This document shows positions 1-64,000 of a DNA stretch of 64,000 bases, piece after piece. The notes below the pieces were generated by a model. That model had not been told where the DNA came from. It worked only from the letters and a program-made list of their open reading frames with translations, and ran no database searches. The position numbers were made by a program, and so were the translations under genes. This DNA comes from Ruditapes philippinarum (lineage: Eukaryota), in assembly GCF_026571515.1 (NCBI RefSeq), contig NW_026858102.1:1-64000 (forward strand), in the 5' to 3' direction. Position 1 is the first letter of the stretch. Every line of letters starts with the position of its first letter.

Positions 1-27
1 AATTCCGATTTGTCAAATACTGTATTA

Positions 28-170
28 CCTTCATAATAACCACACTTTGGCGAAAGCTGTATACACTTCATTATAACCATACATATCTATTTGGTCAAGC
101 TGTATAAACCTCATGATAACCGCACATATCAATTTGGCCAAAGCGTATAATGTTAATTATAACCACACAT
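28..170. repeat. Degenerate ~45-bp tandem repeat (x3-4)
   Basis: Recurring cttcat.ataacc.cacatatc.atttgg..aagc.gtata. Confidence 0.6.
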
Positions 171-559
171 GTTTTGATAAATCACCATTTTTCTACTTTT
201 AAACCGTCATGCTCAAGAAGTTTGTATGTGTTGTCAAACTGAACAAAATAGAGTTACAAACTCTCGTTTTTAACACGAGACGATGCTCCCTTCCAGATAC
301 TTTGAATATATTACTGATACTTTGAATATTTTTCTGATAATTTGAATATTTTACTGTAACACGAGTCCCTCCTAAATGCCAGAATTTTGAACATGTTCTT
401 TAGAAAATATACTTTTAAGAAATATTCGTCTAAATTCCATGAAAAACATTTATCGATTCATTTAAGGGAAACTATTTATAAAAAAGAAACATTCCATCCA
501 TCACTATGTAAGATTCACAAATCAAGATAATGTTACGATAAAGGGAACAATTTTTATAC

Positions 560-3500
560 CACTCTAGATCATCTGTTTCCCTGCCTGCAAGTATCTCATC
601 TATCTCAGTCTGGCATTTTTGTTGACATTCAGGGTGCTCTGCCAAAGAATACAAGATCCATGCTAAGGCACTGGCTGTTGTGTCGTGACCTAAAAAACAA
701 ATTTGTCATACGTTATCATAACTTATATAAATGTATATGTAATGGAAACATATAAGAATAATGTATCAACATCATGTCACTGTTATATATAGGCCTTGAA
801 GAGAGTCTTATTATCCAACATCAAGTAATGTGTGGTTTATATGTGGCTATTAGCATTAAAACTGTAAACAATTAAATAAAGCCAGTCCTTGATAACTTAT
901 AATCACTGTATCTTGGTTCTAATCTTATACCGGAAAAATATGATGTTTTTATTTTGTAACTTAAAAAAAACAATCATCTTTCCTTATAAAGGTCACCTTC
1001 GAACAAGAAAGTATCCACTTCATTCCGTATCTCCAGTTTTGTAAGACCCTGTCCGTCTTCGTCACGTGCTGTCAGAAGAATATCAAGGAAGTCGGTGTAA
1101 CTGCTACTCTTGGTACTGTCTTGTTTATTCTGACATTAGACAAAAACTTAAATGAGCTGCGTCACGACAAAACCAATATACTGGGTTTGCGACCAGCTTG
1201 GATCCAGACCAGTCTGCGCATCCACACAGTCTGATCAGGATCCATGCTGTTCGCTATCAGTTTCTCTACTTGTAATAGAGTTGGTAAGCAAACAGCATGG
1301 ATCCTGATCAGACTGCGCGGATGCGCAAGCTGGTCTGGATCCATGCTGGTCGAAAACCCATTATGTTGGTTTTGTCGTGACACGGCTCAAATAACGTTTG
1401 GTACAATATGATCGTGTGTCATACGGATGAGTGTGCTGTACCTTAATAGCTTTATTTAAAGGAAAGATTTTAAACTTTTTAGTGTTCTTATTCATAAAAT
1501 CATATTTTTGAAATTTAAAAGCTTCATTTATCTTTAGTTAAACAGAAGTTACCAGTCATTTTATTAAAATTACCAAAGCATCTCTCCTTTTGTCAATTAC
1601 TTCCTCGGCTACTGCATGAACAAAATCACAATCTTTTTTAAATTGCCGTCCGGTTGAACTTAGATTCCAAATGACATCAAAGTGCATCAATGGATTGCTA
1701 GGAATTTGTAAAATCAATAAAAATATTGAATAATGTAAATATATAATGTTCTTAAGTATGGTTCACAGTCAAGTGTAACCATATTTGTAACCGTTTGTAA
1801 ATGTTATTTTATGTACAATATATTGAACAGAAAAAGCTTAAACTAAGTGTAACTATATTAAAAGGTTATATGTGTGATATTAATTTAAATGCTCTTCTTC
1901 TAAACAAAGAAAGGTTTGTGCAAAGTCATCTTTGTCGGTAGATGATATGTTGTTAACTTTTATGACTTTATCTGTTAGGCACGGGTCATGTTGCAACACA
2001 ATTATAAAATCCTTAATACGAATTTCCTGAAACACAAATTATTATTATTATTATTATTATTATATACCAAACTTCTTAAGCACTTTTTTTTCATGCACAT
2101 TGACACGTTCATAAGTACTATACAATATAACCAAATAAATTATACAATATTTAAAAGAAAAAATAAATTAAAACATCAATATTGCTCAAGTCACAAATTC
2201 AAATCAAATGTAGTTTAAATAAAAAAGTTAAGAAGACCCACATAAATAATGAAATTCAGGTAAGAACCTAAAACATAATCAGTCTAAATAAAACCTCTTA
2301 AATAAGAGAGGTTTAAGTGCTCTTTAAACACAGTTAGGGTTTCACAGCTTTTAAGTGTTCTAGGTTGGGCATTCCAGAGTTTAGGGGCTGCCGACATAAA
2401 AGCACGATCACCATAAGTCACAGTCCTATTACGCGGTACAACAAGTGCTAAGAAATCATTCTGGGACCTAAGTTGTCTGGTTGAGGTTTAATGTCTAGCA
2501 TGTTTCGTATGTACGTAGGTGCCTGTCCACGAAGCGCCTTTAACACATATGTAAGGAGTTTATACTCGACTCTGATGTGCACAGGAAGTCAATGTAGTTC
2601 CTTTAAAACTGGGGTTATGTGGCAGCTTTGCGATGTCCTGGTAATAACTCGAGCAGCCGTATTTTGAACATTTTGGAGCTTGTTGAGAACGTACTTTGGA
2701 GATCCATATAGCAACGAACTACAGTAATCTAATTTTGATGTCACAAACGAGTTTATCAAGGTTCTGGTTGAATCAACAGTCAAGTATTTCCGAATTTGGC
2801 CTATTTGTCGTATTTTCATGAAGCATGAACGAGAAATTGAGTTCACATGTTGTTCCATGTCTAAATGAGACTCCAATACGGCGCCAATGTTTCTTACTGT
2901 TGTTGATGGTTTTATTACAGAATCACCGACTCTTTCAGTAAGATCTTCAATATCACTTCGTTTTGGTACAAAGACGATCACCTCTGTTTTGTCCGCATTG
3001 AGTTTCAGAAAGTTATTATTCATCCATAGTATGATGTCATTCAGGCATGCTTCAACCCGTCGCAAGGTCTCATTGCGTGAAATGGCTTCCTTTGGTTTAA
3101 ATGCCGTGTACAATTGCGAATCGTCAGCGTAGAAATGATGTTGAAGTTTATGCATCCGACAGATCGCGCCCACAGGTTTTGTGTACATGATGTAATTCTT
3201 CGGACCAAGAACGGACCCTTGTGGAACAGAAAATGTCATACGTACAGGTTTTGACAGTTCACCTATGACGCAGACAGTTTGATAATGCTCACACAGATAT
3301 GATTTCATCCATTGTAAAGGTTTGCCTACTATTCCGAAGTGTTGTTCGAGCCGGCAAAGGAGGGTACTATGGTCGATCGTATCAAAAGCAGCAGATATGT
3401 CCGACATTACTAGAACAGTAGCTTCATTCTGATCAAGAGAGCGGACTATGTCATTTTGTACACATAATAGAGCAGATTCTGTCGAATGAAACTGTCTATA

Positions 3501-6500
3501 AGCCGACAGGCGCTCTTCATGAAGTTTATGTGCAGATAGGTGTCTTTCAAGTTGGGAATCGACAACTTTCACGAGAATTTTGGAGACAAACGGTAAATTA
3601 GATACAGGCCGGTAGTTTATCATAACCTCTTGATCCAACCCTGACTTTCTGATTAAATTCGGAGCATATATCAACCTCTAGTAGGATGATCACGGATATG
3701 TACCAGGAAATATGTATACGGAGTGCGAGCAATATGTGTTTTCCAAAAATAACCTCACCTAAAACAACAACAAAACAGACACAAGAAAAAAGAAACAATA
3801 AGCGTATATAACTTACAAGAATCTGCATGTAAGGGCGTCGGTTATTCTATTCACTGTACTTGCATATTCATTAGACTCACTGAAATTTGATTTGTACAAC
3901 AGATATTCGAGACACAGCATGTAATATAGATTTAATATTTCAAAGCAAAATATGATGAAGTTTGACCATAAAGACAGCATGACTTTCGCGATTAATTGTA
4001 TTGGTAGATAATTAAAATCGTCCCCCTGGCATTATTAACAGTTAAGATTGTGTTTTACATATGCCATTGCTCTTTATGTAAGTTGAATTTTCAAAAATAT
4101 ATTATCCCAAATCTAAGAAGGCATGAATGATATCATTACCCTGCTGTTTGAACGTCTTCGCTGTATGAAAACGCACACTTTAATATAACCTCCAATGTAT
4201 ACATACAGACGTGCTGGAACACTTCGAATCTTTCATTGGTTTTTGCTTTAGCCGCAAGTTTTTTCTGCGAGAGAAAAATTGACAATATTTAAACATAATA
4301 CTAGAAATATTAAATAAAATTAATTATTTCAGATATTTTTACATAATTAAATCATATACAGTACTAAATCTAAATAAAATATTTTGGTGATTTCATCGTT
4401 TGAAAATGAGACACATTAGCTCGGACATCTAGAACTAATAAATTCTAACAAGGCATTAATTAATGCGTAACTGTTCGCTAAACATAGAAAAGAAGAACTA
4501 TGCTTTAAAAAATTATAGTGTAATATATCCTAAGACCAAATGCTAGAATCAAATACCATTGAGTGAGGGAAAGGTTGATTTTGTAAACTATGATATTCTA
4601 TTTCTATATATACTACGAAAACCTACAACGAACACATCAGCAGACTGGTTATATACATTCATATACGGCTTCAGTATGTCAAAGTGAAAAGCGGGAGTAA
4701 GCAGACGTCTGTTTCGCGCCCATTTTTCACCGTTAGCTACAAGCAATCCATCTCCAAGCCACGGATATAAATGTCTGTAAGCTCCATCTAAACCCATCGA
4801 CTTGGGTTCTGTCATAAAGGAAAAGTATAAATGATTAACTGCAAGCATCTTTGTTCTATATGCCAAACAATGTATTTCAAAGCAAGATGAGTAAATATAA
4901 ATAAGCTTTTCACATTAATTTTATTGATGTTACTTGGTCTACTTGTACTGTATGTTTATGTTGAAACATCAGAAAACACTGACACTTATATCGGCCTCAC
5001 AAGGCTAATTGTTTCATTGAGAACTATAGACAAATTAAGCTGAAAACAAAGAACAGGTCCCGGAACATTTCATTCAATATTACAGTAAAAGGGCTCATTA
5101 ACCGATTAAAATTACTATATTTAGTTAAAGAACAGTAACATGTAACCCCTAGGCTTCCGGTTAATCACTTTGTTTTATGCATCTTTGCTTTCTATTCAAA
5201 CAAAATATAAATTTTATAAAAGATACTGACCATTGCCTTTTAACACTTTTGCAGTTACACGTGGACAGGTTGGAAACAAAATAAGTTTACCCAGCATGCC
5301 CCACAGTACAACATACCCTTGCTCACTTCCGTATTTATTACCCATTTCCATCAAATACGTTGTTAGCTCATGACTATCAGTCGGCAACTAAAAAATATAA
5401 CGAAAAAACAATACATGTATTAAGAAAATATTGAACGAGAACAAAGTTTACATTTAAGTGATTCCACTTATGATCCTTTACCTTCATTTTCATCTGCCTT
5501 TTCTTTTTCCTCTTACTCTTTCCATTATCATCATGATTATCAATATCGTAAAATATGTAATTATGACAATTGTTTTGTTTGTTTGTTTCATTTTACGCCT
5601 TTTCCCAACAGTATTTCAGTCATATAGGCGGGTAGTTTCCAAACCATCGTTCCTGGAGAGTTACACCAGTACTTGACAACCTTCCTCCGCGCTAAACTAC
5701 CAAAGCATCTCCCGGGGATCGAACCCACGCCAGAGAGGTAACTGGATTAGAAGTCATCGACTCTAACCCCTCGACCACGGAGGCGGTATATGACAATTGT
5801 AAATATTATTCATCATCATTGTTATCCTCATTATAATTACCATTATTATTAACATTATTTTTTGTGCCCCCACTTTAGTGGCGGGCATTTAGATTTATCC
5901 TTGTCCGTCCGTCCTCCGTCCGTTCTCTTTTGTGCCTCACGTAACTCAAAAAGTATTTGACCTAGAGTCATGAAACTTTACAGGAATATTGATCAGCATG
6001 TGCAGTTGTGCACTTGGGTATTTTCGTCAGGATATTTTTAGCATTTTTAGAGTTATTGCCCTTGACTTAGTAAATTTTGCAATTTTCACCTTGTGTCGCA
6101 TGTTACTCAAAAAGTATTTGACCTAGAATCATGAAACTTTACAGGAATGTTGATCAGCACGTGTAGTTGTGCACATTGGTATTTTCGTCTGGATGCATTT
6201 TTAGAGTTATTGCCCTTGAAACTTTGTCTGTAGCATTTTCTTTGGGAGTCTTTTATCACATTCGCTAATATTAATTTGATTTGCCCCTTTAAGGAGTTTC
6301 TAGAGCTAAAATAGATAAAAAATACCCTTTAAACATCTCCTTCTACTGAAGTAATTTGTGGATGATCACCAAACTTTGTTTGAAGCATTTTTGGGTAGTC
6401 TTCTATCAAATTTGCTCATATTAATTTGATTGGTTAATTTTAGGGGCCTCTAGAGCTAAAAAAATAGAAAAACCTTTAAACAGCATCCCTTGCTGAACTA

Positions 6501-9500
6501 ATTGATGGATGTCTGTAGCAAATTTGCTCATGATAATTTGATTGGCCAATTTTAGGGACTGCTAAAACTAAAATGCTCCACGCCGTGACATTTCTTCAAA
6601 TTATAGTTAAATAATGAAAGGGAAACAACTCATGTTGGAAGTTTTCCATACATGTGTAAATGTTATGCAATTTTTCTAAAAAAAAAGATTGATTAGCAGA
6701 GAGTCATGACATTTTTTGTTTCCAAAGATCTTGATGAATTAATTTAAGGTCATGACATATGGCATGAGAGATAATAATGAAATAACTTGAGTGCATTATA
6801 AGGGCATAATGATAAACAACATCCAATAACTTACTTTAAAATTTATAAAGAGCATTTAAAATGTAAATGGTTTCAGAAATAGGTAATACTTAATTGAAAA
6901 TTTAGTATAAAGAAAAATAATACAGCTCTGTTATACAGTAGATGCTTAATTTTTTGTCAAGTAAGAATACTTTTATATTGTATCAATTATTACAATATGT
7001 GCTCTGTATCTGAACTGCACATTGTCTTTGAATTGACATGCTGAAATAAGACTCTGACCCTAAAACTCGTTAGACAGTACTGAACTGTGGCAAAGTTGAA
7101 TTGTATAGAACTAATTTCTGGTGCTATTTAGTGTTGTGCCATAACATTTTTTCACAAATGCAATATTGTTAAGCTAGGTAACAATAAAATCAAATAATCT
7201 TCTTTTTGTGTAAATAATTTTCTTCCTAACAGAGATGATTTTCAAAAGGTCATTTTTATTTAATTTTGTTATTATTGTTTTTTTCAATTTTAATTAATTG
7301 GATTCAATTTTGGAGATAGTATGTTCTGTCAATTTTGGACACACCTTTGTACCTGATGCCGGCTCGCCACGGCGAGCCGGTATTTCGTTAGGATTTTACT
7401 GAGAAACAACCTAAAACTCCGAATCCATCCAAAAATTCAATCGAAGCTTGGCTTCCAGCTTTCTACAAAATTTATCTTTCAGGGCTAGGATCAAAAATTA
7501 TTTAGCCAATCAAATTTAATCTTACATAGCGTCAAAAAACCTTCAATTTTCACGCCATTTTTAAAAAGCAGCAAGTATTATTTTGAGCGCAAAGATATAC
7601 TGATGATTAAAATGTTTGTTTTCATGAATTATTTTCAATTAATCATATTTACACTGACTTTTGATTTAGCGATCTCACCTGTTCCTCTGTAGTAAGTTTT
7701 CGTTTGGTTTATTAACATAAGTGTACATCTGGTTCTGTGCATGTTTTTCTTTTTCCTTTTTTCCGGTAATTTTATCTTTTCCGGTATTTAGTTCCGGGAT
7801 CCGGGACGCCCGGACTGGCCGGGATCCGGGATCGTATAACATATAGAGGAAAAACAAATAAACTACATTTGTGTTGATTATTGTCGTAATGAAAGGCCAT
7901 TAAACGTTAAGTTTTTTTTTATTGTATGTAATGAACGTTAAATTAATTAAACTTATGATATTAATATATTTAGAGCTATTTATTAACAAACTTAAAATGC
8001 GGAAATCACAATACTTATATTAATATGCCGAATTAATTGGAAAAATCAAAGACTATATATGTTCTTGAATTGGTCAAATCCCGGGATCCCTTTATGTTTT
8101 AATGCGATCCCAGCTTTTCTGAAAACTATATTCTTGAACTGGCCAATTCCTGGGATCTCTTTATATTTTAAAACGATCCCGGCTTTTCTGAAAACTATAT
8201 TCACTAACTGGTCAATTCCCGGGGTCCCTATATGTTTTAATAGGATCCCGGCTTATCTGAAAAACATCTTAGACTGGTCAATTTCCGGGATCCCTATATT
8301 TTTAATAGAATCTCGGCTTTTCTGGCTGAATTCATTGACAACTTGTGTTTACTTTAGGACTTGTGTCTGTCACTCATTCCAATACTAAATAACATATTAC
8401 AACTTAACTTCGTATAAAGAGACATCTAAATGTATGAATTCTACCTATCTAACATTTATTTGGTCAAGGTCAACAGGCTATACAGTAAATGTGCATAGAC
8501 ATAGGGTCTTCATTTTATCTGTTTACATGCATCTTCATATATACTCATATTCCTCTTTGTTAAACTGAGAGAACTGGCTTCCATCACTTTTATTTTGATG
8601 TGCGCTCAAGTCTCTTCAGCTAACAGAACTGTCATTTTTACATTTAAACGCACCCCTGGAAAAAAATTACGAAGCGAGTCGCTACTAGCTTTTTTAAAAG
8701 CTAACATTGTATCTGTTTTATGTTCTTAATTGAATTTTGGTATCAGTTGAGCTGTTAATGACACTTTGAAACCATTTTACCTGCTTTATTGTTATTTGAT
8801 GTACAGACTTGAAATTTGGACATGGGTTGTAATTTCTGATGCCGATTTGAATTTTGATATCAGCAGACCTACTTATATATCGCTTGACCAACATCTTTTG
8901 ACTTTTGATCTTCTTTCTTGCTTTTTGACTTACAAAAATGGAATTTTGACGAAGGGTGTAATTTGTTATGCCGAAATTAGTATAGATCATATATGACTTA
9001 CTTTTGATATTTTTAAATCATTTGACTTATTTTCTTGTTTTTGACATAAATACTTGAAATTTGGATTAGTGTGTAATTTTTGGTGCTGAATTGAATTTTG
9101 ATATCAGCTGGCATACTTTTCATATTTTTTGACCTATTTTCATTCTTTTTGTATAAAAAAAACTTTAAAAATTTTGTTTTACTAAACTGAATGTGGCATT
9201 TGCATTCACACAAGTTAATAAGAAAAAATTAACCTGCTCTTGTAGAATTTTATTCTACATAGTTTCTTAGGAAAACACTTGTAACATAGCCTTTCCAAAA
9301 TATTAGGACAAAATATTTCAGTTTATATCGTGGATAATAAAATGAACAATGAAATGATGGGCCAGGATTATTATGAAGAAATTGCAACAAAACAATCAGT
9401 GCAACTAGAGGGGAAAGTTGAAGTTGAGCTGGATTTGCCTTTCGGCGAGTTTATTTGGAAAATTATTTCTAACACAGAGAAAAGCTGTTTCTGGTGAGCG

Positions 9501-12448
9501 ATTCAGAGTCATCATGGCCCTCTTGTTTTTTTGTGTTTTGTTTTGCTTCTTCAAAGCTCTTTTTAGTGTACTGTTATAGTTCCCAAGCAGTTAGCTTATT
9601 TGCCAAATACCTGAAACTTCTTATTTTCGGGTGCTTTTTGATAATGAGTACATTTAACGTGATTTAGTTACAATTTAGTCAAAATATTACAATGTTTACA
9701 TTTTATTATTTCCATGACAAATAATTTAACAATCAGTGCTACTTTTGTCAAATGACAAGCATCTTACATGCTCTGAAACCATTATTTAAACGTTATTAAA
9801 CTTGCAAAAGAAGGAAAAATTTAAAGGTTTTTGATGCATAACATGTCTATAACCATTCTTCCTGCATAACAACATTTACACGGTGCGTAATTGTTTCGGG
9901 CTGATTTGATATATTTCCCCGTTTCTGAACTGATTTGAATTTATGGCGCCGGATTGATTCACATAAATTGGACTTTTAGCTAGACAGGTAAGAAAAAAAA
10001 AAATAAACACATTAACATAATGTAAGTCATTGAATATATTCTACTTGCATGGAACATTGTATTATTTAAGGAATTCATATACATGTACATGTACAACTTT
10101 ATGAAGTTTAAATTATTAACGGTTTTTTATCAGTCAGTTGGAATCAACAGGATCAGGCGCACACCAAAAATTCACCCATAGTACATCACTCAGTTTGTTG
10201 AGTTTTCGTCGGCATGAATCTATAGATTTACACATTTTTTTTTGTTCTATATTTATTGACCTTCTTTATGTATGTCTCTTTCCGCGCGTCAACTTTAATC
10301 TCCTATGATAAGTCAATCTTTTTGACAAATATATAATATTTTGGTCCAAAATGTATATACATAGTAATTTCTTAATGTTCGGAAATTTGTCAAAATTTAA
10401 ATTTCTTTTATTTCAGACAAAGGGATTTGTATTTTTGTAGTCGAATTTATTTGTGCAGTCTAACACTTCTGAATAGCGGTAAATTGGCAACAACCGTCAA
10501 GTTGATGAAACACAGCAAGTAGACAACAACAACAAAACAGGGATCCGTGGAAACAAAATTTATAGAATAATTGTTTCATTCATAGTATAGAAAAAAGGAT
10601 GGATAAAAGTATCAATATATGACGCATAAGGCCATGTTATCTTGAAGCCGGATCGATTTAAAACCGGGCTGACGAGCATCGAAAAACGGGCTATATCTGA
10701 TTTAATTGTACGATGGAGCGTAGCCCCCGAGTATAAATCAGATTTCCGAGTGTTTTGATGTTCTTTCTCTTTTGTATCATAGTCAAACATAAAAACGTGT
10801 ACACGTACGTTCCCTGATACCACAAAATGAAACCCCACAAAAATGTAAATAATGAACGAGCATCTTAATATGATATTTCCATCGCTATTCCTTGATCTGT
10901 TGTCACAATATGTAAACCCATGTCAAAATGAACCAATCAATGGGCATGCTCTGGAGTGCGGGTAACCAGTTAACACACTGTGCATGTATATGTATACGAT
11001 TTAACTCTTGATACATTTTCAACAGAAAGGTCCCCAAACTATGATACAATGGTAGGATAGACTTTCTTCCTTCTGGGCACAGTAAATTCATATCATAATA
11101 ATAATTGCTAACTGCATATTTCCCAAGGTGTATGGATCAATTTATCTGCATGCTGAGGACACAAACCCGTACTGCTCATTACAATAACATGTGAATAAAA
11201 CCATTCTTCTGTCGCATCTGAAAATTGTGTTTTAAGATATATTTCCATTCAACAAACGACTATTAAACCTCACGCATCTTGTTATTTCAGTGATTTCTCT
11301 TAACAGAAGATATACCACAATTCTGAACTATTTTCCCTTTACCTTGCATGTACAAGTGTCAAATAAACCTTAAACATGGAAGCACACGGCTAAAATGTGC
11401 ATGGTAAACTTGGATTAACTATACAACTGTGTAATATAGAACATGGTTTAAGTAATAGAAACTCAACAAACTGACTTTTGTGTGAGGATATAAACAAAAT
11501 CAAGGCGCATATAAAATATATGTTTAGCGCTTCACCATAATTTAATTCCAACTCTTATTTAGGAACATTTTAAACAAAGTAATTAATCTAAATAACTTTA
11601 GATAACACATGAAACTTTGCTCTACTTCCTTTTTAAAATGGCCATGAGCTTTTACGAAATTCTGTCAATCACATGGTATGAAAGCACATAATTAAAGGCG
11701 TATTCTGTAGTTACATAAAGATGTAAAGGCACAATAAAAACTGCATAATAAAATTTATTTTTAAACTTTGTATGCTTTTAGAATATGATAAAGTCGTTTA
11801 AGGAAAATGAGACCACCGAGCTTTACTTCAAAACAAAGAGAGGAAAATATGTGTTAATAACATTGGTGTATCATCGAATACAGCAGTATATTTAAAGCAT
11901 AACGTATTAGCGATAACTTGTTGGTTTTGTAGTATAAATCCTCCGCCTTATTTTTTTCCATTTTCTTTTACCTGTTAAACAGCTAGCTAGATAAACAAAG
12001 ATTCATATATATAGCAGATCAGCTAGTAGAGAGCAAGCAATTGAGGTCAATAAAAAATTTATAAAATGTTATTAACCTTGAATTTTTTCTATATTAAAAC
12101 ACCAGATAAGGTTTGTGCTATATTATAACCCCTGTAAATATCACGATAAATAAAACAGTTGGCTGTACAACAGATTGTTTTATATTACAAGCGTATGTAC
12201 GGTGTATAGCCTTGACATATAACCACATTATTTTTTGATATTTTATTTACGTTTAGACAGAATAAAAATAAAATACTTACATAAAAGTAACTGCCAAACA
12301 ACCAGTGATATTTTTCTGGTCCCTTAGCTCCATTAAATATTTTCTTGTTTTGTCGATACTTGATGAATATTGAAACAGCATGATAAAAGATGTATGTTCC
12401 TATAATTAACAAAACTGTTTGTAGGATCACATTTAATGTTGGAAACAT
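560..12448 (-). CDS. Cytochrome P450, CYP4 clan (CYP4F-like), paralogue A; 3' part lies beyond the left edge of the window
   Basis: Eight GT-AG exons in consistent phase: 12281-12448, 5231-5387, 4627-4808, 4140-4264, 3817-3879, 1574-1697, 997-1129, 560-689. They encode an N-terminal membrane anchor, WxxxR ([18 protein letters not shown]) and the CYP4 I-helix [16 protein letters not shown]. Exon sizes are identical to paralogue B. Confidence 0.95.
1154..1388. mobile_element. Palindromic ~235-bp MITE (Sola-like), copy 1
   Basis: GAG...CTC termini, ~100-bp inverted arms, 4-bp TSD AAAT on both sides; lies in intron 6 of CYP paralogue A. Confidence 0.9.
2037..3660 (-). mobile_element. 5'-truncated non-LTR retrotransposon (L2/CR1-group LINE) with reverse transcriptase domain, in intron 5 of CYP paralogue A
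   Basis: ORF 2589-3674 has [43 protein letters not shown] and [10 protein letters not shown] degraded C-terminus follows, then a (TAA)n 3' tail at 2037-2063. Confidence 0.92.
5574..5788 (-). mobile_element. tRNA-derived SINE with intact 12-bp TSD
   Basis: Minus-strand A-box-like TGGTCGAGGGG and B-box GGTTCGATCCC, (CAAA)n tail, and TSD TATGACAATTGT at 5562-5573 and 5789-5800. Confidence 0.9.
5862..6220 (+). mobile_element. Helentron-associated non-autonomous element (HINE), 5' part
   Basis: T-run followed by GTGCCCCCACTTTAGTGGCGG, a (GTCC)n microsatellite and ~160-bp tandem units; closely similar to the inverted copy at 22132-22967. Confidence 0.8.
8050..8325. repeat. Tandem repeat, ~69-bp unit x4
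   Basis: Repeated ctggtcaattcccgggatccct...gatcccggcttttctgaaaacta; this explains the periodic spurious ORF 8059-8388. Confidence 0.85.
10746..11049 (+). repeat. Interspersed repeat fragment shared with 48002-48308
   Basis: About 300 bp of colinear similarity, from ccgagtgttttg to ccaaactatgatacaa. Confidence 0.85.
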
Positions 12449-14431
12449 GTTTAATGTCTGTCAGAATATAGTTCTGATTAATTTCAACATCAAGACACGA
12501 CTCATCCGTTAGCGGTGTCTCGACATAAATTAGAGACGCATATAAAATATGGAGGCTATTCGTTGCCAAATATTTGACAATACATACTTAGGTTCTACTA
12601 AATCTAATTGTCGATCCGACCGCACCGGTATTAAGCGTTTTGATTCTCTCAATTTGATAAAAATGGAAGTTGTTAACATGCAACTTACATAAATTGCAAA
12701 CTGTATTTAGAAATATATAAATTTAAATGTTCGACATGTATAAATGTACACGATAGAACGTACACAACACGTTTTATGCCGCATATTATGACGTTGAGAA
12801 TGTAAATGCATCAGTTAACACTCTCAGGTTAACAACACCACACTTACATTTTACGCGATTAACATTTGTAAACGATTTTGTAACTGTAATGTTCTAAATA
12901 GAACAAGACCGTTAAAGGGATTGTTTGATAACACAGGATAGTTTCTAGCTTTTAATGTTTACTGTACAAGTGTATTATAAGAACTAACTACAAGTATCAG
13001 AGGCAGAGCCTGCATGTATTATTCATAGGAGGCGGGGCTTATCATTGCTGACAGCAGCATACTACAGTTACTTCCATATATGGCATAATCAGGGTAATAG
13101 AATAAGATTAAAAGGCGGAGCCAATTTTCACGAGAGCAGAATATAAAGAGAGGCAACTCTTCCTGTACAGTTATAATGAGTACAAAAATATTTCAAATTA
13201 AATGAAACTCTTATGGAGTAGGTCTTCAGCGAACCCCTTTTTATGTATTTATCTAAATAAATTACAGCTTTAAAATCTTAAAAGCTGGTACCTTAACTTG
13301 ATTTCATTCTGATTTAAAGCAGATAACTATTTTTATGTACAAGAAATACTACACAGAATTTGTATTACGTTTTGTTAGTGATGGCTTTTTCATAGTGATA
13401 AAATGAAGGTATACATAAATTGATAATCAACATACATACCTTTGGACTCATTTAAAATAATTTCTGAAAAAATATGGTAAAAATGCAAAAATATATCTAC
13501 ACGTACTGTATGGTAAAAATAAGAAATGAAAAGTACGAAAGGGTACATACAACTTTGGTTTTAATTTTGATATCGTTAAAAATGTTTTCTTGTCAAGTCA
13601 TACGCTAGTATTAAAGTTACTAATATAATAGTAAATGCTACTTCTATAAAAGACAACAGTTAGAATTTATTCTTGTATTTTAGTATTTAGTCGTAGCAAC
13701 ATCTCTACCAGATGTTGGCTTGAAAATTTGAAAGTTAACTTGTAGAGTAACAGCTTCACTGTCATTCAAAGTTACTCATTCCTATGCAAATTGGAATCCA
13801 CTCAGTAAAATTTATTTGTCTTTAAAAAGAGCATGTTGATTATAGTCTTAACAATAATTTTAAGTTCCTTGAAAATTGTTTATCCCCAAGCAACCCTATT
13901 AAAAGTTAGATTGAGACAGTTACCTGGTGAGTTTTAGTTTCTTTTTTCTAGGTATTGGGGTATGTACAACTTTTCAAAACTAATAGGCCTATAATAATTT
14001 AAATTCCGCTGATGTTGATTGAATAAATGCATAGAATGGCAATCATGCAAATGAATTATTTTTGGTGAATAACTGTCATGATTTGCAAACAGCTAAAATG
14101 TATGGTTAACGGAATCTACGCCGGTAATTAACGAAATAATGAACGGATAAAAACGTTTATTTACGATGATGTTGTGGGCGGGTGAATGGGCAGAGCTTAT
14201 TTTATCTCTTATTGCAAAATATGAACAGCTGGATAATGTTGATTTGAATCATGATGGTTTGACAATGTAAAGCTAAGAAAGTAACTTAATTCTGTTTTGT
14301 TGGCTTGATATTGCTACTCTCAGGAAACCAGTTAATGTTTTAATTTGTCGTTTAACAAAATGTATTTTGTTGAAATTCATATTTACAAAGTTAAATCGGC
14401 AAACTCAATCCAACAATGCAACATTGGAGTT

Positions 14432-14882
14432 NNNNNNNNNNNNNNNNNNNNNNNNNNNNNNNNNNNNNNNNNNNNNNNNNNNNNNNNNNNNNNNNNNNNN
14501 NNNNNNNNNNNNNNNNNNNNNNNNNNNNNNNNNNNNNNNNNNNNNNNNNNNNNNNNNNNNNNNNNNNNNNNNNNNNNNNNNNNNNNNNNNNNNNNNNNNN
14601 NNNNNNNNNNNNNNNNNNNNNNNNNNNNNNNNNNNNNNNNNNNNNNNNNNNNNNNNNNNNNNNNNNNNNNNNNNNNNNNNNNNNNNNNNNNNNNNNNNNN
14701 NNNNNNNNNNNNNNNNNNNNNNNNNNNNNNNNNNNNNNNNNNNNNNNNNNNNNNNNNNNNNNNNNNNNNNNNNNNNNNNNNNNNNNNNNNNNNNNNNNNN
14801 NNNNNNNNNNNNNNNNNNNNNNNNNNNNNNNNNNNNNNNNNNNNNNNNNNNNNNNNNNNNNNNNNNNNNNNNNNNNNNNNNN
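14432..14882. other. Assembly gap (451 N)
   Basis: Run of N. Confidence 1.
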
Positions 14883-15537
14883 GTATGCGTGCTAGTGTGC
14901 GTGTGTGTGTGTCGCAAGTTTGCTTAATGTGTCCCGCTATTATGGGACTTTTGCATAATACATGTATATTGAAACAAAATTTTGGAAATAATGGTTGTGA
15001 GCTGTAAGAAGTGCTTAAAATCAGCAAATACTGTCAAGATCATTCTTATCTTATTAATGATTTGTTTATTATTCATTCGATCCCTTTAATTGAGCAAAAA
15101 TTATTCAATTTAATTTATGGAGAAGTTTGAAATGCAGAAGAATTGAAAGTGTTATAAAACACTGGCTGTAAAATTAAACAACAACAAGGATGTAACAGTT
15201 TTCTATGTAGAAACAGTTATAGATGATTTATTGTACAGAGGCATAACAAAAGAACATGGGGATTTATTACAGTCACTTTAATGATGTATGGTTATTTCAA
15301 GTAGATGAAGATGTATGTTATCTGTTTAGTGAACAAAGAGTAAAAAATGTTTTTGTCCAAAATTGGTTTTCAGAATTAAATGACTAAACTAGAGCTCGTG
15401 TATTATTTGTAGAATTTAAATTTCAGAAGTGCTTAAACTGTTTTAATGTTGAAAAGTTTCGAATTGCACTGTCTCGGCTAAGTGTTTCCTCTCACATATG
15501 TTAAATGGAATAAACTGTGCTGTACAGTATTGATGAT

Positions 15538-16674
15538 ACAAGAGCAGTCGGTAGGACAGCAGGCTCGACTATTCTAAGTGCTTGATAGTAAAAGAGCCTT
15601 GATAATGTTAAATTTAGAGCTTTGATAATATTTAATTTTTTAAGTTCACAAAAGGGCTATTTTTTTTATAAATTCATGTTATAGGCCATAGAGAGAGTCT
15701 AATTATACATATTGGCTTGACTATTCGAAAGGTAATGTCACAAGGGTGTTTTATTGAGTATAATAATACTAATTACCTATGAATACATTAAATTGACAGA
15801 AAGGGTACAAAGACTTGTTATTAAGATGTTTTATCAAGTAAATCACTGCTTTATTATTATGAATGCATAAAATTGTCCCAAAAAAAGGTACAAACCCTTC
15901 AGTAATTATGGAGATAACAGCTTACAAGCAAAACTTTACCATGAATTTCTAAGTTGAAAAAGGGGAGAAAAATCAGCCTAAATGCAAAATGAAATTATGG
16001 ATCTTTGTCAGTGACCTACAATTATGACCCTAAATGCATATGTGAAGTTTTAAATAAATATCTTTAATAGCTATTGAGATATGTAAAACTTGCATGTAAA
16101 CATTAACCAAGAGACTAAGTAGAAAAGGGGATATGAATCAGCCTTAATGCAGGATAGAGTTATGGAACTTGGTCAGTGACATACAATTATGACCGTCAAA
16201 TTATGACCCTAATTAAGTACATGACATTGTGTAAAGTTTCAAGTAAATATCTTTGAAGACCTTTAACCAAAATTTCTAAGTTTCAAAGGGGCAAATAATT
16301 CTGCAAATATTGCAGGCAGAGTTATGCAATTTTGCAAACTGATGTCCATTGTTACTAAAAAAAAGTATTTTAAATTTTAATTGAATATCTCAAGCAATAA
16401 TTGAAATATTTGACTTTATAAAAAACTTTAACCAAAATTTCTAAGTTAAAAAGAGGCATAATTCTGTCAATATTGTATGCAGAGTTATCCAGCTTGTCAA
16501 TCTGATGTACCTTGTTACTATAAATAAGTATTGTAAGTTTTAATTGAATATCTCTAGCAATAATTGAGATATTTGATTTTACAAAAACTTTAAGCAACGC
16601 AGACGCCGACGCTGACGCCGACTCCGACGCCGGGCGACTACAATAGCTCTCATATTCTTCGAATAGTCGAGCTA
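15538..16674 (-). mobile_element. HINE (Helentron-associated element), second family
   Basis: On the minus strand: 5' TTTTTAGCTCGACTATTCG, (GGCGTC)n microsatellite, ~160-bp degenerate tandem units, and a 3' subterminal repeat GAATAGTCGAGC with hairpin and CTCTTGT end. A short related 5' fragment also lies at about 41107-41145. Confidence 0.8.
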
Positions 16675-17383
16675 AAAATGTAGAAATTGTTTTATTTTAA
16701 AAGATAAATTCCACATTATTTTAGAATGTTCACAATATGCTGAACTACGAATATATATATAGTGAATAACATATTGTGAATAACGTGAAATTTATCTTTT
16801 AAAATATATATATATTTATAAAAACACTGTTGGAAAAGATCAAATATACCAAATTACTTTGCACTAATGAATTCAGAAAATGAAATAGAAACTAGAAACT
16901 TATCAATTTATATCTTTATTAAAGACTTAAAGCATTCGATGTACGAAACACTACTCTTTATATATATTTAGTCAAACGCTGCAACACTGTTGGTCTAAAA
17001 TAGCTTTGTAAAGTCTTTAATCAGTATTTTAGCATTCTATAAATGACAATTCCATTCATGAATGCGATAGATATAAATTGATCGAGGCTGAATTGATGGC
17101 ACATTAAAGGTTTATTTGCATCACTTTATTAATTTCAGTTGACATATTTAAGTGCTCTTTGTAATTATCAACTCATCTTACACTATAATTATTTTATAAT
17201 ACCCAACTGATAACAAACAATACACTTTATTGGACACAAAGGAAAGTTGTTTACTTTCCAATACTTTGTTCCTTTTCTAAATTAAAACAGCCTCATTTTT
17301 GTTTTTAGTTTTATCATAGAACTTATTATACGTCAGCTCTTAAATGAACTACTCATTCAGTTACAACTTGAATGGCCTTTCAA

Positions 17384-17523
17384 TGTTCGCTATAAGCTTC
17401 TCTACTTGTTATAGGCTTTGTAGCGAACATTATGGATCCTGATCAGACTTCGCGGATGCGCAGGCTAGTCTGGATCCATGCTGGTCGCAAACCCATAATG
17501 TTCGTTTTGTCATGGCGCGGCTC
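17384..17523. mobile_element. Same MITE family, truncated copy (loop plus right arm)
   Basis: Contains atggatcctgatcagact...gcggctc followed by ATAT. Confidence 0.85.
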
Positions 17524-18352
17524 ATATATTCATGAAACAATTAGATTGTGTAAATTGCAATGTTTACAACCGATAAAACGTGTTCTGTCCCAACGGATAA
17601 CCAATTTGTACAAGGGTGGATCAATATGTTATGCAATATTGTCTTTCAAGGTAACAAAAGATAAAATATCATAATTTTTCTAATTCAATCCATCGAGATA
17701 ATCTCCTACAGAAATACAAAGATTGAGTTGTTAAATCAATTGTTAAATGCTTCAAAATAGGCCTCCTTTGGTATACCTTTCCATGACTGAAAGATGGCCG
17801 ACCCAAGTCCATTTCTACTCTTGTAGCGATGACCTTTCAGATGTGTTTTTTTAGTCTAGGAAAGAGGTAAAAATGAGTGGGTACTAAGTCTGGAAAATAA
17901 GGTGGATGCTTATGGACAGTCACTCGTTTTCTTGAAAGAAAAATCAATTGTAGTAGTGATTTATTATTCATAATTCATTTAAAATTGTAGAGGCATAGAA
18001 AACAATTCATCCATATTTATCTTTTCTTTATTTCTTCGTTTGTTCGTATACTTGTGTGTGTTTTTTTACTTTGTTTTATTTATTGTTTTTTTACCATAGA
18101 AGCGCAGTGGACGTTCTTCAAATCTAGTGAAAATTAAAAATGAAGCAATGATTGACAGTTCCTGCCAGCTGTGAATACACCCGTTTGAATGTTGTCCAAT
18201 TTTTAATTGTCTTAATATTTATATTGCATATGTTTCATAGGTAGAACAAATTCAATTATAAGTCCGAATGATATAAAACTAGAGGTCATAAACATTATAT
18301 AATATAACAATAAAGCAATCAAAAATGCCATTTTTCCATGTCTAAAATTTAT

Positions 18353-21300
18353 TCAAGTCTTTCGTTTCTCAACAAACATGTACATTCCATTCTGTGTTCT
18401 CATGACAGAGGACATTTTACGTTTTACTGTATGTGATGGGTCAAGACGAAATGAAAAACTGAAATATAAAATTCAATCAAATTATATTTGTTGTAATATG
18501 TGGAAGAATTTCCTATAAAAAGTGATTATATCAATATTTTTGTTTAAAAAAAATCCAAAAAACCTTTATATTCTTTATATCAGGTGTTTAAAGTGCTATG
18601 TAACAGATGTAAAATGTCGTGCCATACTTAATTCAAGTGTAATTATTGCTATTCGGATCATTGATTCCAACACTTTTCAGCCAGTGCTAGGGGCGTGAGA
18701 AATGTAACATCTTTCAAAATCTCTCACCAACAGACTCATTAAAACCTATTTGCTTTTATTTTTCATTTCTCTCAAACGATCACCCCTTTATAGAATATAA
18801 AATATCTATCAAAGAGATGTTAAATGTTATACAAACAAAACTTTTTACTACAGGACTTCTTCTAAAAAAACTCTTTGATGATGTTTCCTATTTAAACTAC
18901 ATATTTAGTAAATAAACATACTTTCTAAGTAACTTTGTCAGGATAACCTTTTCTTCATTCATAGCGAATACTTGTCCGATACAGTTTCTAAAAAAATAAA
19001 AAATCAATAAAAAGATAATGATGTGTTTGCAAAAAAAAGCATAAAGGTTGTTCAACCTTCAAGGAAAAGTCACACGGATACAGTAAGGTCATGTGGCGAC
19101 TTCTCAGCTTTACTGGTACAGGAAAACATTATTATCCAGGTACTAGCACCTGATAAAAACAACCTATTTTCCTTAAGCAGAAAGTTTCCTCAAATGAAAG
19201 AGGATCCAGTGAATCGAGCAGGGCTTGTACCCACAGCAGCGGAGCTTGAACTCACAGCAGTGGGACTTAAACCCACATCAGCGGGGCTTGAATCAACAGC
19301 ATCGGGTCTGAACACACAGCAGCGGGGCTTGAACCCACAGCAACGTGAGTTGAACATACAGCATAGGGGCTTGAATCCACAGCAGTGGGCTTGAATCCAC
19401 AGCAGCGGGGCTTGAACCCACAGTAGCGGGGCTTGAATCCACAGCAATGAGGGGCAAGTGATTCAAGTTAAGCTACCTTAATAATTCGCTCATATAGGCC
19501 CCTAAAACTTGATATAATTTCAAATAAAAATATTTTAAGTGAAAAATTAGTACTTTAAAAAAAAGTGTTGTCTTTTGGTGATATATGACAATACTAAAGA
19601 TGTTAGAAAATAATTTCAGTGCTATAACAGTTGTACTTTGTTAACGTACAATTAGTAACACCTACCTTGGTCCTGCAGAGAACGGAACATATTGAAAGTG
19701 CTCAATACTGTCAACGTTTTCCTTTGAAAATCGGTCTGGCTTAAATTCCATGTGATCTGAGCCCCAGATAGTTTCCATGTGGTTTAAAACCCAAATATTT
19801 GCGATGACCGTTGTCCCTTTAGGTGCAACTCTATCACCTAGATCAAAGTCTTGAGTGATGTCTCGTGTTATAGCCGGAACCGGAGCATGTAGACGCATTC
19901 CTTCCTTAATACACATAGTAAGATATTCTAGGTGACTTAAGTCAGACCTATGAAATACAGAAATAAGTTTTATACAAATAACTTCCACTGATTGATTTTA
20001 TATATCATCATCAACATGGCATTGTTTTATTATGTTAACATAAAAATATATTTATTACATACGGCCCACCTTTACAATTCAAGAAGTCATAAAATCATAG
20101 TTGTGTCATATAAAATTTATACCAATCCAGGTCATCTGTTTCCCTGCCTGCAAGTATCTCATCTATCTCCGTCTGACATTTTTGTTGACATTCAGGGTGC
20201 TCTGCCAGAGAATACAAAATCCATGATATGGCACTGGCTGTTGTGTCGTGACCTAAGAAAACATATTTATAAATTTACTGACATGTTTCATTCATTTGTT
20301 ACGAAAATGTATAACAGACATCTGTATCAAGTCATTTATTTAATACAGAAGCATAAATAATATTGTGATTTACAATTTACGAATCATAATTTATATATAT
20401 TTTGGTTCCAACCTACTATGCGTATATTACTTTAACTTTAATATCATGAAGGAAATTCATTAAGTTAGGATCAAGGTCACCTTCAAACAAGAAAGTATCC
20501 ACTTCGTTCCGTATCTCCAGTTTTGTAAGACCCTGTCCGTCTTCGTCACGTGCTGTCAAAAGAATATCTAGGAAGTCAGTGTATCGGCTGCCTTTGGTAC
20601 TATCTTGTTCATTCTGATATTAGACAAAACTAAAATAAATTTTGGCCAAAAATTGAAAAAAAATGTGTGTAAGTCCCTGGAGAACTTTATAAGAGACAGA
20701 TATAAAACTTTAATTCAACTTTGTATATTCTTTTTCAATACGTTATATCTTTACGGATTGGGGCTTCAGAACTGCTGCCACCATTTGACCCTGCATGATT
20801 TGTAAGAGACGCATTTGTGCATCTCTTCGTTCTCCACGAGTGAGGTGGTTTTCACCCCTTTTGTTGCTTTAAGATTATAATACCCCAAGATAGCCATAAT
20901 CATCTTTCCTGTTTCAATGCCATATGAGCTGTAGCGTAAAATTAAACAAAACAAATATTGTGATATTTAAAGCTATTCGTTATTTATCTTTAGTTAGTCA
21001 GTCAGTCAGAGTTGTACTATAGTTTAAATTACCAAAGCATCTCTCCTATTGTCAATTACTTCCTCGGCTACTGTATGAACAAATTCACAATCTTTCTTAA
21101 ATTGCCGTCCGATTGAACTAAACTTCCAGATGGTATCAAAGTACATCAACGGATTGCTAGAAAAATGCAAAAATTATTGAAAAAAAATATGTAAGTTTAT
21201 GAAGTTGTCTATAGGTACTTTAAATCACATCCGCATACTTAAGATTATATTTTAACTGGTAAAACTTAAATGGCTTTCGTTTTGAGAATACGACATTTTG

Positions 21301-24300
21301 GAAAAAAGTTTTAAACCAAAATTGGCATTATTGGTTCTTTCCTGTAAGTGAGCATCGACCTTAAGTCGTTTTGAGATCACGGACATGCACTCGAGTCTGA
21401 GTTCAGCTTTATAATACATTACAACTACGATAAAGAAGAAAGAAAAGAATAACAGAAAGGCAGTCACGCAATGTACAATATGAGTTTATAACTTACAGGA
21501 ACCTGTATGTCACAGCGTCTGTTATTCTATTCACTGTGTTTACGTATTCGTTTGAATCACTGAAAATGACATTAACAAACGTAATTACAAATCAGCAAGT
21601 TTATATTCAGTATTAAAATTACAAAACTAGTTACAGGGCTTTTGATCGTAAAGAGAACAAGGATAACCATGAAATATAGGTACAATGTATAATTAAATAA
21701 ATGTTAATCTGTTCGTCCTCCCCTGTTTTTCTATTTAAATTTGATTTTTAAATATTTTATTTATCTTGACGTAGGTTCACTTGTAAGACTATATTTTTTT
21801 AATTTTAAGTCGAATGTAGTAATAAAAAAGTACAATTGAGTTCCTAAACATTTGTTTATAATTTTAGCTACAAAATAGAAGAATTTATCGAATTGTTAAA
21901 AAAAAGATATCATTACCCCGCTGTTTGAACGTCTTCGCTGTATGAAAACGCACATTTTAATATAACCTCCAATGTATACATACAGACGTGCTGAAAAACT
22001 TCGAATCTTTCATTGGTTTTTGCTTGAGCTGCAAGCTTTTTCTAGAACGAAATATTGGCTTATTGAATTAGATAACTTGAGACGCATAATATAGGCTTGA
22101 ATATTTCAAACATTCCTACAATATCAAAGAAACTAGAAATGTGTCCATAGGACACGGGTGCCCCGACCACGCCACTGTTCTGTCAATCTTATGACTCTAG
22201 GTCAAGTGTTTTTTGAAAACTCAAAATCTTTTACTAAGTAAAGGGCAAGAACTTTACAAATACTGAATAAATCCACAAGCAAACCTTTAAGGTGCATAAG
22301 TACACATGTTGACCAACATTCTTGTAAACTTTCAGGCCTACAAGTGAAATGCTTTTTGAGCAATGCATGGACACGTTGAAAATTGCAAATTTATACTACT
22401 GTAAGTCAAGGGCAATAACTCTAACAAAACTGAAAAAAATACACATCCAAAGTCCCAGGTGCATAGCTTCACAGTGATGTGAATCATTATTCCTGTAATT
22501 TAGTGATTTTTATCATCATTCCTGTAAAGTTCGTTGATTCTTAATCAAGTACTCAAGAAACACATAACAACATAATGAAACTGTTTTTACTTAGTCAAGG
22601 GAAATAACTTTACAAATACTGGATAAACCCACAAGCGAAACCCCAGGTGCAAAACTAAATAAGCTGAGCAACCTTCCCGTAAGGTTTAATGACTCTAGAT
22701 CAAATCCTTTTTGAATAACATGCGACACAAGTTGAAAATTGCAGAAATTTTATAAGTCAAGGGCAATAACTCTAAAAATACTAAATAAATCCATGCGATA
22801 ATACCCGGTGCACAATTACACATGATGATCAATATTCCTGTAAAGTTTCAAGACTCTATGTCAAATACTTTTTGAGTTATGTGCGACACAAAAGAGAACG
22901 GACGGACGGACGGACGAACGGACGGACAAGGTAAATCTAAATGTCCGCCACTAAAGTGGGGGCACAATAAAATGTAGGAAATGAATCTATGTAAAATGCC
23001 GCTTGAAAAAAGGTACACTCTGAGATATTGTAGAGAGAGTCAATTCTAACACGGCATTAATTTTACATTTCTTGAGTAAAAATAGATAGGAAAACGATGG
23101 TGTTCCTCCACCAGTGAAGCTGGAACGTCGCCATATGAACTTTAATGAGTCGGCGTGACGTAAAACCCAATTAAACAAACAAACAAAAACATATCAGCAA
23201 CACCAAAATATATTGCGATATGAGTTCAAAGAATTTAATTTTTACAATTCAAAATTAACACGAATTTGGCAATGCGTGTACATTTTTGTAGTTCAGTATT
23301 GCCGCTATTCTATGTTCTGCCCGAAGGACTTTAACATTTTGTATGTTAAAATTCAAGAAACTTACAACGAACACATCTGCAGACTGGTTATATACATTCA
23401 TATACGGCTTCAGTATCTCAAAATGAAAAGCGGGAGTAAGCAGACGTCTGTTTCGCGCCCATTTTTCACCGTTAGCTACAAGCAATCCATCTCCAAGCCA
23501 CGGATATAAATGTCTGTAAGCTCCATCTAAACCCATCGACTTTGGTTCTGTTTCGATATAAAAATGAAATGGAAAATATAGTATCCTTGTTCATCATGAC
23601 AAGACTTGTCTCAAGTTCTAAGCAAAATAAAAGTAATGACTTCTCAATAATGAGTCATATCATATATAATGTAAAGCTTTAAACTGCAAGCAATTCCATT
23701 AACGTGTATTGCATGTTGATGTAAGTTATCAAAAACACTGGCACCATTTCCCTAAAAACAGATGATTTGATTTATGGAGAATTAACAGTAAAACAAAGAG
23801 AGAAAAAGATACCCAAACGAACTTAACATTGTGATAATTAACATTGGATTTAAATTACAATGTTACACTGACACGATTTCAAACTATTATGTTTGGTTGT
23901 TATGGTTTATTTAAATTATTTTGCGTATATTATTTGCTTTCTGCACAAGTTTTCAAACAAAATATTAAATACTGACCATTGCTTTTTAACAGTTTTGCAG
24001 TAATACGTGGACAGGATGGAGCCAAAATAGGTTTACCAAGCAGTCCCCAGAATACAACATAACCTTGATCACTTCCGTATTTATTACACATTTCGATCAA
24101 ATACATTGCCAGCTCATGGGAATCTGTGGGAAACTGAAAATAAAGTATGAAAGAGATTAAGTAAAAGAACTTTTAATCCTTCAAGGAATTCGCCCATTAA
24201 AAGCAAAAGATTTTTTTTCTTTTGAGCATAACCTATAGACACTGGCAAAAACACTTCTAAATGCGACAGCCATATTGACCTCCAAATACAGATTTTCTTT

Positions 24301-25359
24301 AATACTTGCAGAAAAAATACAGTGACTGCAATCTGCCTTATAATGCGATTGCGGGGCTGAACCACCACTTCTCTCTCTGTAAAATATGAGTTAACCGAGT
24401 CAATGGTTAATCAGTTTTACCATTCTCAAAATGTTTTGGCTACTTAAAAAACGACTTCCGTCATTTATCTATGAAGCAGAAATACGTACTATATTTATAT
24501 TCTGCTTCTTAATAAAACTACACCTATAACTGTCAATAACTTTGAAAAGAATGAAATAAAATAAAAGAAAAATAAAAAAAATCGTTTGCGAAATTTCGAG
24601 CAAGTCTTCTTTAAATAATTTATCCCCTAGTACTACATCATCAGAATTATACCTGTGAAGCTAAAATGATTAAAATAACCCAAGCATCAACAAGAATTTG
24701 TAACAGCCCTAGGAAGTTTATTATCAAACACAAAATTGTAAAACATTTTTTTACATATACAAAAATATCGTATACCATCAAGTCTCAATAAAGTACTTTA
24801 TTGAGACGGTATTTTTCCACATATGTGAAAATTGTTTGAAAACCAGTTTTATCGTTGTAAAAGATGTCCAATTCATGTTTAAATATTAAAATATTTTTGA
24901 TATAGTGTTTACAGGGGCGTATCACATTTGGGAAAAGATCTGACCCCAAGCGTCTGTGATAATGCATTCAATGAAAGCATATTTTCAATAGCATTGTAAC
25001 GTCGCATAAAGGTTCGTCCTATATTATGACCTATTAAACCTAATCTTTTAATATCATTTAGGTCAATATAAAGTAGCTGAAGTTTATTTGACAAGTTAAC
25101 AAATCGTTTATATTATTGTAAAGTCATCTTGGCATTTAAACTTGTTTGCTGACATAGAAGTCCCGTTTAAACAGAACAAAAACATACTTACATAAAAGAA
25201 ACTGCCAAACAACCAGTGATATTTTTCTGGACCCTTAGCTCCATTGAATATTTTCTTGTTTTGTCGATAATTGATGAATATCGAAACAGCATGATAAAAG
25301 ATATATGTTCCTATAATTAACAAAACTGTTTGTAAGATCACATTTAATGTTGGAAACAT
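18353..25359 (-). CDS. Cytochrome P450, CYP4 clan (CYP4F-like), paralogue B; complete, 511 aa
   Basis: Eleven exons: 25192-25359, 23977-24133, 23366-23547, 21917-22041, 21497-21559, 21033-21156, 20481-20613, 20123-20252, 19666-19947, 18922-18987, 18353-18458 (1536 nt, open frame). Motifs: [13 protein letters not shown], ExxR (EGMR), PERF-like (FKPDRF), heme motif PFSAGPRNCIGQ. Confidence 0.96.
19062..19501 (-). mobile_element. tRNA-derived SINE with an internally amplified B-box minisatellite, in intron 9 of CYP paralogue B
   Basis: Body ggtcatgtggcgacttctcagct is shared with the SINEs at 23095 and 40397; tRNA-like head at about 19425-19501. Confidence 0.75.
19218..19446. repeat. 21-bp minisatellite, about 11 units (GCGGGGCTTGAACCCACAGCA)
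   Basis: Read directly from the sequence. Confidence 0.92.
22132..22967 (-). mobile_element. Full-length HINE in intron 3 of CYP paralogue B
   Basis: On the minus strand: 5' TGCCCCCAC, (GTCC)n, ~160-bp tandem array, 3' GGGGCA subterminal repeat, GTGTCC-TAT-GGACAC hairpin and CTAGTT end. Confidence 0.88.
23095..23190 (+). mobile_element. SINE 3' fragment
   Basis: ttcctccaccagtgaagctggaacgtcgccatatga...gacgtaaaaccc followed by a (CAAA)n tail. Confidence 0.7.
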
Positions 25360-26770
25360 GTTTATTGTTTTCAGTTTACAGTACACATTAAAACAACATT
25401 AACTCTCGTGAAACCACCAAAACTCTTCACCAAAACACGATAAATCCGCTCCCGGTATCGACCCAACGTAATCGCTGAACGCGGTTAGAAAAGGCTAAAA
25501 GTTCATATCCTATACTCTGCTATCCTAAAATAAATCAAACGCGCGTAGAAGTAGAGCGAACGCTAAAAATAACAAAATATAATTATGCTTTCTTTCGATT
25601 TAAAAGTGATCTTTAATCGTTCAATTAAACTAAAGCAGTGTTTGAAGCCTGTTAATTTATTTGATATTTTATAGGTATAAATATGAGTTTATCACATAAC
25701 CGTTCGATCGGCTTTTCAGACTCCAAACAGAAATACACGGCCGTGCATATATTTTGAAGGACGTCGTCATTTATCAGTAAAAGTGGTATTACACGCTCCT
25801 TTATATATTTTGACGTGACGTTATTACGTTATACAAAACATAGTGAATAGACGTAACGCGCTTAAAGATCCTGTATGTTGTAATTGAAGTTCTATACCAC
25901 ACTTAAGTGAAATTATACATATGTATTTAATTATGCACATAGAACAATTTTCCAACATCAAAGAATATGTAAAATATATACTGCAAATATTCGTACATAT
26001 TATATGTAGTTATTAAATTATATGCATTCATTTCTTATTGAAAAATTTGATTTAGATTTAATAGAAAATAATTAATTTATTACTTCCCTTTATTTACATG
26101 AAATATTAAATTCAGTAATATCTTTATTGGAACTTACAAAGTTGATAATTCTTAATTTGAGCATCATATTTATGATATAAAACCATAACGAATGTGTGTT
26201 ACGGGATCTTTAATGTTAGCGTTACACTACAGGCACGTCAGTGAAGAAAAATGATTATTGTCTTTATTGTTGTATGTGATAAATAGAATATTATATTCAT
26301 GTAGGTTCATTACTAAATATATTGCAATCCTTCAATAATATAAAGTAATAGTATGCTCGCATAAAAGTTTGCATACTATATAATTTTATCCAACTCGTTC
26401 CTTCAATAAATTTAGTATTGAACTCATGCAATATCCTCTATTTATTACGCGTTTTAAAAGACATAGTGTACAACACAGCCTCAATGATAGAGTTTCAAAC
26501 AAAAAGAAGGTAATTTTAAAAAGAAAGTCTTTACTTTTACAGGTAGCTATAGGTATCTTATCTTGGAATGTGTTCAATAGAATATCACATTCGTATAGCT
26601 TCATTACTAAATGTATTCAAATTAAGGAGAAGCTAATATTATATATTTTAATTCAACTCGTTCTATTTCTTCAGAATGGAACCTACACTTATTAAATATT
26701 CTATTTAAATATTGCATTGATCGAGTGCATCATTTCATGAATACGTAAAGAAAAGTAATCATACGTTTCT

Positions 26771-26850
26771 TTTGTCGTTGTTGTTTTGTTTGTTGTTGTT
26801 GTTGTTGTTGTTTTTGTTTTTTTGTTGTTTTTTTTGTTTTTTGTTTTTTG
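26771..26850. repeat. (TTG)n / T-rich simple repeat
   Basis: Read directly from the sequence. Confidence 0.85.
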
Positions 26851-27264
26851 TCAGTGAAACAAGATTTTCTAGAGCAGTAAAAAGTGATAAACCTTCATCT
26901 TTGAAATCGCGTACCAAGTGCACTACTCATTCTATTTACTCTTTCATCAATTGTAAAAAATGCAAGCATATATAGACTTCCATCAATTATGAGATTTTTG
27001 TGATACATTTCTGTAGCTGTTTATTATCACGTTCAAAGCCTTGGTAATGACCGTTTTTGTCACTCCGGTATGGGCGATGCATTCTGTTGTGCTGCGGCAT
27101 AATATAAAGAGACCGTAGCTTTTAAGCTGTCTAATCCTTTTGTGAGCCTGTCAGAAATTGTAATGCTTTAAATTTCAGAACTAAATCCATTCCCTCTTCG
27201 TATATAAAGCACACATTAATGGTTTTGCTGCATAGTGTTTCTGACATTCAACAAAATAGCAAAT

Positions 27265-29990
27265 ATGAATATTTTAATTTGTTTCATCTTTGGGCACAAC
27301 TTTATTTCTACTGCTAATTTTTTAGCTCTAAGGAGTATTTCAGTAAATAATATGGACGTAGGTAACATAAGTAATGGGGTTGAAAACAATATATTATCTT
27401 GTGCGAGGAAGTGTAAAGAAGATGACACGTGTGATGTACTTATTTACAATGAAATCGAAAAGTTATGTGGATTGAAGAAGATTCAAAATGTTTCCACTGA
27501 AGCTCAAGAAATATCCGGTACTGGGTTTGAGGTATGAGTTACAAAAACTCCTTAAACATAACAGACTTAACATTGCTTTGCAAGAAAGAGTAAACAATTG
27601 CAACAAAATTAATATTGCTTAATGCTTATACAAGTCATTAATATATAGATCATGAAATAAAATGTAATTGGTATATCATAACATAAAGAAACAGTAACAT
27701 AAGCCACATTTCTGTAGAGAGTGTACCGTTTAAATTTGAATATTAGATGTTAACCAAAAGTCGTAAAGAACTTAATTTGTAGCCATTGTTAAAACTTAAA
27801 CAATATGTAACACGTTTAACAATTTTCATATATTACTGAATATGTATTAACTTTATTTATATTTATGTTTTTTATGCTAAATAAATGATTAAGTTATGAT
27901 TTGCACTGAATAATAGTGATTTTTACCCTCCCGTGTAACCTGGCAGATCAGTAAAAATGTTCAACTTCTCGTATCTCAAGATATGAGCCGCGCCAAAACA
28001 AAACCAACATAATGGGTTTGCGACAAGCATGGATCCAGACGAGCCTGCGCATCCGCGCAGTCTGATCAGGATCCATTCAGTTCGCTGTCGGTTTCTCTAC
28101 TTGTAATAGAGTTGGTTAGCGAACAGCATGGATCCTGATCAGACTGCGCGGATGCGCAGGCTGGTCTGGATCCATGCTGGTCGCAAACTCATTATGTTGG
28201 TTTTGTCGTGACGCGGCTCAATTATGTTTATAATATTTCAGGTGATAAGCCAGTTACAAAAATCATGCGGTATGTACTAGAAATTATCAACTTTTATTCA
28301 AACTACTTCTCACCCAAGTAAAACATGTTATTTTTCTATTGGCTAATTCATTCTGATACTAAAAAGACAGTTAATCAAACCATTTCATGGGTATTCAAAA
28401 TGATTTTGTAAACCAAATTTGTTCTTTTTGATATATCTTTATCATGTTAAAGTAAACTTGAGGAGTAAAAATCTAGAACTCATTGACGGTTAAAACAATC
28501 ATCCAATTTCAGTTATATTCTCTGCAACACACTATCAATAACTTCGTAGTGAAAGGTTAAGTCCTTAATTTTCCTTTCAGGGACGTGGCAACACCTTCTT
28601 ACTGTCGACAACAATGGATACATTTTATTTGGAAATTTTGAAAGCTTAAAGACAAGAGTTTTAAACGGGGCAAAATTAAAAGTTATTGCAAAACGAGGCG
28701 ATATTATACTTGCCTTTGAGATCAACACTGTGCTTAGCAATGATCAAGTGATATGTGCCCAATCAATGATGTATCTTACTTTCGTGGGAAAATGGACATC
28801 GTATTTTATGTGTACCAATGGTCGGGTTTATACTGTTAAATTTGTCATGAACAACACAGAAAGTGAATCTTTACCGGAACTGAAGGATATAAAGAATATA
28901 GATTGGTTTGTGTTAGACAATGTCTGCCAACGAGAAATGTTAAATGAAACTAGTAAGCCGCACATGAGATTTCACGATCGGCACGTACCTTCAATCACTG
29001 TTTTACAATTCAATGCTCTTTTTGCGAAAGTAAATTATCAAACATTCCTGGACGTAGCTGAAAACTATATTGAGGTCAATGCCTATGGAGAGATATCATC
29101 AACTTGTATAAATGGAGAATTTGAACTTGACAAAGATTTTGCTTGGAAAAGTTCTAAATATTACTTCTCACATGCTGTTAATGAACTGAGATGTTCAATA
29201 AATAGACATATACCATGTACATACAGTGAACATAGAGTGCACCAAAATATGTTTATAAATGAAAACTGGGAAGAGGCATTTGTAACAACCCTTTCGGGAG
29301 ATGTAGAATTCGGGAACTTTGATCATTTAAGGACAAAAATTTTGCAAGGCATAATGTGAAAATTTATTTTAGTGGCAAATATAGAGAACCAGACATTGTT
29401 TTCGTTGACAAAAAAGATGTAATTGCATTGTTTTCAGCATATCGACAACGACATTTGGCACAAATCAGTCTTCTGTTTATTGGTATTTGGTGTCCTCCTC
29501 CGGACGATTCGAACAAGTCGTAATGGATTATCTCACAGGCAATGTCACAAATCACTCCGTGGACTCAATCGCAGTATCATGGTTTACTGACAAGGCAATT
29601 TGGACTGATGTCCATCATGTAGACAGTAAATCACCGCAAAGATTGAAAGCTTCGATCATGGCTGGTTCCCCTATACGTATTAAGTCAAAATGTTTGTATA
29701 GCAACGGGAATTATACGATGGTATATTGTCTTTATGCTGCAGTGAACCTTTACTGGAGTAACAATAAAACTGTATATGCTCGATCAAACTTAATACCTTA
29801 CCCTGCTGTAGACATGTCTGAAGTACATCTTACACATCATGAACGCCCAGTGTGGATGCACTTGACCACGCATTCAAATAAAATGATACGGATACGAAAA
29901 TTGATGTATAGAAGTCCATATTTCGAGGATGACATAATAGAAAACCGTCAGGACACGTCATGGTATGCCAACCAGGGATTATACGGGTAA
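27265..29990 (+). CDS. Putative secreted protein with a PAN/apple-like Cys domain and about four copies of an uncharacterised ~115-aa repeat domain; two apparent 1-bp frameshifts
   Basis: Exons 27265-27531, 28242-28269 (28-nt microexon) and 28581-29990 join in phase at GT-AG sites. SCARKCKEDDTCDVLIYNEIEKLC is PAN-like. The ORF pieces 28730-29359 and 29487-29990 join if one base is restored at about 29349 (GG to GGG) and one at about 29432 (TTTT to TTTTT). Confidence 0.75.
27985..28219. mobile_element. Palindromic MITE (Sola-like), copy 3
   Basis: Full-length family match; ends about 20 bp upstream of the microexon acceptor at 28241. Confidence 0.9.
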
Positions 29991-30516
29991 TACGCATACA
30001 TATATTGCATTTATATCGGATATATAAACGCCTTGTATGATAACACAATAAGACGATGTTCGCGGTAATAACAGTATTAGAAAAAAAAGACAGATTTCAT
30101 GAAAATGAAAACGATTTCATATTTGTCAGTAATTCCGTTTTGTTTCAATGAATCTTCAGCTGTTTTTTTTATTATTTGTTGTTGCTGTTGTTGTTGTTGT
30201 TGTTTTGATATCCAAGTTTCAATGGTAATTCGTATTACAAGGAACAATTTTGGAACATGAACTACCGGTATAATATATTAATAATGCATATTGATCGTTG
30301 ACATAAATTAAGAAATAATTGTGTCTCTTTATGCTTCAAATGTATATATTAATTAATTATTTATTCTATGGTGTTTTGATTTGTGTTCTGTTTATAACCC
30401 CTTTACAAGAAGATAAGATTGTCTTTCCATTTGTGGAAAATGTAAATAAAAATGTTTTGCAACAAAGCAAGATATCTTATTTTGGTCCTGAAGTGTACAG
30501 CTGATGAATGTGATGC

Positions 30517-30710
30517 TTTTTATTAGCTCAGGGTGAGCTGTTAGGATCATTGAGTGCCCGTTGTCCGTCAACACTTGTTCGTTTACCTTAGCGGTCACCT
30601 TTTTGCCTCAATCATCATCAAACTTTGACAGGATGCTTGTCTTGTTAATAGTCGAGTGAGTTTGAATAGGGGTGAAATATGTCGGATGAAAAACTAGGTC
30701 ACAGGAGGCT
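30517..30710 (+). mobile_element. HINE-like 5' fragment (third family)
   Basis: TTTTTATTAGCTCAGGGTGAGCT hairpin, gtccgtc, and an atcatcaaactttgacagg unit; runs into low-quality sequence. Confidence 0.55.
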
Positions 30711-33700
30711 AAAATAAAAAAAACAAAAGAAAAAAATTTTTTTTTTTTTTTTTTTGTAAAAAAAAAAAAAACGCTCTATTTTGTCACATTTTTGAAAAAA
30801 ATTTTCAATTTTGTAAAAAAAAAAAATTTCAACTTGAAAAAAAGGGGGAAAAAAATTGCTTGAAAACCTTTTTTTTAAAAAAAAGAAAAATTTTTTAAAA
30901 AAAAAATTTTAAAAATTTTGCTCAAAAAATTTTTTAAAAAAAAAAAATTTTTTTAAAATTTTTGGGTAAAAATTTTTTTAAAAAAAAAAATTTGAAAAAA
31001 ATTTTTTTTTTTTTTTTTGAAACCCTAAAAAAAAATAAATTTCAAAAACCCAAATTAATTTTCCCCGAAAAATCGTTCCCATGAAAAAAATAAAAAAGGT
31101 CATTCTCTGTATATCATGCGTCTTATTCAAAGTATGCTTTGCAGCCGAATAAAACATCGGATCCGGGGAATCAACTTAATAATAAAGGATATTAATGTGT
31201 GTTATAATGATAACTGTTCAACATAACATGCTAACCCAACCCTGGGATAGTAGTACGTTTAGTTTGGTAAAAGATATTGAAGTACTGATATTATCATTTA
31301 CACTTATTTCAATCTTTGATTAAGTTATTTTTTCTGTCACTCCATAAAGATGGTGACATTGGAGAAAATTTTCCACTGCAAAAATATCCCAAAATATTGA
31401 GAGATATTGAAAGTACTGAGAATCTGTCAGCTGAGAGCAAACTTTATTGGTCATGTTCTGGTTTTATTTATATATTAAAACCCTTGCTTTGTCAAAATTA
31501 AATCATTTGATTTTGTGTATTCTTAACCCATCATTAGCAAAAGTAAATATTATCCAGCAATTTTTTTTCTCGATTTTCTGTGGAGTGAATATAGAGATAA
31601 GTTTAAAAGAAATATTAAACCAAGTTTGGAGGGCTTAAGATGGTTGATGTTTTTTGTTTAGTTAAACAGCAACATGGTTAAGAAGACTGTTGACTGTTGA
31701 CTGTTAAGATCATGTAACACATTTTTTTCATGGTTTTATTTCATAAATATGATGCTCAAATTAAGATTCGTCAATATTGTTAGTTCCAATAAGCATTATT
31801 TATAAAGATATTACCCAATTTAACTTTTTCATGTAAATAAAGGGAAGTAATTAGAAATTTATTTTCTATAAATTCTAAGTCAAATTTTCCAATACGAAAT
31901 GAATGCATGTAATTTATTGATGAAATTTAATGTGCATAAATATTTGCAGTACACATTTTACATATTCTTCGATGTTTGAAAATTGTTTTATTTGCATAAT
32001 TGTATACATATATACTGTTTTACAAGTGTGGTATACACACAATAACAATATCAATCACAAAACATACAGGATCTTTTATTGTAATTTTTTACATATTGTT
32101 AAAAGTGCATGCCCTTTTTTAAAATAATATCTATAAGTATGGTACAAGAATACAATTACATCAAGATTGAAATCCTTTTTGGAAAGATGTCCTTTACAGT
32201 TATTATTTAATTTCTTCAAATGTAGAAGTGAATTCTTGTAAACAAAGTTACTTTAATGCTGGGATTGTGTCAATTTATGACACAACCCCTGCATTAAAGT
32301 AGCAGGATCTAGTCTTTGTTATAACCGATGGGTATCGAGGGGAGTTATATTTTCTGGGACCTTATCAATCAAGAAAGTGAATAAACCTGGCAAAATTTTA
32401 TATTGAAGAACAAAAACTGACTAAAATAAAGGCAAAACAAGGCAAAATTTACCATTGACGAAACTTTTTTTTCGTCCTGAATATTTATTTTACTTCGGAT
32501 GGCAAAAATTCTAAAACACAAGAACCATCTGTTTACTTTTAAATAATCTGTTCCTCTTTTAAGTTAAAACCAATCATTTTCGAATTTTAACATGGCATAA
32601 TACGCCTATTCTCAATAGAGCACTCTTTAAACTTTTAAATGTATTCAACATTTTGAATAGCGTTACTCGGATGTATTTGGGATACATTTGAATTCGAGGA
32701 ATAGTGATATTTGCTACCGGTAAAATGTTTCCTGTTTCGATGAGAACCCCATTTATAAAAGTGTAAATTAAATAACCATTGAATATTTAGATTTAAAGAA
32801 TCCATAAAGGAGAATGGAACTGCATGAAAAACATATAGTTTAATCAAAAACAAATAATGTTAATGACGTCCACAAAAAAATATTTACAATTCCACAGGCT
32901 TTAGAATATTATTCAAGCAATTGCAAGTCGAAATCGATTTTTCTTTCTTGTTCGTATACTTTTTATATTTACTTTTTATCCAATGAAAACTGAGCTAATG
33001 TGTACCTACTCAGAAATAATACATAATAATACCTTATTTCAAAACTATTGAAAAAAATTATCGGGGGCATCACATGAGTATGAATTTTGATTTATGTTTT
33101 AAATATTATCGATCAGTACAGTTTGAACAGATTTTTAATCATCTTGTATGTAATTTGTAGGGCTGGAAATCACGAACGAGATACACCATATTGACATTCT
33201 TGCAATTTATCAGGACGCGTTAAAATCAGTAGTAAGCTATACCTTATGCTTCTGTCTGTCAACAAAACTGGCGGGAAATATCGGGCACATTTGATCATTA
33301 CAAAATCTCATTCCGATCCAAATCTACCATTAGTGCTTTCAAGGTACAACGATTTAAGTTCATTTGGTATGTACCCAAGTCAAGTGTGTGGGTAAGAAAA
33401 GAAAAGCACCAAAACAGGGCAAAATTATTTTTAAGGGGGCTACCCCCAGTTTAACAGATTCCCGGGTTTTTGATTTTTTCCTTTTGTACAAGGAAACTAA
33501 AAAAACGCCCTTTTTTCCAATATGAAAAGCAAAATGAAAAAAATGAAGAAATCTAATATACAAATTCATTTTCTTTTCCCCTTAAATTTGTATAACCTTT
33601 TTTATTTCTTTTTTCCCAAAAAAACGAGTAAAATTTCCACTTTGAATAAAACAATTAATTAAATTACCTTTTTCAAAAAACATTAAAAAAATTAAAGGGG

Positions 33701-35593
33701 GCTAAAATGAAATATGAAAAATTTTATTTATTTTTAAAATTTTCCCCTAGTTTTTCAGTTTTCCCCGTTTTTTTTTCTCTTTTTTTAAAAAGTTAAAATT
33801 TGTTTTTTTTCCTTGGGAAAAAAAACCCCCAAAAATTAAACCAATATTTAACGAAATTTTCCGGTTAAAATTTTTGCTTTCCTTTCTTTTGCCGTTTAAA
33901 AAAATGGGGGAAATACCGGAAAATTTTACATTTAAAAATTGGGCCCCTTCCTATCCAAAATCCCATTTAAGGCCCTTTCAAATAAACGTTTAACCCGGCC
34001 CTTTTTTAAAAGAAAGGTTCCAAATTTCTGCAAACTTTGATAAAATTTCTAAACTGTTTTCATAGCAGTTGTGTACAAATATCAGTTTTTATTTGGGGGA
34101 AGGTGGTTTAATAAACCTTAAAAAAAACAAGGACTGTTACAGATTTCGCCCTTTTAGCTTTATGGCAATTAAACAAAGTGATTGGTTTGCCAAGGGAAAG
34201 TAATAAACAAAAGCATGACAATTTTTCTCCCTACACGGTTTTTCAAAAGGTTCGGACAAATTTTTAAAAATATTTAGGAGTAATATTTTATTTTACTAGT
34301 AAATGTATTATTTTAAAACAAATTCATTTTGGGTTAGTTCCTCGCATTTCTGAAAGTATAGAAAAAATGTTAATGTGCCGTTATAGAAATGAAACTATTG
34401 TTAATGTGCCGTTAAAGAAATAATGAGTGTATAAACAAAAGAACAAAGTATGTACAAAAAGGTACTTTCAAACTAGTTTCGAAGTCTTTAAAAACTTCAC
34501 ATAAGATTAATTTTAGATGGCAAAAGACCCCTTATTTTTTATTTCCGTGACCAATTTACGGAGCAAACAATATCTTTGTCTAAAATACCCAGTCAATTAA
34601 ATTTCAAACCAGACATGTAGGGTCATAAATTCTTCATCGGGAATATATGAAAAACAATATTTGATTATTTAACTTGAAATATACTGGTCATTGCTGTAAG
34701 TGAAACACATGGTCATGGTTGTCGACAAAGCGGTTTTGACGATAGTTCATAACATATAGTGAAAAAAGCAGTCGTAATCTTTAGATAATCCGTACGCATC
34801 AAATTAACTTGCTTCCATCTCAACACTTCTATTTATGGTTTGTGAAATAATCATTACAGTTTTGTTAGGCTGGCTAAGGAAAATATTCCGGATTTATGTT
34901 ATACCAAATAAAAAGAAAATATCACCAAAAATATTTAACATAAGTTGACAAAGCCTATTGGTTGAATGCCTTTTACGAGGTTTTTTTTTCTGTTTGGTGC
35001 CTTCGGGGGTTCCTTAACATTGGTGTGTCGGGGGGGGGGGGGGGCTGCTCCTGTGAACGTTGCCCTTTTTTTTGTTGTCTTTATTCCTTTTTTTATTTAC
35101 CAGTATAATGGATTTCACGGGAAATATTTCTAAAAAGTTAACATATTACAAAGTTTTGACGACACTTCTTGTGGACCAATACTTGGGTTGCTTTATAAAG
35201 GAACATTAGGTAGGGAATTGGTTTGCGTTTTAGATAATATCACGTGATAAAATTAAATCTGTATACACAATACACAGTATGAATTGAATAGTGGTTTGTA
35301 TGGTGCTCTGTGATTCTCTTTTCCCTTCCATTTAAATACCATATTATTGATATGTATATCATGATCCGAGGTTTTACCTTGTATAATTTGTTTTAGGAGT
35401 ATGTGGGTTAAATTATGATTTGTGATAACGCATCGTTTTCGGATTGTGTATTGTATTTTTGTATTGGTTACACATTTATTTTTTTGTTGCGTATAATTTT
35501 TTTTCTCATTAAATGTTTGTCGTGCTACCGACGGTTCAAATGCTATCTTTTTACATTAAATTCTATCAAATATGACATTCTTTCTTGATTGTT

Positions 35594-37037
35594 TCAGTGT
35601 AGTTGTCCATATCTGCCAAGTCGTCTATTATGATTTCTTGTATTTCGTACATATCTATAACCACAAAATCCTATAAATAATACCACCATTCCTATACCAA
35701 CACCGCCAATGAAAGACCCTGCGTCAAATGCGTGCTTATTTTCATTCATATGTGAAGCAGTTGTAGTCTTTGAAGTTACAGTACTCATTTTAGAACTTGG
35801 TTTCGTAGAACTTAGTTTCGTAGAACTTGGTTTCGTAGAACTTGGTTTCGTAGAACTTGGTTTTGTAGAACTTAATTTAGAAGAACTTGATGTATATGAT
35901 GAAACAGATGTTTCTAAAGAGTTGGGTGTACTTTCAGAAATAATAGTAACATTTGTTGTCACAATAGAAGAACTTTCAGGTTCAGGTGCTTGTGATGAAA
36001 ATGATGAATTCTGTTGTGAGCTTGTTGTCGGTATAGAAGGTCGTGATGTTTCGCCTGTATTTGAAGATTCTGTTGTTTCTTGGGATGATGGGGCAGACGT
36101 TGAAATGCTGGGTTGGTGTGGTGTTGGCAGTGTATCTATCGATGTTTTTGCCGGCTTTAACGAAGTCGTAATGACTGTTGTATTCCCAGCATTAGTTGGC
36201 ACAGCTTTAAAATACAAAGGATATAAATACAATATGACAGTAAAGATAAGTAAAGGCGAGTAACTAGTCCAACTAATTTTACAGCGCGATGTGATATTGT
36301 GCTATTTTGTGTTTGTGCAATATCTCCGTTCTAGATTCTGACCCATTAGCAAACATATTTTAGAATCTTGCTTTGGCACGTCAATATATTTTGACTAGAG
36401 AACAACCGGAACGTAACCAAAATATCCAGCGTCACGAGACCACCAGATAAGCACCGAACAGGACCAAGTTTCATTTTGTTATTTTTTGCCATTTCCATGT
36501 TGTTTTAAACCAACAAGTCGAAAATTTCATTGTTGAATTGTATTATTATCAGGCAAAACATACCTTTTCTTAGCTATTTCATTCTTTACCCAATGATCAG
36601 TGGTTCAATAAGCAATATAGTGTAAATTCAATTTGTATTTTGTAGTTTAAACAGTATTTTATTGCATTCTTTTAAAACAAAACGACACATGAAACGGTAT
36701 CGATGAATAATATTTGATATCCATTTCGGTTACGTTTCTATTAATACATTTTTCGGGAAAAATAGTTTTTAGTTGATATATTAAGTTCAAATATGAGATT
36801 GATACCAGATTTTTTAGTGGAGCAATGCATCGTATACTTGGCACATCGCTGACATTTCTATAGTTCGTTATTTTAAATGATTTACAACTTCTATATAATG
36901 TAAGAACAAATAACCCTGTATTGCTATAATAAACAAGGACAAATAAACTAGATATATATTGTATATAGATATATATGTAAAATGTACTTACCTAAAAGGT
37001 ATCCGAAGATAAAGAGTAGGTATATTGCTTGTTTCAT
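35594..37037 (-). CDS. Porimin (TMEM123)/CD164-like mucin-type type I membrane protein, 218 aa
   Basis: Exon 1 at 36992-37037 encodes a signal peptide (MKQAIYLLFIFGYLL). Exon 2 at 35594-36204 encodes a Ser/Thr-rich ectodomain, the family motif FDAGSFIGG leading into a TM helix, and a basic tail ending YGQLH (YxxL). Confidence 0.88.
35790..35885 (-). repeat. Coding 15-bp tandem repeat (SSTKP/SSTKL), about x5-6
   Basis: tagaacttggtttcg units inside the mucin domain. Confidence 0.9.
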
Positions 37038-37264
37038 ATCGAATAATTGGAAGTTCTATATATTCTACGTATAATACATTTGATGTGTCACTATAACTTA
37101 CAATGTAGTCTACAAAATATTTTTTAACCACGTATGTTTAATAGTTTAACTAGCAACTCAAATATTATCGGTGGTTTTATTTTATCATCATATGATAACG
37201 ATTGCTGATATGAACAGATACGTTAGCAAATTTCATTACCAATTTGGTATATAGATCAATATAT

Positions 37265-37499
37265 GAGCCGCGTCATGACAAAACCAACATAATGGGTTTG
37301 CGACCAGCATGGATCCAGACCAGCCTGCGCATCCGCGCAGTCTGATCAGGATCCATGCTGTTCGCTTACAGACCCTATAACAAGTAGAGAAACTGATAGC
37401 GAACAGCATGGATCCTGATCAGACTGCGCGGATGCGCAGGCTGGTCTGGATCCATGCTGGTCGCAAACCCATTATGTTGGTTTTGTCATGACGCGGCTC
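37265..37499. mobile_element. Palindromic MITE (Sola-like), copy 4, with perfect arms
   Basis: About 102-bp perfect inverted arms around a 31-bp loop, 4-bp TSD ATAT; the loop is in the opposite orientation to the other copies. Confidence 0.93.
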
Positions 37500-39498
37500 A
37501 TATAACATTTTTACTGTCATTACATTTTCGTGAAAACTTCCGTGATGATCATCCAGCAAGTCACTATGAGTTTGGCGTTGATGTCAGCATAGCTATAATG
37601 CGGCACGGAGTTCGTGTGCCAAAAGAAATACATTTACATACATGTATAGACAAAAAGGGCGCAATCCTGAGTTTACAATGATAAATGATGATAAATGATC
37701 AAAACTATATGACCGGGTTGAGTATGGGGTTATATGAATATACCATATTTTCCGTTTACACCAAGGGTTGTGCTGTCGCCGAATAACAGTCACTAAGTGC
37801 AACAATCCATAATACCCTTAGTACCAACATATAGTTTGTAAACATTCGCATGCTACTTCATCACCTGCGTTTATATGTAGTTCAAAGGCCTAATATGCCT
37901 TAAATGGTTTTATTTTTATTTATAAAATGTGTTATCATTTGTTTCCAAATAGGTTACTCATTGTCAGATTCCCTGACCATCTTTTGATTTTGTTGCTTTT
38001 TGGCAATTAGTATAGATATAGTGATTTAGAATGTTATATGAAAGGTAAAATACCACTTTGTTTACATGTTGTTTAGTTTAATGACAAATAATTATTCATA
38101 TTTCCGCTTTATTTGCTGCACTTGATAAGCATTTATTAAAGGGTATAAATCTATATCTTATGAAATATTTTTTATACATTTTGTTAACAGTAAAAATTAT
38201 TTTGGTTTCATTATTATATGGTTGATTCCCGAAAAAGTTGTAACATTGAATGTCTCTGTTATTTAACACACTAAAAATTGTACGTAAACTGAATAAAATG
38301 TTCCGGAACAAAATATGATTTGCTATTTTAAGTAGGGTTTTATCCGCTTAAGCAATGATTTTGTGCATGCGTCATTCGCTTTTAAGGCAATTATCTACCA
38401 TGTTCATACAGGCATTTTGGAAGTATACTTTCTTTTTTAAATTGAAACAATAATTTTTGCAGCAGATACTCGTATATAGCTTTATACACTTAATAATCAT
38501 AAATTTCACGTTATAAAACTCGTTTGTGACTAATCTAAAGCAGGAAAAATGTATTCCTGTCTTGGGCAGAAACTGTGAGGTCTTAGACGATATCTCTCTG
38601 GTGCTCCCTTTTATCATGGTGCTTTTGTAGCAGTCGAACGTTAAATTTATACGTGCTGAAAATTACATAGAGACAAATTTATATTTGCCTATATTTTCAC
38701 ATTTACTTATCATGACTAATACACATTTTTATAGAGAAACGTTTGCTATACTGATCTATGACACTATATTCAAACGATCTTTTGCAATAAATAAGGTAGA
38801 TTTTATGTAAAGAAATAAGGCCCGTGTCGCTTTAGTTTCCTTTATTTTCATAATCTTAAACATGCAGTTGAATAACGAATACGCATAGCTTGGTAATAAT
38901 AGAAGAGTAAACGAATTAATGTAACATGATCATTTCAGGAAATTAAATAATGAAACAGATTTCTTTTCCATTTAACTTTTGTGATAAAGAAATAATCTTC
39001 TCTACGATAGAATTCTGATAAATTCCTTACTGTTCACATACAATGTCACAGTTTCTGCAGAATTCTTTTTATAACAGACTTAAGGCAATACAACCATCTA
39101 ACACCCGTGCTCATATCGTCACGTGTCAGGAAAACTTCCACTTGTTATGTTAAGGTCAAACTGAACAACATAACAATTTATCTAATCATTTCTATTTAAA
39201 TTGAAAGTTTCGAAAATACTTAGTAATAATGCTTAGTAATAATAATATGTAGATGTTTAAACAGATAGTCTGTAGAGGATTTTTACATTTGCTAAGGTGT
39301 AAAATTGCAGAGGTCTTTTATGACCACAGTGTTTTGTGCCCATGAACATGTTGATTAGTCTCTTGTTTTGTCGGTTGTTCAATTTTACTTAAATACTTTA
39401 TTATCACATTCTCTCAATAAAAATAATCTGAAGGAGTACACGTTCTGTTTACAAATATTTGTGGAAATTATCTGGACATTTCTTTATCATCATTGACA

Positions 39499-40170
39499 CT
39501 ATATTGACGCATATTCTCCTTTCTTCCTTTTGCAGCAGATGAACACTGACAGTATGATTAATGCGGCAACACCGAAGCCAAGAATGATACCGCCAACGAA
39601 TGACAATGCGTCGAATTTTCTGTGACTTTGGTGAGGTTTCGCAGTTGGTTTGTGTGTTGGTTTTACAGTTGTTGTGTTAGTTGGCGTTGTGGTTCGCGTC
39701 TTTGGTGTTGTCAGCCCAGTTGATATGGTGGTAATGTTGCTAGGCTGTGTCGTGATTGTACTCGAGTTTGTTGTTAGCGTACTTGGCTTGGTTGTAGTAT
39801 TGTGATGTGATGTTGTGACTTTACTCGTTGTTGTCGTTATGTTGCTAGGCATGGTTGTAGTATTGGGGTGAGGTGATGTTGTCATTTTACTCGGCGTTGT
39901 CGTAATGTTGCTGGGCTGAGTTGTAGTACTGAGGGGTGATGTCGTTTTACTCGGCGTTGTCGTTATGTTGCTAGGCATGTTTGTAGTACTGAGAGGTGAT
40001 GTCGATTTACTCGGCGTTGTCGTAATGTTGCTGGGCATTGTTGTGATATTTCCTGACGTTGATGTTGTTTGAATGGATGTGCCATTACCTTCATTAATGT
40101 TGACGTTGGCAAACACCAGGAAAATATGTGTAACAACCAGTAACACAGTCGAAAGGCCGAAAGGAAACAT
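39499..40170 (-). CDS. Porimin (TMEM123)/CD164-like mucin-type type I membrane protein, 223 aa
   Basis: Single coding exon: signal peptide, Thr-rich repeats with many NIT sequons, FDALSFVGGIILG plus TM helix, and tail CCKRKKGEYASI (YxxI). A probable 5'UTR intron runs from a donor near 40795 to an acceptor near 40198. Confidence 0.9.
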   Translation of the reverse strand: MFPFGLSTVLLVVTHIFLVFANVNINEGNGTSIQTTSTSGNITTMPSNITTTPSKSTSPLSTTNMPSNITTTPSKTTSPLSTTTQPSNITTTPSKMTTSPHPNTTTMPSNITTTTSKVTTSHHNTTTKPSTLTTNSSTITTQPSNITTISTGLTTPKTRTTTPTNTTTVKPTHKPTAKPHQSHRKFDALSFVGGIILGFGVAALIILSVFICCKRKKGEYASI

Positions 40171-40396
40171 ATTGTGTATGCGCGTCGTCTAAAATACCTG
40201 CAATGTATGACAATATTGTATGTTCTCGGCTAATTGCTGATATAGTTGAACAACATACATTTGAATGTAATGTTTAATTAACAGAGATATGCAATGTATC
40301 TAGTATTCAAATGTCAGGAAAGAAATAAGTGTATGGTTAAATAATGCCATGTTTTATTATCATCTTTTTTAAATTTTCATTATCATTAGTCATTTA

Positions 40397-40641
40397 CTTA
40401 TTTATTTATTTATTTATTTTCTTGGGTTTTACGTCGCACCAACACTGTAAATGTTATATGGCAGCTTTCTAGCTCTACTAATTATTAATATCAGGCCCTA
40501 ACTAGCACCTGAGTAGAACCACTGACCTTCCGTACGCTATCACGTAAAAGAATTCAAAGTTCCTGACTGGTTCGAACTCACGTCTGTGAGAGGCTAGTGG
40601 TTTTAAGTCAACAGCATTAACCAACCCGGCCATGTACGCCC
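40397..40641 (-). mobile_element. tRNA-derived SINE, in the probable 5'UTR intron of the second mucin gene
   Basis: B-box GAGTTCGAACC on the minus strand, (TAAA)n tail, and body shared with other SINEs in the window. Confidence 0.78.
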
Positions 40642-42324
40642 GAAACACACATTTCAAAATATACGAACACGTATAAACCCACATATTAGTAATAGTTAAC
40701 AGCATTTTAGTTTAATAGTTAATTTCTAGTTCAACATTTTCAATTTTAATTTTAGATACTTTTCTAATTATAAAATAATATTTAATTAAACTTACCAGAT
40801 TTCCGTCAACTGATCAGTCCAAGTAGCTGTAAAATAATGTTGAGAAAAAAAGAAAAGAAATGGTATGAAACCGGACCTTAAGTAGTTTATATTGTCCTTG
40901 CTAGTGTATTCAAATTTTACAAATACAAATCAGTAAGAAACAGGTTGTGTTTATTTCCTGTTTCATTCACGAGGACACAATCCGGAGTAAATCGATTATC
41001 TAGAGTTTGCATCAAAGTACTTTTATATACATGTTTAATAATTATTAATTGTTTAATGATATAGATCTGTTTGTTGACATTGTGAATAAATCATTTTGAG
41101 CCGGACTAGCTCGACTTTTCGAAGAATAGAATGAGCTATTGTAATCCCCCACCAAATTCTTTTATATATAAGAAATCACTCTCTTGCGAGCCAATACAAT
41201 GCAATGGGAATCCTGTCTTGCAATTACAAATACGTTTCAATTCCGAACTCTGTACATCTCTTGGGAGTCTATCTGTTTTAAATTGAACCTTTTTGTTATA
41301 ACAGGAAGTATACTTGTTTATATACGGGTTAATTGTTTGCCTGCAAATTGGTATCTGAAAGAAATGGGTTGAAACTTTACACACTTGTTCTCGGTGATAA
41401 TCTAACATGGTGGCCCCACCGTGGGCACAAGTCCCACGTGCACAACTCTGTGTTGCCTTTAAACAGAGTCATACTGTCTATCACTGAGGAGTCTTGCGGA
41501 CGGCTCTTGTTTTTCCTTTCTTTCTTTCTTTCTTTTTTGTATTTAGTAAGATAATAAAGCTTAACAACTCTCCCACACTCCGGCCCACACATGGTTTGAA
41601 CGTTTCTGGAATAAAGCAATGGAAGAAGAAGAAAAACACTGCAACTTTATACTTCTACACTAGATTGTATTAAATAACGGTCTTTTTTGTTTTTGCACTT
41701 TCAGCTTGCTTTGACTTTAAACCGCAGCAACGTTTATTTATAAGGTGTGCTGCAAGATTTCCTGTATTTTTTTATAAAACGGTAAACCCTTTTCAAAAAT
41801 AATTGATGTACGTATTTTGCTTTTTATTCTAATTTAACAGCTACATTTTCAGAAATAAATATGAAAATATACATCGATAATAATCATTTGTGAAATACTG
41901 ACTAATTATATGAAAATTTTGTATCTTTTTAGATACCAGAACCTTGTGTGAGTCAGAAGCTATATATACATAATTTCAGTAACATGCCTACTTTTCTTAC
42001 ATAATCAGGTCTTTTTATTCGCTGCGTACATGACTTCCAACTTTCTGACATACAGTCATAGATTTCCAAGATACGTGAAATATCATTTAGCAAGCACAAC
42101 AAAATGTGACCTCCTCGGCCATGAGATAATGTGTTATTCATATAAGCCGTAGTCTTATTACTATAAATTCTTAAAACATGGGTAAGGTTGTTTTTACACA
42201 GGTAGCCAGTTAAGTTTGACACACTGATATCTGCCAAAACTGATCTAGGAGCCATATATAAGAATAATTCATTAAGTTTATTTTGGGTTACATGTAACAT
42301 ATCTATCACAACCACTCGTCAGGT

Positions 42325-42351
42325 CACTGATTTATGTAATATAAATCCGTG
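42325..42351. mobile_element. 27-bp palindromic insert with 7-bp TSD (probable DNA-transposon footprint)
   Basis: GTCAGGT|CACTGATTTATGTAATATAAATCCGTG|GTCAGGT. Confidence 0.8.
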
Positions 42352-43739
42352 GTCAGGTGAACATTTCTTTACTTCAAGAACGTTTCAGCTTTAGTTTCAT
42401 AATCGTTTTTTACTTTTGCACATGCATTTCCGTGGCTCTATCCGGGAAGACGAATAAATGAACATTGTTTTTCATTTTAATTTAATGAGTAGCTATCTTA
42501 TTTCAAATCAGGCTCTAATGTGTTAGTACTTGAGTACTGAGATGTTAAAAACTTATAGTATATCTAGTTAGGTTACCCCCGTCACGAGTATGTCATGTAA
42601 ACAGTATATATATATCTAAAATAAACATACAAAAGTCTAATAATTTTTGTTCTAAATTTTAGTTACTTTATTTCTTTTGAACGATTACAGATGTTATTAT
42701 AGATATACAGGTGAACAGGACATTATTTATATGTTGACTATTATGTTTTTCGAAACCGGAAGTACTGTCGTATAGTACGCATTTCCTCAATTAAAACCCG
42801 TGGGTCAATTAGGTGGACAGCTCGTCCGGTCACATAGTAAACATACAAAACAACAATAGTACTTTCCGCCTGATAAAGATCTTAAATTACTAAAATGTGG
42901 ATAAAACATTTTATTAGCGGTAATTTCGGTGTCGTTTTTAATGTTAGTTTGGCACTCACTTAATTAATTTTGGTACGCAGTTATAACTTACTCTTTAAAT
43001 TGTTTAACTTGGAAACTTTGATTATAAATAAATGTTGAACTTACTGTAAATGCATATTCTAGTAAACAATAATTAAACTGAATGACATTTGAATATACAC
43101 TGTGTTGACTTATTGTATTTGAGTTTTTTCAGATAACCCGGTTACAATACAGTACAAGCTGTATTTGCGGTATGCCAGAAATACTTTTCAATCATAATGA
43201 CCGAAATTGACTTCCTTTTCCGTAAGGTGTCAAATAGAGGGAGACCGGGACAAAGAGAATAGACGGAGTTGGGGGGGGGGGGCGGGTAAATGCTCGCTGA
43301 AAATTATTTAGTACGTCGCTCATTATGCAAAATTTTAGTCACCCTAAATTTTAAGATATTTGATTGCCAGGGGAACGATAGCTACTTTCGGACAGTTACA
43401 GGAAGAAAATTTTACCGTATATCGTGTATTTTGTTGCAGCTGAAAGTATTTTTATAGGATTTAAATATTATTAAAACAAGAAATTATTTAGTTAAATCCT
43501 AAATATAGGTTATCATATAATATGAAACGTGCATGTATGCGAACTAACACGATGCCCATATCATGTGACTTTTGTGATCTGCATCCAATAGTAAAGTCAG
43601 TCCTCAAACTTAAAAAAAAATGTGTTCAACTGAATGAATTTAAATATTCTTTCTCAAATATCTAGTATAATTTTTTCAAGTTATTTGTTTGTTAAGTACA
43701 ATTATCACTAAGCGAAGTACTTCAAATGTCTGTTACACT

Positions 43740-45610
43740 TAAATATGAAATACACAAATATCGAATGAATTTGTACAAAAACACTCACAGTCTGAGAATT
43801 TCATACACTACAAGAGTGTGGTTTACAATAACATTACAACCTCTTTGGAAGTCAATTTCTTCACATTATTCCGTTCATAATATTTTTTTTCAGAGCACGG
43901 TCCCTTTTTTGACTTTTTATATTCTTTTTGGCTTTTTTTCTCCAACAATGCCCTCTAAGCTTGTAAGTAATTTGTGACTTGTTGGCTTAGAGCGACGCTT
44001 TTCTACAGACTCTGAACGTTTTCAACTTGTGGTGGAAGAAAAAGGTCGTCTACAGAAATTCCCCCTTCTTTAGGAATAATATCCATGACAACGTCATCGC
44101 CGGTAGCAAGCAGACTCATTAACTGACCAAGTTCATTTTTGTCTAAATTTGGAGCAAGTGAGTTATCAACTTGTTCCAATAAGATACTATCAGAAGAAAA
44201 CGAATGAGACACCGTGAGTAATAGACAGTGTGACTTCTTCAAGGGATTCTTTCATTGGAGCCGGCATAATCACTTCCTCATTAGAGATATTGCCTAGAGT
44301 TAAAACAGGCTCTAGTGGGATGACAACTGGTACGTAGGATTTATATTCCAAAACTATGACAGGTTTGAGGGAACTAACAACTTGTTCGGACATATTTTTC
44401 GATAAAATACAGACGCAGGGGACTAAGAATGTCTCCAGAGAACTGAAATAGGTCGAGTGCTGGGAAGATCAGTTAGCTTACTTGGACAGAAAGCCCATGT
44501 TGGCACTGCGCGTCTATTGAGAGGTATCATACCATAGGCTCTTAAACCATTTTGGACATTCGTTGATGACACAGCTTTCTCCCAAGCAAGTGAGAAAAGA
44601 GCAGGTCAACTACATGAAGAACATTTTGCTGCAAAAATAGAAGAACATGCATCAGTGTACGCCTTTTTCAACGGTCCAAAGACTGTGCGATCTAAGGGTT
44701 GTAGAAAATGGGTACAATGTGGTGGTAAACTCATGAGGGCAATATCCTCTCCAATAGCACGCTCTATTATAGCCAAACTCTCATGCGATCAATGGCCATC
44801 CATTATTATACTGCGGGCGGTCAGGACCACAGTGTTTAAGAAAGACTGTGTCAAACCACTCTTCAGCAATGTCATCTGTTATCCATCCTTTCTGTTGAAA
44901 TGTCCAGACAGATTTGTCAAGGGTTCCAAGTGTATTGAATCCCAACAAAGACCGTTTGGTTTTGCCTTTGGTGATAAACATGGGAGGCATGTGATCACCT
45001 GCACCGTTAACGCAAGCCATCAACGTAATATTCGATGACTTGTTGCTGGTCCTGCTCACGACATATTTCTCTACTCTTCCAGCGTAGACCTTGACTGGAT
45101 TACATGTATGTTCCATATTAAATCCGGATTCATCACACTTCCAGATGTATTGCGACTTGTACTGCAGATTATTTGCAGTAACAACTGACTAGTGTGTCAG
45201 AGTACTTTCCCAGCACTTCTGGATTTAACATGCATGCCCTTCCAGATGACAATTTATAGGGCTTTCTTAAAACAAGGTCTGGGAATTGGCGCTTGAAACC
45301 ATTAAGCTTTGAAATCATTATAATCGGAATTGATCTTTAGTCGGTCGCACGGTACATGTGTCCTTCAATATATGTTTACAGCTAAGGCCAACCCCAAGTT
45401 TAACGAGTTTTTCTTCTACAACAGCAGGTAATGCTGGTGGTCTGCCATGACTAGTGTTCAAGCCATGCTTTCCTAACTTGCGGTCACCAATCGTTAGCCT
45501 CCATAATTGTCGACCTCGGCACATTAAAATGTTTGGACATCCTGGCTTTAACAGCTCTAAAAGCGTTTTCTAAGGATTTTATTTATATCTCATAGTTTTC
45601 CCCTATAAGC
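43740..45610 (-). pseudogene. Degenerate pogo/Tigger-like (Tc1/mariner superfamily) transposase
   Basis: Fragmented frames give a psq-type HTH (KHFNVPRST), DESGFN, ITLMACVNGAG..MPPMFI.KGK, GWIT, DGH and LPPHCTHFLQPLDRTVFGPLKKAY, plus possible remains of a C-terminal Cys/His finger. Many stops and frameshifts; no TIRs identified. Confidence 0.88.
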
Positions 45611-46824
45611 AGAGCGTACCTCGGCTTATTATGAGTGTACGCCGAGTGCCGGTTTTTGGCCGAAGGATCGCGAGAGCCTTATATATGTGCTATAACTAAG
45701 GATTTAGGGGATATTTAAGCTAATTGAACTACTTGTCTTTATCTATAGTTATGAAAATGACATCAAGTACATATATTGAATGTTAGAGAAATAGTACGAA
45801 GTCTATCGTGTACACTGTTTTAAATAGTTCAAAGTTATTTGCTTTTACAAAAACAAAACATAGCCAGGTATCTGTCTTTGTAACAAGTTCAGTTTTTTCT
45901 TTGTTATTTTTCTTTTGTTTCACCATAACTTAACGCGAGATATTATCAAGGAAAATATGCTTTAAAATGATCGGTATGACTTTAATACAAACACAACAGC
46001 TTAAATGTTTAGTGTAACGAAATTTTATCGTATTCACAGCTAAAATGTAATATCGCACGATCATTTAGCTTTCTTAAAATATTTTTAATGCGTATTATGT
46101 CAATGTTGTAGACAATAAATACTGTCTTTAACATTTTTGTTCTCAACTCTAGTCTTTCAATTTCCATTCGAAATATTTAAGTTATTTCATTACGGAGTTA
46201 AATGCCTCACGCACATAAAGTATGTTGGTATAAACAGACTAATAAAAGAATTTAAACATGATTTGTCTTATATGGTTATACATATATACGTCATTGTTTT
46301 CAGAAGTGTGCAATTTTTTTACTCAATAAAATAATACAGTAGAAACAATTTTCTGTAGTGATATATTTTGTAAATACTTGTATTCTGTTTTGCGGTCAAA
46401 TAAGCAAAAGTTGAATTTGGTTTGTGACGATGGGTGTTGGCAATAGTTCAAATCTATTCTACATAATTTGAAATGAATTTGAGTGAATATTACTAACTTA
46501 AATAATATACTGATTTATAGTTACAAGGTGAAATATCAAAGACATTCCATACAGCTAACTCACTCCCTAACGCCAAGTTGCAAACAAGATCTTTATTTTG
46601 CATATAGATCTAGATGTAAATCAAAGCACTGAAGGCGCTGAATTTGTTTGGGTCTCAGAATGTCAGAAAGGTGAAGGTTGTGAGATTATATAACCAATTT
46701 GTTTTCGTATAGTGCCACCAATGCTTCCCAGTGTTTTAACTGTAGTAAATTGGCTATAAGTCTAATTGCAACACTGATATTCAGTTCAATGTTTATTTGA
46801 CTTAAACAATTAAAAAAATGAGTT

Positions 46825-46892
46825 GCCTTAACTGGGACTCGAACTTCAGACCTCTCGATTCCTAAGCGAGCGTGCAAACCCCTCGGCCACTG
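46825..46892 (-). mobile_element. tRNA-like head (SINE/TE-derived), not a functional tRNA
   Basis: Minus-strand GTGGCCGAGGGG ... AGTTCGAGTCCC; the cloverleaf is incomplete. Confidence 0.55.
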
Positions 46893-47309
46893 TGAAGTTA
46901 TATGTACACGGTCTAAGAACCATATTATTCTAAATTAGGGTTTGTAACTCTTATTATTTCGACGCTAGACCTGTTGTTTAACACAGATGTAAATAATCAT
47001 GGAGCTTACTATAAGAAAGAATAAAACAATTTTAAAAATCTGCGACCATTCTGGAACTAGTTTGCTTGAAAATTAATGCGCCTGTCATTTGACAATCTTT
47101 ACGCAGTGATCTCCCCTGAATATTTCGACGCTAGTGTACATATAAAGGGAAGTAACCGCTTCAAAAAAGCGGACTACTTTCGGCATTTGCAATTAACAAC
47201 ATCAGGGTCTGAAATTTCGCTACCATTATTTGTTTGGTCTGACGACCCAAACGTAGAATCAATTAGCAGCTACGAATATGATGATCGGTCAAAATCTTTT
47301 TATATATGT

Positions 47310-48000
47310 AACTCGCGTATTGACATCGTTCAGTCATTTAAATACCTTGGTGTTCATTTGTTTAAAAACGGGAAATGGAATCGCACGCAACAGAGAATCG
47401 CTCAACATGCTCAGTTTTCACTTCACAATTTATTTATTGTTTACAACCTATTAGAACTACCTGTATCCCAAAAAAATATATCTTTTTGATTCTCTTGTAA
47501 TGTCTTCTCTTAATAACTTATGGGGTTACCACGCTGGACCAGATATTGAGATTGTACATACGAAATTTTGTAGGAAAGTTCTATGCGTAAAACGCTCAAC
47601 AAACGAAGATGCTCTGTACGGCGAATTAGGGAGGACACCAATGAATGTGTATCGAAAAATTATATTGATAAAATACTGGGTTAAACTAATTACTTTGGAT
47701 AATCAATCACTACTATTTAAAACTTATAATATGTTGACGAGGGATGCTGAATTAGGACATACATATAATGGTAATAACTGGGCTAGTCAGATTAAATAAA
47801 TACTTTATAATTACGGTTAAATGTACTTATGGCAAAACCAATTTAACATTTAAATTAGCGTAAATATGATTAAACAATTGATATTAGATGTGTATTATCA
47901 ACAATGGTGCTCATCAATAAATAACTCTCCTCGTCTCGAAACGTATTGTTTATATAAACATGAATGTAAATTAGAAAGTTATCTCGACTTTATACAGATA
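47310..48000 (+). mobile_element. Degenerate LINE ORF2 C-terminal fragment (RTE-X-like, tentative)
   Basis: FKYLG, LFDSLV, IEIVHTKFCRKVLCVKRST, LYGELGRTP and IKYWVKL across frameshifts. Confidence 0.8.
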
Positions 48001-48001
48001 A

Positions 48002-48308
48002 CCGAGTGTTTTGGTGTTCTTTCTCTTTTGTATCATAGTCAAACATAAAAACACGTTCCCTGTTGTCACAATATGAAACCCCGGCAAAAATGAACCAATG
48101 AACGAACATCTGAATATGATATTTCTGTCGCTTTCCCTTTCTCTGCCGTCACAATAAGTAAACCCCAGCAAAAATGAACCAATCAATGGGCATGCTCTGG
48201 AGTGCGGGTACCTAATATCCGCACTCCAGTTAACGCACTGTGCATGTATATGTATACCATTTAACCCTGACACATTTTCAACAGAAACGTCTCCAAACTA
48301 TGATACAA
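48002..48308 (+). repeat. Second copy of the interspersed repeat at 10746-11049
   Basis: Colinear similarity; abuts the end of the LINE fragment. Confidence 0.85.
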
Positions 48309-48417
48309 ATAATATATAGACTATTATGTATAAAGTATATTTTTTTTTCTAGAGTTACTTTTTTACACTATCCCAACACTGTGCCGGTCCCTTTGGTTAA
48401 TTACACATTTAAAATTA

Positions 48418-48423
48418 TTAAAA

Positions 48424-48462
<39 letters not shown>

Positions 48463-48463
48463 A
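48418..48463. repeat. (AAAT)n microsatellite
   Basis: Read directly from the sequence. Confidence 0.95.
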
Positions 48464-48656
48464 ATGGGATAAATTTTACATCAACATGAAGTAGCCTTGT
48501 GCACGTGGTTATAGACCATTTTGAAATTTAGCGCGTGTGCAATGATTATAAAATATTATTAGATCTACACTTATTTTTAACATGGAGCTAAATATGTGCA
48601 TGTATACCTGTGTTTTTAAAGTGTAGTTTATTGTTATAAAATATTGTCAGTTCTAT

Positions 48657-48686
48657 CACGGATTTATATTATAATATAAATCCGTG
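48657..48686. mobile_element. 30-bp perfect palindromic insert with 7-bp TSD (probable DNA-transposon footprint)
   Basis: GTTCTAT|CACGGATTTATATTATAATATAAATCCGTG|GTTCTAT. Confidence 0.85.
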
Positions 48687-49202
48687 GTTCTATGCCTCTG
48701 GAGAAAATGTCGTAACGGGACACCATATTCAACTGTTAGACAAACTTTAACAACAACGGCCTTCCATAGATCTGACAGCTTGTGATCAAGACGCTTTCAA
48801 TAAAATATGTATTTGTAAGCGTCTGACCAACAAAGAAGAAAAGGCAAGTTTGAATTCGACGAGCGGTAACAAAACAAAGTTAAAAACCTAAAAAGAACCA
48901 TTTTACGATAATATTATTCGCATTTATCTTGAGATTAAGGTTGGGAATAATTTCATTAAAGCATACTTCAAAAGTTATGTTAAAACATGGTGTAAACAAT
49001 TTGTATATAAGCAACAGTTTGGTTCACAAATTATGGGCCAAATTTAAGAATCTAGATCTATGCCAATTTCAAAATTTATGTTTAATTTTCGTTTTGACTC
49101 TTACTGCACTAAACTGAATATCAGTGAGATAAATGAAAATCTAAATTAACTTGATATCAGAGAATGAATGAGGCAAAATTCTAAATTTATCCAATCAATG
49201 AT

Positions 49203-49989
49203 GGTTTACAGACACTTCACCCCCCCAGACACTTCACCCTAGGCCCTTTTTTGCAGACACCTCACCCCTTAGACAGTTCACCCCTCATTTTAAGAAATTT
49301 TATTAAGACACTTCACCCCCCATTTTTTTTATTTTGTGTTCAACAATAATTTATGTTCAAAAATGTCAAATGTATTCAATACTGTACAGTAGTGATTGAG
49401 TATGTTTATTGTCTTAACAAATGTTATATATTATTTTATCATGTAATTGACCAAAGACAATGGTTATATTGTTGTTTTTGCACTACAAAAAGGCTCATAT
49501 CACAAAGTTGAAAGTAAGTAAATTTTTGTTCTTTATTTTTATATATTAATACTTATTTCAATTTATGTGTAAGTGATATAACTAATTGAATAATCTTTCT
49601 ATTGAAGTGTGTGAACTTTTGCCAGTGTTTAACACTGTTGCAGAATAGAAAATGTCTGTGAAGGTCTCCTCTGACTGAAACTGTAAATAAATATATATAT
49701 ACATGTGTGTACATGTGTCACAGTGTGTTCTCTCAATGTTATGTTTCAATGATATAATATATATAAGTGTTTGTCAGCTGTAAATTGTTGTTCATGTTAA
49801 ATGTTTTACTAAAAAATAATAAAAATAAACATATCAAGGCATTATGTTGTTGACTTATTTACTTTATATAAAAAAATGGATGAGGGGTGAAGTGTCTTAG
49901 GGTAATTTGGGGGGTGAAGTGTCTTGAGGGGTGAAGTGTCTTCAAAATTTGAGGGGTGAAGTGTCTGGGGGGTGAAGTGTCTTGCTACC
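49203..49989. mobile_element. Non-autonomous foldback-type DNA transposon, 8-bp TSD
   Basis: TSD TCAATGAT at 49195-49202 and 49990-49997; inverted subterminal arrays of GACACTTCACCCC. Confidence 0.9.
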
Positions 49990-50168
49990 TCAATGATATA
50001 GAAAATCATCTGCAGTTTGTAGCAAGGAAGCATTTAAACAGATTTATTGTACATTGTATTCTGAACATTTTCTTATAAACTATCCCAATCTTTAATACTA
50101 CTGTAAAAACAATGTTCCAATGCATTTTGAATTACATTGAGAAAATTTTATGTAAAAATTATTTGATC

Positions 50169-51615
50169 GGGAAACGGACAAAAGCCCTCCCAGACAAAAG
50201 CCCTCCCATCAAAAAATGCAAAAAATAATTCTTTTATCTGTATCACTGAGAAGCTTAGCCGGTGAAACAGTATGTTTAAGCTCGTCTAATTTATCGGAGA
50301 CTCCGACGGGTAAACTCGATTTAACTGGAACTGACACGGACGTGACGGAGCCTTCTGTCCCAGGAATATGTTTTCCATGTGACTTATTTGTCGTACTAAT
50401 CTTATCCGGAACTGTAACGACCGGACCTTTAGTGCCCGAAATTTTCGTAGACACCTTAGAACTCGAATCTTCCGTCAAACTTGTCGAACTGTGACTAGTT
50501 GAAGGAACACTGACGGGACTAAAACCCGAAGCCATTTTTCTATAGTCTATAGCTTTTCTAGCCCTAGAACTCCTCATTCAAAACAGAAAATTATGTTACA
50601 GAAAGCTCTGTATTCAACGTCAAAAGAAAAACAAATTCAAAATAAAAGTTTTTCCCCACTGGGAAACTCCTCTGAAGAACGTAAATTAGTCCATATAAAA
50701 CTGTATCCTAGAGAAGCAAAGTAACCACAAAAATATTATATTCTTTTCAAAATGGCCACAGACAAAAGCCCTAACATTCATGAAAAATGACTGGTGGACA
50801 AAAAAAGCCTTATTTATAATAACCCGTGAAATTCAAAACTAGATTTTAAAAGGGAGACAATAAGCCACAAAAGCCCTCCCGTAACAAAAATAATTATGTA
50901 TGTATGTTGAATACCTGTGTTTTTTTCATTGCACTCAACATATTAAAATTGTTACATATATTTCTTGTTGTTTCAATTGGCCTAAGTATGGTGTACGAGT
51001 TAGAACCAACCTTTTAAAATTCTGAATTCTTCTTCCATTGCAAACTTTTTTACCACGAAATGTAGTTTTAATTAAAAAAAAAATCACTTTTATAAAGTAA
51101 ATGAATCAATTAACGGCAATATTATAAATGTATTTTAAAACTTTTAAAGTTAGATAATTTTAATTCTTTTCATTATGATTACTCTACAATTAATATTAAT
51201 TCACATAGGAAGTAACCTTCATATCTACGTTGAATAAAAAATGCAACTTTTAAAGCATTTTAGCACTTATTATTCAGATGGCCTCTAGGATATGTGGCTT
51301 CAACTCAATACAAACACAGGTTATGGCCAATGGAAAACAAAAATATTCATGGAATCACAATTTTTTTGATATTGTTGAGGTGCGATTGAAAAAATCATAA
51401 ACTATTCAAAAGTACATATGTATTTGCTGCGGGAGGGCTTTTGTCCGCCCTATTATTTTCACAGGAGGGCTTTTGTCCGCCAAGTCATTTTTACGATAGG
51501 GCTTTTGTCCGACCTGTCATTTTCATGGGAGAGCTTTTGTCCGCCTTGTTATTTTCACGGGAGGTCTTTTGTCCGCCTTGTCACTTTTTGACGGGAGGGC
51601 TTTTGTCCTACACTC
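50169..51615. mobile_element. Non-autonomous foldback-type DNA transposon, 8-bp TSD, with an internal foreign segment
   Basis: TSD ATTTGATC at 50161-50168 and 51616-51623; inverted arrays of GACAAAAGCCCTCC. Confidence 0.9.
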
Positions 51616-51871
51616 ATTTGATCTAGTGTCTTGACTTGCATGTGTTTGTGTGTTTCACTTTCAGATAGTACACATGAAGCAAATAATTTTTATGTAAGGT
51701 GGACAAGTGTAAAAAATCTTATGTATATGATTAAGTCTTAATTGTTTTACTCTATTTTCAATATTTAACAAGTACATGTTCATTCACATCTGTAAAATTT
51801 GAAGGACTTCTAAACACTAGTTCTTGGATGGTTCTCTTAAGTAAATCAATGCACTTGTTAGTTGTAGGAAG

Positions 51872-52755
51872 GGTAATAGGACATTTCAGACCATGGACAT
51901 TTCAGACCAGATTTTGGGACACTTCGGACCATATTTCGGGATTTTTGGACATTTTGGACCATGTATTGGACATTTCGGATCATGAGTTAGACACTTCAGA
52001 CCATCGTTTTGGACATTTCGGACCAGATCAAATATTATTTTTTGATATATTATGCATCAATTATTCTATAAACTAAAGAGTAACTTTAGTATAAATGAGA
52101 CACTATGGAACGATTTTACACCTATCCCGATTAAGATTTTATATATTTTGCAATATAAATGAAGAAAATTAAGGAAAAAAAACAAGCAATGTTTTGTTGA
52201 CACACATTTGCAAACAATTTATTATAAAGTATATATACAAAAAGACATGACGAAATATAACTTTTTCAGTTTGTAAGCTGTATAAGTTATGAGGATGAAA
52301 TCAATTTCTACATCGTTTTATATTGCAGTCTGGACATCAAATTTTTGACAATCCATTTGTTTATTGTTTATTATTGATTAAAACTGTACTTAACCGCATT
52401 CCAATCAAACCAATCAATTTAAATAGTTGTTGTCAAATTAGGTACAAATTACAATACATACTTACGTGTTCTATTCAGCAATTAAAACATGTGAAAAACT
52501 GCATTGAGTCTGACAAGGATGTCGTTGTTCTTTAATACCTGCCAGAACACAATTTAATTTGGTAAAAATTTACTTTATAATAACAAATAATCATAATTAT
52601 ATAAAAAGGGAATAAATGGTCTGTTGAAAAAAAGTTCTGGTCAGAAGTGTCCCCATCATGGTCCGATATGTCCCAAAATCTGGTCCGAAATGACCAATAA
52701 ATCGGGTCCGAAGTGTCTGGTCCGAAACGTCCGTGGTCTGAAATGTCCGTACTTC
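51872..52755. mobile_element. Non-autonomous foldback-type DNA transposon, 8-bp TSD
   Basis: TSD GTAGGAAG at 51864-51871 and 52756-52763; inverted arrays of GGACA(C/T)TTCGGACC. Confidence 0.9.
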
Positions 52756-52892
52756 GTAGGAAGTATATGGCAGGTATAATTATGTCAACTAAGTACTTGT
52801 CCCCTCCTTTGTTGAATTCATGCTTTTTTATCTGAAATTACCATCAATTTTTATTTCAAGATATGGTGCACACTAGACATAACTAGATCAAG

Positions 52893-55800
52893 ATGGAGAC
52901 ATCTGATACATTATTAAAAAGTATAATAGCTGCAGAGACACAATATTGTTCCCACAAGATAGAACGTAACTTGGTTTTCTTGCAGAGACAAATTGATGTG
53001 AGTATATACAGATAATGTTGTTGATTGTTTTATGTAATTAGTTTAGTTTATGCTAATTTATTTTAGTTTGATTGTGTTAGAAGCTATAAACTTATTGAAA
53101 CACTCTTGAATCTGTTCCTGAAACAAAACAATACTAAGCAGTGAGTGTAAAGTTTCTAACTTTCATGCTCACGGAAATAACGGCCAACCCCTAATAGGGT
53201 TTGAGTCCGCATGGCCAGCAATCCTCAAATGACTAGTCTGATCTGTTAACCATTCCGAGTGACTAGTCCACACCACCATTTTATGTAATTAGATTTGAAT
53301 CTTTATATACAGAATCTCTTGATATTTTTAAAATTTTTGTGTTTAATTTTATTTTATGAAAATTAAATATTGTTAACTACAATTTTTATAGAATTGAAGT
53401 ATTGTTTTGTCTTTCTTGTCAAAGTTGATAAATCCATTTTAAAGAAGAAAAAAAACTTTGTTGAATTTCTTTCTTATTCTGCCCATATTTGAATGGAAAC
53501 CTTTATAATCATATTATATACATGACATGTATCAGGATGAAAGGGCATTTTATGTAAAGCCAGCTTTAAAAAAAATCTTGGTTTTAACTTTCACTTTATT
53601 TTTTAACAAATCATTATTATTTTGATGCAATTAAATCAACATTATTTGAGCTTTGCTTACAATGTTATCCACATCATTTAACATTATCAGTATCTAATAT
53701 ATCCAGAAAATTTCAATATGATTTAAATTTCAATAAAGAGAAAATATATCATACAAAACATAACAAAATATATACATTTACATGTATGTTTATTGCAGAA
53801 TCTTATATTATGTTGTGTTTTTTTTTCAGGTGCTTATTAGCAAAACAAGTCGTGGATGTTCCTTGAAGTTCTTTAACCCTTCAAAGGTTCTAGCAGCAGA
53901 ATGTATAGCCTGTCTTGTAAACCTGGTGTCAGATCAAGCTACAAAACCTTCACTTCTACTCAAGTGTATTCTCCTCTTTAACAACCTTGGTACTTGCTTA
54001 TTATAATATTTTATCACACACATGTGTTTATATTCTGTAACTATGATTTGTAAGAGTTATACTGTATAACCCTTTCTGAAAGTTCAAAGATATTTAAGTT
54101 CTTAGTTTTACCTTTAACTTTTTCTTATGTTATAATTAAATGATTTTATTATTTACAAGATTAAGTGTTAAAACTTTTGGAATGAAAAACTTGTGTGAAA
54201 TATCAGGACTTTTTTCAAGAGGAAGGGCATTTTTCTTCAGTATGAGGAACAATAACACAGTATCTTTGTGAAAGGGGAAGAAAAAACCTGATGTAAATTT
54301 GATTTGAAGTGTTAAACAGAATATTTAATTTGGAAGATTATTTAGGGGAGGAGAGACACCTTTTTATTACATGCTTTTCGGTGGTTTATAGAAATATATC
54401 AGTGATATAAAACTGGTAATTTCACTGTTTTAAACAGTGAAATTATCAATTTGATAATTTCACTGTTTTGAATTTAAGCCCCTTACGTTGTTTTCAGTGA
54501 AATACCAGCGTGCACAGTACTGGGAACCAACTTAATGACGTGACATCGTAAATGACGTCACGTTTATTATCATTTGGCGCGCTTTTCATTCAGTAATAGG
54601 TTTAATGTCTCTTTAAAAGGTTTCTTTGCATATAATAAAAAGAAAATTTGTTTAGTTTAGTGTAAGATGGAAATATATTTCATCTTGTGAACACCAAAAG
54701 TTCATGTTTCACTTGTGACTGCGCCACTCGTGAAATATACCTTTTGGTGCTCACTCTGTGAAATATATTCCGATCTTACACTGAACTAAGCAAATATCTT
54801 CTATAACAACCCCTGCTCAGTGCTGTAGAAGGGCAAAAAGCTCTGAATAATGTACTGTGAAAATTTCAAACTTCTCAATCACATTGTATACTGTTTTAGT
54901 AATTTGTCAAAGAAGTTTATTTACACACATAAATGCTAAATTAAACATAACATTCATTCTTCATACTGTCATACATCATTCTTTCATATTTAGGTTCTTT
55001 GGGTATTATTCTTATCAAGATGATAATTGTTTGTGATATGAAATCTACACAAAGTTACTTTACAGATTTCAGACAATTAGAATAAAGTTTGGTGTCCTTT
55101 AATTAAAAAATATTTGATAATTTTTTGCAATAAACTTGCATTTTGCAGTTACAGACAATCATATTCGAGAATGTTTGCATGAAAAATTTCAACTGACCCC
55201 GGCCTTGGTTGGTGTTGTTGTCAACCATGGTGTATCCACTAGTGACACCCTTACTGCTGAGGTATATATCTTATTTCAATACAATATTTTGAATAATTGT
55301 GTATTTTACTTATTGTGCAAAATATATAATTGAATTTTAATTTAAAATTTAGTGTTAAAATTCATCAGATTTGATCTGATCTTTTTCTAGAAGCTGCCGT
55401 GTTATAATTACATGGTCACAATCAGGAGTGAGTTTTGAACAATTGTAGAAAGGCAGCAAATGTTTTGATTTAGAAATGTCTTAAACTCTTATGATGTTGA
55501 AATTTATGTATTTGTTTAAATATGAATAATTTCAACACATTTTAAGTCACATATCTTGGCAGTTGTTTCACCCTACAGGCTTCCCTGGATAACTAACCAG
55601 TAATGATAAATATCTGAGCTGGTCACGACAAAACCAACATAGTGCGTTTGCGCGACCAGCATGGATCCAGACCAGCCTGCGCATCCGTGCAGTCTGATCC
55701 ATGCTGTTCGCTATCAGTTTTCTCTACTTGTTAATAGAGTTAGTAAGCGAACAGCATGATCCTGATCAGACTGCGCAGATGCGCAGGCTGGTCTGGATCC

Positions 55801-58800
55801 ATGCTGGTCGCAAACACACTATGTTCGTTTTGTCGTGACACGGCTCAAATATTCATTAGACTTAACATCTGAGATCTATTGTCTTTTGAAAATTTTGCCT
55901 CACCTCATAAGTTGAACCAGCAATCCCTGGAATACAAATCTGATGTTCTCCCTATAGAGGTAAATGGGCAGACTGAGATATTTAGAGAATGAAAACGAAA
56001 TAGCTATGATATCATTCCTAAACTTTGAATGTACCCAATTACATTGTATTATTGTTTAAAATTTTGTAATATCTAATTGTTTATATTTCAGGCAATGCAG
56101 TTACTTCAGAAAGTAACATATGGTCACAGAATCAGTTTCCAGGAATTTTATATGGAAGATCTAGTCAGATTTCTGTTAAGGAATATGTAAGTCAGCATTT
56201 TACATACTACTTAAATCATGAACTATTTATTATAAGAATGACCAGTCCAAATCACAAATAAAGATTCAGACTAAGCAGACTAGATCCAGCAATGTGGGAT
56301 CTTCAGTTTGATTTTGAAATTGAAAATTTACTTTTCAAAAATTTAAAAGACATCACAAGTACAATTTCTGTAAGAAAAATATATTTTGATATTTAAAACA
56401 AAAGTAAAGCATATGTAAAACTTTTTGGTTTGTTTAGTGTGCATTAAATTAAATTGGACATACATGACACCAAGTTCATGAAGATTAGATACCTTCTACA
56501 GTAAATTGGTGCACTTAACCATCTCAACTTTGTCTTTCTGCTTTTCTCTTACATATTTAGATTTTTTTTAAGCCTGAAGACAAAAACTACATGTATTCTA
56601 TTACTACAATGAACAGATCTTATCCTCACTGATAAACACTGAAGTTTTTGTTTAAAATGAAACAATATAATATGATATTTCAGTGTATCCCCAGCAACAG
56701 GTCTGACTCAACCAGCAATGGGAATTATGGTGAATCTTACAAGAGACAATTTCTCTGTGCAGTCATACATTAGAAATAATGTAAGTAATTAGAGAAAATT
56801 GTTACGTAATTTTTGCTTTCTTTTAAGATTTTATAGTTAGTTAAGAATGCAAGGTCATTTATTATAAGCTTTTTGGATTTTAAGTGTAAATATGTTTAGA
56901 AATTTGAAACTACAGCTGTCTGTATATTAACTCAACTGTCAAATGCTATACATGTAATTACATTAATTAAATAAGCATTTACTTAGAAACTGTTTGTTTC
57001 AGTTCAATTGTGAAGAAAGATTAGAGCTTATTTGTACCATATTATTTTATAGTCCATACCTAGAAATAACAAGTAAAAATAGTGGTTATCTGAGTAGGAC
57101 TAGAATTAACATGTCTTGAATTGAAAACACTCATATGAAACTGTTATGATATAATAATGTTGCCGTTACTGTATATTTATCTGTACATGTGAAACATTGC
57201 CTCCTGACTAACTCTTAAGTAAGGCATACCTTAATATGGCAAGATGGAGATAGTTAAGTTATTGCATTTAAACAATATAGAGGTTTGTTTATTCTGGGAT
57301 ATGTTATTCTTTTTAACATTTACAAATTCACTTTAATAACTTTGCAATATTTCACAACTGAAATAAACTCATGTAAACATATCTGCCATATTTCACAATT
57401 AAAAATAAATTCACATAAATTTTTTTGCATATTTAACAATTGCAAAAATATTGTATAATGTATATTTTTATGACAGGAAAACACCAAGGAACTTGCAAGG
57501 ACTCTAATCAAGTTGCTAGGAGACCAAGCTCAGAATACATTACTGTTTTCCCTTACACTGTTGCTGAATGTTTGTCCATTAGAGAAAATGGCATCAAAGG
57601 TAATGTATATGAAATTATATGCCATTAGTTTGTTTTGTTACCATAGCCATTAAAGGTTTTAGAAGTTGAAATTTTGATTTTATAAAAATTTTGCTACTTT
57701 TGATAATAATATGTTAGTTTTCATTCCGTTATAATTTGCTTTGAAAATCTAACTAAATCCAGCATATGACCCTTACGCTGAAACATAAACAAAAAGATAT
57801 TTTAAAGGCTTCATAGGAAAGGTAGTGGAGGGTCAAGTAGGATATGATTTTAATGAGATTGAGATTAAATGATCGGTCTGGCATTTTACTTGTATCAATG
57901 GCAGCTCATTTTCACTTCTGTTTTAAAAGAATTTTCTGCATTGTTTTCTTTCATTTTTGTGTGTAATAATATTAATGTAACTACGAGGGCTGTTCAAAAA
58001 GTTTGTGGAATGCGGCTCTACTGTTCACATCTTTTAATTTGCGTATATGATTTTACAAGAAACATATATGAAAATATGTCCTTAATAAACAGTGAAAAAA
58101 TCAATACAATATGTTAACAAATAAAAATTATGTGACAGTTACAAATCACAAGGGGTGCACAATCCGGCGCACGCTGATGATGAAACAAAATGACGTTTGT
58201 GACGTCGCAATATAAATGAAACATTTTACCAGCGTCATTGTTTCTGAAATTACTCTTTTTAGTGTTCAATATCTACGGATCATATACCAAAACCATTTTT
58301 CTGTTTGCGATGATGACCCGAGATATAAAGTGGTCATCTTTTCGCTCCATTCTCCGTATAAAGGTCCGAGTGCCGCATACTTTCCGCTCTTTATCGGGAC
58401 TTTTAAGTAATTTAGACACTAAACGAACAGTGTTATTAAGTTAATTCAATTGTTGATTCATAGTATCAATTTGAAACCGCCCTCGTCCGATCTTTAAACA
58501 ATATGATTATCGATGATATCAACTGACAATTATTCTATGCGGTAAATCTACTGAACACCGGCTAGCATTAATTATCAAACGGACCAGGGTAAATACAGGA
58601 AATACAAATAATAACTACAAGTATTTGTTGTAAATACGCATATATCCTGATGAATGAAATAAAATATTATTTTAATTAAATTAAATTGTTTTGTCAGAAT
58701 TGAATGCATAGACCCGATGCAGAAATTAAACATGTCGGACATCTCGCAAAACTGTCAAAATGCCTGAACTTCTGTAGATCTTTTGCAATTGACGTTACAA

Positions 58801-61800
58801 ACGTCCCAACAATTTGCCGCTAAAATTATTCATCGCCCTTTCTGTCTGTGAGCATGTATTTGCCGTATTTGAATCGCTTGCGCGACCTGAAACCAAGAGA
58901 CTTGCTCGACAACTCATTGTTTTTCGTTAATTGAATCACCTTATAAAAATATAAAGGAGTATACCACATTTATTGGTAAAAAATTCCGAAAGAGCGAATT
59001 TCTAGTTTTTAAACGGGGTTTATACTTCCCAACTTACCCGTCTGTCTACTGCTGCTCAAAACTTGTTTGTTCAGCTATTCAACGTCCAAACGACGCCAAA
59101 AGTCAGATTTATGTCATTTAAATATTAATAGATGATTACGTGTGTTTAACTTCATAAAACAATCATTTAATTTGTTTCAACATTTGTTTATATTTAAACA
59201 CTATATGAAAATTTCGGCGTGCGCCGATGTTGCGTTGCCATGGTTATTAAAGTGCACAAAACTCGTAAAGGAAATAAAAGTTAACAATAAAAGTAAATCT
59301 TACTTTTGAAAATAAAGACAATCTTTCGATTCATATCCACTAAGGGTGTTTTTATGAACCAAGTAAAAAATGACAGCAAAAATCCACGAACTTTTTGAAC
59401 ATACCTCGTATTGTTACAATTTTATTCCAGTTTTACAATGAAACAAACGTACCGCAGACATTTCAAATGATATTTAATGTGTTAATTGATGGTACAGGAG
59501 ACACAAGGAGATATGCTGTTGATCTCTTTAGAGATATTCTAAAGAGCCCACAACATCAAAAGAGTTTAGCAAAGTAAGTCTTGAATTTCTATTTTCATGT
59601 CATATTTATGAATGATACACAATTGGAATTTCTGCAACTACATGTAGTTAGTAATGTTTTTATATGGCTTTATTTATGGCATTCTGTTTAAAATAGTATA
59701 TAGATGTTTAAAAAAGAAATCTCACCAATTGTGGCCACCTCATTTGGTATATGTCATAAAAATCTATTCTTTTAGTGATGCCCTTTAAGGTTTAGCAAAC
59801 AAAAAATCATAAATTATCATAGTTTTTTTCCCTGAAATTTTAGAGAATACAGTTTTTTCCCTCTTAGTTTGCAGTACATCCCACAAATATCAATTAAGAA
59901 GTAAAATATGCTATTTTTTCCCCTCTGAATTGAGACAAAAATGTCATAAACCACATGATATGTCTTCACTACAAAAGTTTTGTATTGAAATTAAAATATG
60001 ATTTAAAAATTAAATAAATGGTAAAATTCTTATAATTTTATAATAAGGTTTTATTAATTAAACTTGTGAACTTTTATAAATTACTTTTTCCAAGCTCAGA
60101 CTTGAAGAAAACCAGGGGTTCCGAATGCACCGTATAATGCTGCTTTGTATTTCTGTTACAGTTATGAGTACCTAGGAACCTGTGTGGAGCAGACATTAAA
60201 CTTGTTATGTACAAGTTCTCATGAATCTGTTTTAAAAGTAAGGTTTTTTCTTGTTTTTTTTTGTAAAGAAATTTAAAATAGAACTAAACAAACTGTAGAA
60301 TTAACATTACTATTTTGCTTTGTTAACTTTAATTACAGATTGTTTAAACCGCAGATCAGTGGTGTTAACTGTCAATAGATAATGCATTCATGAAAATCAT
60401 ACTTCATAAAAATGTTTAGGGTGTATAATAAATTTATAAGTATTCATACGTATGTGACACTTGCTTTTTTTGACACATTGAAATATATCTTTTATAGATA
60501 GTAAAGCTAGGTTAAATTTCCAATACCTTTACTTTTTGAACTCTGACTGTTCATATAAAATAGTATTTCATTTTCTTGGACAAAGTTTGCTTTAAATATT
60601 GTGGGTTTTTTCTTATCTCCATATGTAAAAATAAAATTGAAAAATTGTTGTATTTAATACAAGGTATTTTGCAAAAAAAAAAAAAATATAAAGCAAAGCA
60701 GTTTTATCATTGAATTGCATACTAGTAAAAGATTTTCTTATCATAAATAATTTATACCATTCATATATTCTGAAAAATCATCTGTTTTATGGATAATTAA
60801 AATACATCTTTATATTTCAGGTTTTTGAGTTTCTACAGATTCTGTGTCGGGTAGAAGGTGTACGTAGAGTAGTGTGTAAAGCAATGTTCGCAACATTCCA
60901 CATACAGGACCTGTCACAGTTTGCTAGTCTTGTACAAACACCTTTAAGCAGGATACCTGACCCCCTTCTTGCCACAATACACTGGGCGGGGCAGTCTACA
61001 GATACCCAGGGGCTGGCCCCGCTGGGTGCTTTTGACCTTTTAATAGAGGTGTATGAAGAACAGGTATTTTCTCACAGTAAGATGCACTATGAGAAACACG
61101 TGGCGGCCATTTTGCCAACTGCCCATCACACACTGCAGACAACATTAGAGGGAGATAATCTGACTATAGAGAGAAGATGTTCCGCATTAGTGAGATGTGT
61201 GAAACTGCTTTTAAGTATCCTTTGCAGTAATGAATAATTGGTCTTGAATGTGGTGTGGTCTTATGTAGGTTTTGAACTTAAAACTGGCTTGTTATGCTTA
61301 AAAGTAGACCAACTCTTCACAATGCTTGTCCTATTTTCATTATAGATATAAATTTTTAAGAAAACATCCTAAAATCAAAAGGAATGGTAAAGGTTTTAAG
61401 TGATGGAGAGAAAAGCAGAAAGTGTGTGTCAAATTACTCCAGTCTTGCCATTTTTTATGAATTTTATCTTGACTCTTTTAACAGAATTTCAGAGTAGATA
61501 GGTATTGTATTTTTATGCTCCACGAAAAATTTCGGGGGAGGATATGGTCGGCGCCTTGTCCATCCATCTGTCCGTCCGTTGTCTTGTCCGGAGCATAACT
61601 TGAAAACCCTTGGAGATAATTTGTTTAAACTTCATACAGCGGTAGAGGGCATTGAGGGGGAGTGCAGTGTCAAGGAACCATAACTCTATTTTGCCCGGTT
61701 TTTGAATTATCTCCCCTTATAGAAAAATCTTGTTCGGAACATAACTCTAAAACTATAAGAGATATCAACATGAAACTTTGTAAGTGAATAGATCTCAATG

Positions 61801-64000
61801 GGTAGATGTGCAGTGCATAAGAACAATAACTCTTTTTTTTCCCTAATTTTGGAGTTATTGCCCTTTGTTAATTTAACACTTTGAACTTTGTCCGGAACAT
61901 AACTCTAAAACTGTAAGAGATAGCAAGATGAAACATTGTAGGTGGATAGATCTCATTGAGTAGAAGTGCAATGCAAAAGAAACATAGCTCTGTTAAGCCT
62001 CATCTTTTAATTATCTCCCCTTTTAGAAAATTCTTGTCCAGGACATAGCTGTAAAATTATAAGAGATATCAACATGAAACTTTGTAGGTAGATATATCTC
62101 AATGGATAGATGTGCAGTGCACAAGAATGATAACTCTGCCGAATTATGGAGTTATTGCCCTTTGTTTATTTTTACTTTTTGAACTTTGTCTGGGAAATTA
62201 CTCTAAAATTATAAGATATATCAACATGAAACTTTGTTGGTAGATTGATCTCATTGAGTAAAGGTGCAGTACAATAAAACCATAACTCTGTTTTGCCCAT
62301 TTTTTTAATTATCTCCCCTTTTGAAAAAATCTTGTTTGGGAAATAACTCTAAATCTACAAGAGATATCAACATGAAAATTTGTAAGTAGATGGATCTCAA
62401 TGGGTAGATGTGCAGTGCACAAGAACTTGAACTCTGCCTTGCCAAATTTTGTAGTAATTGCCCTTTGTTCATTTTTACATTTTGAAGTTGTCCGGGTCAT
62501 AACTAGGAAACCATAAGAGATATCATCAAGAAACTTTGTAGGTTAATAGATCGCATTGATTAGAAGTGTGATGCAAAGAACAGTAACTCTGCCTTGCCTT
62601 ATTTTGGAATAATTGCACTTTGAACTTTTTCCAGGAGCATTATTCTGAAACTACAAGAGTTGTTCTTTCCTGTGTCCAAAACCTATTTGGGGAGCATCAC
62701 CCGGCTCAACCGGGCTCTTGTTTAACTTTGTAGGGAGTTGTAAGCTTTTATATGTTCAGACAAGCAATTTAAATTGAGACCTTTCAGTAATCTGTTTCAT
62801 ATATACATCAAGTTATTTAAGTTGTTTATGTTTTATATCAAGTTTTAAAATTGAGTTTAGGGATATGCTATATATACATTTATTCAAGCTTAGATCTTTA
62901 TGAATTTAAAAAAAAACAAAAAACAAAATCAAAAAAAAATACTAAAACTACATGAATTTTAAAAAAGACACACTAAAAAAATAATGTTTTTTCACCACAC
63001 ATGAATATGATTACCTTAATAATGACCAGCATTTTGTCATGATGACACACTTCTGACCCTGATATCTAAACAGACAGATGCTAACTTGTTGTCCAAGTTA
63101 CTGCTCTTCCAGTTTGACAACAATACTAAAGCTTTGTCCCCCGATATAACCCCACCCTCAGATGACTGGAGGTATAGTATACATTTTTACTTTTCAGTAC
63201 TGAAATATCTAAACAAATATTTTCTATAAACTCAATACTAAACTTGTAAAGTATAAGTTAAAGTTGAGTTATGTAATGAATTTAGTATATTTCATTTGCA
63301 TAAAAAAATGAGAGTTAAAAGAGACAGTAGAAGTAAATATGGGTAATTTCATTCAAATCATGGGTATCAAATGTAGGAGTACAAAATCAGCCAGACAGGG
63401 TAAATCTAGGTTTTTGTCTGGCACATTGTTTTCATTGAGTCAATGTATCTTACACTATTGATCTGCAACACTTTGTTAAAAACTGATCCTAAATTATCAT
63501 GACAAACAAGGTAGATATTGGCTACAGTTGTGTATGTTTCATGAAGAAGTATTTGTATTGATGGCAGATTTTGTAAAGATGTGTGGGTTGTTTTGTCGTA
63601 TATTTATTACTAGCTCACATTATAATCTTTAAAGCAGCATTCTTCCAGATTTATGCTAATTTATATTAAAATTTTGTAAATGTATTTAAAAGTAAAATAT
63701 TGTGGAAGTAATTTACACATTGCAAACAGCACTTACAATTCACAAAAAATTACCAAAAAAGGTCGAAATATGCAAAAGTAGCCATCAACTATGTTAGTCA
63801 TGCTGTAGAAATAAAGTGATAAATACTGCAAAATCAGTCAATAACATATAAATTATTACTTGAACCTTGAACAGTTTCTACTTTTCTTACAATTTTAGTA
63901 CATTTGTTGCTCAAAATTTGATATTCTTGGAATAGTTTTGCTCATTTAGGGGCATGCAGCTTTCATATGAAACTGTTTTGAATGTTTTGTTTCAGTGATG
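52893..64000 (+). CDS. CIP2A: Cancerous inhibitor of PP2A (KIAA1524) orthologue, N-terminal armadillo-like region; continues beyond the window
   Basis: In-phase exons 52893-52997, 53830-53989, 55149-55261, 56092-56186, 56684-56780, 57477-57599, 59431-59573, 60162-60237, 60821-61214, 63030-63171 and 63996 onward. The peptides AECIACLVNL, QLLQKVTY, NLTRDNFSVQSYI, NVPQTFQMIFNVLIDGTGDTRRYAVDL and LLTFCHDDTL correspond to vertebrate CIP2A as I recall it. Confidence 0.92.
53090..53255 (-). mobile_element. Degenerate SINE (CORE/V-like body) in the intron after the first CIP2A coding exon
   Basis: gtaaagtttct...gctcacggaaataacggc followed by a tRNA-like head remnant (gggtttgagtcc). Confidence 0.55.
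54361..54804. mobile_element. Non-autonomous element with internal palindromes (Crypton-like, tentative)
   Basis: Hairpins atttcactgttttaaacagtgaaat and ttcacttgtg-actgcg-ccactcgtgaa; no TSD found. Confidence 0.5.
55616..55846. mobile_element. Palindromic MITE (Sola-like), copy 5, in CIP2A intron 3
   Basis: Family match with small indels; appears to be inserted into an older degenerate SINE-like sequence (about 55530-55975). Confidence 0.88.
57984..59408. mobile_element. Non-autonomous mariner-type DNA transposon in CIP2A intron 6
   Basis: TA TSD on both sides; ~26-bp TIRs CGAGGGCTGTTCAAAAAGTTTGTGGA and TCCACGAACTTTTTGAACATACCTCG; no transposase ORF. Confidence 0.88.
61215..63029 (+). other. 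U12-type (minor spliceosome) GT-AG intron in CIP2A
   Basis: The 5' site is GTATCCTTT (61215-61223). A branch-point-like TACCTTAAT (63012-63020) lies just before the CAG at 63027-63029, with no polypyrimidine tract. Splicing here restores the frame LLL-T-FCHDDTL. Confidence 0.9.
61510..62722 (+). mobile_element. Full-length HINE with ~150-bp tandem array, inside the U12 intron
   Basis: 5' TTTTATGCTCC, (GTCC)n, about seven tandem units, 3' GGGGAGCAT subterminal repeat, CCCGG-CTCAA-CCGGG hairpin and CTCTTGTT end. Confidence 0.88.

Follow-up and report, generated by a model that had tools for sequence, protein, structure and literature searches.

Elements of the P superfamily encode a transposase that has an N-terminal THAP DNA-binding domain and an RNase H-like core with a GTP-binding insertion, and that cleaves its donor in a GTP-dependent manner. 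Their terminal inverted repeats (TIRs) have CA...TG ends. The P ends printed in PMC2895639 agree with this rule, and P transposase is described as cleaving with a 17-nt stagger (PMC7776569, PMC10983969). End-joined P donor sites are reported to keep both target site duplications (TSDs) and at most 17 nt of each element end, with junctions that are blunt, share microhomology or contain templated filler (PMC2895639). In Drosophila mojavensis, a 27-bp sequence with 12 + 15 bp from both ends of BuT5, a non-coding MITE associated with the P superfamily (PMC3698922), was read as an excision footprint (PMC3355041). This type of scar is already known from PMC2895639 and PMC3355041.

Here, we analyzed a stretch of 64,000 nt of Ruditapes philippinarum DNA (the window), in which the initial annotation had described a 15 + 15 palindrome flanked by GTTCTAT at 48650-48693 and interpreted it as the scar of an excised P-type element. 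The structure is present exactly as described, and we conclude that it is very probably a P-superfamily excision footprint. Like end-joined donor sites of Drosophila melanogaster P, it belongs to a family of stubs composed of a TSD, up to 17 nt of TIR, a junction, up to 17 nt of TIR and a TSD (PMC2895639), and this family shares CA...TG ends, a TIR of ~30 bp and a homologous transposase (6P5A) with P (PMC2895639, PMC7776569). The two differ in that the TSD is 8 bp in Drosophila P and 7 bp in the stub family, and in that the P junctions come from laboratory excisions whereas the stubs are natural inherited scars numbering hundreds to thousands. BuT5 likewise provides a natural stub in which both ends of a non-coding P-superfamily element are represented; it is, however, a single example, located at an inversion breakpoint and flanked by TSDs of 8-9 bp, compared to 1,408 stubs with 7-bp TSDs here. 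New here are the parent element, the transposase, the genome-wide limit at 17 nt and two LINE-filled stubs, and in a literature search of incomplete coverage we found no study that had surveyed natural P footprints across a mollusc genome.

The stub at 48650-48693 and its host site

By sequence inspection, the perfect 30-bp palindrome (48657-48686) has one copy of GTTCTAT on either side and a blunt 15 + 15 junction without filler and without microhomology (Table 1). No perfect palindrome in the 64,000-nt window is longer (arm of 15, with 13 in the runner-up), and base composition predicts 3.4e-4 such palindromes per window by chance and ~5e-8 if the 7-bp repeat is included. The flanks are mostly single-copy, and the insertion site lies within a small decayed repeat. 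A paralogue of this site (L201, on G000:C6079) has only one GTTCTAT followed by the same right flank as the window copy. Because this paralogous empty site has a single GTTCTAT, the direct repeat at the stub is a true TSD made by insertion. The window copy differs from L201 by an additional short indel to the right of the TSD, and in a second paralogue (L206) the target site is present with two substitutions.

In contigs of other samples from four studies, the palindrome is joined to the right flank in 4/4 and to the left flank in 3/4. Because these contigs join the palindrome to its flanks, it is not an assembly artefact. Among the matches listed in contigs of four samples, the summed depth of the palindrome was ~500-640x that of the right flank, and none of these matches contained a joint that skips the insert; similarly, neither an empty nor a full allele of the locus was found among the matches listed for the four samples of the four studies. 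The stub is thus real and common to different individuals. The locus itself shows no sign of function.

Table 1 Coordinates of the stub at 48650-48693, its host repeat and the second stub in the window
Feature	Position	Strand	Evidence
Left TSD copy GTTCTAT, 7 bp	48650..48656	+	present once in the empty paralogue L201
Left arm, TIR nucleotides 1-15 (30-bp TIR of the parent element)	48657..48671	+	identical to the TIR start of the long elements
Right arm, TIR nucleotides 1-15 on the opposite strand	48672..48686	-	sequence; 5 exact genome copies, flanks all different
Right TSD copy, 7 bp	48687..48693	+	sequence
Small decayed interspersed repeat, recipient of the insertion	48520..48711	.	partial matches on other contigs; alignment with L201 and L206
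Second stub of the same family; 27-bp junction 42325-42351, one left-arm substitution, TSD GTCAGGT	42318..42358	.	sequence
Left GTCAGGT copy of the second stub	42318-42324		
Right GTCAGGT copy of the second stub	42352-42358		

The second stub in Table 1 is absent from the initial annotation, and its 27-bp junction recurs at 3/37 other independent sites in the genome-wide sample described below. Elsewhere in the window, we observed a perfect 26-bp palindrome (arm 13; 24782-24807) that is unrelated in sequence to the stub family and has no obvious flanking direct repeat. Three neighbouring inverted-repeat elements, in which repeats of 16-32 bp form subterminal arrays, lie at 49205-49982, 50175-51611 and 51874-52748. 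Duplicated exons on the minus strand (4591-4914, 12188-12460, 19665-19997, 23258-23590 and 25111-25398) resemble, by their motifs, what we take to be tandem cytochrome P450 genes, and decayed reading frames near the stub (47070-47796) and at the start of the window (2592-3677) are presumably LINE-like.

The stub family, its parent element and a candidate transposase

We searched the 1.41-Gb assembly for two 10-nt arms separated by a gap of 0-30 nt and obtained 1,408 matches, compared to 0 for the reversed pattern used as a control. The first 50 listed stubs are 22-43 bp long with varied junctions. These 50 loci, in which both arms by definition have at least 10 nt, served as our sample: 46/50 were fetched, two were dropped as identical to others, and two groups that ride inside other repeats were collapsed (8 loci with a 29-bp stub inside a 1.5-kb repeat, and 7 loci with a 37-bp stub, of which 4 were unfetched and assigned by their identical insert), leaving 37 independent sites. 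Extrapolating from 35 singletons in 50, there are roughly 1,000 independent stubs genome-wide. At the 37 sites, 27 TSDs are exact 7-bp repeats, two are 8 bp and two sites have neither; allowing one mismatch, 33 sites have the 7-bp TSDs that the initial annotation had expected at further copies. The exact 30-mer of 48657-48686 has five copies in the genome, all with different flanks (exact 7-bp TSD in four, one mismatch in one), and a 29-bp junction occurs at 5/37 sites that are unrelated to each other. A metagenome scan with the 22-nt TIR gave 0 matches.

The high-copy stub variants were amplified within other repeats and not by themselves. The 1.5-kb repeat (L275 716-2220 and copies among L274-L303) is young, with copies mostly 97-99% identical, has a hairpin rich in G+C close to one end, lacks an obvious TSD, and carries one 29-bp stub that was multiplied along with it; we presume it to be Helitron-like. 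We scored 40 of 1,192 candidates for a full or empty allele of this stub and fetched 30; none of these 30 copies had one, and all had the same 29-bp junction.

The 16-nt end of the stubs occurs 2,458 times in the genome, and many of these occurrences mark the termini of a non-coding element ~2 kb long, whose 30-bp TIRs start with CAC, in keeping with the CA...TG ends of the P superfamily. The longer elements with these termini predicted by the initial annotation therefore exist: 408 ends continue into the next five bases of the TIR, and in 34 copies inspected with both ends, the TSD is an exact 7-bp repeat in 29, a 7-bp repeat with at most one mismatch in 31, 8 bp in one and neither in two, so that the 7- or 8-bp TSD of the superfamily is found in long copies as well. 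The stub arms are the TIR ends of this ~2-kb non-autonomous family. The initial annotation had taken the stub to record the TIR; it records only the first 15 nt of the 30 bp. Stubs and long copies alike prefer targets with T and A as the second and sixth bases, respectively, and at position 1 T makes up 21/78 stub counts versus 7/62 long-element counts. Between 20 copies measuring 1.8-2.4 kb, the median pairwise identity is 92.5% (range 52-99%). A 9-nt motif, GATAAAGGT, is common to both ends of the long element ~75 bp inside and is a candidate transposase-binding site. Nine longer TIR-bounded copies (3.4-10.6 kb) contain nested repeats and no P transposase, and tblastn of ORFs from local P loci against 15 long-copy loci gave no transposase remnant in the 2-kb family.

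In a genome search, P-type transposase domains were found at 45 places for PF21787 and 13 for PF21788, and none for PF12017. We viewed the PF21787 and PF21788 matches over about 5 kb or more per side, and only on one contig (C4936) was the family TIR at an element end; stubs near P matches on C4936 and C664 were rejected as element ends, each having its own TSDs. This element (G000:C4936:146543-156451) is 9,909 bp long and has GTACATC on either side as a perfect 7-bp TSD. One of its ends is identical to the family TIR at 29/30 positions, resembles the initial 318 bp of the 2-kb element (~69% identity) and contains tandem repeats of ~210 bp. The other end, where no such repeats were found, matches the TIR exactly in the first 6 nt only and loosely beyond. 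A 556-aa ORF matches PF21787 (3e-27), PF21788 (1e-19) and PF21789 (1e-5) above the Pfam cut-offs and Drosophila P transposase (6P5A_A) with E=4.6e-15. A P-family transposase is thus carried by a related 9.9-kb element, the one copy in which such a gene was found inside the family TIR, with a frameshift in the gene and a degenerate second end. The gene is also frameshifted in a 90%-identical relative on C5360, and a search of 19.8 kb at that locus revealed no TIR. The initial annotation had anticipated a THAP/P transposase inside these TIRs; the sole one found is indeed of the P family, and no THAP domain was detected in the 355-aa upstream ORF, which had no usable Pfam, PDB or Atlas match. Unlike Drosophila P, the 9.9-kb element has two extra ORFs, a C2H2 zinc finger (below the Pfam cut-off) and an unclassified one of 337 aa. 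This element is a defective member of the autonomous lineage and does not establish the active source. Among the 408 family TIR ends, the first 100 were covered, and the family may have another partner.

Other P-type elements are present in the genome. Three P-transposase elements of 7.8-9.6 kb (L110 on G000:C10127, L141 on C11405 and L226 on C154) have CACAGG ends and exact 8-bp TSDs, and carry a helicase ORF (PF05970 PIF1, 2.6e-20 in L110) as well as another ORF without classification; ORFs like these also lie beside many other P matches. Our limited literature search found no description of helicase-carrying P elements. A second P-type family of ~6 kb (L235, G000:C8819, 1051-6974; L236, C8071, 938-7003) has exact 7-bp TSDs and TIRs different from those of the stub family.

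The initial annotation had also called the stub Galileo-type, which holds for TSD length and, loosely, for target preference and not otherwise. Galileo and 1360 are reported to have 7-bp TSDs (PMC2775673, PMC3698922), the target consensus given for Galileo (GTAGTAC) has the same T and A at positions 2 and 6 as the stub family, and its tandem subterminal repeats have a counterpart at one end of the 9.9-kb element. By contrast, the TIRs of the 2-kb family are short (30 bp) and not the long, internally repetitive foldback TIRs described for Galileo, and the target preference is looser. We place the stub family in the P superfamily without assigning it to Galileo.

Arm limit, junctions and the origin of the stubs

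The initial annotation had predicted an arm limit of ~17 nt, and this limit was found. At the 37 independent sites, 34/74 arms are exactly 17 nt long and the remainder are 10-16 nt; a P-type footprint keeps both TSD copies around at most 17 nt of each TIR, and the 7-bp TSD is present at 33/37 sites. The base after a 17-nt arm is T in 21, A in 12 and G in 1 case, whereas an arm continuing into the TIR would have A or G at this position. Measured uncapped, 0/78 arms reach 19 nt. Genome-wide, TIR bases 18-19 are present in only 6/1,408 stubs; two of these retain a longer TIR with intact TSDs and may be products of abortive gap repair, and the other four are compatible with chance or a junction-derived match. 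This limit suggests that the stub-family transposase cleaves its donor with a 17-nt stagger.

The junctions at the 37 sites fall into 18 without and 19 with filler and are blunt, have 1-4 nt of microhomology or contain templated filler, which are the end-joining signatures of P-type footprints and agree with the junction tables given for P in PMC2895639. In 12/15 filler-free junctions with an intact arm, the terminal A of that arm and a T of its partner arm are aligned, compared with an expectation of 3/8 registers (p=0.001). These A-T-paired junctions measure 27, 29 and 30 bp, with 23- and 24-bp ones seen outside the 37-site sample, and identical junctions recur because the terminal A of one arm pairs with a T of the other. 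Ten fillers of at least 5 nt match arm or flank sequence above shuffles (54 versus 46.4, p=0.002). In L063 and L168, the filler copies flank plus arm start, or an entire arm, resulting in duplicated ends.

Our working hypothesis for the stub at 48650-48693 is that a full element would have inserted at GTTCTAT and later been excised by a transposase whose staggered cuts, 17 nt apart on the two strands of each end, would have left the chromosome with two 3' single-stranded TIR tails of 17 nt. The last 2 nt would have been lost from each tail before the tails were end-joined; because both tails have the same sequence, the product would be a perfect palindrome. A stub without TIR nucleotides 18-30 and without the subterminal motif would be immobile and accumulate as an end state. 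At this locus, no full allele was seen among the matches listed for four samples, although an empty paralogue was found, and the 30 copies of the repeat-borne 29-bp stub included no full allele either; excision itself is therefore an inference.

Alternatively, the 22-43-bp stubs could be minimal mobile units that are moved in trans by a P-type transposase and make 7-bp TSDs of their own. That stubs at ~1,000 independent sites outnumber the ~200 long elements about 5 to 1, that identical junctions (the five 30-mers, the 29-bp form) are found at unrelated sites and that the full allele at 48650-48693 was not seen among the matches listed for four samples would fit such units. Nevertheless, we regard them as improbable, given that the junctions are diverse and in 19/37 cases contain filler, that the recurrent ones are those expected from terminal A-T pairing, that the high-copy variants spread inside other repeats rather than alone, and that TIR bases 18-30 are missing from the stubs, as is the GATAAAGGT motif of long element ends, whereas P transposase is reported to bind internal sites beyond the TIR (PMC7776569). 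Even less probable are extreme internal deletions made in place without transposase, by hairpin formation or slippage between the TIRs. The long copies do vary in length (1.2-6.9 kb, partly from nested insertions) and in two stubs the TIR extends beyond 17 nt, but a deletion between 30-bp TIRs offers no reason for a limit at nucleotide 17 and arms of 19-30 nt would be expected to be common, yet at most 6/1,408 stubs show bases 18-19. Finally, excision by a transposase of another superfamily, to which the single P-linked copy with one intact TIR and the TIR-bounded long copies without transposase remnant would lend themselves, is the least credible of these explanations in view of the perfect 7-bp TSD, 29/30 TIR identity and subterminal homology of the C4936 copy, the 7-bp TSDs of 1360 and Galileo, both placed in the P superfamily (PMC3698922), and the description of the 17-nt stagger as unusual to P (PMC7776569). 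Taken together, excision of a P-type element, as the initial annotation had suggested, is supported by further copies with 7-bp TSDs, by long elements with the same termini and by a transposase of the P family.

Among the first 100 of the 2,458 ends, two stubs (L051, 2,112 bp; L054, 575 bp) contain foreign DNA between intact 17-nt arms and intact TSDs. The L051 insert has a 428-aa reverse-transcriptase frame (RVT_1, 5e-27) and ends in a (TCTTA)n tail, and a search for further stubs with this tail returned L051 alone. The L054 insert has a 106-aa frame, presumably similar to a LINE C-terminus, followed by AATAAA and a (TTTGAC)n tail. Both inserts fit 5'-truncated LINEs with a tail, and the intact arms agree with capture at an open break; an ordinary LINE insertion into an older stub could also account for them. 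We tentatively suggest, at somewhat less than even confidence, that the ~1,000 scars preserve a natural record of germline repair at breaks with two identical 17-nt tails, some of which were patched by LINE 3' ends. A literature search of incomplete coverage revealed no description of LINEs captured where P elements had excised.

Implications for P-superfamily elements

The chain from the stub through its non-autonomous parent to a P-family transposase lies entirely within one genome. The 17-nt limit over 1,408 natural copies suggests that the odd cut of the Drosophila enzyme is common to a distant family with 7-bp TSDs that belongs to another animal group than Drosophila. The stubs also form a large natural collection of junctions in which germline end joining could be studied outside the model animals, and they offer a route to the TIRs and past activity of decayed P families.
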